A stretch of DNA of 64,000 nt, taken from assembly GCA_000165425.1 (NCBI GenBank), contig CT868067.1, positions 62,001 through 126,000 of the forward strand. Direction: 5' to 3'. Below, piece by piece: positions 1-64,000 of the stretch. Source of the stretch: Paramecium tetraurelia. Lineage: Eukaryota. Position numbers and translations under genes: made by a program. The stretch's first letter is position 1, and each line of letters starts with the position of its first letter. The notes beneath the pieces are model-generated. The model was not told the DNA's origin, did not search any database, and saw nothing but the letters and a program-made list of their open reading frames with translations.

Positions 1-1024
1 GGAAAGAAATATGGATTAGTTAATAGTCTAGTAGAAATTCTTCAATATTCTTTAAGCAATTATTTCCGAAACCAATATATGGAATTTTGAAGGATCCCAT
101 TCATACTTTACAATTAGGAGACGAGATATTCTAAAGATTAAGACTAAACACGAAAACAGGATTAATTGTGGGAAATAGCGATGATTAATGTGTGATATTG
201 AAAGTTTAAGATAACAAGATCTCAATAGTAACTAAGTTTTAGACTGACAGGGCAGCAATAGAACCTTGTTAGAATGACGGAGTCTTTAAATTATTAGGGG
301 GATACTTTGGCCACAGGAGGAGAAGACGGAATTTTGAAGGTTTGGAATAAGGATTATCAATTGAAATACACAGTGGATATGAAAGGGAAAATTTAATCAT
401 TAGATTATCATGTAGCAAATGGAATGGTATATCTGATTTTGACAATAGTTAATAGTGGCCACTGACAATGAAGAATGCAAGATATTAAAGGATAGCCACG
501 TGTTGCATAAATTAGATATTTCATCAAACAATATCCATAAATTACAGTTTCAATCAGCTCTCTTCTCATTAGATGGCACTACTATATTCACATTCAAGAA
601 TCCAATGAGAGGAGCTTCTTATATGACAAGTTGGAGAATCGAAAATGACAACATTAAACCATTAAAAACAATAAAGATTCATGGACATCCAGTAGTCAGT
701 ACTTGTTAATCAAAGGAAGGCATATTCATTGGTATTGGATGTTCTGATGGAACTGTAAAAATAATAAATGCAAGGTACAATTGATGTGTATATTCATTTA
801 GAAAATTGGATATTGAATCTAGTAAGTAGGCTCATGAACTTCCCTGTACAGCATTATGCTTTACTCCAGATTCCAGATTCATTATTTCAGGATCGGTGGA
901 TGCCAAATATCATTTTCTCTAAAATACTAGACCTTAAGGAATGTTTTCTTTACTATCAAAATTCTGGCTATTAGGTATGTTGTTAGCATACTTAATTATT
1001 GTAATAAAGGATTTATTTGAATGA
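1..1024 (+). CDS. SEC12/PREB-like WD40 protein with C-terminal transmembrane anchor (5' truncated by window)
   Basis: Code 6 translation gives WD repeats (LATGGEDGILKVW; IGIGCSDGTVKI; FTPDSRFIISGSVD) and a hydrophobic tail FWLLGMLLAYLIIVI. TGA at 1022-1024. Short introns, e.g. 31-56. Confidence 0.75.
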
Positions 1025-1081
1025 GAGTTATCAAGTATAATTTAATAGTTGTTTATTATAATTACATTAAATTATTTTAAA

Positions 1082-1796
1082 ATGCATAACAGAAACAAAA
1101 CTAGCAAATCATAAATGCAACCCTTAATCTAATTGTCTATTGATCTAGGAAATAGTAAATGCGATAGGATTGTCCTTTATAAAGAGACTGATCCCTATTT
1201 AGAAGCTAGATAATTCGTCCAAAGAAATCATCTGCCCTAATAAATGGTTAAAGTAATATCGAATTGCATTATTAAACAAATGAAAGCCTATGAAGATATG
1301 ATGATGATAACGTATGTAATTTAATCAACAAATAAAGGACACTCAAACAGAAACTAATTATCTGAGAAACTTAAAATCTAATCATATTGAATTATAAGCC
1401 AAACAAAAAACTCCAAGTCCACAAAGATTTCATCCAAGCCCCAAAATAATACATAAACAGAATCTATCCAGAAGTCCATCCAATATATCTTTGTAAGATG
1501 AACTACCTACTGATAAAGTAGTAGTGAAGAAACTATTCTAAGTTTTAGATTCTGATTAAGATGGATTGATCTCTGCTAATAAAGTGAATTATTAGAAATT
1601 ACCCATCTAGTTAAAAAATAGAGTAAATTTCATTAGTCTAATCTAGATTTCCATTCATTTGGAACAATCATCTATACCATTTGAATTTGAAGAATTGTAT
1701 GATAAATTGAAGAATGATCCATAAGAAGAATATTTTATTACTTTAAAACTGATAAGCTAAATTTTAGACATTCCAAAGGTCAAAGTATTAATGTGA
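1082..1796 (+). CDS. Hypothetical protein with one EF-hand-like motif
   Basis: ATG 1082; motif KKLFQVLDSDQDGLISANKV; TGA 1794-1796; introns inferred. Confidence 0.6.
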
Positions 1797-2512
1797 ATAA
1801 TTTTGAATCATATAAATAATAAATCATTAAACATGGTTGTAAATTTCACTACATTTTTATTTTTGTTAAATTTATTTGGTTCTATTATTACTTGGATATA
1901 CCTTATTAAGTTAAACTAACGAAATTTCGAAGTTAACACAATCTTATTGTTGATAAATATGAATATTATCAATTTAACACTTTATAGTCAAATTCTAATA
2001 AATTAATTATGATTTTGATGATTTAAAGGGAGTCAGGGTATGTTAATACTTTCATAAAAGGTACAAGATGTGTTTAAATTGCTAATAAAATTTTATCAAA
2101 TATTATGCAAATTTATTTATTTCTGTATTCTGCTAAAATTGAAATATTTAAAAATTATGAATCTCTTTTGAATGTTTAGTAATCCACTATTTGATATTCA
2201 TAATTGATCATTTATAATGAATTTCTAGAATATATTATGATATGGATACTCTGTGGGATTCTAAATGAATAATATTAATTTTTGATTTTTTTGTACATCC
2301 AAATTTATATTAAAACTTTAACGTAGATGTTACTATTTTTGGATCAAAAGAATTTTATTTTAAGTTTTGATTAATTTTCCATTTCTTTATGATGCTTCTA
2401 TGAAGAAATTTGTTTATTGATCGTTTTTAAAGATATAAAATCTTAAATTTCATTTAATCTCAAAATAAATGGGATATAGTATATAATACTTTGCGTAATT
2501 TCTATAAATAAT

Positions 2513-4205
2513 ATGCAAAACATTAATTACAAAGAGAGCAAATTTTAGTTTGAATGCTTTAGAAAACACCTCCTTAAGGATGCCAAGTATTATGGATATT
2601 TACTACCGAACCAATTGATTCTGACAACTGTATTATGTTTGGTTATCTCTAATAGGCTAAATAGTCATAGACGCCTAAATATAATTTGCCTTTACTACTA
2701 AACACTTTAATTCATTTTGTCACTAAATAGCCTTCAAACGAGATTGAATAGTTTGGTTTTTTATATAAAGAACATTTCAAATACTTTTATGCCAACCCAA
2801 ATATCATATTGTAACTTAAAGAACTTTTGGCTTGCAAAGTTATGTTTAAAGAAATTAGTGAGTTCTATCAACCAATAAGTATGTTGGGGAGAGGTGGTTC
2901 TTCAAAAGTATAGCATTGATTTACCCCTTAGGTGTATTAGGTGATGAAAAAAGGCTCTAAAGATTAATATGCTTCAAAGTGTGTCGATAAACGATACTTG
3001 ATAGAAGATGGAGGATTTGTAATTATTGAATCTAAACCTAGAACGGATTGTTTAATGAGATCCAGCTGATGCAAAAGATGAACCATCCTAAAATAATCCA
3101 CCTAGAGGAACTCTATGAAGGGGAAAACACATTTTATTTGATTTTGGAGTATTTATAAGGTTAGAGTTTACATGAGTCTTTCAATAAGAGACAAGTTTTA
3201 TTTGAGTAGGAATAGATATAAACGATAATGTTTGTAAAACAATTTTTTAGTCTTAGCAACTCTTGACAGCGGTTTAGTATATGCATTCTTTAGGAATCAT
3301 GCATAGAGATTTAAAACCTGAAAATATCATGTTTAAGAGTCAAAACGCCTATGATGAATTGAAAATTGTAGATTTTGGATTGGCAACATCAACCCAAGCT
3401 GAAACTTACCCTTTCCCTAAATGTGGGACTCCTGGTTATGTTGCTCCTGAAATTGCTAACCTCAAGGATTTGAATTATAAATACGATTTGATTTGCGATA
3501 TGTTTAGTATAGGCTGTATCTTCTATAAATTGTAAATAGATTTAATATTTTAGATTAACAGGAAAAGAGTTATTTCCAGGAACTGATTACTAAGAAATTT
3601 TAAAATTAAATAAAAAGTGTTCAATTAATTACGAACTACTTACTCTCTATAGAGCACCAAAGGAAGCTATTGAATTAATTGCCCAACTCCTAACTATTAA
3701 TCCAAAAGAAAGAATATCAGCTTAAGCTGCATTATAACACAATTATTTTTAACTTAAATTTTAAACCAAAAGAGGCAAATTTTAACAAAATAACAATAAA
3801 TACACTCCTGTGTTTTAAACTCAAAATTTTAATCCTAAGGATAATATTTAAAAATAAAACTTTCACATTGAAGATGATGTTGTTGAAGATGAAAATGCTC
3901 ATTCTGTTAAAGTACCTGTTATGCAAAAAATGAAAACCTTTGACCAATTTGTGTGTAAAATAAAACCGTAAGTTACACCTACTTTGGCTCGAAGAAACTT
4001 CAAAAAATTCTAAACTTCAGATTTTAACTCGGCATTATCCCCAAACTCACCTAATCCATTATAAATGGAAAATAAACCATCCTTAATTATCAATTCCTCA
4101 AATTAAGATTTGGTTAATGAAATTCACACAAAAAATGAGCATCAAATCAATTAAATGGGCTAGATAGATGAAGAATAAGAAGAATAATTCTAATAAAATA
4201 TATGA
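2513..4205 (+). CDS. CaMK-like Ser/Thr kinase with N-terminal PH-like region
   Basis: GRGGSSKV, YASK, HRDLKPEN, DFG, KCGTPGYVAPE; several ~25-nt introns; TGA 4203-4205. Confidence 0.9.
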
Positions 4206-4520
4206 TGATTTTATTTATTCATATTTTTTATTATTTCCTTTTATTGAATCATTTTAGGTTAATATCCTAATACTAAAGAAACTTTATTTTATAATGAAAA
4301 TAACGAATTTCTAATAGCTAAAATTAAATTTATAAAATTTTGTATTAGAAATTATAAAGCTTTCATTTAATAATTGAATTTAAATAGATATTTACTATTC
4401 TAATTTATTTAATCAACATTATGAACAACAGCCTGAATATATCTTCAATTTTCTAACATAATAATAAATTGATATAGATATTAAATTAATAATAGTTTAA
4501 TATAAATATATAACAGATCT

Positions 4521-5437
4521 TCATAACTCCTAACAATTCTAAACATATTCTCTTATTTATTGAAGATCATTAGTTTTTTGGAACCCTCCTGCATTTTCTT
4601 TTTATTTTTTGATATGTTATATAATCTGCTTTTACATGGATTGAAATTTCTTTCTTGCATTATTCTTTGGTGAGCCTAAAGGTGTAGTTTATTTTGATAA
4701 GATTCTCTCAGAATCCAATTTAAATTTCAAAGCAAAGACCTTATTCATCTCTTCAGGGGTTTATGAATCGATTAGTAACTCTTCAATATACCCTGTCTCT
4801 ACTCTAAATAGCCAACCATGAACCATAATAGCTATGATAATTAACATAAAATACGATTTCCTTTTTGCCAAGACTTTTGAATGATTGGATTCTTCCAAAT
4901 GTTCATCACTTAAGCTCTAACATTTAGTTAACTGAGACAATCTAATTTATCATTCTCATTCTCCAATGATTCAATAAGTTCTTGATTTTTCTCGTAGACT
5001 ATTTTTATTTAATTCAACCATAAATCAAGCAATCCGCCAACCGAGTCTTAAGCCATTGCAGCCTTGATTCCTCCACAACATGTGTGACCCATTACTATGA
5101 TACTATGAATATTTAAATGTTCAACTGCATACTAAATTACACAATTCAACTTAAAAATATAATTTATTTTTACATTTAAATCTGTAGGTATTACTAAATT
5201 GGCTATGTTCCTGTGGATGAATATTTCTCCTGGATCTGTTTCTGTTAATTCATTTGGTGGGGCTCTGGAATCCGAGCATCCAATAAGTAAATATTTTGGA
5301 GTTTATCCTGTTGACAATTTTTTGAAGTATTAATAATATATTGCCATTTTTTTTTCCACATATATATTGTTACCCTCTAAAACTCTGTTATATTAGCTAA
5401 ATTCTCTAATACTGTTGCTTACAATTTGTTAATTCAT
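4521..5437 (-). CDS. Beta-class carbonic anhydrase
   Basis: Zinc-ligand motifs IGCSDSRA and [31 protein letters not shown]. Confidence 0.95.
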
Positions 5438-6207
5438 TAAAATAATATCATTTCAAGAATACCACATCAATATATAAATTAATGGCTATTTACTTTATTT
5501 TATGGAATGTTTCTAGTTATTAAAAGCATTCAATAACATAGATATTATTTTAATTGAATTAAAAATATTTGATCATAATTGTCAAATTAAATTATAAATG
5601 GAATAACAGAAAATTTATTTATTATTTCAATAAAATGTTTCTCGCATTATTATTAGAGAATCATGATTGGGATTATATTTACTGATTTTATTCGATTAAA
5701 TTATAATTACACTACTTTTTTATATCCATAAAGGACTAAGAAAAAATGCAATATGTTTAATATTTATTGCTTGGAAAATTACATTAATCTTTTAATTCAA
5801 TTTTAATTAAACACTTTGAAATTTCTCTGATAGTAAAATAGATTATTAAAACTAAATATAAATTGATCAAACAAAGTAGAAAATACATAAAACGTATTAA
5901 GTAATTAATGATTTAGTAAAGGAAATGAGTATATTAACAAAAGTATTTGAATATTTATAGCTTAAGTACAAAAATATAGTAGAATTAATAACTTACATGA
6001 AGAAATTTTAACAATTATTCAAAAATCTTTTAGATAAGCATTAATTCTTAACTCAAAAATGATCAAGATAATGGAGAGTTCATTTAGATAAGAAAACCAT
6101 TTAAGATCGCTTCAATATCCTATTTCAAGGCAATGTTATTCTGATTTGTTGGGAAAAGTGATACATTCGATTTATAATATTTATTTGTGAATTATTTATA
6201 AAAATAA

Positions 6208-6954
6208 ATGACATCTACTTCTAAATAATTAGTATTTCCTCCAATTGGAAAACATATAGAAGATCTATAGAATCAATTAAAAGAGTCAGTTCAATAATAT
6301 AAATCAGATAGATATAACGAATATAAAGAAATTAAGAATAAGAAATTGAAAGAAATTAATGAGCAAAATAAGTACAAGATCTTTCATAGGAAAAGTAGAA
6401 TTCATATCATTAATTTAATAAGTTTTCAATTCTTAGAGTAAACAATTTGGAGGAATATTTGAGAAGGAGAGGGACATTTATTTATGCAAAGAACCCTTGT
6501 TGAATGATTATCTGAAATATCACATTATAGAGCCATAAAGAAATTTAGAAAAAGGGCTTATTGAGAGTAGATTAGCATTTTTTAATTAGTTAAAACCGGC
6601 ACAAAAGAATTTTGTGATGGCAGTTGTTTTGGAGAAGTTCCATTATAAAAATTAGGAGAAAAGGAAAGAAAATTAAGGGAATGCTGGTTGAAAGAGAGGG
6701 AAAGATAAGCAAAGCTGAAGTTTAAGGCATTAATCGATTCGCAAACAGGAGTATAAAAAAAATTAAATCAATCAAAAAGATTAAAAGAATTAAAAGTCTT
6801 TATTCCAAATAAATTCTCTCTCGATCTATTCGACGAACACCCATCATAAATATTAGCATTAACGTAATTGATAGAATAAAAGTATTAGTCAATTACATTA
6901 ACATTCAAAAACTATGAAATGGAAACCAAATAAGTTTTATGGAGAAGTATTTGA
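6208..6954 (+). CDS. Hypothetical protein
   Basis: ATG 6208 (MTSTSKQLVFPPIG). Frame is maintained through four canonical short introns. The 3' end is ambiguous (alternative TGA near 7030). Confidence 0.5.
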
Positions 6955-7064
6955 TAATAGTTTCTGCAAATTATCGGATGAAGACAAATCTATATTAAAG
7001 GATATTGAAAAAGCAGATTAGTAATAATGAAATAAAATTATTTCTTAATACAATCGATAAAATT

Positions 7065-8740
7065 TCAGTCTTTTTTTGCATATTTTAACAAAGGGTTATT
7101 TTAAGCTTATTTTGCAAATCTAGATGGTTTGATCTATGGTGATGGTTAATATTGATTGTTCTTCTTTTTAGGAGTTCCAATGGATTATGCACTATCTATG
7201 GAATCAACTTTTCCTTTTAATAATGGTGAATCATTTCCTACTGCCTAGGTAGAGTCAATTTATTTTTATTGTTGAACCTATTTTTACATGATGAGACCTG
7301 GAGATTGCGTTGGTGATTAAAGGGGAGAATTAATATTTCTAGTGGCATCAAATTCAGAATACCTAAATAATAATAATAATCAAAGCTTACTCATCGTTAA
7401 TTTTATTTATTTCATTGCCCTCATCAACCTCGTCTAAATGCTATTGATCTTCTTTTTCTGCATCAACCATTGCTTTAGTCATTTCAGATAGGAAGGGATG
7501 ATGCAAGCATTTTTCTGTATTTATTCTCTTATTTGGATCCTTCTCTAACATCTACTTTAATAAATCAACTGCCGGTGCAGGGACGATTTACAATGATTTA
7601 ATTTCAAAGTCAATATTAGCCTCCCTATTTTATTTGACTACGGTAGCATAACTTTTTCCATTGAAAGCAGGCTTACCTGTCAATAATAAATAAAAGACTA
7701 ATCCCAAACTATAGATATCGCAAATAGAGGAGTATTTAGCTTTCATATCCTTTAAATTAATGACTTCAGGTGCCACATAACCAGGAGTACCACATCTAGT
7801 GTATAGATAAACTGGTTCGTTTACATGGGTAGCCAAACCAAAATCAGCTATTACTACTGATTCCATTTTCCTAATATTATCAAATTTAAATTTACTTCTG
7901 GGTTTTGAATAGTATGTTTTCTAGCTTTAAGTCTCTATGCATTATTTCATTCTTATGCATTTCTTACAGGCCAATTAATATTCCTACCATTATTTATTGT
8001 ATTTATTTTGCATTGATAGGCACTTTATCTTTGATTAAATCATACAAGGAGCCTCCTTCTAACAATTCTAAGGCTACATATATGGAATTGGAAGTTTCGT
8101 AAACTTTCAAACAATCTCATCAGATGTTTGTTACGCAATTTTCTCATAATTGCTAATTCATTTAAAATTGCTTCTTTTCCGTTTTCTTCCGCATACGCTG
8201 CCTACTTTGCAAAGGCTTTGATTGCCATTTCTTCACCGTCCTCTATTCTTTCCGCCATATAGACCTTGATTAAAATGAATATTAATACTGAAGCAAAATT
8301 TCCTTTTCCGATTTTTTTGTATACTCGAAACATGTTATGAAATTGCCACTAATTGATTCTTGAACTCAAATATGATCTCCATTCAAGTATTAATTTAGCA
8401 GTGGCATTTAATTTATAGACAGAATTGATATCTCCATTATCTTTTATGAATTGAATTCCTATTATTGGTCCAAGTGAATCATCATCCTCATCTTTTTTCT
8501 AAACTGGTTATCTTAGAATCTCAAATTTAGTTTCAAACTCTAACTTAAGGCATTTTTTTGGCAATTAATCCTTCTAGTTATAATAACAGTATGAATAACC
8601 TTAACACAAACTACATAATGATCATATCCATAGAGTAATCTAGTTTTGCCATTATGTTTTGTAAATTCTCCTTAAATGATGAGATGTTCTTATTTTGGCT
8701 TAAATTCATTCGGAATTGGAATCCACAGTTTTTAATGCAT
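7065..8740 (-). CDS. CaMK-like Ser/Thr kinase with N-terminal PH-like region
   Basis: IGKGNFASV, MAIK, HRDLKLEN, ADFG, RCGTPGYVAPE; start 8740, stop 7065-7067. Confidence 0.92.
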
Positions 8741-9484
8741 GAAATTCAATAAATATTATTAAAAGTGAAAATGATTATTTATTCCATTAAATAGTTTGAA
8801 ATTAACTTATAGACTTTAAAAAAACAACAAAATATCATTATGTAATATTCAATTTTATAATGGGATTTTATTATTATATTATTTTAATATATAATTTTGA
8901 ATATAAATATTCTTAATATAACTTTTCTCTTTCATTAACAATACCAATCTAAATTTCATTTAGAACCTTTCTTGAATGAGAGTTATAACCTTCTCAAGAT
9001 AAAAGGATTGCGATTTTAACTTAATTAAATTTGATTAAATTATAACTATTAAAATACAACTTATTTTCTTTATATATTAAAAATTTTTTAATAATAATTA
9101 AAACTAATTAATATTTTTGGGTCCATATTAAACATTATTTAATCCAAAATTGCCATTAGGAGGGCAATTTTCAATAATATATATTAATATATGGAGTGAT
9201 TACACATTAATAATATGGGGTTTTCATTTTAAATACATTTCTACCAAATAATTATAGTCTGGAAGATATGAAACAAATGAACACTATACTTATAACTTTA
9301 TTTTATAATTGGTAGAAACTTATGCTTAAATCAAGATCAATAATTTAAATTTTCTTAATAAACCAGGAAATAGGAGGGTAAGAACATTAATTTGTATCTT
9401 ATTTTAACGCATTTAATTGAACTCTCATTCAGAGAAATATGTAAGAAGAACTATGATTTATTCAATATATAATCTTAATGTAAT

Positions 9485-12090
9485 TCATTTAATTTTCATA
9501 CTTACATTTCTAAAAAAATCAGATAATTTCTTATTTGATTTCTCATAAATGTCTGAAAAGTTTTGCGTTTATTTAACTTCTAATTTTACAGTAGGTTCAG
9601 TTTTCACAACTTAACTTTTTCTATTCTGTCTTATAATAATTCTATTAGTTGGTTATCTTAGGAGATTCTAAGAAAAACTCTGTGCTGGAATTGAAGGAAG
9701 TAATTTGAGCTGGATAGTTTGTTGACTTTGTTACTTAGTTGAATCAATACTTTGAAGAGTAAAGGTTCTCAAATGAGTTTAAGTGGAAATCTTTTCATTT
9801 TTTATTTTTCTACTCATCTAGTGTAAATGAGCAAAGATAGGTTCTTTAGGAAGTTGAGCTTTTTTATGCGGTATTTGAGATTCAACTGTGTTCAGGTATC
9901 TTCTTAGATTATTTGAAGTTGGAGTTAATAAAGTAGATTCTTTCGTCATTTGACTATTGAATTGTAGTTTTGATGGTTGAGTTGTTATATGAGTACTAAC
10001 AGTTGTGATACTTGATTTGAGTTTCATTTCTGGAGTTGTTGGGGCTTCTGATATTTCATCAAATTGGTGTTCGATTTGTTTTATTTTATTTTCCAAGACT
10101 TCCTTCTTCCATTCCTTGAACTTATACTCGTATGATGACATATGTTTATCAATGATCTCTTAAATGTGATACTTTTTAGCTAGGCTCTTAGCTTGAACAC
10201 TAGATTCCTTTACAGTTCTGCATTCAGTAATTATATCTTGAATAACTCTAAATAGATGTTGGGTAGACGATCTCAATTCACAATGGGCGATATCATAACC
10301 TTCAATTTATATTAGTTTGATCACTTCCGCTTCATTTAAGTTGGTGGCCTAATTTTTGACCAATAAAGCAAGATCTTAGAAGCTCAGAAATTATTATAAG
10401 AAAATATCTTAACTGATTAATTAAGAAACCTTTTATATTGATAATGGACTAAGTTGAGACAATATTTAATCAATCGTTTATTTCTATTGAGGCTATATAG
10501 TAGTTTTTTCACGTAAAGCCTTTTCCTCTATGTGATCATAGATGGCATTTAAAAATTGATTAGAATTTCTGATGCTTGGATCTTTAGCTATTAATTTGAT
10601 TTTATATTATTTTTCTAATTATTACATGACTTAAGACAATTAGATAAACATTTTATTATATGTCCATTTTAAGTAGAACCTAATAAGTATATATAATAAT
10701 TTACTCATGTCCAAACATATCAGAATTGCATGACTTCAAAATTTCTTTTATATTATACAAGGCATTTAGTATTCTAGAAAGAACAGTTGTAAGCATTGTA
10801 AAAATCCTAACAAAGAAATATTTGTTATTTGATAAATGCCTAATCTAAATATTTTTTAGGTATTGAGCCATTTCATGTTATGATTCATCTATCTATGGTG
10901 CTGCAGATTCAGGTTCATCTAACTCATAAAATTACAACTAATTCAAAAATAGTAGATGATTTATCAATTGTCCTTTTTATAGTAGTAAGTCTTCATATCT
11001 ATTTCTCAATGTTCCATCTTGAAATTGTAACTTCCGATACACTTATATCAATTAGTTTATTGAATAATTCAAATCATTATCATGAAACTTGAAGAAAATC
11101 TTTATTCTAGAGGAAACTCCGCTAAATCTTGCCCTGTCTATATATTCTTATAAAGATGAAGCCAATTATAACCTTGAAAATGGCTACCTTAGTTGCCAAC
11201 GAACATGTTGCAAAATCTCCTCCAATTCGAAATCATTTGGGTTCTCTAATACAAATATTAATCTTAATTTATCGATGTCATCAAACTCTTCTAATAACTC
11301 AGCACATTCTTCAATTTTATGAAATTTAGTTTTAATTTCTTCATCTATTTAATTGATGAGATCACTTGTCTATTCATATTTGAGCAATAATGACATTTCT
11401 TTATCCTCTTGTTCTAATAGTTCTTTTAACTGTTACTCTGTAATTACCGATTGTTTTTCTGTCTTGTATTTTAATTTTTCTATTTTTTAAGTCTACCATT
11501 CCTTTTCTAATTTCATTGCTTTTTTTATAGTTCCAATGTAATGGACAAAAAAAGCCAATTGCTGTTTGTTTTCAATCTCTTTTAAATGAATTTTTGGTTC
11601 ATTCTATGTGTATAGTTCAATTTACTCATTCATCAAATTATTCTGTTTTTCAATAATTCTCACAGAATGCTCAATCTAATCAATTCTCTTTTCTAACATC
11701 TACTTGCAATCCATTTCCTTATCAATATCATTTTGTAACTCCAATTCCGGAATCACAATAAACTATTCGTCCTTCATCATAAATTCCTCTTATATCTATG
11801 ATCTTTTTTTATTATTAATGTAGGCCAATTCAGCAAAGATTTTTTAATATCCCGCCACATCAACATTATCATTTTTCTATAAATTCTCCTGACTCATTTC
11901 ATATAACAGTTCTTATTTCCGTTGTTCTAGTTTTTGATCAACGATCTTCATTACTAATTTTTAGTACTTGAGTTTTTGGTTAAAGCAATCTTAATGCAGC
12001 CAATTGCTCCCTTAAAACATTGTCAATGCTCTCTTTATGCAAGAAGATGCTAGTTTTTGTTTTGGTTACTACTCTTCGGAATGAATTCAT
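9485..12090 (-). CDS. Large hypothetical coiled-coil-rich protein
   Basis: Long TGA-free frame in code 6, E/K/Q-rich. The start at 12090 requires a 22-nt intron near 11945-11966; an alternative ATG lies at 12020. Confidence 0.7.
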
Positions 12091-12812
12091 TTAATATTGA
12101 AGTTTCGTAAATTCAATAAATAAAAATAAATAAAGTATCTTAATTATATCAAAATAGAAATAGATGTCATCCTTTTTGATAAGTTATATCATTTCCAATT
12201 AGAGTAATTAACCAATCTCAGAAATCCTTTGTTATATACTCTAATATTTAATCAGTAAATACTCAAATACTTCGTTTAATCATCTGTTGGGATCAGAAAA
12301 GCTTAAAATCTAAAAAAACAATTTTATAATTAAACGACACTCAAACCATTTAGATCCAAATAATATTGATATCATTTAAGTTCTTCCATTTCTCAATGAA
12401 TTAAGGTATCACTAAAAAGTTTATAAAAATATAAATGAGTATTTTATATCATCATAATATGTTATTATTTCAAATCATAGATGTGCCTTGATTAGACCTG
12501 ACTACCAGAGTTAAATAGATCAGAAGGGTTTAAGATCAAATATCTTTCATATCTAAGTAAATGGATAGATCTATTATAGAGATATAAGTCATCTTATTAA
12601 GCAAAAGAGAGATATTCCCTAATAATATTGATCAAAACTTAAATGAGTTATGATATATTGTTTTCCATCATGATTTCAGTGTGGTTTTAATAAATATATA
12701 TGATTTTCAAATTTCTCGATTTTCTTTTTTATTGATAAATAAATTTACCATCCCAAATATTTGGGCTAAATTTTTTGTTCAAAAATTTATTAATAAAAAT
12801 ATTAGAGTATTA

Positions 12813-13845
12813 ATGACTGATAGCACAATAATATGTCCCTATTGTAAAAATAATGCTTACTTCGATCCAAGATCATCCTCAAGCTATTGCAAGTCAAATC
12901 TATGCAATGGCATTGTTATTGAATAAGGAAAGATTACCTATGAAAATGAGGTTAATTTGCATGAGGCTGATGAACCAGGAAAAAAGTAAACTAGGTTTGG
13001 AGGATATGAAAATAAAAGGGATGCTTTTAAAAATTAAATTTGTGAAATGCTAGGAAAAAGTGATTCTAAGCAGAGAAAACAATTTTATGAGAAATTTGAA
13101 GCTGGAGAACATCAAATTCAAAAATTGTCTAGCATTTTTATGATGAATGAAGCATTTACTAACGATGCCATCTCAAAATACAGGTCTTTGATGTTTGATA
13201 ATGCGAATGATGTAGAATAATTTGTTTTTAATATTTTTAGATTGCCAACAAAAGCTTTTTGGCCTTAGCTGCTTTGGCTTACAACCTAACTATTAAAGAA
13301 AGGAAGTCATAGCGTAATTATGATGAAAGATTGAATAAAATTACAATTGAACTTATAGTTAAATTTTGCTAAGTGACTCCTCAATAAATGGACTTAGTTA
13401 CTAAGGCTTTAAATATGAAAGTAAATAATTGTTTCTATGTCTTCTTAGAACTCAGGGGATCCAGGAAAATAAGACATCTGCTAAAAGATTGTTTAAAAAG
13501 TAAAAGAACACAAATTGCCATTTAATGAACACGAAAACATGGCAATTTATGATATCCCTCATAGACTTATGGATAATAGTATTATTAGAGGTGAGAAAAC
13601 TTCAACAATTGCATGGTAATTATTGTCCATTTATACCTAGCGTTGTTGAATACATGGTCTCATAACTATCTGGCAATCCTGAATTAAATAGGTTAACTCT
13701 AGATTAACTTGCTTAAATGAATGATGTAACAAAAGACACAGCTAAGAAATTATGGAATACTATCCTAGAAAATTAATGCTTGCAAAATCATATTACTAGA
13801 TGGTAAGGATAAAGATCAATTTCAGAGCTCAAACATATAACATGA
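12813..13845 (+). CDS. TFIIB-family transcription initiation factor (divergent)
   Basis: N-terminal Zn ribbon CPYC...CKSNLCNGIVIE. C-terminal cyclin-fold-like segment RGEKTSTIA..YMVSQLS..LTLDQLAQMNDVTKDTAKK resembles TFIIB repeat 2. Confidence 0.7.
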
Positions 13846-14457
13846 AATATAAAATAATATTTAAAATACATAATTATTATGAATTTCATACAAAATATCA
13901 CTGATAAATCTAAGCTAAATAACTTTCATGATTTATTATGGAAGATTTTTGGGTATATTTTTAGAGTCATTAATTGAAATTGCTTAAAATATTAAATAAA
14001 AACAATATTTTTATGCAGAGATTTTGTAATAATCATTCAAAAGTATGTTAATTTAGCCATCAATTTAAAACTACTTCAAGGAAATAATTTTTCTAACATC
14101 TTTAGAAAAAATCTATTTAACAGAAAAAACATAACAAAATTCTTATTAATAATGACTATTATAAATAAATTAATATCATCATTTTCTTATAACTTTTAAG
14201 CTCCTTCTTTATGAACTCATTAGATTATTGGATTACTTAATTAAGTTATGAAATTGATATAAATCAAGATTTTTCTCTCTACCTTAAAAAGTACTTAATA
14301 TATTAGATTTTTCTAACAAATCTCTGTCATTTTGATATAATAACTTAAGTTTCCTCAGTTTTAATGACTTTGTAACTATTTTCATAATTTCTTCAATACT
14401 TATTCATAAAATAAATTGATTTATTTATTTATTAATGTATATATAATTACTGTTCAA

Positions 14458-15277
14458 TCAAATCATTCTCTTAACAAGATCATTGATGAGATCTTCTCTA
14501 TTTCCCCAATCTCCTTGATTAATGAAGGATTTTCTCTTAGCAATGAATCCACCTCTTGGTCCTCTCAATTTGAATGCCCTAAGATTGGAATAGATAATTA
14601 CCATAAGAATCTATTTGCTTCTTTGAAGTGAGGTCCTACAGTTGTAATTTCATGGATGAGATCTTCAACGCTGTGAATGCCGACTTTTCCTAATTATTGC
14701 TCAATCACATTATTATTTGTGATTGGGATTCTTTGACCATTAATTTTGGCATATCCTCTCTTGTAAATCAGATTCTTGATGACAGCTCTTGATGGATATC
14801 CATAGGTGACATATGGCTCGACTTTTCTGATCATTTCAATTGTGGCCTTGTTGACTCTGACAAAGGCTGCATTGTGAAGTTATCTCAATTTTAAAAGTCT
14901 CAAGGTTTATCTGACCTGTGGATTCAAGGTGTTGATACTGTAATTACTTAAATTAATAATACCCTCTGATTCTGACCACCAAAATCAATTTAGCTTCAGC
15001 TGGGACATAGAATCCACCTTCAGTCTTAGCTTTACGTAAGTTATCAACTAAGCTCTTGTCTGCAGCCTTGTACTCAGCTTCATAAGCTTGAGCAGTCTTT
15101 TCCCATTAAGCTCTTCTGGTTTTGTTGGCAGCCAATCTCTCTGTTCTTCTCTTAGCAACAGCATCCCTCAATTTAGAATCTCTTTAAGTCTTTTTGGCGA
15201 CGTTCTCAGGAACCTTTTATCTACACCATCAATACAATAACTTACTCAACTTGTATTTTTTGCTTCTTTTGGGACAT
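14458..15277 (-). CDS. RPL7: 60S ribosomal protein L7 (uL30)
   Basis: [56 protein letters not shown]; three short introns. Confidence 0.97.
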
Positions 15278-15481
15278 TTTAAACAAAATAAAATCTTAAA
15301 TTTTAAAATCAAATCAACTAAAACACATTCTTCTTAATCTATTCTCAATTTATACAACAAATCTCAATACATACTAAATTTGACAGAATTCAGATCGGCA
15401 AGGTAAACATTTGAGTGTCACCTCCACTCCCTATATTCAACAATAAATGAAAAAAATAATCTAAAAGTAAATAATAAATAT

Positions 15482-16925
15482 TCACAAGGCTTTTGCTTGT
15501 GTCTCAAGTCACAAGTTTCTCACTTGAGGGATTTCCTCTTGAGGCTTGGACTTGGATTTGGAGTTTTATTTGGTTTCTATGAACCTATAGGACTTAAACG
15601 ATAATTTGAGTTTCTCGTTGACGAGGCAGTTCTCATTGGCTTTAAAAATTGGCTATGCGAGGAAGCCAAGGTTTCTCTTGTTGAAGGGAGAAACAATTAC
15701 GCCTACTTAATCTAAGGCTCTTTGATTCGAATTCTGTATTTCTCAGTGACTATTTTTTCCTATTTGAACCATTAGTGATTCATGGCTTCTTTCACTGTGG
15801 GTCTGAGTTCCTTAACTTCAAATAAGGATTTCAAAAAGAGTAACCCTTACTCACTTACTTTCAACTTACTTACATCCACCTAACCCTAATAATTCTTGGT
15901 TATGGTTTCATTGTAGTCACCTGCAAATGGTTCCTCTCCACAAATTATAATATACATTATTACGCCCACACTAAAGACATCCACTTTAAAATCATAGAAT
16001 TCATCCCTCAAAATTTCAGGGGCTACAAACCCAGGTGTTCCACATCTTTAAAATAAGTATTTCCCATCCTTATTAAAATAGTCTGCCAAACCAAAATCAG
16101 CTACGCAAAATTAAGACAGACTTTATTTTCTTAGGATGATATTTTTTGGTTTGAGATCTCTATGCATAATGCCAAATTTATGAAATGACAAAATAGCCTT
16201 AAATAGTCTATATATGAAACTAGCTAACTATTTTTCACTGAGAAATGAGTTCGGCTATTTTAAGTAGTCGTACAGATCTCCTCCTTCCAGCAATTCCATC
16301 ACAACATATATGGTGTCTTCGTTCTCAAAAACTTCATAGAGGTGAACTACATTTTCATGTTGGACTTGACGCAAGATGGATATTTCTTTTAAAAGAGCTA
16401 TCTTGTCTAATCGATTTGTTAATTTGTGTTTGGAATATTATTTAACAGCAAATTTTTCATCTCCCAATTGGTATCTACAGCTGTAAACCTGAATAAAATT
16501 TAGTAGTACTTCTGCTTGATTTCCCTTGCCTATCTTTTCCAATATTTTGTACGTATTTGAGAACCCTTGTTGGATGCACCATCTTTTCATATAATTGAAC
16601 CAGATTTCTGTTTCTCCATATAGAATAAGAGTCTCTCCTTTAGTTAGAGAGATCCCATCTCCAAGCATTTTGTCTCGCACCACCTCTATCAACGAGTTTT
16701 CATAATTTATCCATTTGATGGTACCCTAAATATATTTAAGAATACTTTTTTTGTGTAACAACCTAAAATATTTTGTATCAAAATGTATTTTTTTATTTTA
16801 CAAGTGTTGGTACCCGATTTAATAAATTCTCCATCCAGAGCTCCATTTTTCGAGAAGACTGGCATTGGCAGATAACTCCACACGAGTTTTGTTTTCGTGC
16901 TTTGAAATATTGATTCTTTAAACAT
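15482..16925 (-). CDS. CaMK-like Ser/Thr kinase with N-terminal PH-like region
   Basis: IGKGNQAEV, FAVK, HRDLKPKN, ADFG, RCGTPGFVAPE. Confidence 0.9.
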
Positions 16926-17254
16926 ATAATATTTTTTATTTACTGAATATTTATTGCTTAAAATATGTTGATTCAAATAATTTATAGTTCCTATTTAAAT
17001 ATTATAATTTAGGTTATGAATTAAGTGGCGAAGTTTTTTTTATAAATGATGATCTAAGATGGGTTACTTACTTTGAGATTTAAAATTATGGAAAAGGAGA
17101 CGTTGCATTTCAGACTCTAAGTCAACACGATAAGAATTGAATAGAAACGATTGATAAAGATTTGAATAATAAATTGTTTAATTAATAATGGTTTATTGCT
17201 CTCAATTTTATAATTGAGAAATCGTATGATATTACTATGTATAATAATATTAAA

Positions 17255-20200
17255 ATGAAAAAGTTTACAATAATTCTAATTATTGTTTGTCTGCAACTTA
17301 GTAGTTGCGAGTAGTGTTCTGATTACTTTTAGGATGAAACCGGATGTATTCAGAGCACTGGAATTTCTTGCAGGTGGATTGAGTAGAGTAACCAGTGTCA
17401 AGAATCAACAGGAACTTTGATTGGATGCCAGAATTATTTAAATTAGCAAGCCTGTATTTCATAGAAGGTGTACCCTGATAAAACAATAGCGGAATGTATT
17501 AGATTAGTAGTATTCATCTAGGTATTTTCAGTGGATATTGCAGAAGTGTTGTCGATGATGCTTCAGAGTGTTAGAAAAATTTATCTAGAGCTGGGTGTTT
17601 GGGAGTCGAGGAAGCTTATTGTACTTGGAAGGATCAATGCATTGCGATCTCACAAAGTCAAGCAGTTATATTAGGTTAGGCAACTTCATTAACTGATGAT
17701 TTGAAACTGTCATCAATTGCAGTATGTCAATTAATTATTAATTTCCCAGGTATTAATTGAAATTGAAATTAGCTATTCATTAGCATGGGGCACATGAATC
17801 TTTGACTAAGTTATATTTTGAGAACTTAACATCATCAGGTGGTGAGAATGAGTACGAATAACAAATGTTGATTCCAGGATGTTTTTAGCCAGTTACTAGT
17901 ATCTATAGGGAAGTAAAGTGTGATGCATAAGGATTGAATTCATTAAGCTGCATGCTGATTGAAACGGAACCTTGCATATTTTAAGAGGGAAATTGTAAAA
18001 AGGTGTATAATTTCTTTACTTTAAATTGCAGCGATAAGTTAAATAAAATAGCATGCTTATCAGTTGAAAACTTGGAGGAAACTTGTTATTGGGCTGGCAA
18101 TTAATGTACAAAATATTTAGTAACCACAACTACACCTTGTAATATATCAATATAAGTAAGAATATTATCAATTTAAATAGGTTTCTCCTAGTTTTTGCGC
18201 AAATATAACTAATGGAGGCGAATCATGTTTTTATGATAAATCAACAATGAAGTGTGATTAGATGTGTAAGTCTGCTAGCTTAACCACCTCTACGAAATGC
18301 GAATTATCAAAATATGAATGTGCATGGCGTGATTATGGGGTTGGATATTGTAAATTCAAAAAAAATCAATGTGATAGGCAAGGATAGAATTACACCTCAT
18401 GTATGGAGGCAGATGAATACTGTCTCTTTGATGATGGACTATGCCAATCTATATAGGATTTGAACCTCCGGGGGTGTGCTGGTGGATTAAATAAATAGGC
18501 TTGTATAAACTTGAAGAATCCAAGTTAAGTCTGTTAATTTTTGGATAATAGATGCATGGAAATCTTTACAACCCCAGAAGATCTACCATATTAATTATGG
18601 GATGTGAATCAGAATGCTTGTAAAAAAATAACAACAACTGCCAGTTACTGGAATAACGGTTCCTGTTTAGATGGCAAAGGGAATGAAGAATGTACAATCC
18701 AAGGTTACAACAAGTTGGGATGTCTTAATACAATTAACACAGTGGCACCTTGTCAATGGAATGGAGATTCAGGAAGTTGTCAGGCAATAACGATAACTAG
18801 AGAGACTAAATGTGAATCACTAAAATTGGTAAATGCTGTTGCTTGTAGATCAGTTTAAGAAGAGGATACTAGTGGCAATCCTGTGTTGTGTAAATACAAT
18901 ATAAATTCTACTGCTTGTGAAAAGGTCACAGTACTCTCCTCAATTAATTGTGAAACAGAAGGCTTAAATGAAGCTGCATGCAGTTCAGTTCCTGATCCAT
19001 TGTAAAGTTGTAGATGGTCTTCAAATTAATGTATGAAAGTAACGAGTTTGGGGAATGCAGTCACCTGCTAGGCTCTATAATCAGTGACTCAAAGAACTTG
19101 CGCAATGATCTAATCCAATAATTAGAGATGTGTTTATGACTCATCAAGGAAGAGTTGTACAACCCAAGTCCCACCATCAACAGCTTGTACTGCTGCAGGA
19201 TTGAATCCTTACGGTTGTGCATTTGTAAGTTCAAAATGCCATTTTGATTCTACCACTAATCAATGCAAATCTACTTAGGATTCCGATTATGCAACAATTA
19301 GTTGTGACACGAATTTCCCATCAAAAAGCACTTGTGTCTTAATAACAAAGGCTAATCAATATTGCAGATGGTTAGGAAAGGACAATGTTTGTGAATTATT
19401 TAGTTTTCCTGCCTCTGATTAGTGTACTAAGTATTCGAATGTCAACAAATTATTTTGTTTGGCTTTTGAAGTGCCTTTAACAAGATATATCAGTTCCAGT
19501 TACTACTGTTCCTTCGATTCAGGAACAAGTTCGTGTACTGAATATACAAACCTTGCTGCATGGGCAGATTGTGGATCATCATTAGATATCAATCTACATG
19601 CTTGTGTAGGTCTCTCTAATACTAGTAAATATTGTTATTTTGATCAAACAACATTGAAATGCACAGAAATCACGGATCCCAATGATTCCAAGTTTTCGTC
19701 TTTGCTCTGTAAATAAGCTAATAAAAAGTTGTGTTTGAGTTTATTAACAACTGGACAGTATTGCGAATGGGTGGATTCAGAGAAAAAGTGTTAACCAATA
19801 AAATCAGGTCAATCATGTTCCGATTATGTGTCCTTGACAGTCAATCCAACTCTGTGTGCCAGCACCTTCTCTTTTGAAGCATGTGTGTCTAATTTTGCTG
19901 ATAGTCACTGTAAAGTTTTGCTAGCTAGTGAGACGTCTTATGGTTGTCTTGAAAAGGGGTTGAATCGGAAGGCATGTTTAGAGAACACCAACGGTGCTTG
20001 CTATTACGATACTGATAAATTGCTTTGTTTAGAAATGACTGGAACATTAGCATATTAAGTGTACTGTTATAGTTACGTGAACAAATTAGGCTGTTTGGCT
20101 ACATTGCAAGCTCCTTGTAAATGGGCTGATAACTCTTGCTAATACGTTTATGATCTAGATCCCTTTAATTCAGCCTGCACTGACTTATCAACCTAACTTT

Positions 20201-23200
20201 ATAACCCCAAAGTTTGCTAGATGATTTAAACCGATTCTCAATATTGCCAATATGACTCAACAACTTTCCATTGCAAGGATTTCTCAGACTTTGTCTAAGA
20301 TTGCAAACCTGGATACAATTATTTAACTTGCAGTTTGAATTCCTTGTGTCAATGGGATTCAAGCACAGAAAGTTGTTAACCCAGTAGCTCTGGAGCAGAT
20401 TTATGCAAGGATCAAACGAATGAGACTAATTGTCTAGCCGTCACAAATGATTTGTGTTCTTGGACTACTTCAGGAAAGTGTAAGAAGATTGTCATCACTA
20501 GCTATACTTAATGCAGTTAGGTAGGTACAGCCTAAGGCAAGTTCGTGAAGAAGATATGCCAGTAAATCTTTTTCGGAACCGAAGCTTGCCAATATGATAG
20601 TGCCAGCAAGGCTTGTGTGACAGTAACAACTACAAACAACCAATGCAGTTCAATAGGTCTGAACAGGAAAGCTTGTCTTAGCAATACAATCGGATATAAA
20701 TGCAGATTTGAATCAGATTCAACCAAAGATGATTATGGATGCTAAGAAATCAGCGATTTTTCAAGTCAAGGCTGTTCTGACAGTTTAGATAGCGAGGCTT
20801 GTGCATCCGTTACTATTTCTTAATGTGCATACGACTTGACTAGAGATATTTGTGAGGATTACTCACAATTCTATTTGGCCTACTATTACACCTGTGCTTA
20901 ATTCAGCACTGGCTATGTAGTTTCAATAAACTTATGCAAGTATCTTACTGATGTTGCATGCATCTATGATGCCGCAACTTTCACATGTAAAACAACTAAT
21001 GCACTATTGAATCTATGCTCTACAAATACAACCATTAATTCGGTGTATTGCTTAACCTAAATTAAGGATTAAACATGCGCCTTTGATCCATATTATGGCT
21101 ACTTTTGTTATCAAACTGATACGTCCTATTGGTCTTGTAGTGATTGTTTATCCTTTAAGTAATGTGTCACTAGCAGATATTAAATATGCAAATGGTAGGA
21201 TAACTTATGTCAGGAAATTACTGTTGATGATGTACCGTGTACTGATTTGACAAACATCAATTCAAAAGCCTGCATGAGTGTTACTGGGGATGCAAAATGC
21301 TAGTTCAAGTATGATTCAGTAGCATAAACAACATCTTGCGTAACTCCTTTGGATGACACTTAGCTTTGTCCAGGATTGAATGAAGCAGCCTGTGTTGCCA
21401 ACACAATCTAATCCTGTTTCTTTTATTAGAAATAATGTTATAGCAGTTTTTCTGATCCTTACTTAGCTAGTTGCACAGAGGAATTTTCTTTTAATTATCG
21501 AGGTTGTGTGAGAATTATGAATTCAGATCAAAAATGCAAATGGGACACCACTCTTAAAAAATGTATTTCAATATCGATTTCACCTACCGATACTTGCACT
21601 ACTTATGCAGATTCTAATTATTCAGCAACTATTTGTGCCTCAATTTAGAGTGGAAATTGTATTTGGGATAACGGATGCAAAGTAGACGTGGCTCTTAGTT
21701 GTGATACTAACGGAGCAAATAAAGGAGCGTGCATAAATGCAACAACAGGGAGTTGCGTATTTTCAGAAGGAGTTTGCATAGATGTGACTATTCCATCAGC
21801 TTTAGTGAAAAACTCATGTACAGATCCTTCAAATTAGTCAGGATGTCTGAACATGAATTTAGGATAAACCTGTAAATGGACGGGAACCACATGTCAAGAG
21901 ATCAGCGTAACTGGTGGTTGCACCTCGTATACTAATGTGAATCCAGGAGTATGCTAAAAAGTCACCGATGTAGCATGTAAATGGACATCTTCCAATTGTA
22001 CTGTGGCTATAATGAAAGGAGTATGCAGTTAAGCAGGATTGAACAAAATAGCATGTTTGAAACTCACCTCAGAAGTTTGTTATTTCAAAAGCAAAACCAA
22101 TACTTGCACTCAGATTACTTAGTAGACTTTGAACGAATTGGAATGCACTGACAATCTCAATGAATAGGCATGTCTAGCTCATTAAAAGAAATGTTGTAAA
22201 TGGAATTTAGATACGGGAACATGCTAGGATTCAACAGCAGGTTCAAGTTGTGCTTCACTGATGAATAACTCACCTTATTGTTGTTAGATTTTGACTGGAT
22301 AAGCTTGTAAGATGGGACCATTATATTGTTAAGAATTAGCATCCTTATAATCCTAGTGTTCGGATGCATACAACAAAGAGGCTTGTTAGTGGATTAGTTC
22401 ACCGTGTAGGTGGGATGATACGTTAATGAATTGCATATAGGTCAACAAGAATTATGGATGCAAACCTGATTTGAATGTAACAGGATGTGTGAACCAATCA
22501 GTTCATTGTAAATATTTAGATAAAACATGCATGGCAGCCAGCACTTCGGATACTTGTGCAGATCTATATAATTCCTCATTATCTTCAACAAAATGTTTGT
22601 AAATAACAAATAGCAGGTGTTTGGTCATTAATAATGGGTGCGCAGTTCCTCCTTACAATATAAAGTGCACTGAAAACATGAATAAACTTGCATGTTTGGA
22701 TAACGTTAATTACTGCGTTTGGAATGAAACCACTAATAGTTGCAATGGAAAGAGAGTACTCACTGCCTCAACAACTTGCGCAACTGGTGTTGTCAGTAGA
22801 GGGTTATGTGCATTCTCGAAAGTGCAATGCAAATCTGAGTATGATTATTCGTGCAGCACTTTTACTAATATTGATGATTCTAATATCACTTGTGATGAAA
22901 GGAATGCTGTTCTTCCATCTAACTCTTCCTAATGTTTGGCTCTGGATAATGTCATTTGTCAATATGACTCAACCTAACAGAGATGCACATCCAAGATATT
23001 TGGTTCTGTTTGCACTTCCATTGTTACCAAAAAAGGCTGTATCTACATAGAGAATAATTGTTATTGGTCCTCCAACTTGTGTTTGCAATACAGTTCAGAC
23101 AAGTACTTTAACACATGCGAATAAATATACACAAAGTATCAGTGTTTAATCAATATCAATACAGCCTGCTAATGGTTTGAAGAATATTCCCAATGTAGAA

Positions 23201-25816
23201 CCTACAAGGGATTTGCAGTCACTTGTGAAGAACACACTGAAACAGAAATCTCCCCAGGAATATGCTTTTATTTCTCATCTGATTATTGTGGTCATGATGG
23301 GAAAAAATGTAAAAAGGATGTAGCTTAATCGGTTTGTGCTAATTCAAAGAGTCCTCTAGGATGTCAAGCGAATACAGCTGGAAATTGTTTTTGGAGAATC
23401 AATACAGGCAAATGCGAAGCCTTAACCGATTCTAAACTTGCTTAAGTCATGACTTGTGTCGAATTGAAGTATTCCAAAAAAGAATTTTGCTTAGCCCCCA
23501 TTATAGAAGGATAGACATGTCATTGGAAAGACGACCTGTGTTAAAGTGCAAATATCGAATTCATCTCTTGCACCGATGATCTATCCTTGGATGGATGCAG
23601 AGCAGTTGCAATGTGGGGGGATTGTGTTTTCAAAGACAAATGTTAAGATGCAGACATTAATAATATTAAATGTACCGATTATATCAATATAAATTCCTGT
23701 TTACACCTGACATAAGATGGCCAATACTGTAAATGGTTGGGATAAAGATGCTATTCCTTAGAAAGTGAAGATGGCTTTGAATTATCCAGTCACATACTGA
23801 TCAACGCCAATGTCTGTCGAAAAGCCTACACTAAATCAGGTGCTCCAGATGCTACTCTTAAGAATATTGGTGTTCGCTATGATCCATTAAACTATGTATG
23901 TCAATTATCAGATCCAGAAAAAGATTTATGCAGCACTCCAGGTTTGAATTACTATTCATGTTTGTCCACCTAAGCTGATGCTTGTGATTGGACTGGTAGC
24001 AAGTGCAAACTCTTCGATTTCGGTGTAACATTCACCCAATGCGATCAATATATATCTGTATCTCCAAAGGTTTGTGCTTCAATTAATACATCAAACTTAA
24101 AATGCCAACATAATTCAACCACTTTAAATTGCGAAAACTTCTCTGAAACCACTGAAATCTTTGTTAAAAATAAGGATGATGTATATGTAAACACTAAAAA
24201 GGGGATGAATCGATTGGCTTGCATTAGTGTTCTTAAATAGCCTACCATTTGGGCCAGTGGAAGATGCGAATACAATCTTGTTAAAGTAGGCTTAATAACC
24301 TGCAACGAATTGATAGATGTCAATCCCAAGTCTTGTGCATAAATTGACAAGGACAATGTCACTTGCAAATATTTCAAAGAAGGAACTTGTACTGCATATT
24401 TTGACCCATAATTTGATAAGTGCACTACACCTGGCTTAAATAAAGTAGGTTGTGTTTCTATTGAAACTGAGTAGTGTCGCTTTTCTGAGGGATCTTGCTC
24501 AAAATACGAAATTTCAAATATCATCAAATGCAATGAGATGAAAAATGTGAATGCCCTAGTCTGCAAAAATATCATAAATCAACGTTGCAAATTCAGTTTT
24601 GTCAATAGAGGATGTGTCTAATCATATTCAAATGATAAATGTTCATACAGTGGACTCAATCAATTCGGATGTAATAGAACCACCTAATGTCAATGGATTG
24701 ATGATCGATGCTTCTGTAAAGGAGAGGTTTCATCACTCCAATTAATAGATTGCTCCAAATTCACTTCTGAACTTTGTCCAAACTACAAATAGTGCATTTT
24801 TGACAAACTTACCAGTCTCTGTCGAAACAGGAGATGCAGTGATCTTGCTGTTGCCTCTTGTTCGGGGACTATAGCCAAATCAATTTGTTATGTTAATCTC
24901 TTTAAATGCAGTTCTGCCTCTAAGTGTTCTGAACTATTCAATGTAGATTGTAGTCTTTATACTATCGCTGGTAAAAAATGTGCTGACGATCTATAGAATG
25001 AAAATCATTGCATTGATTAAGGATGTCAGCATTTCAATGAAGACTAATGCACTGGTAACTGCCAATGGTCATACGCTTAATGTGTGCTCAAAGAGTGCAC
25101 ATACATGAATAAAGACAAGTGCACTGGTATCATGAATAATAAGCAATGTTATTGGGATGGTACTTATTGTTAGGCCCTTAGTTCCTGTAAAGAATATATT
25201 ACATATTCCAAATTAACTGATACAACCCTGTAACAATAGTTGTGTACTTCTTCAATGTTTCTTAATAAGAGATGCAGATGGGAACTCGTTGAACCTTTTG
25301 GAACTGAATTTTAATGCACATCCAAATTGTGTTCTGATTAAGGTACCAGTTCATCAACTTGCCATGGATTTGAGGCTCAATCAGAGGTATGTGTATTATT
25401 ACCGGACTTTACTTGTGTGGCTTGCTCAGAAATTACAGACTCTTGTACCTGTTTAAATATGAATGGTTACTGTTACTACAGTGAATCCAAGGGATGCATC
25501 TCAAATCTGTGTAGCGATCTGGATGAAGCTTCTTGTGGTATTATCATTGTTAAACATATTTATAGCATCAAATTCATAGAGATGCACATTTATTAACAAA
25601 TAATGTAAACCATCCTGTGGTAAATTGAGAAGTGTTGAGTGTACTGTAAGGTAACAGTCGAGTGAGTGTCATTGGAACAGTAATGTTCTGAGATGTCTTG
25701 ATGGTGCACCTCCGAGTGTCAATCTAAACACCATGGAGGAAGTGATAGTCATAGAGAGCTCGATTTCTAAGATTAACTAAGTGATCATCATGCTAATAAT
25801 GATATATATTAATTGA
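17255..25816 (+). CDS. Giant (~2800 aa) cysteine-rich surface protein with signal peptide and hydrophobic C-terminus
   Basis: Signal peptide MKKFTIILIIVCLQLSSC; dozens of repeats with CxW and GLNxxxC motifs; introns near 17750, 18156 and 25538; C-terminus VIIMLIMIYIN then TGA 25814-25816. Confidence 0.9.
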
Positions 25817-25892
25817 TATTATTATATCATTATTATTATTGAGAGGGATGAGAGGTACTTTTAGTTTTAATAAACCAATTTAATTATAAATA

Positions 25893-26809
25893 TCACTTGT
25901 TCTTCTTAATTGTTTCAGAGATCTTTTTCTTGACTCGCTTAAACCTTATTGCTATTACACACAAAATAATGAACAGAAAGATAATTATGATTACTAGAAT
26001 TATCATAATCATATATTGAACATAATATGGATAATTATTTGGAATTATCTATTCATAAATCTTAATTCTACTTAAATATTGAAATCTATATTAAAGTATA
26101 TTTCAGGTTTGGTTATATTTTGGAATTGCTAAACGCAACTTATATTTCTCATTATGTTACAAAAGTTTATAAAGTTTTGATCTCCATTGTCAATGACTAT
26201 TTCTGAACTAGCATCTTAGCAATTTCTTATTGTTACATTGCAATCGTTAAGATTTGGAAACGCCGTATTATCTAGTATCATATAAGAGGCAGCATTCTAA
26301 TAATATTGGTATGATGTATTTGCTATGATAAATGAGCCTAATTGATCACTCTAACAACCCAAAAAACATATAGAATTCATATTAGTTGCATTAACGATTT
26401 GGTTCTAATAATTCAACTGAACCCCCATGACTGCTTGCATAAAGATTGACACTAAATATTGAAATTCAATCTAATTTCTAGGACAAGGCTGACATATATT
26501 TTATACCATTTCTTAACATATGTTCCCTGATCTCTCTGAAAAATGAATATAACAGACATAAAATTCATTGTAAGGAGAGTCGAAGACAAAAAAATCGAAC
26601 TCATTCTTTGTTGGAGAACCTATTGTCAAATTTATAGTCGCCTTCCCATCTATAATTGGATATTGATTGTTCGATCCCATTCCAAAAGTATTCGGAATTA
26701 TTTGCATAAATTGTCCATATTTTATACTCGTATCAATCGTTGAATTAAAACGAACGTAGTCTTCATTTTGACTTGCAAAAGCAATCGAAAAATATAACAA
26801 AAACAACAT
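25893..26809 (-). CDS. Type I single-pass membrane protein, unknown function
   Basis: Signal peptide MLFLLYFSIAFA; Cys-containing ectodomain; TM MIMIILVIIIIFLFIILCVIAI followed by RFKRVKKK; one 23-nt intron. Confidence 0.8.
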
Positions 26810-27070
26810 TAATTAAACTCATTAACGAAAGAAAAGTATTGTTCTATTTTATCATATTCTGACGTATACTACTTCATAATGCAGATAAAGATGGAACATA
26901 AACTAGAACACCCTCAGAACCATGTTCCTGCATTTTCTTTAAATGATTACTTACATTATAGAATAGAAATAATGAAATTCTTAATATCATTAGGGATTTT
27001 CTAATTGATTTAATTACATTACAGATTATAATATAGAATTTAATGAAAGTATATAACAAATAAGTATTAT

Positions 27071-28838
27071 TCATTCAAATTATATGAGTTCTAATTTAGT
27101 GTCAATCTTAGGAGATATGATTTATTGTTCTAAATTACTATCTTTAAAGTCAATAACTTAACAAACACCTTCAACTGACATCATTTAGCAGAACTCATCA
27201 AAGGATATCTTTTAATCATGATTTGGGTCTATCTCATAGATCATTTAATTCAATTTCTCATCAGTGAGTGATCTACCATGTCTAGCAAACACCTCCTGAA
27301 TGTTTTCCTTTGTGATATAATTCAAATTCTAATGGTCAAAGTATTTGAATAATGAGAGCAACTAAATTGACAAGATAGATATACTTTTTCTTTTGTAAGT
27401 ACTCTTCTTTCATCTATACAAGCAGTCAAGAAATCGCTGTATTTTATAACTAACGGTTTAAATGATTTTCCTGAAGAGCACTCCAGTGTCTCATCATCAT
27501 TGTCCATTCCTATAGTTATCATCAATTTCTTAACCTCATCATGGGATACTTGAGAACCCTACATAGAATTAATTAGTAAAGTACTTCACTCTATAATGCC
27601 TTCTCCAACTCATGATAGGTGATGGTACCAGAATTATCTTCGTCTATCTTTTAGAAGAGTCGTTTAAGATGTTCCAACTCTTTCTCATTCATTTGATTTA
27701 TCAAAATTTTCATCACTTCCTTTTTCAACCTCGCCCCAGTTCTATAATTTTTTAACATCTCATAAATGGATCTTCCATCTTCAAAATAATCTGTTGGAGC
27801 TATCTACTTTAAAGTGAGCACTTTGGTTTTGGATCTGCGTAGGTCTTTTTTTTTATTGACTTCCTCGAAGTTTAGACTAAACCAAGGATCCTTCAAGCAA
27901 TCTTTAGCCGTTGGCCTAATCATGGGGTTTTTGCATAGTAGTTTCCTCAGGAAGGTCTTGATTTCCCTTGACATATGATTCCAATGCCTTCTATCGAAAA
28001 TCAACTAACTTTTGTATATAAATTATTACATCCTAATTTTGAATGTGTTGAAATAATTCTTTTTTATTCGATGCATAAAATGGTGGATATCCACACAAGA
28101 TATAGAAGAGCATCACTCCGAAACTCCATATGTCACACTTGTCACTATAATATCCATCTATCACTTCAGGAGCAACATACAGGGGAGTTCCCACACAATT
28201 CAAAGTTTTCCTACTGAGATAGATCATAATGTAATACGTCTGCAGGGATTCATCTAATTTTATTGCCATTCCAAAATCAATTATTTTTGGTTCAGAATTT
28301 AAATCTTTTTTAGTAAATAAAATGTTCTCTGGTTTGATATCTCTATGAACTATCCCCTGTTCATGAATGTAAGCAATCGCCGACAATACCTTACTATAGA
28401 TTTGGTATAATGAACCTTGTATGCAATTTGTTGGGCCTATTTCTCAGTGAAGGCACTCTGATGCTTGGGGATTCGCTCAAGAAGTTCTCCTCCCTCACAA
28501 TACTCCATACAGATGTAGAAATATAGGTTGTTCTGGTATACTTCGTTAAATTTAATGATATTTGGATGATCTAATCTTTACAGAACATAAATCTCATTTG
28601 CTAATTACGTTTCCTTACCTGATACCCTCGATTTCTCTATCATTTTTATGGCGAAGAGTTTTTCGTTATTGGTCTTCATTTTAGCAACTAGAACCTTTCC
28701 GAAGACTCCCAGGCCCATCATTTTACCGAAATTATAGATTTTATGGATATCCGCGGTTGATGTGAAAATTATCACACCATTATTGGTTTTGATGGTTTGA
28801 ATCTTGTTGAGTTTATTTGAATTGATACAGCAACCCAT
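27071..28838 (-). CDS. Calcium-dependent protein kinase (CDPK)
   Basis: N-terminal MGCC acylation motif; GLGVFGKV, FAIK, HRDIKPEN, DFG, VGTPLYVAPE; C-terminal EF-hands (DEDNSGTIT, DPNHDQKISFDEF). Confidence 0.95.
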
Positions 28839-29396
28839 TTTATTTAATTAATAAGTGTATATACATTGAAATTAAGAGCATTAGAAAACAAAATGATTCG
28901 ATGTATTTTGATATTATATATTAATTAAATAATTTTTAAAACGAAACTTCTTATATAAAACAAACTAAAATCGCTAATCGATCCTTATCATTAAACATCC
29001 AACCAGATGAGAAGCTAAAGACTTACATCAGACCTGAAATCTCAATAGTTAAATAAAATAGTACAATATTTTATTAATTTTTATTAATGTTAATTATTTA
29101 ATAAATAAAAATAATATTGTTTGCAACTCAATCATTAGTTGATTCCCATCGAATCTCCTTTGATTCACTATTAAACGATGCCAATGGGTCATTAATTGAT
29201 TAAATTTTGAGATTCAACCCAAAAGTGAAATTACAAACAACAATCCCAAGAGTTGGTCTCAAAATTGCATTCAATCTATGACTCATGGATGCTATTACTA
29301 TTATCTACTTTAAATGACAATTTTGAGCTGATTATTCTGTCTCTCAGCAATAAAATCATGATATATTTAGTTTCTCTCAAATAACTTAGCATTACT

Positions 29397-29468
29397 GGAT
29401 CTATCGTATAGCGGTTAGTACCTGAGGCTCTAACCCTCAAGACCTTGGTTCGAATCCAAGTAGGTCCT
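29397..29468 (+). tRNA. tRNA-Gln, anticodon CUA (decodes UAG)
   Basis: Cloverleaf: acceptor GGATCTA/TAGGTCC, anticodon arm TGAGG-CTCTAAC-CCTCA (CTA at 29430-29432), T arm CTTGG-TTCGAAT-CCAAG, followed by a T-run Pol III terminator. Confidence 0.95.
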
Positions 29469-29516
29469 ATTTTTATATTATATTTTTGATAATAATAAAA
29501 TTAACACAAATATTCA

Positions 29517-31552
29517 ATGCAAGAAGCCTACGTCTTACATGATCAATATAGGAATCAATCCATGTAAAACTACATCAGTGGGGGCTCTCGTCCTCTGTAT
29601 TTCAAAAGGCCTTTGGTCCCAACGATGACTGACACTCCTTTAAAATTGAGCCAACCCCCAGTTTAATAAGTGAAAGAATAACCTCTTCCAGCAAAAATTA
29701 CTATAGAGAGAGTAACGCTGCTTTTTATTCGGCTAGGTCAAAGATGTTGAAATCTAAACTGATTATAGAGAAGCAGAAGCCTAAACGGACCCATATACGC
29801 CAGCACATGATTAAAATGAAGACTAAAATATAGAAATTCTAGCATTATAGCATCTGAAATGGGACAAGGGTTTGCCTGCTTCTATTGAGGAATTAGAGTC
29901 TATAGAGTGGAATCGAGAAAAGGTTTGGTTTGAGAATGCATTGCCTCCTATATCCGATGAAGCATCCTTTAAATTGAGAAGAGCGCTGATGAAATCATAA
30001 GAAGAAAGGGAGTGGAAGAAGAAGGAAACAGATATCAAGATGTAATTGTGATTTAAACTGAGTTAGAAATCAGAACGAGAGGTTGTATTTATTGTAAGAA
30101 GCTTTGAAAGAAAGAGAAAAAGATGTGGAAGAGAAGAATGCTTAAAGAATTGAAAGCATCAAAATAAAGAAAACAGAGTTGAAGAACAGGATGGTGGCTA
30201 AGATCTAAAAGAGAAAGATAAAAATACTTAGAAAGATGTAAAAAAGCAGAAAAGAAATTGATAATGAGGATAAGGGCAGAGAAATCATAGAAGATTATGC
30301 TAATTTCGCATCTAAAGTGTATGCTGGTATCACAAGGGAAGGATTGAGTCTTGATAAAATAGCTAGCAAGTATGAAGTGTAACCAGTTGCATTAAATACT
30401 TATAAAGGTTTGACTGAATTATCAACTACAATAAAACCTTCTATTTTAGAAACTACAGTAAATGTGGCTCAATTTATTAAAACTATTGAAAAGGATTACA
30501 CAAGATTGGAAATTCAACATAAGGTGGAAGTCAACAAAGCTAGAAATCAAATCTTTGGTTCAAATAAACAAGATCAATCTAATGAGATCTAAGCCGATCA
30601 CATTGGAAATAAAAATATCATTATCAGACCTGCAACTCCAACATATAATTAAGAATTTGAAAATGCTGATGTTAAGAGATAAGAGATGAAGTTTGAAAAT
30701 TATGAATAATTCAAAGTAGATGCTGTTAGGAGATAATCAGAAGATAAAAAGAATTCAGCTATTATCCTCCTTCAAAGATTATTTAGAGGTAGGGCTATGT
30801 AGAATATAATGTATGAAGGAAAAGAAAAGGTAATTTCTTAATTTTCTATTCATCTAGAGAACTGCCTTGATTGAGGAGTTGTTAACTGTTGCTAAAATAC
30901 CAGATCTACCAGAGGCTGAATAAGAGGAAATCTTGATGCAATAACATGAAGAAAAAGTGAAGAATGCTGCTTTGGAAGCTATTCAAGGAGAAGTGATTGC
31001 AGAGACTTTCGATATGTTAAGCAAAGAATTGCTCAGAATTAAATAAGAGAAGAGAATTGCTTAAATGGTGAAATCAGCTGAAGAAGATAGAAGATTAAGA
31101 GAAATTCAGGAGGCTGGTACAAGATAAGCAGAATAAATCTTAAGAGATAGAGAAGATGTCTAATACAATCAAATTATGAGAGTTCATTAAGGAACTGTTG
31201 ATACATATTTACATTGGATATTTAAGAATACTATAGAATAAGGTAGTCATATATTTAAATACATCTGTAGCTGCTACAAGACAAGCAACCATTATGACTA
31301 ATCTAAGAAAACAAAAGATGAATACTCCTGTCGAATATTTTGAAAGGAAATACAATAGTGATGAAACTATTATCAAAGACTTAGTTTAGCAATTTTTAAT
31401 CCCAAATGTACAAAGATCGAAGTTATAAAAACAAAGTAATTATCATTAATAAATTATTAGTATAAATTGAAGAACGAAGATTTAATGAAGCAGCTAAAAA
31501 ATCAATTCAGGCAACTTTATCACAGGCAGCCTAATAGATTAATCAAAAATGA
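29517..31552 (+). CDS. CFAP91: Cilia- and flagella-associated protein 91 (calmodulin/spoke-associated complex)
   Basis: QTDYREAEAQTDPYTP, GLPASIEELESIEWNREKVWFENALPP, IQ-like LLQRLFRGRAMQNIMYEGKEK. Confidence 0.88.
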
Positions 31553-31592
31553 TGATAAAATTATTAATTATCTATTTATTTTAACTTATACA

Positions 31593-34500
31593 TCAAACTA
31601 GTTAGAAGCAAATAAACATCAAAAGAGTTAACTATTGAAAAAGACCTATTCCAAACGAACTTTGTGTAGTTTAATTAGGAGTGTCATTGCCTTTGGTAGA
31701 ATTTTAAGGTTTTTCAATTTTCGTACATGAAACGCATTAGGAAGTGCTTGGGTTCCAGTAATAATTATATTGTGTTAAAGTAAAACAAGTATTTTAATTG
31801 TAAGAACTTAAGTCTGCACTTTCAATACATTTATTCGTTTTGGTGCTCCAAGCACATAATGTGATCTATTTATTGATAGTATTGATCAGAGGTTTACATC
31901 CAATGTCACTATTGCTATTTGGATTTAATAATGAGCAATCCATTTAATTACATTGAGAATTTTAAACTGTTCCATTAATTAAAGCTTCTGGTATAAATGC
32001 ACAACCAAAGTTCTTACAATTTTTTTCAATTGAATTTGCCTAACTACAAGAATCCATTTGTAAGCAATTTGAAGTACTATTTACCTACTCTTACCATATA
32101 CAAGTCGATTTATCTTTAGAAACATTGTCATTGCATTAAAATTAGCTCTTATAATTATTACAGCTGTCAAAATTAATACAAGCTTAATTAGCAGAATCAT
32201 ATGCACAACCTACATTTTAACACATTTACTATTCTGTTATACCAGTATAATCAGAGCAAACCTTAACCCTGCATTTACTTAGCTAAGCATCATAAAAACA
32301 AGCAATGTTATCAAACGCTATTACACAGCCTGGAGATTCGTATTTACTACATTCCAATAAATCAATACAATTAATTCCATTGGTTGTGCATTTAGTCGAT
32401 TACTTTTAGCAGTCTTGATGAGTTGTTAGTAAGGCATTTTAACACTTCCAAGGAGAACATGTGGAATTATCCCAGAAACATCTTCCATCAGTACCCCCAG
32501 CTTCACAAGAATCCTAATCTTTAATCATAGTGCATTGCACCTTTTCTACACAAGTCTCTTTGTTAGTAGTACATTTAATATTGTATGCTTAACATTCTAC
32601 ATGTGTTTTAAGTTGTAAATCTCCACATGCACCAAAGGTTTGACATACTTATTTAATGGCATTATAGCCACATATCTTATCATCTACTCCAACTGATTAA
32701 TTACAATTTTCTTAAGTAAATTATGGACAAGGTAATTTATGTTTACAAGTCTCACTCCCATCTGAATAGCATTTATCACTAATACTGGAACAAATAAAAT
32801 TATCTTAGGCAATTTCTGCAGCATTTTTAGGGATAGCATTCCCAATATCATCTCTTTTGATTTCTAATAAGAAATCTTCACACTTATTAAATTTGATACA
32901 CTTTTTCTAATTGTTATCCCAGATACAAGCATTTCCAGTTGAATCTGTAGTGCATGTGGTTCTAGATCTAAGTGATTAACATTCATAAAATGTTGAATCT
33001 TTACAGCCACCAAGATTATCATATTGACAACTATCTCCGAAAATACTACAAACATCTTAGCTTCCTTGAGTTTCTATCATATTGCAAGTGGCTGTAACAC
33101 AAATTTCATTAACCCACAAGCAGAATCTTCCTGGTGCAGTAGTCAAAGTTTATTCACAAGCCATTCTATTATCTATTGATTTGCATGATTAAATAGAAGA
33201 TTAACATTTCTTCATTATGCCATTGAATAAACAATTTTTTGTGTAGGCTTTGCATGCTTATTCATTAGCTGTACTAGATTCTTAACAAGTTTTAGCTATG
33301 CACTTATCAGCTTGAGTCTTGCTTCTTCCAGTACATTTACCATCTAGTCCAATTAATTTTTCACATTCTTAAAAAGTACCAGTGTAGGAATCACAATTTT
33401 ATAATTTATCTGTGCAACCTTATCCATTAGTTAAACATGTAGATAAGTATGCTTAACAGTCTTCATCTGTTTTTGTAGTAGTTGGAGCAGTATTACAAGT
33501 TTATTCTATGCACTTCTCAGCATTGGTTGGATCTTAGATACAAGTCTTTTTATTAATTGAAATAATAGTTTCACATTTCGATGTATATTAATCACATTGT
33601 TTTAATGAGGTAACACAATTCTATCCATCAAATTAACAACTAGGATTTGTTGAAGTACAAGTAGCGAGGCTTGGTTATTAAATAATTTCACAAGGAGTTG
33701 GTTGACATTAATCCGATGCTTCGTTTTCAAAGCATTTCCCATCTAATCCTTTATATTTGAAGCATCCATCAGACTTCTTATAAGTGTTGCACGGCTATAA
33801 TGTAGTTGTACATTTCACTCCATTTGATATACACAATTTTGGAGAGTTGGTGTCTCTTGATGAATACTTATTGCATTATTCATCTGAGTCAAAATTATGA
33901 CTTGAACAAATGTCTAATGCACAAACTTTAGATCCTTCGGTTTCTGGTTTACACTAGCCTTCTTAACTTATGTATTGATCACAAGTTGAGTTCTCCAGAA
34001 TTTTCAATTATTTGCAAGTACCAACCAGTGTTGAAACACATTAAACCCCATTGGATATGCATTTTAAGTTTGGACTTGCTTTCTTGCATTCATCATCGGT
34101 TGTTCCCTTGAAATCTTCACAATTTGGATCCTTACACTATTGAGTATTTGAATTAATTTAACAATCTCCATTAATTCCTTTATAACTCAAGCATTCATCA
34201 ATTGTATAACCCAAACAGGAGCTCAAGGAGTCAACACATTTTTGTTTATTTGATAAGCATGTGGATTTATACTTTTTACATGCCTCATCTGATGACGCAT
34301 CTGGAGCCAATTTACAAGTTCTGAGTTGACACTTATTAGTATTATTATTGACTTCACATTATCCATCCTTTGATAAGATGTTGAGACAATCCTCGACGTT
34401 GTAAGAATCACAATTCGCAAGTTCCTTCACGCATGTCTTTTTATCTGTAATGCACACTTGATTTAGCAGCACTTTGTTACAGTCTTCATTTGTTTTCTTA

Positions 34501-35003
34501 GGATAATTTTTGCATTCCTTCTCCTTGCATTATTTAGTCTAAGTGTCGTACATACACAAGCCTTCTCCATTTAGTTGTTTGACAGATTCACAACCTGACT
34601 ATTTGTCCTCACCTACATATTCACTACAGACCCTTTCGTCTGTGCAATACTAATTAACAAGTGACCAATTGCATAACATCGAGTACTTTTGGCATTCTAC
34701 ATTTGATGTTGCAATGTATGATTAGCAATTACTAAAAACTACACATTTCTTGTCTACAAAGGCACATCCTCTTTGCTTAGCACATCTTCCTCCATCTATT
34801 ATAGAAGAGCAAAGTGTAGAGGAATAAGCAACTAATTTAGCCTAATTACAACTCTTCGATGACAAATCCCATTCGCAGGTACTAAGTTAGTTACAGTCGT
34901 AAGCTGTTAAAATAGCAGAGCATTAGCAAATGTTATTACTTACAGTTAATGATTAGCTCACTCTCAAATACAAAACAATCAGTATCATTAATATTTGCGT
35001 CAT
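31593..35003 (-). CDS. Paramecium surface-antigen-repeat protein (mini-antigen-like), probably GPI-anchored
   Basis: Signal peptide; periodic Cys repeats with C-x-(S/T)-(N/D)-G-x-x-C motifs (CISNGVQCV, CLTNGQGC, CTTNGINC); hydrophobic C-terminus; 3411 nt, apparently intronless. Confidence 0.88.
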
Positions 35004-35415
35004 TTAAGTTTCAGATTATTAAATTCTAATTATAGTGAATACATCATAACTTATATAATTATATTAAGGTAAAAGATATTTCATAATACATTGCGGGTCA
35101 AAATATTTTCTGTCATGTTCTTTTTTATTTTCAATAATTTTCATGATTTCTAATAATCATAATTTCTAGATCTATATTTCTGTTCTTTAGACTTGTTTCA
35201 ACATTAGATTCTATTAAATATCATCAATTTGATCTCATTATTCAACATTAAATCTAAAATAATAAATTCAGTATGCTATGGAGATCTGAGAATTTAAGAA
35301 ACTAGAAACTAATTTCAAATTTGAATAGATGTTTGGACAATTTAAGTATAGCATAATTACTCTACTATGTATTATGAAATCACAAATTAATAAATTAAAA
35401 GATATAGACTAAAAT

Positions 35416-36881
35416 TCAACTACTAATTTCATTATGATTATTAAAATTCAAGGTTCTTTTTTGTCTACTGCCTCGTCTGAACATTAGATGAGATTAAGGA
35501 GGTTCAAAGTAATCATTATTAAGATTAGGAGGTTTTTCAGATGGACTTTTGGAAAATATATTGAAGTCTTTCTTTAGAGAAATCACTTTTATAGTCTTTG
35601 GAGATCTTTGAGATTATTTAGAGTTTATCCTAAATCTACTTGAGTTTTGATTCAAAATTCCTATTAATTGAATGCCTAAATTTCTTTAGGTTTTTTGATT
35701 TTCTTGATCAAATATTGGATGAGCCAATAATTGCTTGCAAGTTTTAGTTTTTAACCCTTAATAAAAAATTGAATTTAAGAAATCGAAACACAAATCTGAC
35801 AAAGGAGGATCTATAAATTATAAATCTTCAGCTCCTCTGAATTTATTCATCATAGCATCATCAATTACTTGATTTACCTAAAACTATTTCCCTGTCAGCA
35901 AATTGTGCATCACTATTCCCAAAGATAGAACATCAAATTTAATATAATATAGAATTTATTTCTCTGGATTCAGTGGTATTGTTTATTCATCTTTCTGATC
36001 TCCTTCATTAATTTAAACAGCCTAGTTAAAATCGATTAAACAAGGATTTGAGAAGTCATTCTTATTTTTAAAAATAATGCTTTAAGTACTAATCTATTTA
36101 TGAAATATGTTGAGATCATGCAAGTACGATACAGCTTGGAATAGAGGTTTCATTATTATCAAAATTTCTTATTCTGAAAGAGCCTATTATTTTTCAGTAA
36201 TGGTAGCAAGTTTTTCACCCTTGAATAATTCCAAAATTAAGTATATATGATTATTGCTCTCATAGACTTCATAGATCTTCAATAGATTTTGGTTATCCAA
36301 GCAGCGGATTATCTTCAATTCTTTTAAGAACTTTTTAGCTTCAAATTTATTTATTAGTAACCTCTTCTTATCAAATACTTTGACTGCATACTCATACTTT
36401 GTCAATTTGTTTCTTGCTCTATAGACCTAATATTTTGTAAAAAGATATACAATTGTTGAATATCCCTCTCCCAGTTTATTTAAAAGTTAATACTTCTATA
36501 TAAAATCGAACTGTATGGTATATTTCTTCATTATTTCAATCCACTAGTCTGATAAGCCAAAAATATCTAAATCCACTCCATTTTTTGATAGTTTGATCCC
36601 AAATAGTCCTGTTTTTGGATGTATGATTTTTTACATACAAACATTCTTTAAATTGATAAATTTCTATTTTAAAAATCAATTTATTATACATCTTCACCAA
36701 ATCTAATGAAATTTGATCCTAATGCCAAATTTTTTATTACTAATCTGTTTTAATAACTAATCTAGAACTCACCTTTGTATAAGGGAACAAAAGGATGAAT
36801 GGAATGGAACGAATATAAAGAAGTATGATCATTGAAAAAGGAATCTGCTGAACTAATTTACAATAGTTATTGTTTTATCAT
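35416..36881 (-). CDS. Pseudokinase of the PH-like/CaMK family
   Basis: LGEGYSTIV and YAVK are present, but the catalytic loop reads FHKQISTQSI and DFG is replaced by DFN. Confidence 0.85.
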
Positions 36882-37216
36882 ATAAATTTTATTGTTTTTA
36901 AAAATAAATCATTATTTCCTATATTTTATAATCATACTCTTCAAACCAAATTTATTTATGTAATTATTTTGTATTCCAATATAACCTTATGGAAAATAGA
37001 ATTTCCTTAAATATCTTAAGAAGAATACCTATTTTATGATGGTATATTTAAAATCATGTAGAATGCATAAAAAATCTTTAGAATAAAATGTGATTTTTAC
37101 CTAAATCATCTCAAATTCTGTAAAAAGTCAAAACGCTACTAAAGAAAATATGATCGGAATTTTAAGAGAATTAACTTTGATTTAAGAATTGAGAGAAATC
37201 ATGATATTATTATAAT

Positions 37217-38723
37217 TCACCAAACTTTTTACTTTATCTTAGGCATTAGATTCATCCTGGGTAGTTAATAAAGATTACTTGGTCTTCTTTATGAGTTTTA
37301 TGAGGGTGGATTGGCTCCATTATCAATCCTATTGAATTTAGATATCTTTAGTGGTAATAATATGTTTTTTTTAATTCTGTTTGATAAACTTCTTGAGTCG
37401 CTTTTTCTTTCTTAAATATTAGGCAACGTATTAACCCTCGATCGAATCTCCATTGATTCATCTTCGTTTTCGCTTTACACACTTTATCTTCTAATCTCAT
37501 TTAAAGTTTGATATTTGAGAATAAAATTAGATGGCTCTATTTATTTCTTGAATATATCATTTTTTAACACCTCTAAAGGTGTATTTGTATCACTTAGTTA
37601 CAATTCAAAATCAATTAATAGCAATTGTTAAAGTAAGATTTCTAATTCCTTACTAATTTATTAGAAATTTAGCATGCTTTTAATATCGTCCAATTGACTA
37701 GGTAAATTATATTGATTGTATTGATGGCCAGTAAGCAACCTTATTAAGATAATACCCAATTATTGTAGGTCAGAGGCGTGAGTTTTATCAGTTTTTAAGG
37801 AATTTCTTTGACTCATCATTTTTTTGGTTGAGTTCCTGGCAGCATTAATCGACATCACTTTGGAATAATGCAGTAGGCATAGTGAATCTAAGTCTTATTC
37901 GCTCTTGAAGCCTATGGCCTTGAGGTTGACATCGCCATGTATTAATCCTTTTTTATGCATCTCTTGCAATCCATTTAAGGTTTATTTCACTATGAATATG
38001 ATTTGTTATTAATTAAAGGTGGTTGATTAAAGCTTACTTTCTAGGGTTCCACCTTCAACCAATTCTTCTACTACATAGAGATGGTTCGCACTCTCAAAGG
38101 TTTCTAATAGACGAATTAAATTTTTATGATCGAATTGCCTTTTGATATGAATTTGCCTTTTGACTAGCTCAAGGAAGGCTGGAGAATTTTGCAATTTTAA
38201 TTTATCATAAATCCTAACAGCATTTAACTATCCAGTTAGTTTATTTCTAATTTTGAAAACCTTTGTAGAAATTTAAAGTGATACATACTTGCAATTGGCT
38301 TCCCTCTCCAATTTTTTTGATTATTTTATATTTTTATTACAAATTTGTTTAGATTGTATACTTTCTTAAGACCTCAACCCAATTTTGGATGTCTCCATAT
38401 ACATCCAGTTTTTCATTGTTTTTACTTAATCTAAATCCTGATTGAGAAGTTCTTGGATGGTACACCAACTCTAGAAATAGATTCCTAACATCGAGAAATT
38501 TCTGTTTAATAATTGAGATAATTCTTACATCATCTCCAAATTTCAGATAGTAACCTCCCAAATATATTGTCTTTTATATGAACCTATTCCTATTAACAAC
38601 AGAGAGTTCATCTGATAGTTGGAATTGGATCAGCATCTGAGGTCTTTGAATCCAAAATTCCGGACTGTCTTCTAAGATAGACTATGTTAAATTGATGGGC
38701 TTGTTATTTTGGGATTTAATCAT
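37217..38723 (-). CDS. Pseudokinase of the PH-like/CaMK family
   Basis: LERGSQLQV, NAVR in place of VAIK, HGDVNLKAI catalytic loop, LLHYS in place of DFG, no APE. Confidence 0.82.
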
Positions 38724-38848
38724 TTAAATAATATAACATTCTTTTGGATGAATAATTATCAATAGCAAGAGTCGTAGGTATAAAGAAATACACAAATAAA
38801 CGTAGTCTTGGTTTTGAACAGCATAATTATATCATTATTTATATATTC

Positions 38849-39430
38849 ATGAAATTTTAATATAAATAATATTAACTTCAATTTGAATTCACCAAATAAC
38901 TTAGTGCTGAACAACTAGCAAACTTCAAGTTTATAGTTAAGAACCCTTCAATTAAAATAAATATGTATATATGCTCTATTTACAGCTTACTCAATAATCA
39001 GAAAAAGATTTGAACCTACTCCATTTGCCATTTATTTTGCTCAACAAATGTAAGGATAAAGTAAAACAACGATTAAGTAAATTAGCTATTTAATTATCAC
39101 CTATCAAACTGCTTTTAAGGCTTTAAAGTTTCATAATCTCCGTAATATTTTCAATTCAGAAGCATTTGAAGCAATTATGTAACACATCATTTATTTTAAA
39201 ACTGCTTAAATGATCGTATCCAAATATCTTAGGAATTCATATCAACATTCATCAATATATTGTTAAACACATGTATATCTAATCTAATTAAGAATGAATT
39301 TAGTTATACAGAAGGTGCCAAAGATTGGGTCTCTCCTGTTTTAAGAGTCAGATTAAATATAATTATTAAATATTAAAAATAGTATGTGCAAAGTATGATT
39401 TTGATAGATTAATAAGAGAGGGAAGCATGA
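38849..39430 (+). CDS. Hypothetical protein
   Basis: ATG 38849; open frame in code 6 with canonical short introns; TGA 39428-39430. Confidence 0.55.
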
Positions 39431-39539
39431 ATAGGAAGAGTTGGAGGGTTTGTGAATATAATAATATAATAAATGAACATATAGAGGAAATATATTTTAA
39501 ATCTTTTATTAAAAATATATTTTAAAAACATAAAATATT

Positions 39540-39957
39540 ATGGCTGACTTGAAAGAGAAGAAAGTAGAAGATGAACAATAGACAAAAAAAATTAGAATGA
39601 TTGTTACATCAAGAAATGCTTAAGATTTGGAAAATTTCACTAATCAAGTTACTGAAAAGGCTAGAGTGATCTAAGTATTGATTGCATTTCAACATTAAGA
39701 GAGATCAAGGCTAACAAGTTGTATTCAAAGGACCAGTCAGAATGCCAACAAAGCATCTTAAAATGACAGTCAGAAAGAGTCCTTGCGGTGAAGGTTCAAA
39801 GACTTGGGATAGATTTGAAATGAGAGTAATACAATTAATTAAGAATTAGATTCACAAAAGAGTAATTGATTTCTAATGCACTTTACCAACTTTCAAGGAT
39901 ATTACAAACTTCAAAATCGGTCCAGGAATTAATGTTGAGTTGAACGTAGAATAATGA
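39540..39957 (+). CDS. RPS20: 40S ribosomal protein S20 (uS10)
   Basis: [40 protein letters not shown]; two introns. Confidence 0.97.
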
Positions 39958-40013
39958 TTAGTGATAATATTAAATTATACATTAAACATAAATACATTAA
40001 TAATTTTAGTATT

Positions 40014-41857
40014 ATGTTATAGAGAATTTAACCTCAAATTGGAAATAATTAGCCAATACATAACACTCTTGAAGAAATGTCGATAGGACAAGATTATACG
40101 AACTTTGTCGTCCTTGAAAATTCAATTTTTAAGACAGTATTTAAAATAGAATAAACTAAGATTTATGAATGCATCCGAATATAATCAGCACAAAAATACA
40201 TAGTTTATCAATTGAAGTATCAATAATATTAACAAAGCCACTCTGTTTAATCAGTTTCCCCTCAATATATTCAAAAACTCAACTAATACAAGCTCGTAAA
40301 CCTCATTCATCCAGAAAATATCTATTATTAAGAAAACTGCATTTTTATGACATAATAGCAATGTTTAAACACCTTTTAGCTATAGAACTGTAGACAAAAA
40401 TTAAATAAATAATTACAATTGTTCTTAGTAACATAACTTTGCATAAGTTTTAATAATATTTTATACCATATTTTTATAGCATTATAAGAACTCGAGAGAC
40501 GGAGCTTCCCCCCTTATATATTGAGTCCCAATAACATTTACATTATCGAAGGTGTATTGCACCTTAGTTTGATGCATTTCAATTTTCAAGAAACAGGATA
40601 GTAAACCTTTGATTCATTTAAGAAATTCGGTAAATCTTAATTGTGTATTCTAAGTCAATTAATATTTTCACTTAGATGATTACTGTAAGGATAATTTTGA
40701 AAAAACAACTGATTATCTCTTATCAAATATATAGATTGATGATTCAGGATGCAATTCTTTGAACTATATCAAAAAGTTGCTTTAGATTAATTATTTAAAA
40801 CTAGAATAAGCTGGATATAATTCCTTTATATATTCATCATCAAGACCTCCTTTATTTTAAATTTATCCTCACATTAAAGATCAAATCATTATTAAAGTTC
40901 TCAGGATAAATGATGACAATGATGAAGATGTAAATAAATATCGATATTCTTAAAATGAAAGAGAATTAATGTTCAATGAATAACTTAATGACAACATCAA
41001 ATTTGCAACTTTTTGTGCTTATATTCGAATCCAAAAGATTCCCTTCTTTTTTTTCTAGAAGTATCCCTTAACTTTGCAGCAATTATTTGAGGAATCCTCA
41101 AAAACAACTGACCATCCTCTTTAAAAATTGCAATACAATTTTGCTATGCAGCTAGCCTTAGCCTTAAAGGAATTACATAGGTTGCAAATTTTACACAGGG
41201 ATATTAAACCTGAAAATGTATTCATTACAAATCTAGATTATCATAAAGCCAATCTTAAAATAGCAGATTTTGATAGGTCTAGGAAAATAGATTAATAGGA
41301 TTGTTAAGAGTAAGTTTCAGAAGGTGATTATACAGTCTTTTCTAGTACTTATAATTATAATCCTCCTGAAGCTTTTAAAACCTAGTATGGTTATTCAAGT
41401 GACGTATGGCAATTCGGATTGACTTGTAATGTTGTATTCAAAATATTTAGTATTCCAAATGGCAAACAATGGAGTCTATCCACCAGTCAAGGAATAGCTA
41501 GTCTTTTTAGATGACGACTATCGCAAAATAAATCTAGATTTTATCAAGAATGTATTATAAGATAAACAAAATATTAATTAAGCTTATATTAATTTAATCT
41601 CAAGATGCCTAGAATATGAGAGTGATAAAAGGATCACTTTAAATAAATTTATATATGATTTAGGTCAAATTAGAATTGATATGGCTGATGAAGATGATAT
41701 TGTGGAACCTTATTATTATCATACATCAGAATAAAGCACATGCAATTTTGACTCTTCAGTTTGTTGGACAAATTTTTCCTTGAAAAGCCCCAATTGGAGT
41801 TTAAATAAACTAGCATAATCGCTTGGAGATACATCAATATTATTCAAGGATTAATGA
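40014..41857 (+). CDS. Divergent protein kinase with long N-terminal extension
   Basis: IIIKV, LHRDIKPENV, KIADFDRSR, TYNYNPPE, SDVWQFG; TGA 41855-41857. Confidence 0.8.
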
Positions 41858-41881
41858 TTTAATATATGAATTTTAAATGTA

Positions 41882-43378
41882 TCACTCTTTTAATTTTAAA
41901 GTCTATAAATCTAATCTTCTTAAATATATTATAGACAGAAATGCAAATAAAAAGGTTCCGAAAATCATTAAAGGTTCCCTCAAAATCGATGTTCCAGAAA
42001 GTCGATAAGTGATCTATTTTAGAAATTAAACATTACAATAATCTGCTTATTATCATATTGACTTGTAGTTGCCTTATTCAAAATTATGGTTGGCCTACCT
42101 ACTGTATCAAAGTAAGAAAACAATAGTGTGTCATTCCTTTCCACTTACAAAGGTAGATCAACTTGGATATCATAAGCTCCTTCAGGTAAGGAAATTTAGA
42201 AGGTATATTTATCAGACACCACCTCCTTTACAGAGAAGGAGAAATTTAGTGTGAGTCTAAAATTGTTTCCATCTTGTTCTAAATATCTAATTTATATTGA
42301 TGCCAAATACTTTTTGGTTGGTAAATTGTATCCTAAGGTAAAATTACTTCTCCATCCTCCAAATATTGCAAATCTAGGTCTTAATTAGACTAAGGCTTAG
42401 TTTTCCCCATTAAGTTTCTAAGATGTTCATAGAATTGAAAATTACCCCTTTAGCAGCATTTGATGTGGAAATGTTTCCAATTTCATCTCTGTAATAAACA
42501 CCCCAAGAATCATATGGGAGTGAGGCTGACAATTATTTCAAAGAGTGTTTGCCCACATTTGGATTGTATTTATTGAAATTGACTCTTCCGAATTCTCCTT
42601 TTAATTTGGCACCTTGATTTTCAATTGAATAATTTTCTTCGATTAAAATATTACCCCAATGAGAGACCTCTACAATCTTAGAAGCCTTTGTAAAAATAGT
42701 CATTGGTGTGTTATTCTCTAAATGAATTGTGTGAATTTATGTAGTATAAGGCTTAACATCCTAGTAAGGTCCAAATTCTAGAAGTTAGTTTCTTTGAATT
42801 GCCGATTTTAGTGTGTAAGAACTTTAATTACATTAGATCTTTACATAATTTTAGGAGTTTCATAGTAAGTGATTTGATTCTTTACTAGATAAGGAGTGAA
42901 GAAATAGACTGAATCCAAGAATTAGACTAATTGCTCATCCTTAATTATTAATCTTTATATAATACCTCTAATCCGATTTCTTTTGGTAATGGGTTAAATC
43001 TTTTATAAAATTGTTCACTTAATTCTACTTCTAAAGTGGAGCTAGGCTCTATTGGCTTATTCAAGGTGAATTCATAGACTGTGGCATTCTATTTGTATTT
43101 CACGTCCACGTCTTCAATCAGTTTTTTTGCATTGCACTCCTCTATATTGACATGATATAGTCTATCTGCCAATACATTATGGATTGTATAATAAACCTTT
43201 TCAATTGGAATTACTCCATCATTTTAAAAAGTAATCTTAAAATTATTGTGATAGTTACTTTGGATTGGATGCTGACGTATCTATCAGTTAATGACACTGT
43301 CCTCTCAATATTTGATATGGCAAAGTTTTTCTGAATTCGTAATGAGGATGCTAATGCTAAAAATATCAAAAGCAGCAT
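41882..43378 (-). CDS. RPN1: Oligosaccharyltransferase subunit ribophorin I
   Basis: Signal peptide; EVSHWGNI, YYRDEIGNISTS, PRFAIFGGWRSNFTLGYNLP, LPEGA; C-terminal TM after LREPL. Confidence 0.95.
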
Positions 43379-43998
43379 AATTAATATTATTTATTTTAGA
43401 AATTTTATTGATGAACATTTTCTATATAATTATTATCTACAAATATATATTTGTTTTGCTGCTGCAACAATCTCGAGATTCTTCTTAGAAATGCCCATAT
43501 ATACTTCAATTTAGCAAGGAAGTCATCATCTTCAACGAGAGTTTTTAATAGAAAGCCTTATTAAAATTTAGACATTTATTTAGATTATTCTAACTTATTT
43601 GAATTTAATCTTGTAAGGTAGTTTTGTAAGGAATTAATGAATCATCAATAAGAAACCTTAAGATACATTTCATTATTTAATCAAATTTTTGCTATGTAAA
43701 TAATAATTATTATAAATTATATATATTTATTATAATTTATCATTCCGAATCGATGTCATTTATTATATGACAAATCATACGATTTATTTCTAATTAAAAT
43801 TACTTTAATGTATAATAGACCTTATTGTAATTAATTGCTCTGGACTTGTTCTTAACCTATTCAAACAGCTTCTTTTGAGGCACTTTTATAATGATTTTTT
43901 ATAAAAATATAAGTTTAATATTTATTGGGTGAATGAATAGGTGAAAGAAATAAGGAAATGACCTTAATATATCAAACAATGTAGAGTAAACAATATAA

Positions 43999-44473
43999 TC
44001 AATTCTTCTCTTCTTTATTCTTTACTACTTCTGTATTCTAGTTATCGTTTGTGATTTTATATCTAGGTAAAGTGAAATTTTACTTTTTATATTGGACATC
44101 CCTGATGTCTTTCATTGATAAGAAAATTCTTTTTTTAGATTGTTATAGAGATGCATTTGCTTTGTTAGATTTAGTTTCCTTTGATTTTTTTATGGCTTTG
44201 GATACTCCAAGAGATTTCGATAGTTCAAACGAACTCAACTCATCGTTTATTTCATCATTTTTTATGGTCTTTTGCTCATTGGTCTTTATTTCAAGAGGAG
44301 ATTGAGGTTGAATTTATTGGCATTATTACACATGGAATGAGCAAGCATTCCTAAAAGTTTATAGAATATAAAGCTTACCTTAGGGCCATCATTTAGTTGT
44401 ATTAAGCAAGTTATTGTAGCAAAAGTTATTGCTGAATAAGAACGCGTTGATCATATAGAAACAATGGATTCAT
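43999..44473 (-). CDS. Hypothetical Gln-rich/basic small protein
   Basis: MNPLFLYDQRVLIQQQ; one 28-nt intron; TGA at 43999-44001. Confidence 0.7.
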
Positions 44474-44962
44474 AAATGACAAAAGAATATTTAAATCTCA
44501 AGATTTGAAGTATATTCACTTATAATGCTTAAAATACGTATTATTAAATAATACTGTTACAATCAAGTGTACACAAATTATATTATTGTCTATTCCAGTT
44601 TTAAATTAAAAGAGAAGAGTTATGGCGAAGCCAATTCCTCTAATTATAATATTTATCAAATAGATGATAACTATCAAAATCAAAGTGTATTTATTATTTT
44701 AAATTCATTTAACTTTGTTAATAATTTAGTTATTTTATCTAAATTTTAAATATTATTTTTTTTCTTTAATCCAATTGATTTATGAGACCCAAAAACATAT
44801 TTAATACTATCATCTATTGATAGAAATTGTAATACCAGTTTTATAACTTAGATTTATTTTGAACTTACTAGATGTTAGCAATATAGCTTTATTTCATAAA
44901 TTTTCTCTAAATTATATCAATCAATAAAGAAACAGAATTTTTAAAAGCATTATTTAATTAAT

Positions 44963-45899
44963 ATGAATTAATTTAATCAGAATATATTATTTGCTTTTTG
45001 GCAATCTACTCCAATAGTAAATAAGCTATTTATAATAATTGCTTCAATATTTTGGATCGTAGACCTTTTGATAGGAGATCAGCTCAAATTTTAGCCAATA
45101 TCTTTGTAATATGTTTGGATCTGGTAATTGATTACCTCAGTATTTGTTTAAGGTAATTGATTATTATAATCAAAGGCTCCTTTTGCTCATTTATTTTTAA
45201 TTTATGCTGTCTACCTGTTTTTAACAACGTTGAAAGAAGACTGGGAAGCATATTATACTTGTTAGAATTTCTCATCAAAAACAGTATTGGAATGGTATTG
45301 ATTTATTTAAATCTAGGCATTTATCTTTTTAGTTGTCAAGCTATATTGTTTATTAATTAATTATGATATGGAGATGATGTACTCCAATCATTTTGGGTTT
45401 TGGAATATCGCAGTCTACTTTATCACAACCTAGTACTTAATCATTAACATTTTAGAGCTCTCAAATAGCCTAATGAGGAAACTAAAGTGTTATTCCTCCC
45501 ATTCGTAATGAAAGTTAGATACTATCTCATATGCTTACTTTTATTTTTATAATTATTTAACCAAACTAGGTTTACAGTGCTATTTTTTGCATAAATTGCT
45601 TTGCTCGAGTTTATTATCTACAAAGGTCCTTTGTTCAGATTACCTAAGCAATTTATTGAATAATTGGAGAAGAAAGCATTCCTTTAAAAATGCATTTCAA
45701 GACAGGATTTCATCCCTATTGATCAAGCTTCTGATTTAGTATTTTCAGGAACACAAAAAATAGAATTCCAAATTGAAAATTTTCATAAAGAAATGGAATT
45801 GTCACCTGCTGGGTAATTTTATTTATAATTATAAAAAGATAAATGAGCAGTTCACAGGAGAAGGTTCCAACAGAAGAAGAAAGTATGCATATTAAATGA
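44963..45899 (+). CDS. Rhomboid-superfamily membrane protein, probably catalytically inactive
   Basis: TPIVNKLF, WIWQLITSVFVQGS, VERRLGS and multiple TM segments once four short introns are removed; no GxSG motif (HFGFWN instead). Confidence 0.7.
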
Positions 45900-47308
45900 A
45901 TTAATTAAATACGTTATTTATAAAAATAATAGGCTAGATTTTAAGACTTGAATCTGTTAATATATATCTATAACTTTTATAGAATAAGTTTTGAACTTAT
46001 ATTAAATTCTTGAATTTGATATGTAATAATGAATAATTTATTTAAAATTTTAATTTTAAGCCCAAAAATGCATTAAGGTTTTTCATTTTCCAATTCAAAT
46101 GAAGGATAATTTTATAGATCCAATAGAAGGCTCTTAAAATGAGTTATCATTCAATACTATAAAAGAATTATTTATGATCATAAAATGAATAATAAAATCG
46201 CTAAAGACAACATTATCTTTGATATTAATTAATTTGAATTAAATTTTTCAATAGAATTTTAAGACAAAAATAAAATATAAGTTATCTTTAAATCTTATTT
46301 TGTAGGAATTAATTATTATTTCTAATAGGACATTATTTTTAATATATTAATTAATATTTATGAAACTAATTAAATATCAGAAAATTAAATATAATATCCA
46401 ATCTTGTAGTTTTATTTTAATTGAGAAATTTATTTGTCTTTAGAATTGCAACTTTTCAAATGGATTTGAATTAAGTTCTTTTAATTTATAGATTTAAAAC
46501 TAACTACCATAAATTGTTTATAACATCATTATTTTTTATAATCTATACTTGATATTTTAGTTATTCATAATCTTAATTTAAATACATATCCCTTAATAAA
46601 AATGCAAAACTCAGATTTATGAATACTTTTCTATTTCTTATCATTTATTGAGAACCTTAACATTCAATGAATCATAGTCTATATGAGTAAGTGTGAATAA
46701 TTTGATAGAGAATTTAAATTCCAATAAAGTTTACAATTTTGTATTCTTTTCATTCTTACTTCATCAATTCAGATAAAAACCTTATGTAAGCCTCCACACT
46801 TTAGGAATAATTTTAGAACCCTTTTTCGAGATTAATGTGAAGATATTATTAATTTAATAATTATATGTGGTTTAGTAAAACAGTAGAGCTATCGATCGAA
46901 ATTGGAATAGGGGTAATTGAAATAATCCTGCTAATGTGTCTCATCTATTATGTAAGGAAAATTCATAAGAAGAAAAATTATTACCCTATCTACTAATTGT
47001 CTCCTATTACAACAATTTTATAAGGAATATCATTTTATATTTTCTAACTAACGATAGTACTCAACTTTTACTACATTAAAACTTATGATGAAATTACCTG
47101 GGACATTTGCTTAGATCAAAATGAAAATGAGAATGCTAATGTTGAAATTAATACAATCTACAAGAAAGCCCCTTATTATGTATTAACTATTGTTTATCTA
47201 TATTCAAGAGGCTGTTGCTTCACATTCACACTTATGAAGTCATTAAGAATTTTGATTGCATTCTCAAAATAAAGGTTATAAAGAAATAATGTAATAGTAA
47301 AAATCTAT

Positions 47309-48190
47309 ATGGGGGAAGCTCAGATAATACTAATTGCATTATTCTATGGGATGATGTTTCCCGCATTAACCATTATTACAAACTTATACTTTTATAATTT
47401 TGAGTTTTATTGTTGCTTATCGGTTTATGAAAATAATACTCGATTAGTATTTGCAAATAGTTTTCTAGAAGAACTATTGACTCTTTATTTGATGACAAAA
47501 ATACAGTTTAATAATTATTTTGATAATCTAATAAAGTTGACAATAAAGTTATAATTTTATTACATCATTTGGTTTGCGCTAAACTCTTTCATATTTAAAC
47601 TGGTGCCCTCTGGATCAAATATTGTCGGAATTTCATGCTGGCTTCGATGCTTTTATATGTTTTACAACTTTACCTGCGTCCCTTTGAATAGAAGGTAAAA
47701 AAATCCAAATCTGTACATTACCTATAACTAAGTGATGGACTTCCGCCTTATAACCTCGAAGGTTTTCAATAATTATTACTAAAACAATTATAGCATAATT
47801 GCTTTTGAAAATTTCTTAACAACATTAAATAGGATTCCCATAACCTAAACAGAAATAGAATTTATAGCCTAACGTAATAATATTTCAGAAGCAGAATTGT
47901 TTGATAAATATAAAAAGGTTGTCGAACTGTCATCAAGTTAGCAGGATTATCAGAAATTAACTGATGAAATATTTAAAATATTAAATTTATAGCCTACTTA
48001 AAAAAATCCATATCCTACTATTGATAATCTCCAAAACGATTTATACAATCATTTTGAATCAATTTACAAAGAGTGTTTCCAAAAAACCATTGCCTTTTAA
48101 GCAATCAAGGAATTAACTTATCATAATTAAATTCTCTAAGAAAATTTTAAGATATTACGAATGCCTCTAAATGAATGGAATCACTTTTGA
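47309..48190 (+). CDS. Hypothetical protein (5' structure uncertain, possibly degenerate)
   Basis: Continuous TGA-free frame from ATG 47309 to TGA 48188-48190; no motif recognised. Confidence 0.4.
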
Positions 48191-48292
48191 TAAAATCGGT
48201 GTTGATTGAATAAATTCTAAGAATTAGTGTTTAGTTTCCTTTTTGTATTACTATAATATTTTCCGTTTCATCCTTATAACATTTTATATATA

Positions 48293-50015
48293 ATGAAAAG
48301 TCTTTCTAAAATGGAAGAAATGTCTCCTGCCTAATAAACAACTAAAACTCCGACAAGGTCATTCACAAAGCCAAGGAAATATGATAAACTAATTCATAAG
48401 ACCACTCAAATTCCACGAATCTCAATTTAACGACTTGTCGAGTGTATGGATTAAGACAATGATGGATGGATCAAGAAAGAAGACATAATGAAATTCAGTC
48501 AGAAGCATTATCTATTCTTTGAAGATGAAGTAATTTTGATATTCAATTTTAAGTTAGCATAAGCAATGATTGACGAAGCATTGAGTAAAAGAATTGTTGC
48601 GTTTAAGGATTAGCTCAAAGAGCCAATAAATGTGGAAGAAATATTAGGAGCAGGTAATAAGTCATAAATAATGTCAGTTTAAATTCATTATGTATTGAAT
48701 GAGAATCATGTTTGGGTTGAGAAGCCTCGTCCTTTTAGAGATAAATGGGTGTAGTTATTATTGGCAGCAGGAGAAAGATTACCAACTGGTCATGATTTAC
48801 CTCCTGTGAAAATCACAAAGGTGCTAGACATGCATGAGATGAACCCTTTTCCATACAAACCAAAGTTGAATTGTTCCCAATCTTAAATCATTCATACTTC
48901 TCAATTACGGGAGATTCACAAATTTAATAAGGATAAACCTGAGGCTGGAATAGTTTTATAGGAGACAGATCTAATCAAACCAATAAACAATGGAGTAATA
49001 AAGGAGGAAGAGAAGGACAATCCTTTTGAAAAAGTAGTAAATTCTAAATTGTAAATCAAATAAAATTTATTAGAACAGTCAGATAAATGATTAAAATGAA
49101 TTTCCAACTATCAAATTCGACACATAAGCATACTTTAATGAAGCAGAGAGACTAAGTAAAGAGTAAAAATTGTGCAGAACTGGTAGAAATCCAATTCTAA
49201 AATTTATGCCTGAAAACCTAAATTACAAAGTAGAGAACACTGATTCGTTAAGAAAAAGTAGCGAATTCGAGTTAAGCCAAAGTACTGCTGCAAAATACCT
49301 CTCTCAACCGGTTTTATTAAGGAAACCGTATTATGGGTTGTCAGATACAGCTTTAATTAGTACTGAGTAGAAGTACTTCTAGCCTAAAAAGTCAATGGAT
49401 AAAAATTAAGAATCAGATAAATAGATTTTTTATTCCACTTTTAAACCTGAAGATGTCATGACATTAAAGAATAAATTAGCCAATTAAAAACAAAGAGAAA
49501 AAGAAAAATTATAGGACTTTTATAATCCTCCTTCCACTCACAAGTTTAGAGACGAATATTTAGATAAGAATAAACCTCTATTTAAGGTAAATTTATAAGT
49601 AAATTAAGACAAGAATTAAACCTGATTCCTTACCAAATCCTCATCTAATGTCAGAACATGATCAAAGACCTTAATTTGCAATTGAAGAGGATCTAAAGAG
49701 ACAATTAAAGGAAGAGTAGAAGCAATAATAATTAATCGATGATTATATGGGCACATTCAAGTAGAGTAAATAATGGACCAAATATTTCCCGGCTACAGAT
49801 TTAAATCATAATTTTGTTGATCACAAACGACCTAATTTCTTAGACAAAGGTAATTATTAAGAGCCAGGATTAATATTGCTTCAGTTTTTAAGAGAAGGAG
49901 CAAGTGCTAAAGTAAAAGTTCATTTATAAATCAGGACAACTTTTAATTATTTCATAGATTGTTGCGTACTAACGATAAGAATCTATTTTTAGGATTGTAG
50001 GTAGATCCCAATTGA
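48293..50015 (+). CDS. Hypothetical protein with N-terminal EF-hand-like motif
   Basis: MDQDNDGWIKKEDI motif; several short introns; TGA 50013-50015. Confidence 0.7.
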
Positions 50016-50122
50016 TTATTTATCATAATATAGAATAAATTCCTTAATATTTTTTATTTATCCTTTTATAACATATCCAGTAATATAAGTTATAAGTTAT
50101 ATTTTTTATTGATTTTTTGATA

Positions 50123-50410
50123 ATGAAAAAGTATCGGTTGAATGTTATGGACATCTATTTAAATTAATATGTTGATATTAGATCACAAGATTAAATGGAG
50201 TGTTAGCAACCTATTAATCATTTGTGTAGTCTTGGGGTAAACTTCATTTAATTCTATTAATTGAAGGCCATTCACATAGAATTAAATATTTATGATATGG
50301 GATTTTATTAAGGTAATCGTATCATAATTGCTAAAATTATGATGGTCATGAACACTATATAGTCACTTTCATTAGAAAATATATAACTTTGTAAATTTGA
50401 AGATCAATGA
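50123..50410 (+). CDS. Small hypothetical protein
   Basis: 288-nt ATG-to-TGA open frame in code 6, convergent on the next gene with a 5-nt gap. Confidence 0.35.
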
Positions 50411-50415
50411 TAAAA

Positions 50416-51866
50416 TCATTTTAGGAATTTTGAGTGCTTGGCAACTCCAAGCTGCTTTGTAACTGGCGAGTGAAATGTAAGACTTCCATCAATAGAAGTC
50501 AGAGAACCATCATTTTTTTATTGTTAACCTAATTATTGTAAAATATGAGTTTTTTGAGGACTCTTCAAGTCTTATCTCTTTGATTAAATGGTAATTGTAT
50601 CCAGAGATGCTCGGCACAAAGGGCAGATCTAATATTTGAATGAAATTGATACCTTATTCTTTCTCATCCAGTTTTACAAGCAATTCACATGAAAAATGTG
50701 TTCACAATAGGTGATTCTAACATTACTGTCAGGCTTAAACAGCTCTAAACAAATTGAACAAAATTATTCATCTTTTTAAGATGATTTCCTGTCTGTTACT
50801 GATAGAAATTGTTAAACAGGCATGAAATATTGAATTTGGTTGACATTATTCTACTATTTGACGCTACTTTTCTTTTTGAGAATGTAAACTACAATAATGA
50901 AAATAATAATAAGGCTTAAGATCGTTACCAACACTATAACAACTATTAGGATTTACGGTTATTCAGTATTGTATTCAGAATATTATACAACATCTGAGGT
51001 GTTGGTTACCACAATAAATTAAGAATAATAACTTATTTTTGTGAATTGTTCCAATATCAATGTTTGTTCCTTGCATAAATTTATTTGGTCTTCCTCAATC
51101 TTCAGAGTTTTCCCTATCTAATGAGGCATAAACAAACGCGATGAGTTCGAGTAACATTAAATTGAATAAGATATATCAGAATTTAACTCAATTGTATAAT
51201 CTACTGACTATAAGGTGATTAAATCCAAATACTGGACTTAAAAGCCATAAAAATAGTTATTATATTCAATATTGGTAGCTGCGATAGAGCAATCATATCC
51301 AACAAATCCTATTGGACATTGACAAAAGCCTTTGACACAAACCCCTTTATTTTTGCAATCCCTAACTTAATAATTGCATTTACTCTGCGCATTCGTCGAT
51401 TTCGAAGGATTCAATGGTCAAAATGTATTCCGAGTCAGTAGTTGAATATATAATTGCATTGCATTTGTTTCCTTCGATCTGGAAAATTTTGTAATATTTG
51501 GATACTAAAGTTGGATATTAGTTATGTGACAAAAAGATGATTTAAGTCTTGTTTTTTAATACGTAAGCATTGTAGTCTAATAAACAACTATTTGATCTAT
51601 CATTAGTTGAATCAAGTAGGTCTTCAAAATTCTCAATATTCTCTAGCTTATCTTAACAAATCGCCAATATTGGCATTTCTGAAGATTATTAAGTGACTGA
51701 TATTTTCAGGTTATTTTATGGAAGTAGATTTTCACAGAAATTATTTAAAGGAGTACTTTATATTCCTTATGTTGTATTTACCAAATTTTAAATCAGAATT
51801 TCAGCTAAGCATTATTATAAGAATATGGAAAATAATGAAATCATAATAATTATTAATGAATTTCAT
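50416..51866 (-). CDS. Signal peptide-EGF-TM-RING-H2 E3 ubiquitin ligase (copy C)
   Basis: EGF DCKNKGVCVKGFCQCPIGFVGYDC; TM ILSLIIIFIIVVYIL; RING CSICLE..RITYCEHIFHVNCLQNW..ICPLCR. Confidence 0.88.
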
Positions 51867-51899
51867 AACAAATCGGTCTTCATTAAAAATAAAGTAAAT

Positions 51900-53374
51900 T
51901 CATAGTGGAACTGCTGGGGAATTGGCTGATTTGTGTTCTCCAAACAATCTTATTTTTTTTTATGAAGAGTAATTGCTAATCTGTTTAGTTGAGGATGCAT
52001 TTTGATAGAGCCCGTCATCATTATTGTCTGTGTTGGTTAATTTATTAAGGGTTTCATAATTTAAGGAAGATCTACAAGTGGGACAAATCTAATTAATTAA
52101 TGAATAATGAATACTTCATTTTTTTCTATCCAAAGATCTAAACAGTCAGAGTGAAAAAAATGAGTGCAATATGAGACACGAATCTTATGATCCTGTTAAT
52201 AGTTTTCTAAACATATGGGGCAACACAGATCATCACTTAGACCAGGAAATTTCCTGATTAATTCTTCGAATGTCTGAATTGGCATAAATTTATTCATTTA
52301 TCTGATGAGTGTTATCTTTTGAGACATGGATGATGAATTTCCAAACAGGTTATTAACTTAAGAGGCCCTTTTCTTACATTTAAAACAAGCGAAAATAATA
52401 ATCAAAAGAAATGACAATCCAATCGAAGTGACAATGTAAATAATAGTATTTCTATTTGAACCATCCGATTAGTCAGATAGAATTCCTACTTGAGAATTAG
52501 AATTGAAGACATAAAGTGTTTAAAAGTTCAATGAAAACTGTTCATTATTTGAATGAATTTGGTCTACACACATTTTAGAGTCTTCTTTCGAGATTTCGAT
52601 AAAAGATTGGTATTCCAATTCACCTCTTAAATAAAATGGATTTTTTCCCAAACATTAAAATATAAAGCCACATCTTTCATTAAAATCAAATCGGAATGAC
52701 TAATAATATAAAAAATACTAATACATTTAATTCTGTGATGTTTAAATAATAAATCGAAACAGGATCCAATTAATCTTAACTAGCTAAATCCATAATTTAT
52801 ATACTGCAGTCATTGCCTATATATCCTGCTACACATTAGCACGAGCCATTTAGGCACATCCCTTAATTTTGGCATGGTCTACAATTCTTAGCTGATAAAT
52901 TACACATAGCATTCATTTTTGTTTTGAATGTCAAAGTTAATCATGAAATCACTTCTCTACTCCAAAACAACAATTATATTGGCTCTTGTGTTTTTTTTCA
53001 ATTAGATTATATTCATGTAACTATTATCTTTTTCTTTAAATTCAACAACTATTGTTTAAGTGGGTTTTCCAAAATCATAGGAATTTAGATCTGCAACACA
53101 TTAATTGCTAATTTGGTTAGAAGTTGATCTCTTACTTTTGAATTGCAAAATAATCAGGAATCCTTGGAAATGAGGGCGATCTTCTACAAATCAAAAAAAG
53201 AGGCAACTTATGAGAATAATAATTATTAAGAGTAATTATCAATCTCTGATCTACTGTCAAATTGATCCTGTCAAAGATGTCTGTTTCAATGTTGATCTAC
53301 CCATTCATTTATTTATATCCTTTGCTAAAAATTGAATCAGCAACTCCTACAGTCAATAAAATATTTAGAAACAT
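51900..53374 (-). CDS. Signal peptide-EGF-TM-RING-H2 E3 ubiquitin ligase (copy B)
   Basis: [78 protein letters not shown]. Confidence 0.88.
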
Positions 53375-53393
53375 ATAATAAAATCATAATTCG

Positions 53394-55068
53394 TCAGTTT
53401 TCGCTAAACTAACAAAGACCTGGAGTGTTAATTTGAATGACATTGGCAGACCCAGGAGATTGAGTTTCTAAAATGCTTTAATTGTCATTTACATTGCAAT
53501 TATCGTATTCTTTATTCTCTTTGCTAAAACTCTTATAATTTTAAAGGATCAATTTGAATAGCATCGTCAACCACCACTCCTAACCTAATAATCTATTCAT
53601 CCTATATCTGTTGCATGTATCTTTCCTAAGTCAAATTGCTTCTACAAAAAGGACAAGTCTATCATAATATTCTTAAGTACTTAAGTTCTTTTTCGCCATT
53701 CATCCAAGCAATACTGATGAAATAAATGCAAACAATATGTCAATTTAACCAAGTCCTGTTTCTTGAATTGCAATAGACAAATCTAACATTCTGAAGATTC
53801 CTGAAGTCCTGGAAATTCCTAAATCACTTAATCATAAATTTCAGTTGCAATATAATCCTATCTCAGGGAATGTCTAAACTTTTTAAGTTTGAGTTAATTT
53901 GCCTATTCATTGCTCGGCTATAGAATCAATATTCTTTTCCCTTTTCTCTATTTCTGGATCATACAGATGATCAACAAAATCAAAATTATCAAACTCCCCA
54001 AAACACATAGAATAATGTAAACGATCTCTAAAGTATCATCACTTTCTTCGGAATCCCCTGAGGTCAGAGTTAGTTTTATTTCAGTATTCATAATTTGTTC
54101 ATTAACAAACAAAATTATCAAGTATTTTTATAATGGAGTTTCTAGAGCTTCCTCTATTTTATTGGCATTTTCAAAGCAATTCTGTAGATCCTTCTCACTA
54201 ATCATTAGATTTCCATTCGAGATATTGGTTTGATTGAATGAGTTACTCTGATAAAAGGGGATGTACTGTTTTTGGTATGAACATCCATAGTAGAGCTTTA
54301 TCTCTAATTGTGAATCAATAGTTATGATAAGATTTGATGAGGAATCTGGAAGAGGAACAATGATAAGATTTTCAGTCTGTCTCTCCATTTAGAACTAGAT
54401 AATAATTTAAATTTACTGAAGATTTACTTCTGAAATTTATAATATTGCTAGTCATCTAACATGTACTGTCTAGTACTCCTAATTGGCATTGGCATAATTT
54501 TACTGCATTCTCACTGCAATATCCTCGGTTATTACATGAACTAATTTATAATGAAATCAAACTTATAGCATTCTCCTTTTTCAGAGGAACTGATTGTCAA
54601 TGTATACGTCGTTTCTTACGTCGAGTAGACATACAATCTCATTTTACGGTGATTTAATTAATAAACACTATATTGATTGTATACCCATTCATTTTGGTCG
54701 TCAATGTTATTAGTAATGACTAGTTGTTATGTATTTTGATAATACAATAAAGCATTATTATCAAACACACATTATTTTCTAATTACAAATAAATCTTACT
54801 TGTTTGATTCTATATGCTATTGGATTGAACTTATGGATTATAGAATAGATTTGACAACTTACTCATCATTATTAAAGCAATAAGCCAAAAGGGGATACGA
54901 AACTTTAATTTTATTTTCTAAAATTATAGTTAAAGTTGTTTTTCCAGTAGATGTTTGACCAAATTAATCCAAATCTAAATCAATGTATTAGAGGCCCTGA
55001 GTTCTATATTGCTTTGTAACAGAAAATCCATTTATTTAAATAAATAGCAATAGTAGTCCGAATATCAT
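53394..55068 (-). CDS. Signal peptide-EGF-TM-RING-H2 E3 ubiquitin ligase (copy A)
   Basis: Signal peptide MIFGLLLLFI; EGF-like CNNRGYCSENAVKLCQCQLGVLDSTC; TM region near 54030-53970; RING CQICLL..KLTYCLHLFHQYCLDEW..TCPFCR. Confidence 0.85.
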
Positions 55069-55281
55069 ATTTTGAACAATTAATTAGATTTATAAATATG
55101 TTTTATTTTTCACATTAAATCTCAATCATTAATACTAAAAATAAAAGATAGAGAAATTTCAAGGCTCTCCTACTTGAGACAGTATCGCGATTCTTAAAAA
55201 TTTAATACTTAATAAAAAAATTACAACTCATCTAATTCAGTTTTTTCTTTTCAACCATTCCTTGTATCTTCGTTTCTTATA

Positions 55282-56017
55282 ATTTTTTTTTTTTGTTATC
55301 AATCAATAAATTAGACAGTCAGGAAGATCATTTGATATGATGCTAGGCCTATTACTCCATTAATTTTTTTATATCAAATTTGTAGACATCATGAAAGCAT
55401 TAGAATATATTAGGTCCTATTGATCTGTTAAATAATTGAGTTAATTTGCTAAAAAATAGGTTAGCTTATCTACTTTCTTAGTATTTTCTCTCAAGTGATC
55501 TTCTCGAATGTGGCTTGCATAAAGTTACAGAATCTTGTATTTGTTTTATTAAAAATCGTGTATATATATATATAATAAATTAATTCACTTTCCCAAACCA
55601 TTTCCCAAATCAAATTTAATAGCATACTTCTAAAATAAATCCTTATCGTAATCCTATATTTTCTTTTTCAAATCTTGTTTCATATTCATGTATTTGCTAT
55701 CTCCCATATGTGTTCTTCTCATTGCGTCTTAATTTTAGAATTCCATAAAGAACTCATTACTTGTTACCAAAAACTAAATCACAAAAGGGTTGTACTTTTT
55801 TTTTTTTCTCCACTTATGTATTAGTATTGTCTTATCCTTTTTTTCTGAAATATTCTTCTAATGTCATTCCATTGTAACTATTCGGATTAAAATTCTAAGC
55901 CGTTCTGCTTTGAATAGCTGTACGATTTCTCTATTAATTCGAATTTGTTATTCTTCTTTTTTCTAATCGAGAACATTTCGATGTCTCTGGTCTTTATTCT
56001 ATACGCTCTTAACTCAT
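55282..56017 (-). CDS. Hypothetical protein or decaying gene
   Basis: Coding-like stretches (MSQERIEQRPETSK...), but the frame cannot be joined with canonical introns around 55560-55620. Confidence 0.35.
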
Positions 56018-56211
56018 TTTTATTGAAAAAATTAATATAATTTACTCATCTGTTAATAAATTTAATTCATACCCTATAACATTACAAACCTCCAATTAAA
56101 ACGTTATCCAAAAGAATAATCACCTTGTATACTAAATAGAGTAATAGTAAATTAAAACAATTTCAAACGTTTTTATATTTCCGATCATTTTTATATAATT
56201 TAACACGAACC

Positions 56212-58078
56212 ATGAATTCTGTAGGTTTCTAGGAGATTGTATTCAGTAATATAAAGAATGACCACTTAGGTTTTATTTCTAAGAGTAAAACTTTAATGAA
56301 AAAGCCAAAAATTAATAATTAATGTATTGCTTTGTGCATACCAAGTTCTTATATCAAAACACTCTAAACTAATAGAACTTTGAAAAGAAAGGAACATATA
56401 ATAATCAATTTTAATTCTATATAAATAAATTTGCCAAAACAACTTTTAGAATAAGATTAGATCATTTCGATTGATAATATAATAGAATCATAAAATCTTC
56501 CTTAAACTAATTCAAGTATAAGAGAGAGAGATATGTTTCTAAGGATTTCATTAATAAATAATAATATAAGAGTTATATTAAATTTCGAAATCAACTTTCA
56601 TATTATATGCCTACTGATGCATCTAAGATATATCGACACCAATAAAATTCTTTTATAACTTGTATAATAATTAATGTTTCATTAAATTTGAGAAATTTAT
56701 AATTTTTTTTATGAAAATATTCTGGCTCAGACCATCTGCTGGAGATTCATAATAATCAGCAATTGTTTATCAGAAATAATAATAGGAAGCTGTTAAGTAA
56801 GTCATTACTCCGAAAAGAGAGTCAACCAAATTTCCTTTTCACTTGAGTTTAGAAAAGGCGAAATGGATAATTGATAAGTAAAGATTCAATTTATTTTAAA
56901 GTGTTGACAATAAAATCTTGGGTAATTAAGTTAGGGCTCTTTTGAGTGCCCCTGTAAAAAACTGGATGTAACTGAATACAAATCTATAAAATTTAGAACA
57001 ATGTGATGATTTTTTTAACATTCACGTTAATTCACTATTTATATAATTAGATGAATAAATATTCAAGAAAAAAAATGAAAATAATTATTAGATGAAAACA
57101 TTAGTTTTGACTCTTGATTACTACATGAACATTTAAACCTTTTTATTGTTTTTATATTGGAAACTACTTAGAAACAGCGAGGAATTAATAATCATAGAAA
57201 GGCTATTAGAGTGGATAATTAAAATTAGGTACATTTGCCTAAATATAGATTATCTAATGGAACATTTCATCCACTTCTTATTTGATAATCGAATTCAACT
57301 GAGATAAGTGAAGCCTTATGAGATCATTCCCAAACCATTGATAGGCTATGAAGAAATGGATCTATTTTCATTGGATCCTGCAGTGCTGAGCAATGTTATC
57401 ACTGAGATAAACGAGGAATTCTACTCCTAGTTATAATTCAATAACTTACTCACCAATCTAGACAATGGGAAATAGAGTTAGTTCTTATCGGAGTATTTTG
57501 ATAGAATCAACTCTTTCTCCTTATATATTTAGACAACGATATTAAAGAAGAAGGATAGAAAGAAGGCTATCGATTATTTCTATGAGGTTTGTTTAGAACT
57601 TTGTAAAAATGAGGATGGGGAAGGAGTATTTTTATTATTTACTTTAAGTATTGAACGATTGGATTAAGATTTATTGCATTCTATTCAATATATTAGCCCA
57701 ATCTAATAATAGATACTGATCGACATGACCAAAACCTTTGTGTGCAATAAACACATTTATACACCTTCAACCACTAAAAAGCTCTATCCAATCCCATCTT
57801 TTTATCATTTTTGGACTAAACTCAAAAAATTAGAATAGGCAGCTTAACAAAGTAAAGACTTGAAGTATATTGATCAAATCCGAAATATCCTTCTAGATTT
57901 AATGTTTATTCGTTAATCCAATAGTTCAAGATTGCTCACAAGATAAAAACAAAGTGATCCTCTTTTAAAATATTTCTTGTTAAAAGGACATCAAATAGAA
58001 CTATCTTAAATGTTAGAAATTCCAATAGGTAATTGGAATTAAATGTAATTAAAATTAATGAAAATGGCATCAAATTGA
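56212..58078 (+). CDS. RasGEF (CDC25)-like domain protein
   Basis: C-terminal half reads LFSLDPAVLSNVITEINEEFYSQL...FDRINSFSLYIQTTIL..DRKKAIDYFYEVCLEL, matching the CDC25-domain pattern by eye; TGA 58076-58078. Confidence 0.6.
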
Positions 58079-58182
58079 ATGTATTTATTTATAATTTAAT
58101 TAATATTATATTTTTCACTGGAATTTATATTTTATGCTATAAAAGCACTGAAAAATTAAAAAAACTAGATAATAATAAAAAT

Positions 58183-58638
58183 ATGTAGGGCAATGTTTAA
58201 TAAGTGTTCTTGCAGTTTACTGCAAATAAACCAGAGATGGATGGAAAAACCTTTGCTAAAGTTTCCAAAGATTGTCATCTTCTAGATAAGAAATTGACAT
58301 CCACAGATGTAGATTTAATCTTTGCAAAAATCAAACCCACCCCAGCAGCTAGATCAATAACCTATGCTTAATTTGAAAAGGGTTTGTAAATGATGGCTGA
58401 AAAGAAGGGGGTTGGAGTTCAAGATGTTCACAATCAAATTCTCAATGCTGGTGGACCTCATTTTTAAGGAACAAAAGCAGATGCTGTCAAATTCCATGAC
58501 GACAAAAACCTATACACAGGAGTTCATGCAAATGGTGGACCATCAACAATAGATAAGAATCACGGAGGATTGAATACCATTTGTGATAGATCCTAAGCAG
58601 ATGTTAGAGGAAGTCAAAAAATGATGAAAAATATATGA
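58183..58638 (+). CDS. TPPP: Short-type TPPP/p25-alpha tubulin polymerization-promoting protein
   Basis: EMDGKTFAKVSKDC, LTSTDVDLIFAKIK, FHDDKNLYTGVHANGGP; 151 aa, intronless. Confidence 0.93.
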
Positions 58639-59094
58639 TTATATTACACATTTATTATTAAATCAGAAAAAAGATTTGCGTAATTATAAAAACACCCACT
58701 TCATAAAGAGGCTTCTGGAAAATTAATATTGAATTATAATTAGGTCTAAATTAAGATAACCTTGGGTTGAAATATGTTTTATCCTAACACTTATGTACGA
58801 TACTCTTCTAATTAGTTTCAGACCATTAAGAATAATAACAAATCAATTAATTGATTAATACCTAGTACTACGGCAGTTTAATGTACTGTACATTAGTAAT
58901 TTAATTGCTACAGTCGATTTATTTATTGTAAATTTAATTAAAAATTAGTAAATCTTAGTTGGCACTTCTGCAACAGACTCAGTATACTTGTAGTTATAAA
59001 GTTTAATTAATAAATATTATTCTTCATATATTTTTGTAAGGTTTTATATACTCAGTAATTATTTTGATTCACTTATTTAAATATTATACATAAA

Positions 59095-60579
59095 ATGGAT
59101 GTGAAAATAAAGGATTCTTTTTTTGATGATCCGGAAACTACGACCTTTTGGGTTAACAATGGTCTACCCAATTAAGACCAAATATTATAAATGCAGGATT
59201 CAATGTACATCTAAAAGGAAAATGAGTTCTGCAAACGCACTCTAGGCATTTAGAATCACTACTTACTTTACTTTAAAAAATAAGTATATTGTAACCAATA
59301 ACCAATAGACGGCTCAAAAATGGGTTAACTTGGACAATGCTACTATTGAATATGTCAAACATTAAAGTGTAGGATTGGGGATTAGAATTTCAAAACATAA
59401 ATAATGTTTTGAGTTCTTCGGAGATGTCGAACCTTGGTATAATTATTTGAGATAATATTGTGTACAAAGAAATTTTTCCCAAAGTTACACTTTATTAAAG
59501 AAAATTGGATAAGGAAATTTTGCTGATGTATTTAATGACCCTATTTTTAGGTATATAAGGCAACCAATAAGATGGATGGAGCTGAATACGCTATCAAGTG
59601 CTTCAGGAAGAACAAATTAAAGGAGAACGTCGATAGATTATCAATGATCAAAGAAATATCAATCATGAAGAAAATCCAGCATGAATCAGTCATTAAATTA
59701 TATGAAGTATATGAAGGAGATGATTGTTTGTACTTGGTTTTGGAATACTTGAGAGGAGGAGAACTTCACCAATTTATGAAGAAGTCTCCTCCCTTTTCTG
59801 AAGAAAAATGTTCAAAGTTGATTTTTCGGATTCTAAAGGCCTTATATTCTATACATCAAAAAGGAATATTGCATCGGGATCTTAAGCCAGAAAATATTAT
59901 GTTGAGAAACAAAGATGATCTTGATAATATCTGTATCGGAGATTTTGGATTAGCCGATTATTATTCTCCAAGTGGCCAATATCTTTTTACTAGATGTGGA
60001 ACTCCAGGCTATGTTGCTCCAGAATTGCTACAAGATAAGCTCTATGATTTCAAAATTGACATTTATAGTGTTGGAATACTTATGTACATTTTAATCGCAG
60101 GTAAGTCGCCATTCGATGGCAAAGACTATGATGATGTTGTTATGAGAAACTACTATGCGAAGGTGAAATTTGAAGATTGTAAATTAACTGAGGTCGGTAT
60201 GAACTTCTTAAAAGGTTTAATGAATAAAAATCCAATTCAAAGATTTAGTGCAGAAGAAGCGTTAAATCATCCATGGTTTGCAACAGAAAATTCCAATAAA
60301 GCTTGTTAATTTAAAATTCGAAAACAAAACTACGTATTGAAAAAACTGGGTCATTGTGAATTATAAATCAAATAGTTTTCAGCTATTTCTACTTAGTTCA
60401 GTCCTAAAAGTTCGTTATCAAGCCTTAGTCCTTACTGTATGACTAAATATAACTTGGATGAAAGTCCACAAACTCCTAATTCACCAAGCGCATAATTCGC
60501 CATTTCAACTCCCAGAACTCCTGGTATGTGTAAATTAAGGCCAGTTCGACGCTCTTAATTTAACTTAAAATAAATTTGA
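59095..60579 (+). CDS. CaMK-like Ser/Thr kinase with N-terminal PH-like region
   Basis: IGQGNFADV, YAIK, HRDLKPEN, DFG, RCGTPGYVAPE; TGA 60577-60579. Confidence 0.93.
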
Positions 60580-60971
60580 TTTTAATATGTATATAAGTCA
60601 ATGATTTAACTTAGAGATTATTTAATTCTATTAATACTTGAATTCCTATTTATTGATTTCAGAAGAAAGAGTAGAAAATTTGCAAAGTAGATTAATAATT
60701 TATCTTTAAAAATTACATATAAATAATATCCATACGTGTTCTTTTGATTTACATCATTTTTGTAAAGTTGTAATTAAAAAAAATAAATCATATATATGAA
60801 TGGTATTATCTAAAATTATTTCTATTTTTCAACTATTTCTGAGGAGAATTAATTTCTTATTCTATCATTTGGAGATGCAAAAATTGTGAGAATTATGATT
60901 ATAATTATACGAATGATATTTGTTACAACACTTGCTCTTTATCAGAGTTAAAAATGTAAAATTAATCATAT

Positions 60972-61436
60972 TCATTAAATAACTTAGTCAAGCTCCTCTT
61001 CTGAAATAGATTCAGATCTTGCATTTCTAAGCTTTTGGAATTATTATCTTATGTATTATTTACTTCTCATTTTAAGATACGAAAGCTTGTTAGATTATTT
61101 GAATTTCTTAGCAGGCTTGTAAGATTTTCCTTAGACTACTAAAGGATTGAATTTCTGATGATGAGATCTAGGGAATATTAATTCAAAAATAAATACCTAC
61201 ATTGACTTGGGCTTCTTGTAGCAATACTTTAACTCATTTTCTTAAAAAATCTTTATCCTTTGCTTCTTTATTGTGTTTCTACCAAATCTTATGAATTATA
61301 TAGAAAATCCAGATAAAGTTTATGTTCTTAATCAGTCCAGTGCCCGGTGTTCAACTGTTTTTGTTTGGACAATTCTTTAGTTTTTGTTTAAGTCTGTTAG
61401 GAGAAGATTTTCAAAGTGTGCAGTCTCAAATTTCAT
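60972..61436 (-). CDS. SHAQKY-type single-repeat Myb protein (5' frame anomalous)
   Basis: NTGHWTDQEHKLYLDFL...FKKMSQSIATRSPSQCRSHHQKFNP with an intron inside the CRSH motif. Confidence 0.75.
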
Positions 61437-61788
61437 TTTATGTTATCTACTTGAAGAACTATTTATATTTAGAAATTAATATTTAAATACTATTATTGAT
61501 ATCAAAATAATAAATAATAAATCAGTTTATTTAGAACATAATTTCTGATTGAGCATATGAATGCCAATAATTAATATTAAATTTGCGAAAATTCAATAAT
61601 ATTTGATTGAAAATGATTATCTTTAAAAATAAAATGCTTAATCAAAAAAAAACTATATTTGAAATGATGATATAATTTCATTTTTTCTTGAAACATATTG
61701 TAATTAACAATTTAAAATTAAATTGATATTTAAAGAAAATATAACGATAAAAATTAATAATAAAAATAATTCATAAATAAAATTTATT

Positions 61789-63430
61789 ATGCTTTCCTAA
61801 TCAAATTTGACTCTAACTACTTAAATCAGATTAGCCACTGTTATTCAAGCAATCGCATAAAACGAATAATTGAGTGAGAAAAGAAGATAAATACTAGCCT
61901 AGCTTGACATGTTCACTGTAGAAGTTGGTAATTATTTTAACAAAAACCATAGCGTTTTTACGGTTGGATCAAAGCAGAGTGAATCAATTGGCACATACAG
62001 ATATAATTGAATTTTTATAAGACAATAAAATATCCCATTCCCAATTTGAGGCAGCCTACCTCTTTAAGAGATTAGATTGGGACAGAGATGGAAGAATAAA
62101 ATTGGGAGAGTAAATGATCTATTTAATGTTATAGTTTTCTCTAATACATTTTACCAAAAAGAAATAACACCTTAAGAGACATCGCCAAAGCCAGAACCCC
62201 TTATTAAATTGAACCTGGAATGTTATTGCCTAACGAAGTTGAATTGGCACTTGCTGACTTATTTACCTAAGAAATCAATAATTACAGGACAATAAGCCAT
62301 GCAAGATAGGCTCTAGTCAATTCTTTAGACTACTCAACCTTGGAGGCCTTCAAAACTCTTGATTTGTTTAACCAAGGTTTTCTGACAAAGGAAACTTTAT
62401 CCCTATTCATGTAAAAGTAAGGAGCCCCATTGTTGAATGAAGAAGTAGACTCATTCTTTGATGCTGTTGATTTGGATCAAGATGGAAGAATATCCTATAG
62501 TGAATTGGTAGAGGCAGTTCACTTGATGGAGCCCTTACCCTATAGATCAAGTGTTGTTAGGGACACAGACTATATTAGAGCAGTAGAAAATAATAGATCA
62601 CTAGAAAGACTAGCTCTGCCTAGTTATCCTTATTATTTCTACCCATACTATCCCTATTATTATCCTTATTACTATCCATCTTTGAGATTGGAAAATGTTA
62701 GACAAAGAGAAAATTCTCTCGAAAGATTAAGAAGATCAAGATTATAATAGATCGAGAGTGAAAATAGAATTATTCATTTGGAGAACGAAACAAGAAGAAG
62801 TGCTGAAAGATAAAGAAGCGCTGAAAGATTAAGATAGATTTAAGAAGAAAGTTTGATTAGATAAAAGCAAATTGAGGAGTAAAATAGAATCAGAGAGCTA
62901 GATAGGATAAGAGATGATGACTTGAGAAGAAGCAGAGAAAGAATAAGATTGATAGAAAACGAAGCAAGACTTAAGTAAATTGAGGCCGAAAGTAGGGCAA
63001 GAGATATCGAAAGAGAGAATAGATTATTAGTATTAGAAAGAGAGTAGAGAATAAGATAAGCAGAGTTGGAAAGAGAATTAATAGAAAGCAAAGTTAAATA
63101 TCAAAATTTGGAGAGATAAAGTTCTTTAGAGAGATTGAGATAACTTGAAGATATAAGAAGAGCAGAATTAGATAAATTAAGAACAAGCTCAGCATTGGCT
63201 TACTCTCCTTATTATTCCACATACACTTCAAACGTACCATATTATGAGAAAGTATTATAAAAATACCCATATTCTTTAATTGATTCGATAAATGCTTTTA
63301 AGTATTAGAATTTAATCTATTTATTAGTTCTATAAGAAGATATTCACCAATTAATAATAAGTCATTGGTCTAATCAACAATTTACGAAAGCCCAAGTAAA
63401 ATAAAGAAGTAGGAATTCAAGTAAAAATGA
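61789..63430 (+). CDS. Multi-EF-hand protein with Tyr/Pro-rich segment and charged E/R tail
   Basis: LDWDRDGRIKLGE, LDLFNQGFLTKE, VDLDQDGRISYSE; YPYYFYPYYPYYYPYYYP; long E/R-rich helix. Confidence 0.85.
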
Positions 63431-63610
63431 TTAATACAATTTTCATTAATAATCTAAATACATATATTTGTTCTATTGCCCTTATTGTCACTCTAAAATG
63501 TGAGATGTCATAAACAACAGCTAAAATCAAAAAGAAATTTCAACGTTGTATACATTTAAATAAAATATCTCTAAATCAGCCTAAAAGAATAAAATATAAA
63601 AATTTAATAA

Positions 63611-64000
63611 TCATGCTTCGCTCTTCTATCTTTTTTCTTTTCCTTCACTCCAACAACTTTCATTTTAAACTCCATTCTTATCTATTAGTATACCCTTCCC
63701 ATGTTACTTCCCATCTCTAAATTCTCCTTTATACATAGTACCATCCGCCCATTTGAATTCTCCTTCTCCGTGTTTTTGATCATAACAATAATATCCTAAA
63801 TATTCCCTTCCATCAGGCCATACAAAATGACCTTTTCCATGCATCTTACCATCTTTAAATTAACCCTTGTAGATTCTGCCATCTTCAAATTTCAACTCTC
63901 CATAACCTGTAATACTATCATTTTCAAATTATCCAGTGTAAATATCTCCATTAGGAAACTTTGCTCTTCCTTATCCTTGTTTCTTTCCCTAAAAGAATGT
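63611..64000 (-). CDS. MORN-repeat protein (5' part outside window)
   Basis: Tandem YxGxFxxGxxHGxG repeats (YKGQFKDGKMHGKG, YKGEFRDGKQHGKG); stop 63611-63613. Confidence 0.92.

Follow-up and report, generated by a model that had tools for sequence, protein, structure and literature searches.

Three genes of Paramecium tetraurelia, designated here A, B and C, lie head to tail on the minus strand at positions 50416-55068 of the 64-kb window, i.e. of the whole stretch of DNA that was analyzed. Their models, rebuilt from the window sequence under the ciliate code (code 6), comprise gene A (GSPATT00037807001; 53394..55068), coding for a predicted type-I membrane RING-H2 protein of 520 aa and containing five introns; gene B (51900..53374), a 456-aa paralog with four introns, which was deposited under two identifiers, GSPATT00037806001 and GSPATT00037805001; and gene C (GSPATT00037804001, CAK69365.1; 50416..51844), a 460-aa paralog with two introns. 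The rebuilt models bear out the minus-strand tandem of three genes given in the preliminary description of this DNA. Of the two spacers reported there, 33 and 19 nt, the second is correct for A-B (53375..53393, read from the sequence between the A stop and the B ATG), while the first has to be replaced by 55 nt for B-C (51845..51899, from the B stop to the C ATG): the 33-nt figure rests on an ATG at 51867, the frame of which ends after 21 codons, whereas the ATG at 51844 is the start used by the deposited C protein and its orthologs, and is confirmed by P0001 and P0002. No further member of the family was found within the window by tblastn. The neighbors of the triplet are kinases and surface-antigen-type genes.

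Model C agrees letter for letter with the deposited P. tetraurelia protein P0001 (blastp, 100% over 460), and two other deposited gene models are corrected here: A, which was truncated, and B, which was split in two. The deposited A protein, P0011 (498 aa), differs from model A solely in the last intron, a 25-nt segment in the C-terminal tail (53468..53492, minus strand) that is left unspliced in P0011 and is spliced in the 520-aa orthologs P0012 and P0047, both of which match the model; with this intron removed, the A stop falls at 53394, immediately upstream of the 19-nt spacer. The two deposited parts of B are P0049 (156 aa, GSPATT00037806001), the reading frame of which continues into the EGF intron, left unspliced, and P0044 (280 aa, GSPATT00037805001), which begins just past the EGF; model B is matched by its orthologs in three sibling species, all of them single proteins of 455-456 aa (P0021, P0042 and P0048). 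The RNA data comprised one set of contigs and three runs of raw RNA reads that carry the same species label. RNA contig X3 record 2 covers 50370-51833 with both C introns removed, placing the EGF and the RING of gene C on one mRNA, which is the opposite of the separate EGF and RING transcripts envisaged earlier as an argument against the proposed architecture. No splice joints of A or B were found at the reporting threshold in the RNA runs examined.

All three proteins exhibit the same domain order, namely a short hydrophobic N-terminus (a putative signal peptide, as judged by hydrophobicity), an N domain of about 135 aa, an EGF-like module, a second domain of about 110-135 aa, a transmembrane (TM) helix, a RING-H2 and a tail, in agreement with the earlier outline, in which a signal peptide was followed by an ectodomain bearing a central EGF module, a single TM helix and a RING-H2 on the cytosolic side. 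In A (all features are on the minus strand), the N-terminal ectodomain (residues 16-159; 54571..55023) includes an in-frame intron at 54779-54799 and shares homology with the N domains of the two paralogs, the N-domain profile matching P0011 with an E-value of 7.7e-39; it is followed by the six-Cys EGF-like module (residues 160-189; 54459..54570; intron 54541-54562 inside), the second ectodomain region (residues 190-326; 54026..54458; intron 54395-54416), the TM helix (residues 327-347; 53963..54025; Kyte-Doolittle 19-mer peak 3.38, with a K/R-rich stretch next to it) and the RING-H2 (residues 406-446; 53644..53788), recognized by both zf-RING_2 and the ligand pattern, with intron 53659-53680 just before CPFCR. 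The corresponding minus-strand features of B are the N-terminal ectodomain (residues 16-145; 52912..53329; intron 53108-53135), the EGF-like module (residues 146-172; 52806..52911; intron 52879-52903 inside), the second ectodomain region (residues 173-284; 52445..52805; intron 52700-52724), the TM helix, a hydrophobic segment (residues 285-305; 52382..52444), and the RING-H2 (residues 359-399; 52074..52222), with intron 52089-52114 just before CPTCR. Those of C, on the same strand, are the N-terminal ectodomain, a predicted beta jelly roll (residues 16-151; 51392..51799), the EGF-like module (residues 152-178; 51289..51391), the inner intron of which (51362-51383) is removed in the RNA contig, the second ectodomain region (residues 179-290; 50953..51288), modeled as four long strands and one long helix with a conserved Cys pair, the TM helix (residues 291-311; 50890..50952), followed by KKK and contained in a model helix over residues 288-327, and the RING-H2 (residues 355-395; 50614..50760), with in-frame intron 50629-50652 just before CPLCR. 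In each of the proteins there is a single strongly hydrophobic segment (Kyte-Doolittle 2.7-3.7), with K/R-rich sequence after it and the RING 48-59 residues downstream.

The RING-H2 assignment is supported by Pfam zf-RING_2 (PF13639), which scored 31.5, 33.7 and 45.7 bits in A, B and C, respectively, against a cut-off of 27.3, and by the presence in all three spliced products of C-x2-C-x14-C-x-H-x2-H-x2-C-x10-C-x2-C, a C3H2C3 arrangement of eight ligands with canonical spacing. The Y-C-x-H-x-F-H core pointed out earlier was likewise retrieved from A, B and C by a pattern check. In an alignment of 11 family members the eight metal ligands are invariant, and so are an Ile, a Trp and a Pro as well as the Arg after the last Cys, which we take to be the E2-contact and linchpin positions. 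The EGF, present once in each protein, has six Cys spaced C-x3-C-x5-C-x4(7)-C-x-C-x8-C, each of them either invariant or conserved to 90% or more across 18 family members. Its recognition by Pfam was partial: in exon pieces, each devoid of the first EGF Cys, B exceeded the cut-offs of both EGF_2 (PF07974; 23.6 against 22.1) and EGF (PF00008; 22.0 against 21.5), while A (14.5) and C (15.7) stayed below that of EGF_2, because the first Cys is carried by the preceding exon. Two intron positions are common to the three genes, one in phase 2 inside the EGF, past its first Cys, and the other, as had been described, just before the final CPxCR (22, 26 and 24 nt in A, B and C).

The ectodomain was predicted with a pLDDT of 86 as a beta jelly roll, which makes up an all-beta N domain, followed by the EGF and a sheet-plus-helix domain; in C, residues C223 and C250 of the second region are invariant in the family. 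According to VIA-align, the N domain is closer to the jelly rolls of PPC, SIDT and GOLD than to CUB, while the comparisons matched the second region to no known fold. The absence of a PA domain, by which these proteins had been set apart from known ligases, is consistent with the scan, which covered seven of the nine ectodomain-bearing exon pieces and yielded no PA match at E<=1; no Pfam CUB match was found in the exon pieces scanned either. Other candidate relatives were rejected: ESM Atlas returned only EGF/teneurin-type clusters for the ectodomain (scores up to 0.90, up to 162 shared features) and a best score of 0.82 for its second region, all within the chance range of the tool, and Foldseek against viral models found only generic capsid jelly rolls with TM-scores not exceeding 0.33.

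A, B and C are paralogous along their entire length, with 24-27% identity, which drops to 14-24% in the ectodomain and rises to 39-51% in the RING, so that the strong ectodomain divergence claimed earlier is evident, and the old tandem paralogy is supported as well. In contrast, ectodomains of orthologs (P. tetraurelia versus P. octaurelia or P. pentaurelia) are 76-92% identical, indicating that the ectodomain is old and constrained; signs of rapid change are absent. Four old, diverged subfamilies make up the family, and accession order suggests that the A-B-C succession is kept in two sibling species. An exhaustive profile search of 1.84 billion representatives returned 16 matches, of which six (P0025-P0029 and P0031), consisting of 3-8 short stretches, were set aside as presumably repeat-driven; full-domain N-domain matches came only from Paramecium, i.e. 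from aurelia species and P. bursaria, and no sequence relatives of the ectodomain were detected outside the genus. Among the six matches set aside, the sequence of P0027 was inspected, and three names were checked, two belonging to unnamed proteins and one to a mollusc CARD-domain protein. The family was thus detected within Paramecium alone and not among ciliates in general. The sequences are best read as receptor-like transmembrane RING-H2 ligases with putative E3 activity, forming a family confined to the genus. In the literature searched we found no description of the EGF-TM-RING-H2 architecture, in line with the earlier statement that no functional account of it was known from ciliates.

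We consider it probable, with some reservation, that A, B and C are old tandem paralogs belonging to a Paramecium-restricted set of type-I membrane RING-H2 ligases, which act in the manner of PA-TM-RING proteins or RNF43/ZNRF3. The N-terminal two thirds, held by conserved disulfides, would face the cell exterior or an endomembrane lumen and would most likely be responsible for recognition; the one helix would anchor the protein in the membrane, and the cytosolic RING-H2 would recruit ubiquitin-loaded E2. Membrane proteins bound by the ectodomain, or the ligase itself, may then receive ubiquitin on their cytosolic portions and be directed to degradation in endosomes or lysosomes, as happens with PA-TM-RING and RNF43/ZNRF3, and the four diverged subfamilies may each recognize different partners. 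A bolder version, which we regard as distinctly unlikely, pictures ligand-gated surface ligases of Paramecium's own, in which four ancient jelly roll-EGF ectodomains, each wired to a RING-H2 and kept as a tandem array through whole-genome duplications, would each be tuned to a different extracellular cue, be it food, a mate, a symbiont or a secreted factor, and would respond by having specific channels or receptors withdrawn, in a ubiquitin-dependent way, from the membrane of the cell or its cilia; if true, this protist would possess an equivalent of the R-spondin/ZNRF3 logic that is put together from unrelated components. Membrane excitability, exocytosis and surface-antigen switching have classically been studied with Paramecium as the model, and its genes are routinely silenced by RNAi feeding, making A, B and C accessible candidate regulators of membrane-protein turnover.

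Another function that could be envisioned, although we find it unlikely, is that of secretory or lysosomal cargo-sorting receptors, as proposed for plant RMR, with a lumenal jelly roll/EGF binding soluble cargo such as trichocyst or lysosomal proteins, and a RING whose main task would be to control the trafficking of the receptor itself. The lack of a PA domain speaks against it, the GOLD match is no better than those to many unrelated jelly rolls, nothing ties the genes to secretory cargo, and those in their vicinity are kinases and surface-antigen-type genes. A role as recognition or adhesion receptors during mating or on contact with prey or symbionts, with a RING that would provide a signaling output or self-removal rather than surface-protein turnover, appears quite improbable. 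It would fit the four old, diverged ectodomain types and the order of a beta sandwich, one EGF and a second domain, which recalls CUB1-EGF-CUB2 of MASP-2, C1r and C1s and the reelin repeats, ranked highest when the ectodomain model was searched with Foldseek (E 2.6e-6 to 5.5e-4). However, superposition on these modules gave TM-scores of only 0.17-0.31 with rmsd of 10-21 A (for CUB modules alone, 0.17-0.20 and about 20 A in spite of a Foldseek E of 2.6e-6), and the second Paramecium domain contains a long helix, so that the likeness appears to be limited to domain order; moreover, conservation between orthologs lacks the fast evolution common in recognition genes. A structural or inactive RING, in proteins that would then not be ligases, is very improbable: such decay does occur, as the P. 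sonneborni member P0020 has lost RING ligands, but the invariance of the ligands and of the presumed E2-contact and linchpin positions in 11 members, and the status of the RING as the best conserved part between paralogs, argue against this reading. Finally, one can scarcely credit a gene-model artefact in which the EGF- and RING-bearing parts are separate genes, for, even though B is divided in the deposited records and yielded no read-level splice joint, its 156-aa model ends inside a 25-nt GTA...TAG intron, at the EGF position where the C RNA is spliced, its exons are all open and 84% identical to P0021, its counterparts in three sibling species are undivided, and gene C is proven to form one mRNA.

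Among the main means by which animal and plant cells tune their surface proteins are single-pass ligases, with a recognition domain exposed on the outside and a RING in the cytosol, and to our knowledge they have so far been known chiefly with PA-type ectodomains. The favored reading, that of membrane-anchored ligases, finds its nearest parallel in the PA-TM-RING proteins (RNF13, RNF167, GRAIL/RNF128, RNF130 and plant RMR), which similarly have a signal peptide and a single TM helix placed between a protein-binding domain, lumenal or extracellular, and a RING-H2 in the cytosol; RINGs of RNF13 and AtRMR1 are among the sequence and structure matches of the Paramecium family. In PMC4021871, the PA-TM-RING family is defined by its PA, TM and RING-H2 domains, and the PA domain of GRAIL recruits substrates. 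The Paramecium ectodomain is devoid of PA and predicted to form a jelly roll, an EGF and a sheet/helix domain, so that its family would share the PA-TM-RING working principle without being a member. The ectodomain of RNF43/ZNRF3 is PA-like and binds R-spondin, and that of the Paramecium proteins is unrelated to it, yet a match of ZNRF3 to the family profile extends over the TM helix and as far as the end of the RING (profile positions 294-403, E 2.4e-12). RNF43 and ZNRF3 are described in a review (PMC3937510) as single-pass surface RING-H2 ligases that remove membrane receptors.

Among PDB sequences, the family profile matched RNF38, RNF165 and Arkadia best, and in this respect it should be mentioned that A and B contain a stretch (F-E-E-L-I, Y-D-Q-V-I, then FPGL), about 10-20 residues before the RING, resembling the YEELL motif of the CTL class (YEELL plus RING-H2: RNF38, RNF44, RNF111 and RNF165). 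Membership in this class was rejected: CTLs are described as lacking a TM helix and having a 21-residue YEELL motif just upstream of RING-H2, whereas the motif is shorter in A and B and absent from C, a TM helix is present, and the four gene identifiers do not appear in the published list of ten P. tetraurelia CTLs. A pairing of EGF and RING is provided by MEGF8-MGRN1, in which, according to a preprint (bioRxiv 10.1101/2020.05.25.113944), an EGF-bearing single-pass protein and a RING ligase ubiquitinate a surface receptor. No homology of the Paramecium family to MEGF8-MGRN1 was detected, and the latter are two separate proteins with a much larger ectodomain, whereas in Paramecium both functions would be united in one chain of about 460-520 aa. 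The logic of single-pass ligases with an outward recognition domain would have come about independently in this ciliate, with a jelly roll-EGF ectodomain whose detectable relatives all belong to Paramecium.

Three head-to-tail paralogous genes occupy the minus strand of the window between positions 50416 and 55068, and this arrangement is real and beyond chance. The window is AT-rich (GC 0.24-0.37) and frames are open under the ciliate code only; excision of GTA...TAG introns of 21-28 nt yielded gene A (55068..53394; five introns, 520 aa), gene B (53374..51900; four introns, 456 aa) and gene C (51844..50416; two introns, 460 aa). The C-terminal two thirds of gene C, used as a query, matched P0001, a deposited macronuclear protein of P. 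tetraurelia, with 97% identity, the eight differing residues representing an in-frame intron read through in the query, and the spliced model is P0001 exactly (blastp, 100% over 460 residues). Model A fits the 520-aa orthologues P0012 (P. pentaurelia) and P0047 (P. octaurelia), in which the last, tail intron (53468-53492, 25 nt) is spliced, whereas the deposited gene A protein P0011 (498 aa) leaves it unspliced; its splicing leads to a stop at 53394. Gene B was deposited as two proteins, P0049 (GSPATT00037806001, 156 aa), which ends inside an unspliced 25-nt intron of the EGF region (52879-52903), and P0044 (GSPATT00037805001, 280 aa), which begins directly after the EGF. Its orthologues in three sibling species are single proteins of 455-456 aa (P0021, P0042 and P0048), with which our model is collinear (84% identity to P0021).

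All three genes contain the intron described previously as lying right before CPxCR (22, 26 and 24 nt in A, B and C), and a second, phase-2 intron occupies the same position in each, after the first EGF cysteine. Of the two spacers in the preliminary description, the 19-nt A-B spacer stands, but the B-C spacer is 55 nt, not 33 nt, when measured to the ATG at which P0001 and its orthologues start; the shorter figure corresponds to an upstream ATG whose frame closes after 21 codons. As the A stop and the B ATG flank positions 53375-53393 on the same strand, either the 3′ end of the A mRNA and the 5′ end of the B mRNA must overlap coding sequence, or A and B are co-transcribed. Searching the 64-kb window with all family proteins (tblastn) revealed no fourth copy. 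Elsewhere, its GC-richest part harbors two very long, uninterrupted, cysteine-rich ORFs: that at 31596-35156 (-; 1187 aa) contains Paramecium surface-antigen domains (E 1.8e-42), and that at 17959-25635 (+; 2559 aa) has a similar periodic-cysteine appearance and no Pfam match at E<=1e-5. Protein-kinase domains occur in five ORFs (15523-17109, 35419-36675 and 37220-38542 on the minus strand, 40573-41511 and 59539-60576 on the plus strand; Pkinase E 7e-66 to 2.5e-20), and an EF-hand protein is found at 62118-63500 (+).

The three proteins can be aligned end to end with 24-27% identity (A-B, E 1e-24; B-C, E 3e-37). Their ectodomains are indeed highly diverged, with 22-24% identity in the N domain and 14-17% in the second region, while the EGF is 33-48% and the RING 39-51% identical. 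Between orthologues, the C ectodomain regions are 91-92% identical to P. octaurelia and 76-78% to P. pentaurelia, those of A are 82% and 68% identical to the P. pentaurelia orthologue, and those of B are 89% and 72% identical to their orthologue, so that the family ectodomains are not hypervariable but old and constrained. A 19-row maximum-likelihood tree, which used the 520-aa model in place of P0011 and omitted the degenerate P0020 and the later-found P0042-P0050, resolved four starred clades, A-type (4 rows), B-type (4), C-type (7) and a fourth subfamily, D-type (4), with the sole P. bursaria protein in the A-type clade; rooting is by midpoint alone, and the tree carries flags for long branches. 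GenBank accessions of A, B and C run in steps of two both in P. octaurelia (CAD8131621/23/25) and in P. pentaurelia (CAD8140340/42/44), and the B'-C' pairs of a duplicate set, about 45-50% identical, are accession neighbors in P. primaurelia, P. pentaurelia and P. sonneborni. We read this accession order as indirect evidence that the tandem array is older than at least one whole-genome duplication.

In word-indexed searches, full-length matches came from Paramecium proteins only (8 of 9, 10 of 17 and 7 of 7 hits), the remainder matching the RING alone. We ran an exhaustive HMMER search of 1.84 billion representatives with a 136-position profile of the N domain only, since the EGF and RING would otherwise have swamped it. 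At E<=1e-3 it returned 16 hits: nine proteins of 444-529 aa, each with a single full-domain match, one 81-aa fragment, and six that were discarded as repeat-driven, with matches in multiple stretches. Six of the nine were new (P. sonneborni, P. pentaurelia, with P. primaurelia among cluster members, and P. bursaria) and three had been found before (P. octaurelia and P. tetraurelia). No protein from Tetrahymena or any other ciliate appeared in this search, although relatives could be hidden by fast divergence or missing genomes.

Each protein has a short hydrophobic N-terminus, a single six-cysteine EGF and, as expected for one TM helix, a single 21-residue segment of strong hydrophobicity that runs into Lys/Arg-rich sequence. 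The gene B exon alone exceeded Pfam EGF cut-offs (EGF_2, 23.6 versus 22.1; EGF, 22.0 versus 21.5); A (14.5) and C (15.7) scored below, all scanned pieces lacking the first cysteine, which is encoded on the preceding exon. Apart from sub-threshold noise, Pfam gave, for the exon pieces scanned, no PA (protease-associated), CUB or other ectodomain family at E<=1, and solved structures among the 60 matches listed were matched by the family profile from the TM helix onward only. The full-length predicted model was mediocre (pLDDT 65.2, pTM 0.49); that of the ectodomain alone, built on an alignment of 18 sequences, reached high confidence (pLDDT 86.4, pTM 0.81). It predicts a mostly beta N domain, then the small hairpins of the EGF, then a second domain in which four long strands accompany an 18-residue helix; searches assigned this second domain to no known fold. 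Pairs of conserved cysteines (C numbering) lie in the N domain (C63/C87) and the second domain (C223/C250). Structural similarity values for the predicted fold can reflect no more than a shared arrangement. For the whole ectodomain, Foldseek ranked the CUB1-EGF-CUB2 segments of MASP-2, C1r and C1s at the top (E 2.6e-6 and up), with reelin repeats also among the first (E 4.5e-5); TM-scores were only 0.17-0.31 and rmsd 10-21 A. Domain order is similar but the assembly is different.

The proteins are putative receptor-like single-pass RING-H2 ligases with an unrelated, genus-restricted ectodomain, which is the new element, and their earlier interpretation as ligand-sensing E3 ligases seems reasonable. 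RING-H2 domains score above the Pfam zf-RING_2 cut-off of 27.3 bits (31.5, 33.7 and 45.7 in A, B and C), and the reported Y-C-x-H-x-F-H core lies, after splicing, within a complete C-x2-C-x14-C-x-H-x2-H-x2-C-x10-C-x2-C. The family profile matches RNF38, RNF165, RNF24, Arkadia, ZNRF3, RLIM, RNF13, RNF126 and AtRMR1 (E 2e-13 to 5e-10), the ZNRF3 match spanning TM plus RING, and a B-type protein alone retrieved RNF126, RNF4, AMFR, RNF13, RLIM, ZNRF3 and AtRMR1. We somewhat favor a PA-TM-RING/RNF43-like mode of action, in which the ectodomain would bind a partner and the RING would attach ubiquitin to the partner, a membrane protein, on its cytosolic parts, or to those of the ligase itself; an RMR-like cargo-receptor role seems unlikely, and a recognition receptor using the RING as its output more doubtful still. 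That the RING is inactive is highly improbable: in addition to the ligands, 11 members share as invariant residues the Ile that follows Cys1, the CLxxW Trp, the CPxC Pro and the Arg that follows the final Cys, which in active RINGs serve as E2-contact and linchpin positions. In P0020 (P. sonneborni, C'-type, 444 aa), an intron is read through in the EGF region and several RING ligands are replaced, so this protein probably represents either a copy in decay or an imperfect gene model.

A gene-model artefact is the least credible reading, as a 1418-nt contig from a public set (X3) covers 50370-51833 with both gene C introns removed, placing the EGF and RING parts of C on one spliced RNA. Three oligo-dT RNA-seq runs labelled P. 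tetraurelia contributed just 39, 32 and 74 reads to the 4.9-kb interval, scattered across A, B and C, B upstream exons included, all with the first mate on the plus strand, which fits minus-strand transcripts under the usual stranded chemistry. Splice joints above the reporting threshold were absent from these runs, so that orthologue models are the basis for the A and B introns. At 50687, all four RNA data sets carry G where the window has A (plus strand), changing Val378 to Ala within the gene C RING, which is probably a strain difference.

Literature searches outside subscription journals yielded no published description of this architecture and no mention of the four P. tetraurelia gene ids. 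A YEELL-like stretch lies about 10-20 residues before the RING in A (Y-D-Q-V-I, ~53800-53850) and B (F-E-E-L-I, ~52230-52280), followed in both by FPGL, and is absent from C. It resembles the motif that defines the CTL class of RING-H2 ligases; membership in that class was rejected, since CTLs have no TM helices and the published list of ten P. tetraurelia CTLs does not include the four gene ids. Three domains, PA, TM and RING-H2, define the PA-TM-RING proteins, and in GRAIL it is the PA domain that recruits substrates (PMC4021871). The Paramecium proteins possess the TM domain and the RING-H2 but have no PA domain, and are therefore not members of that family; membership aside, its layout is also theirs.
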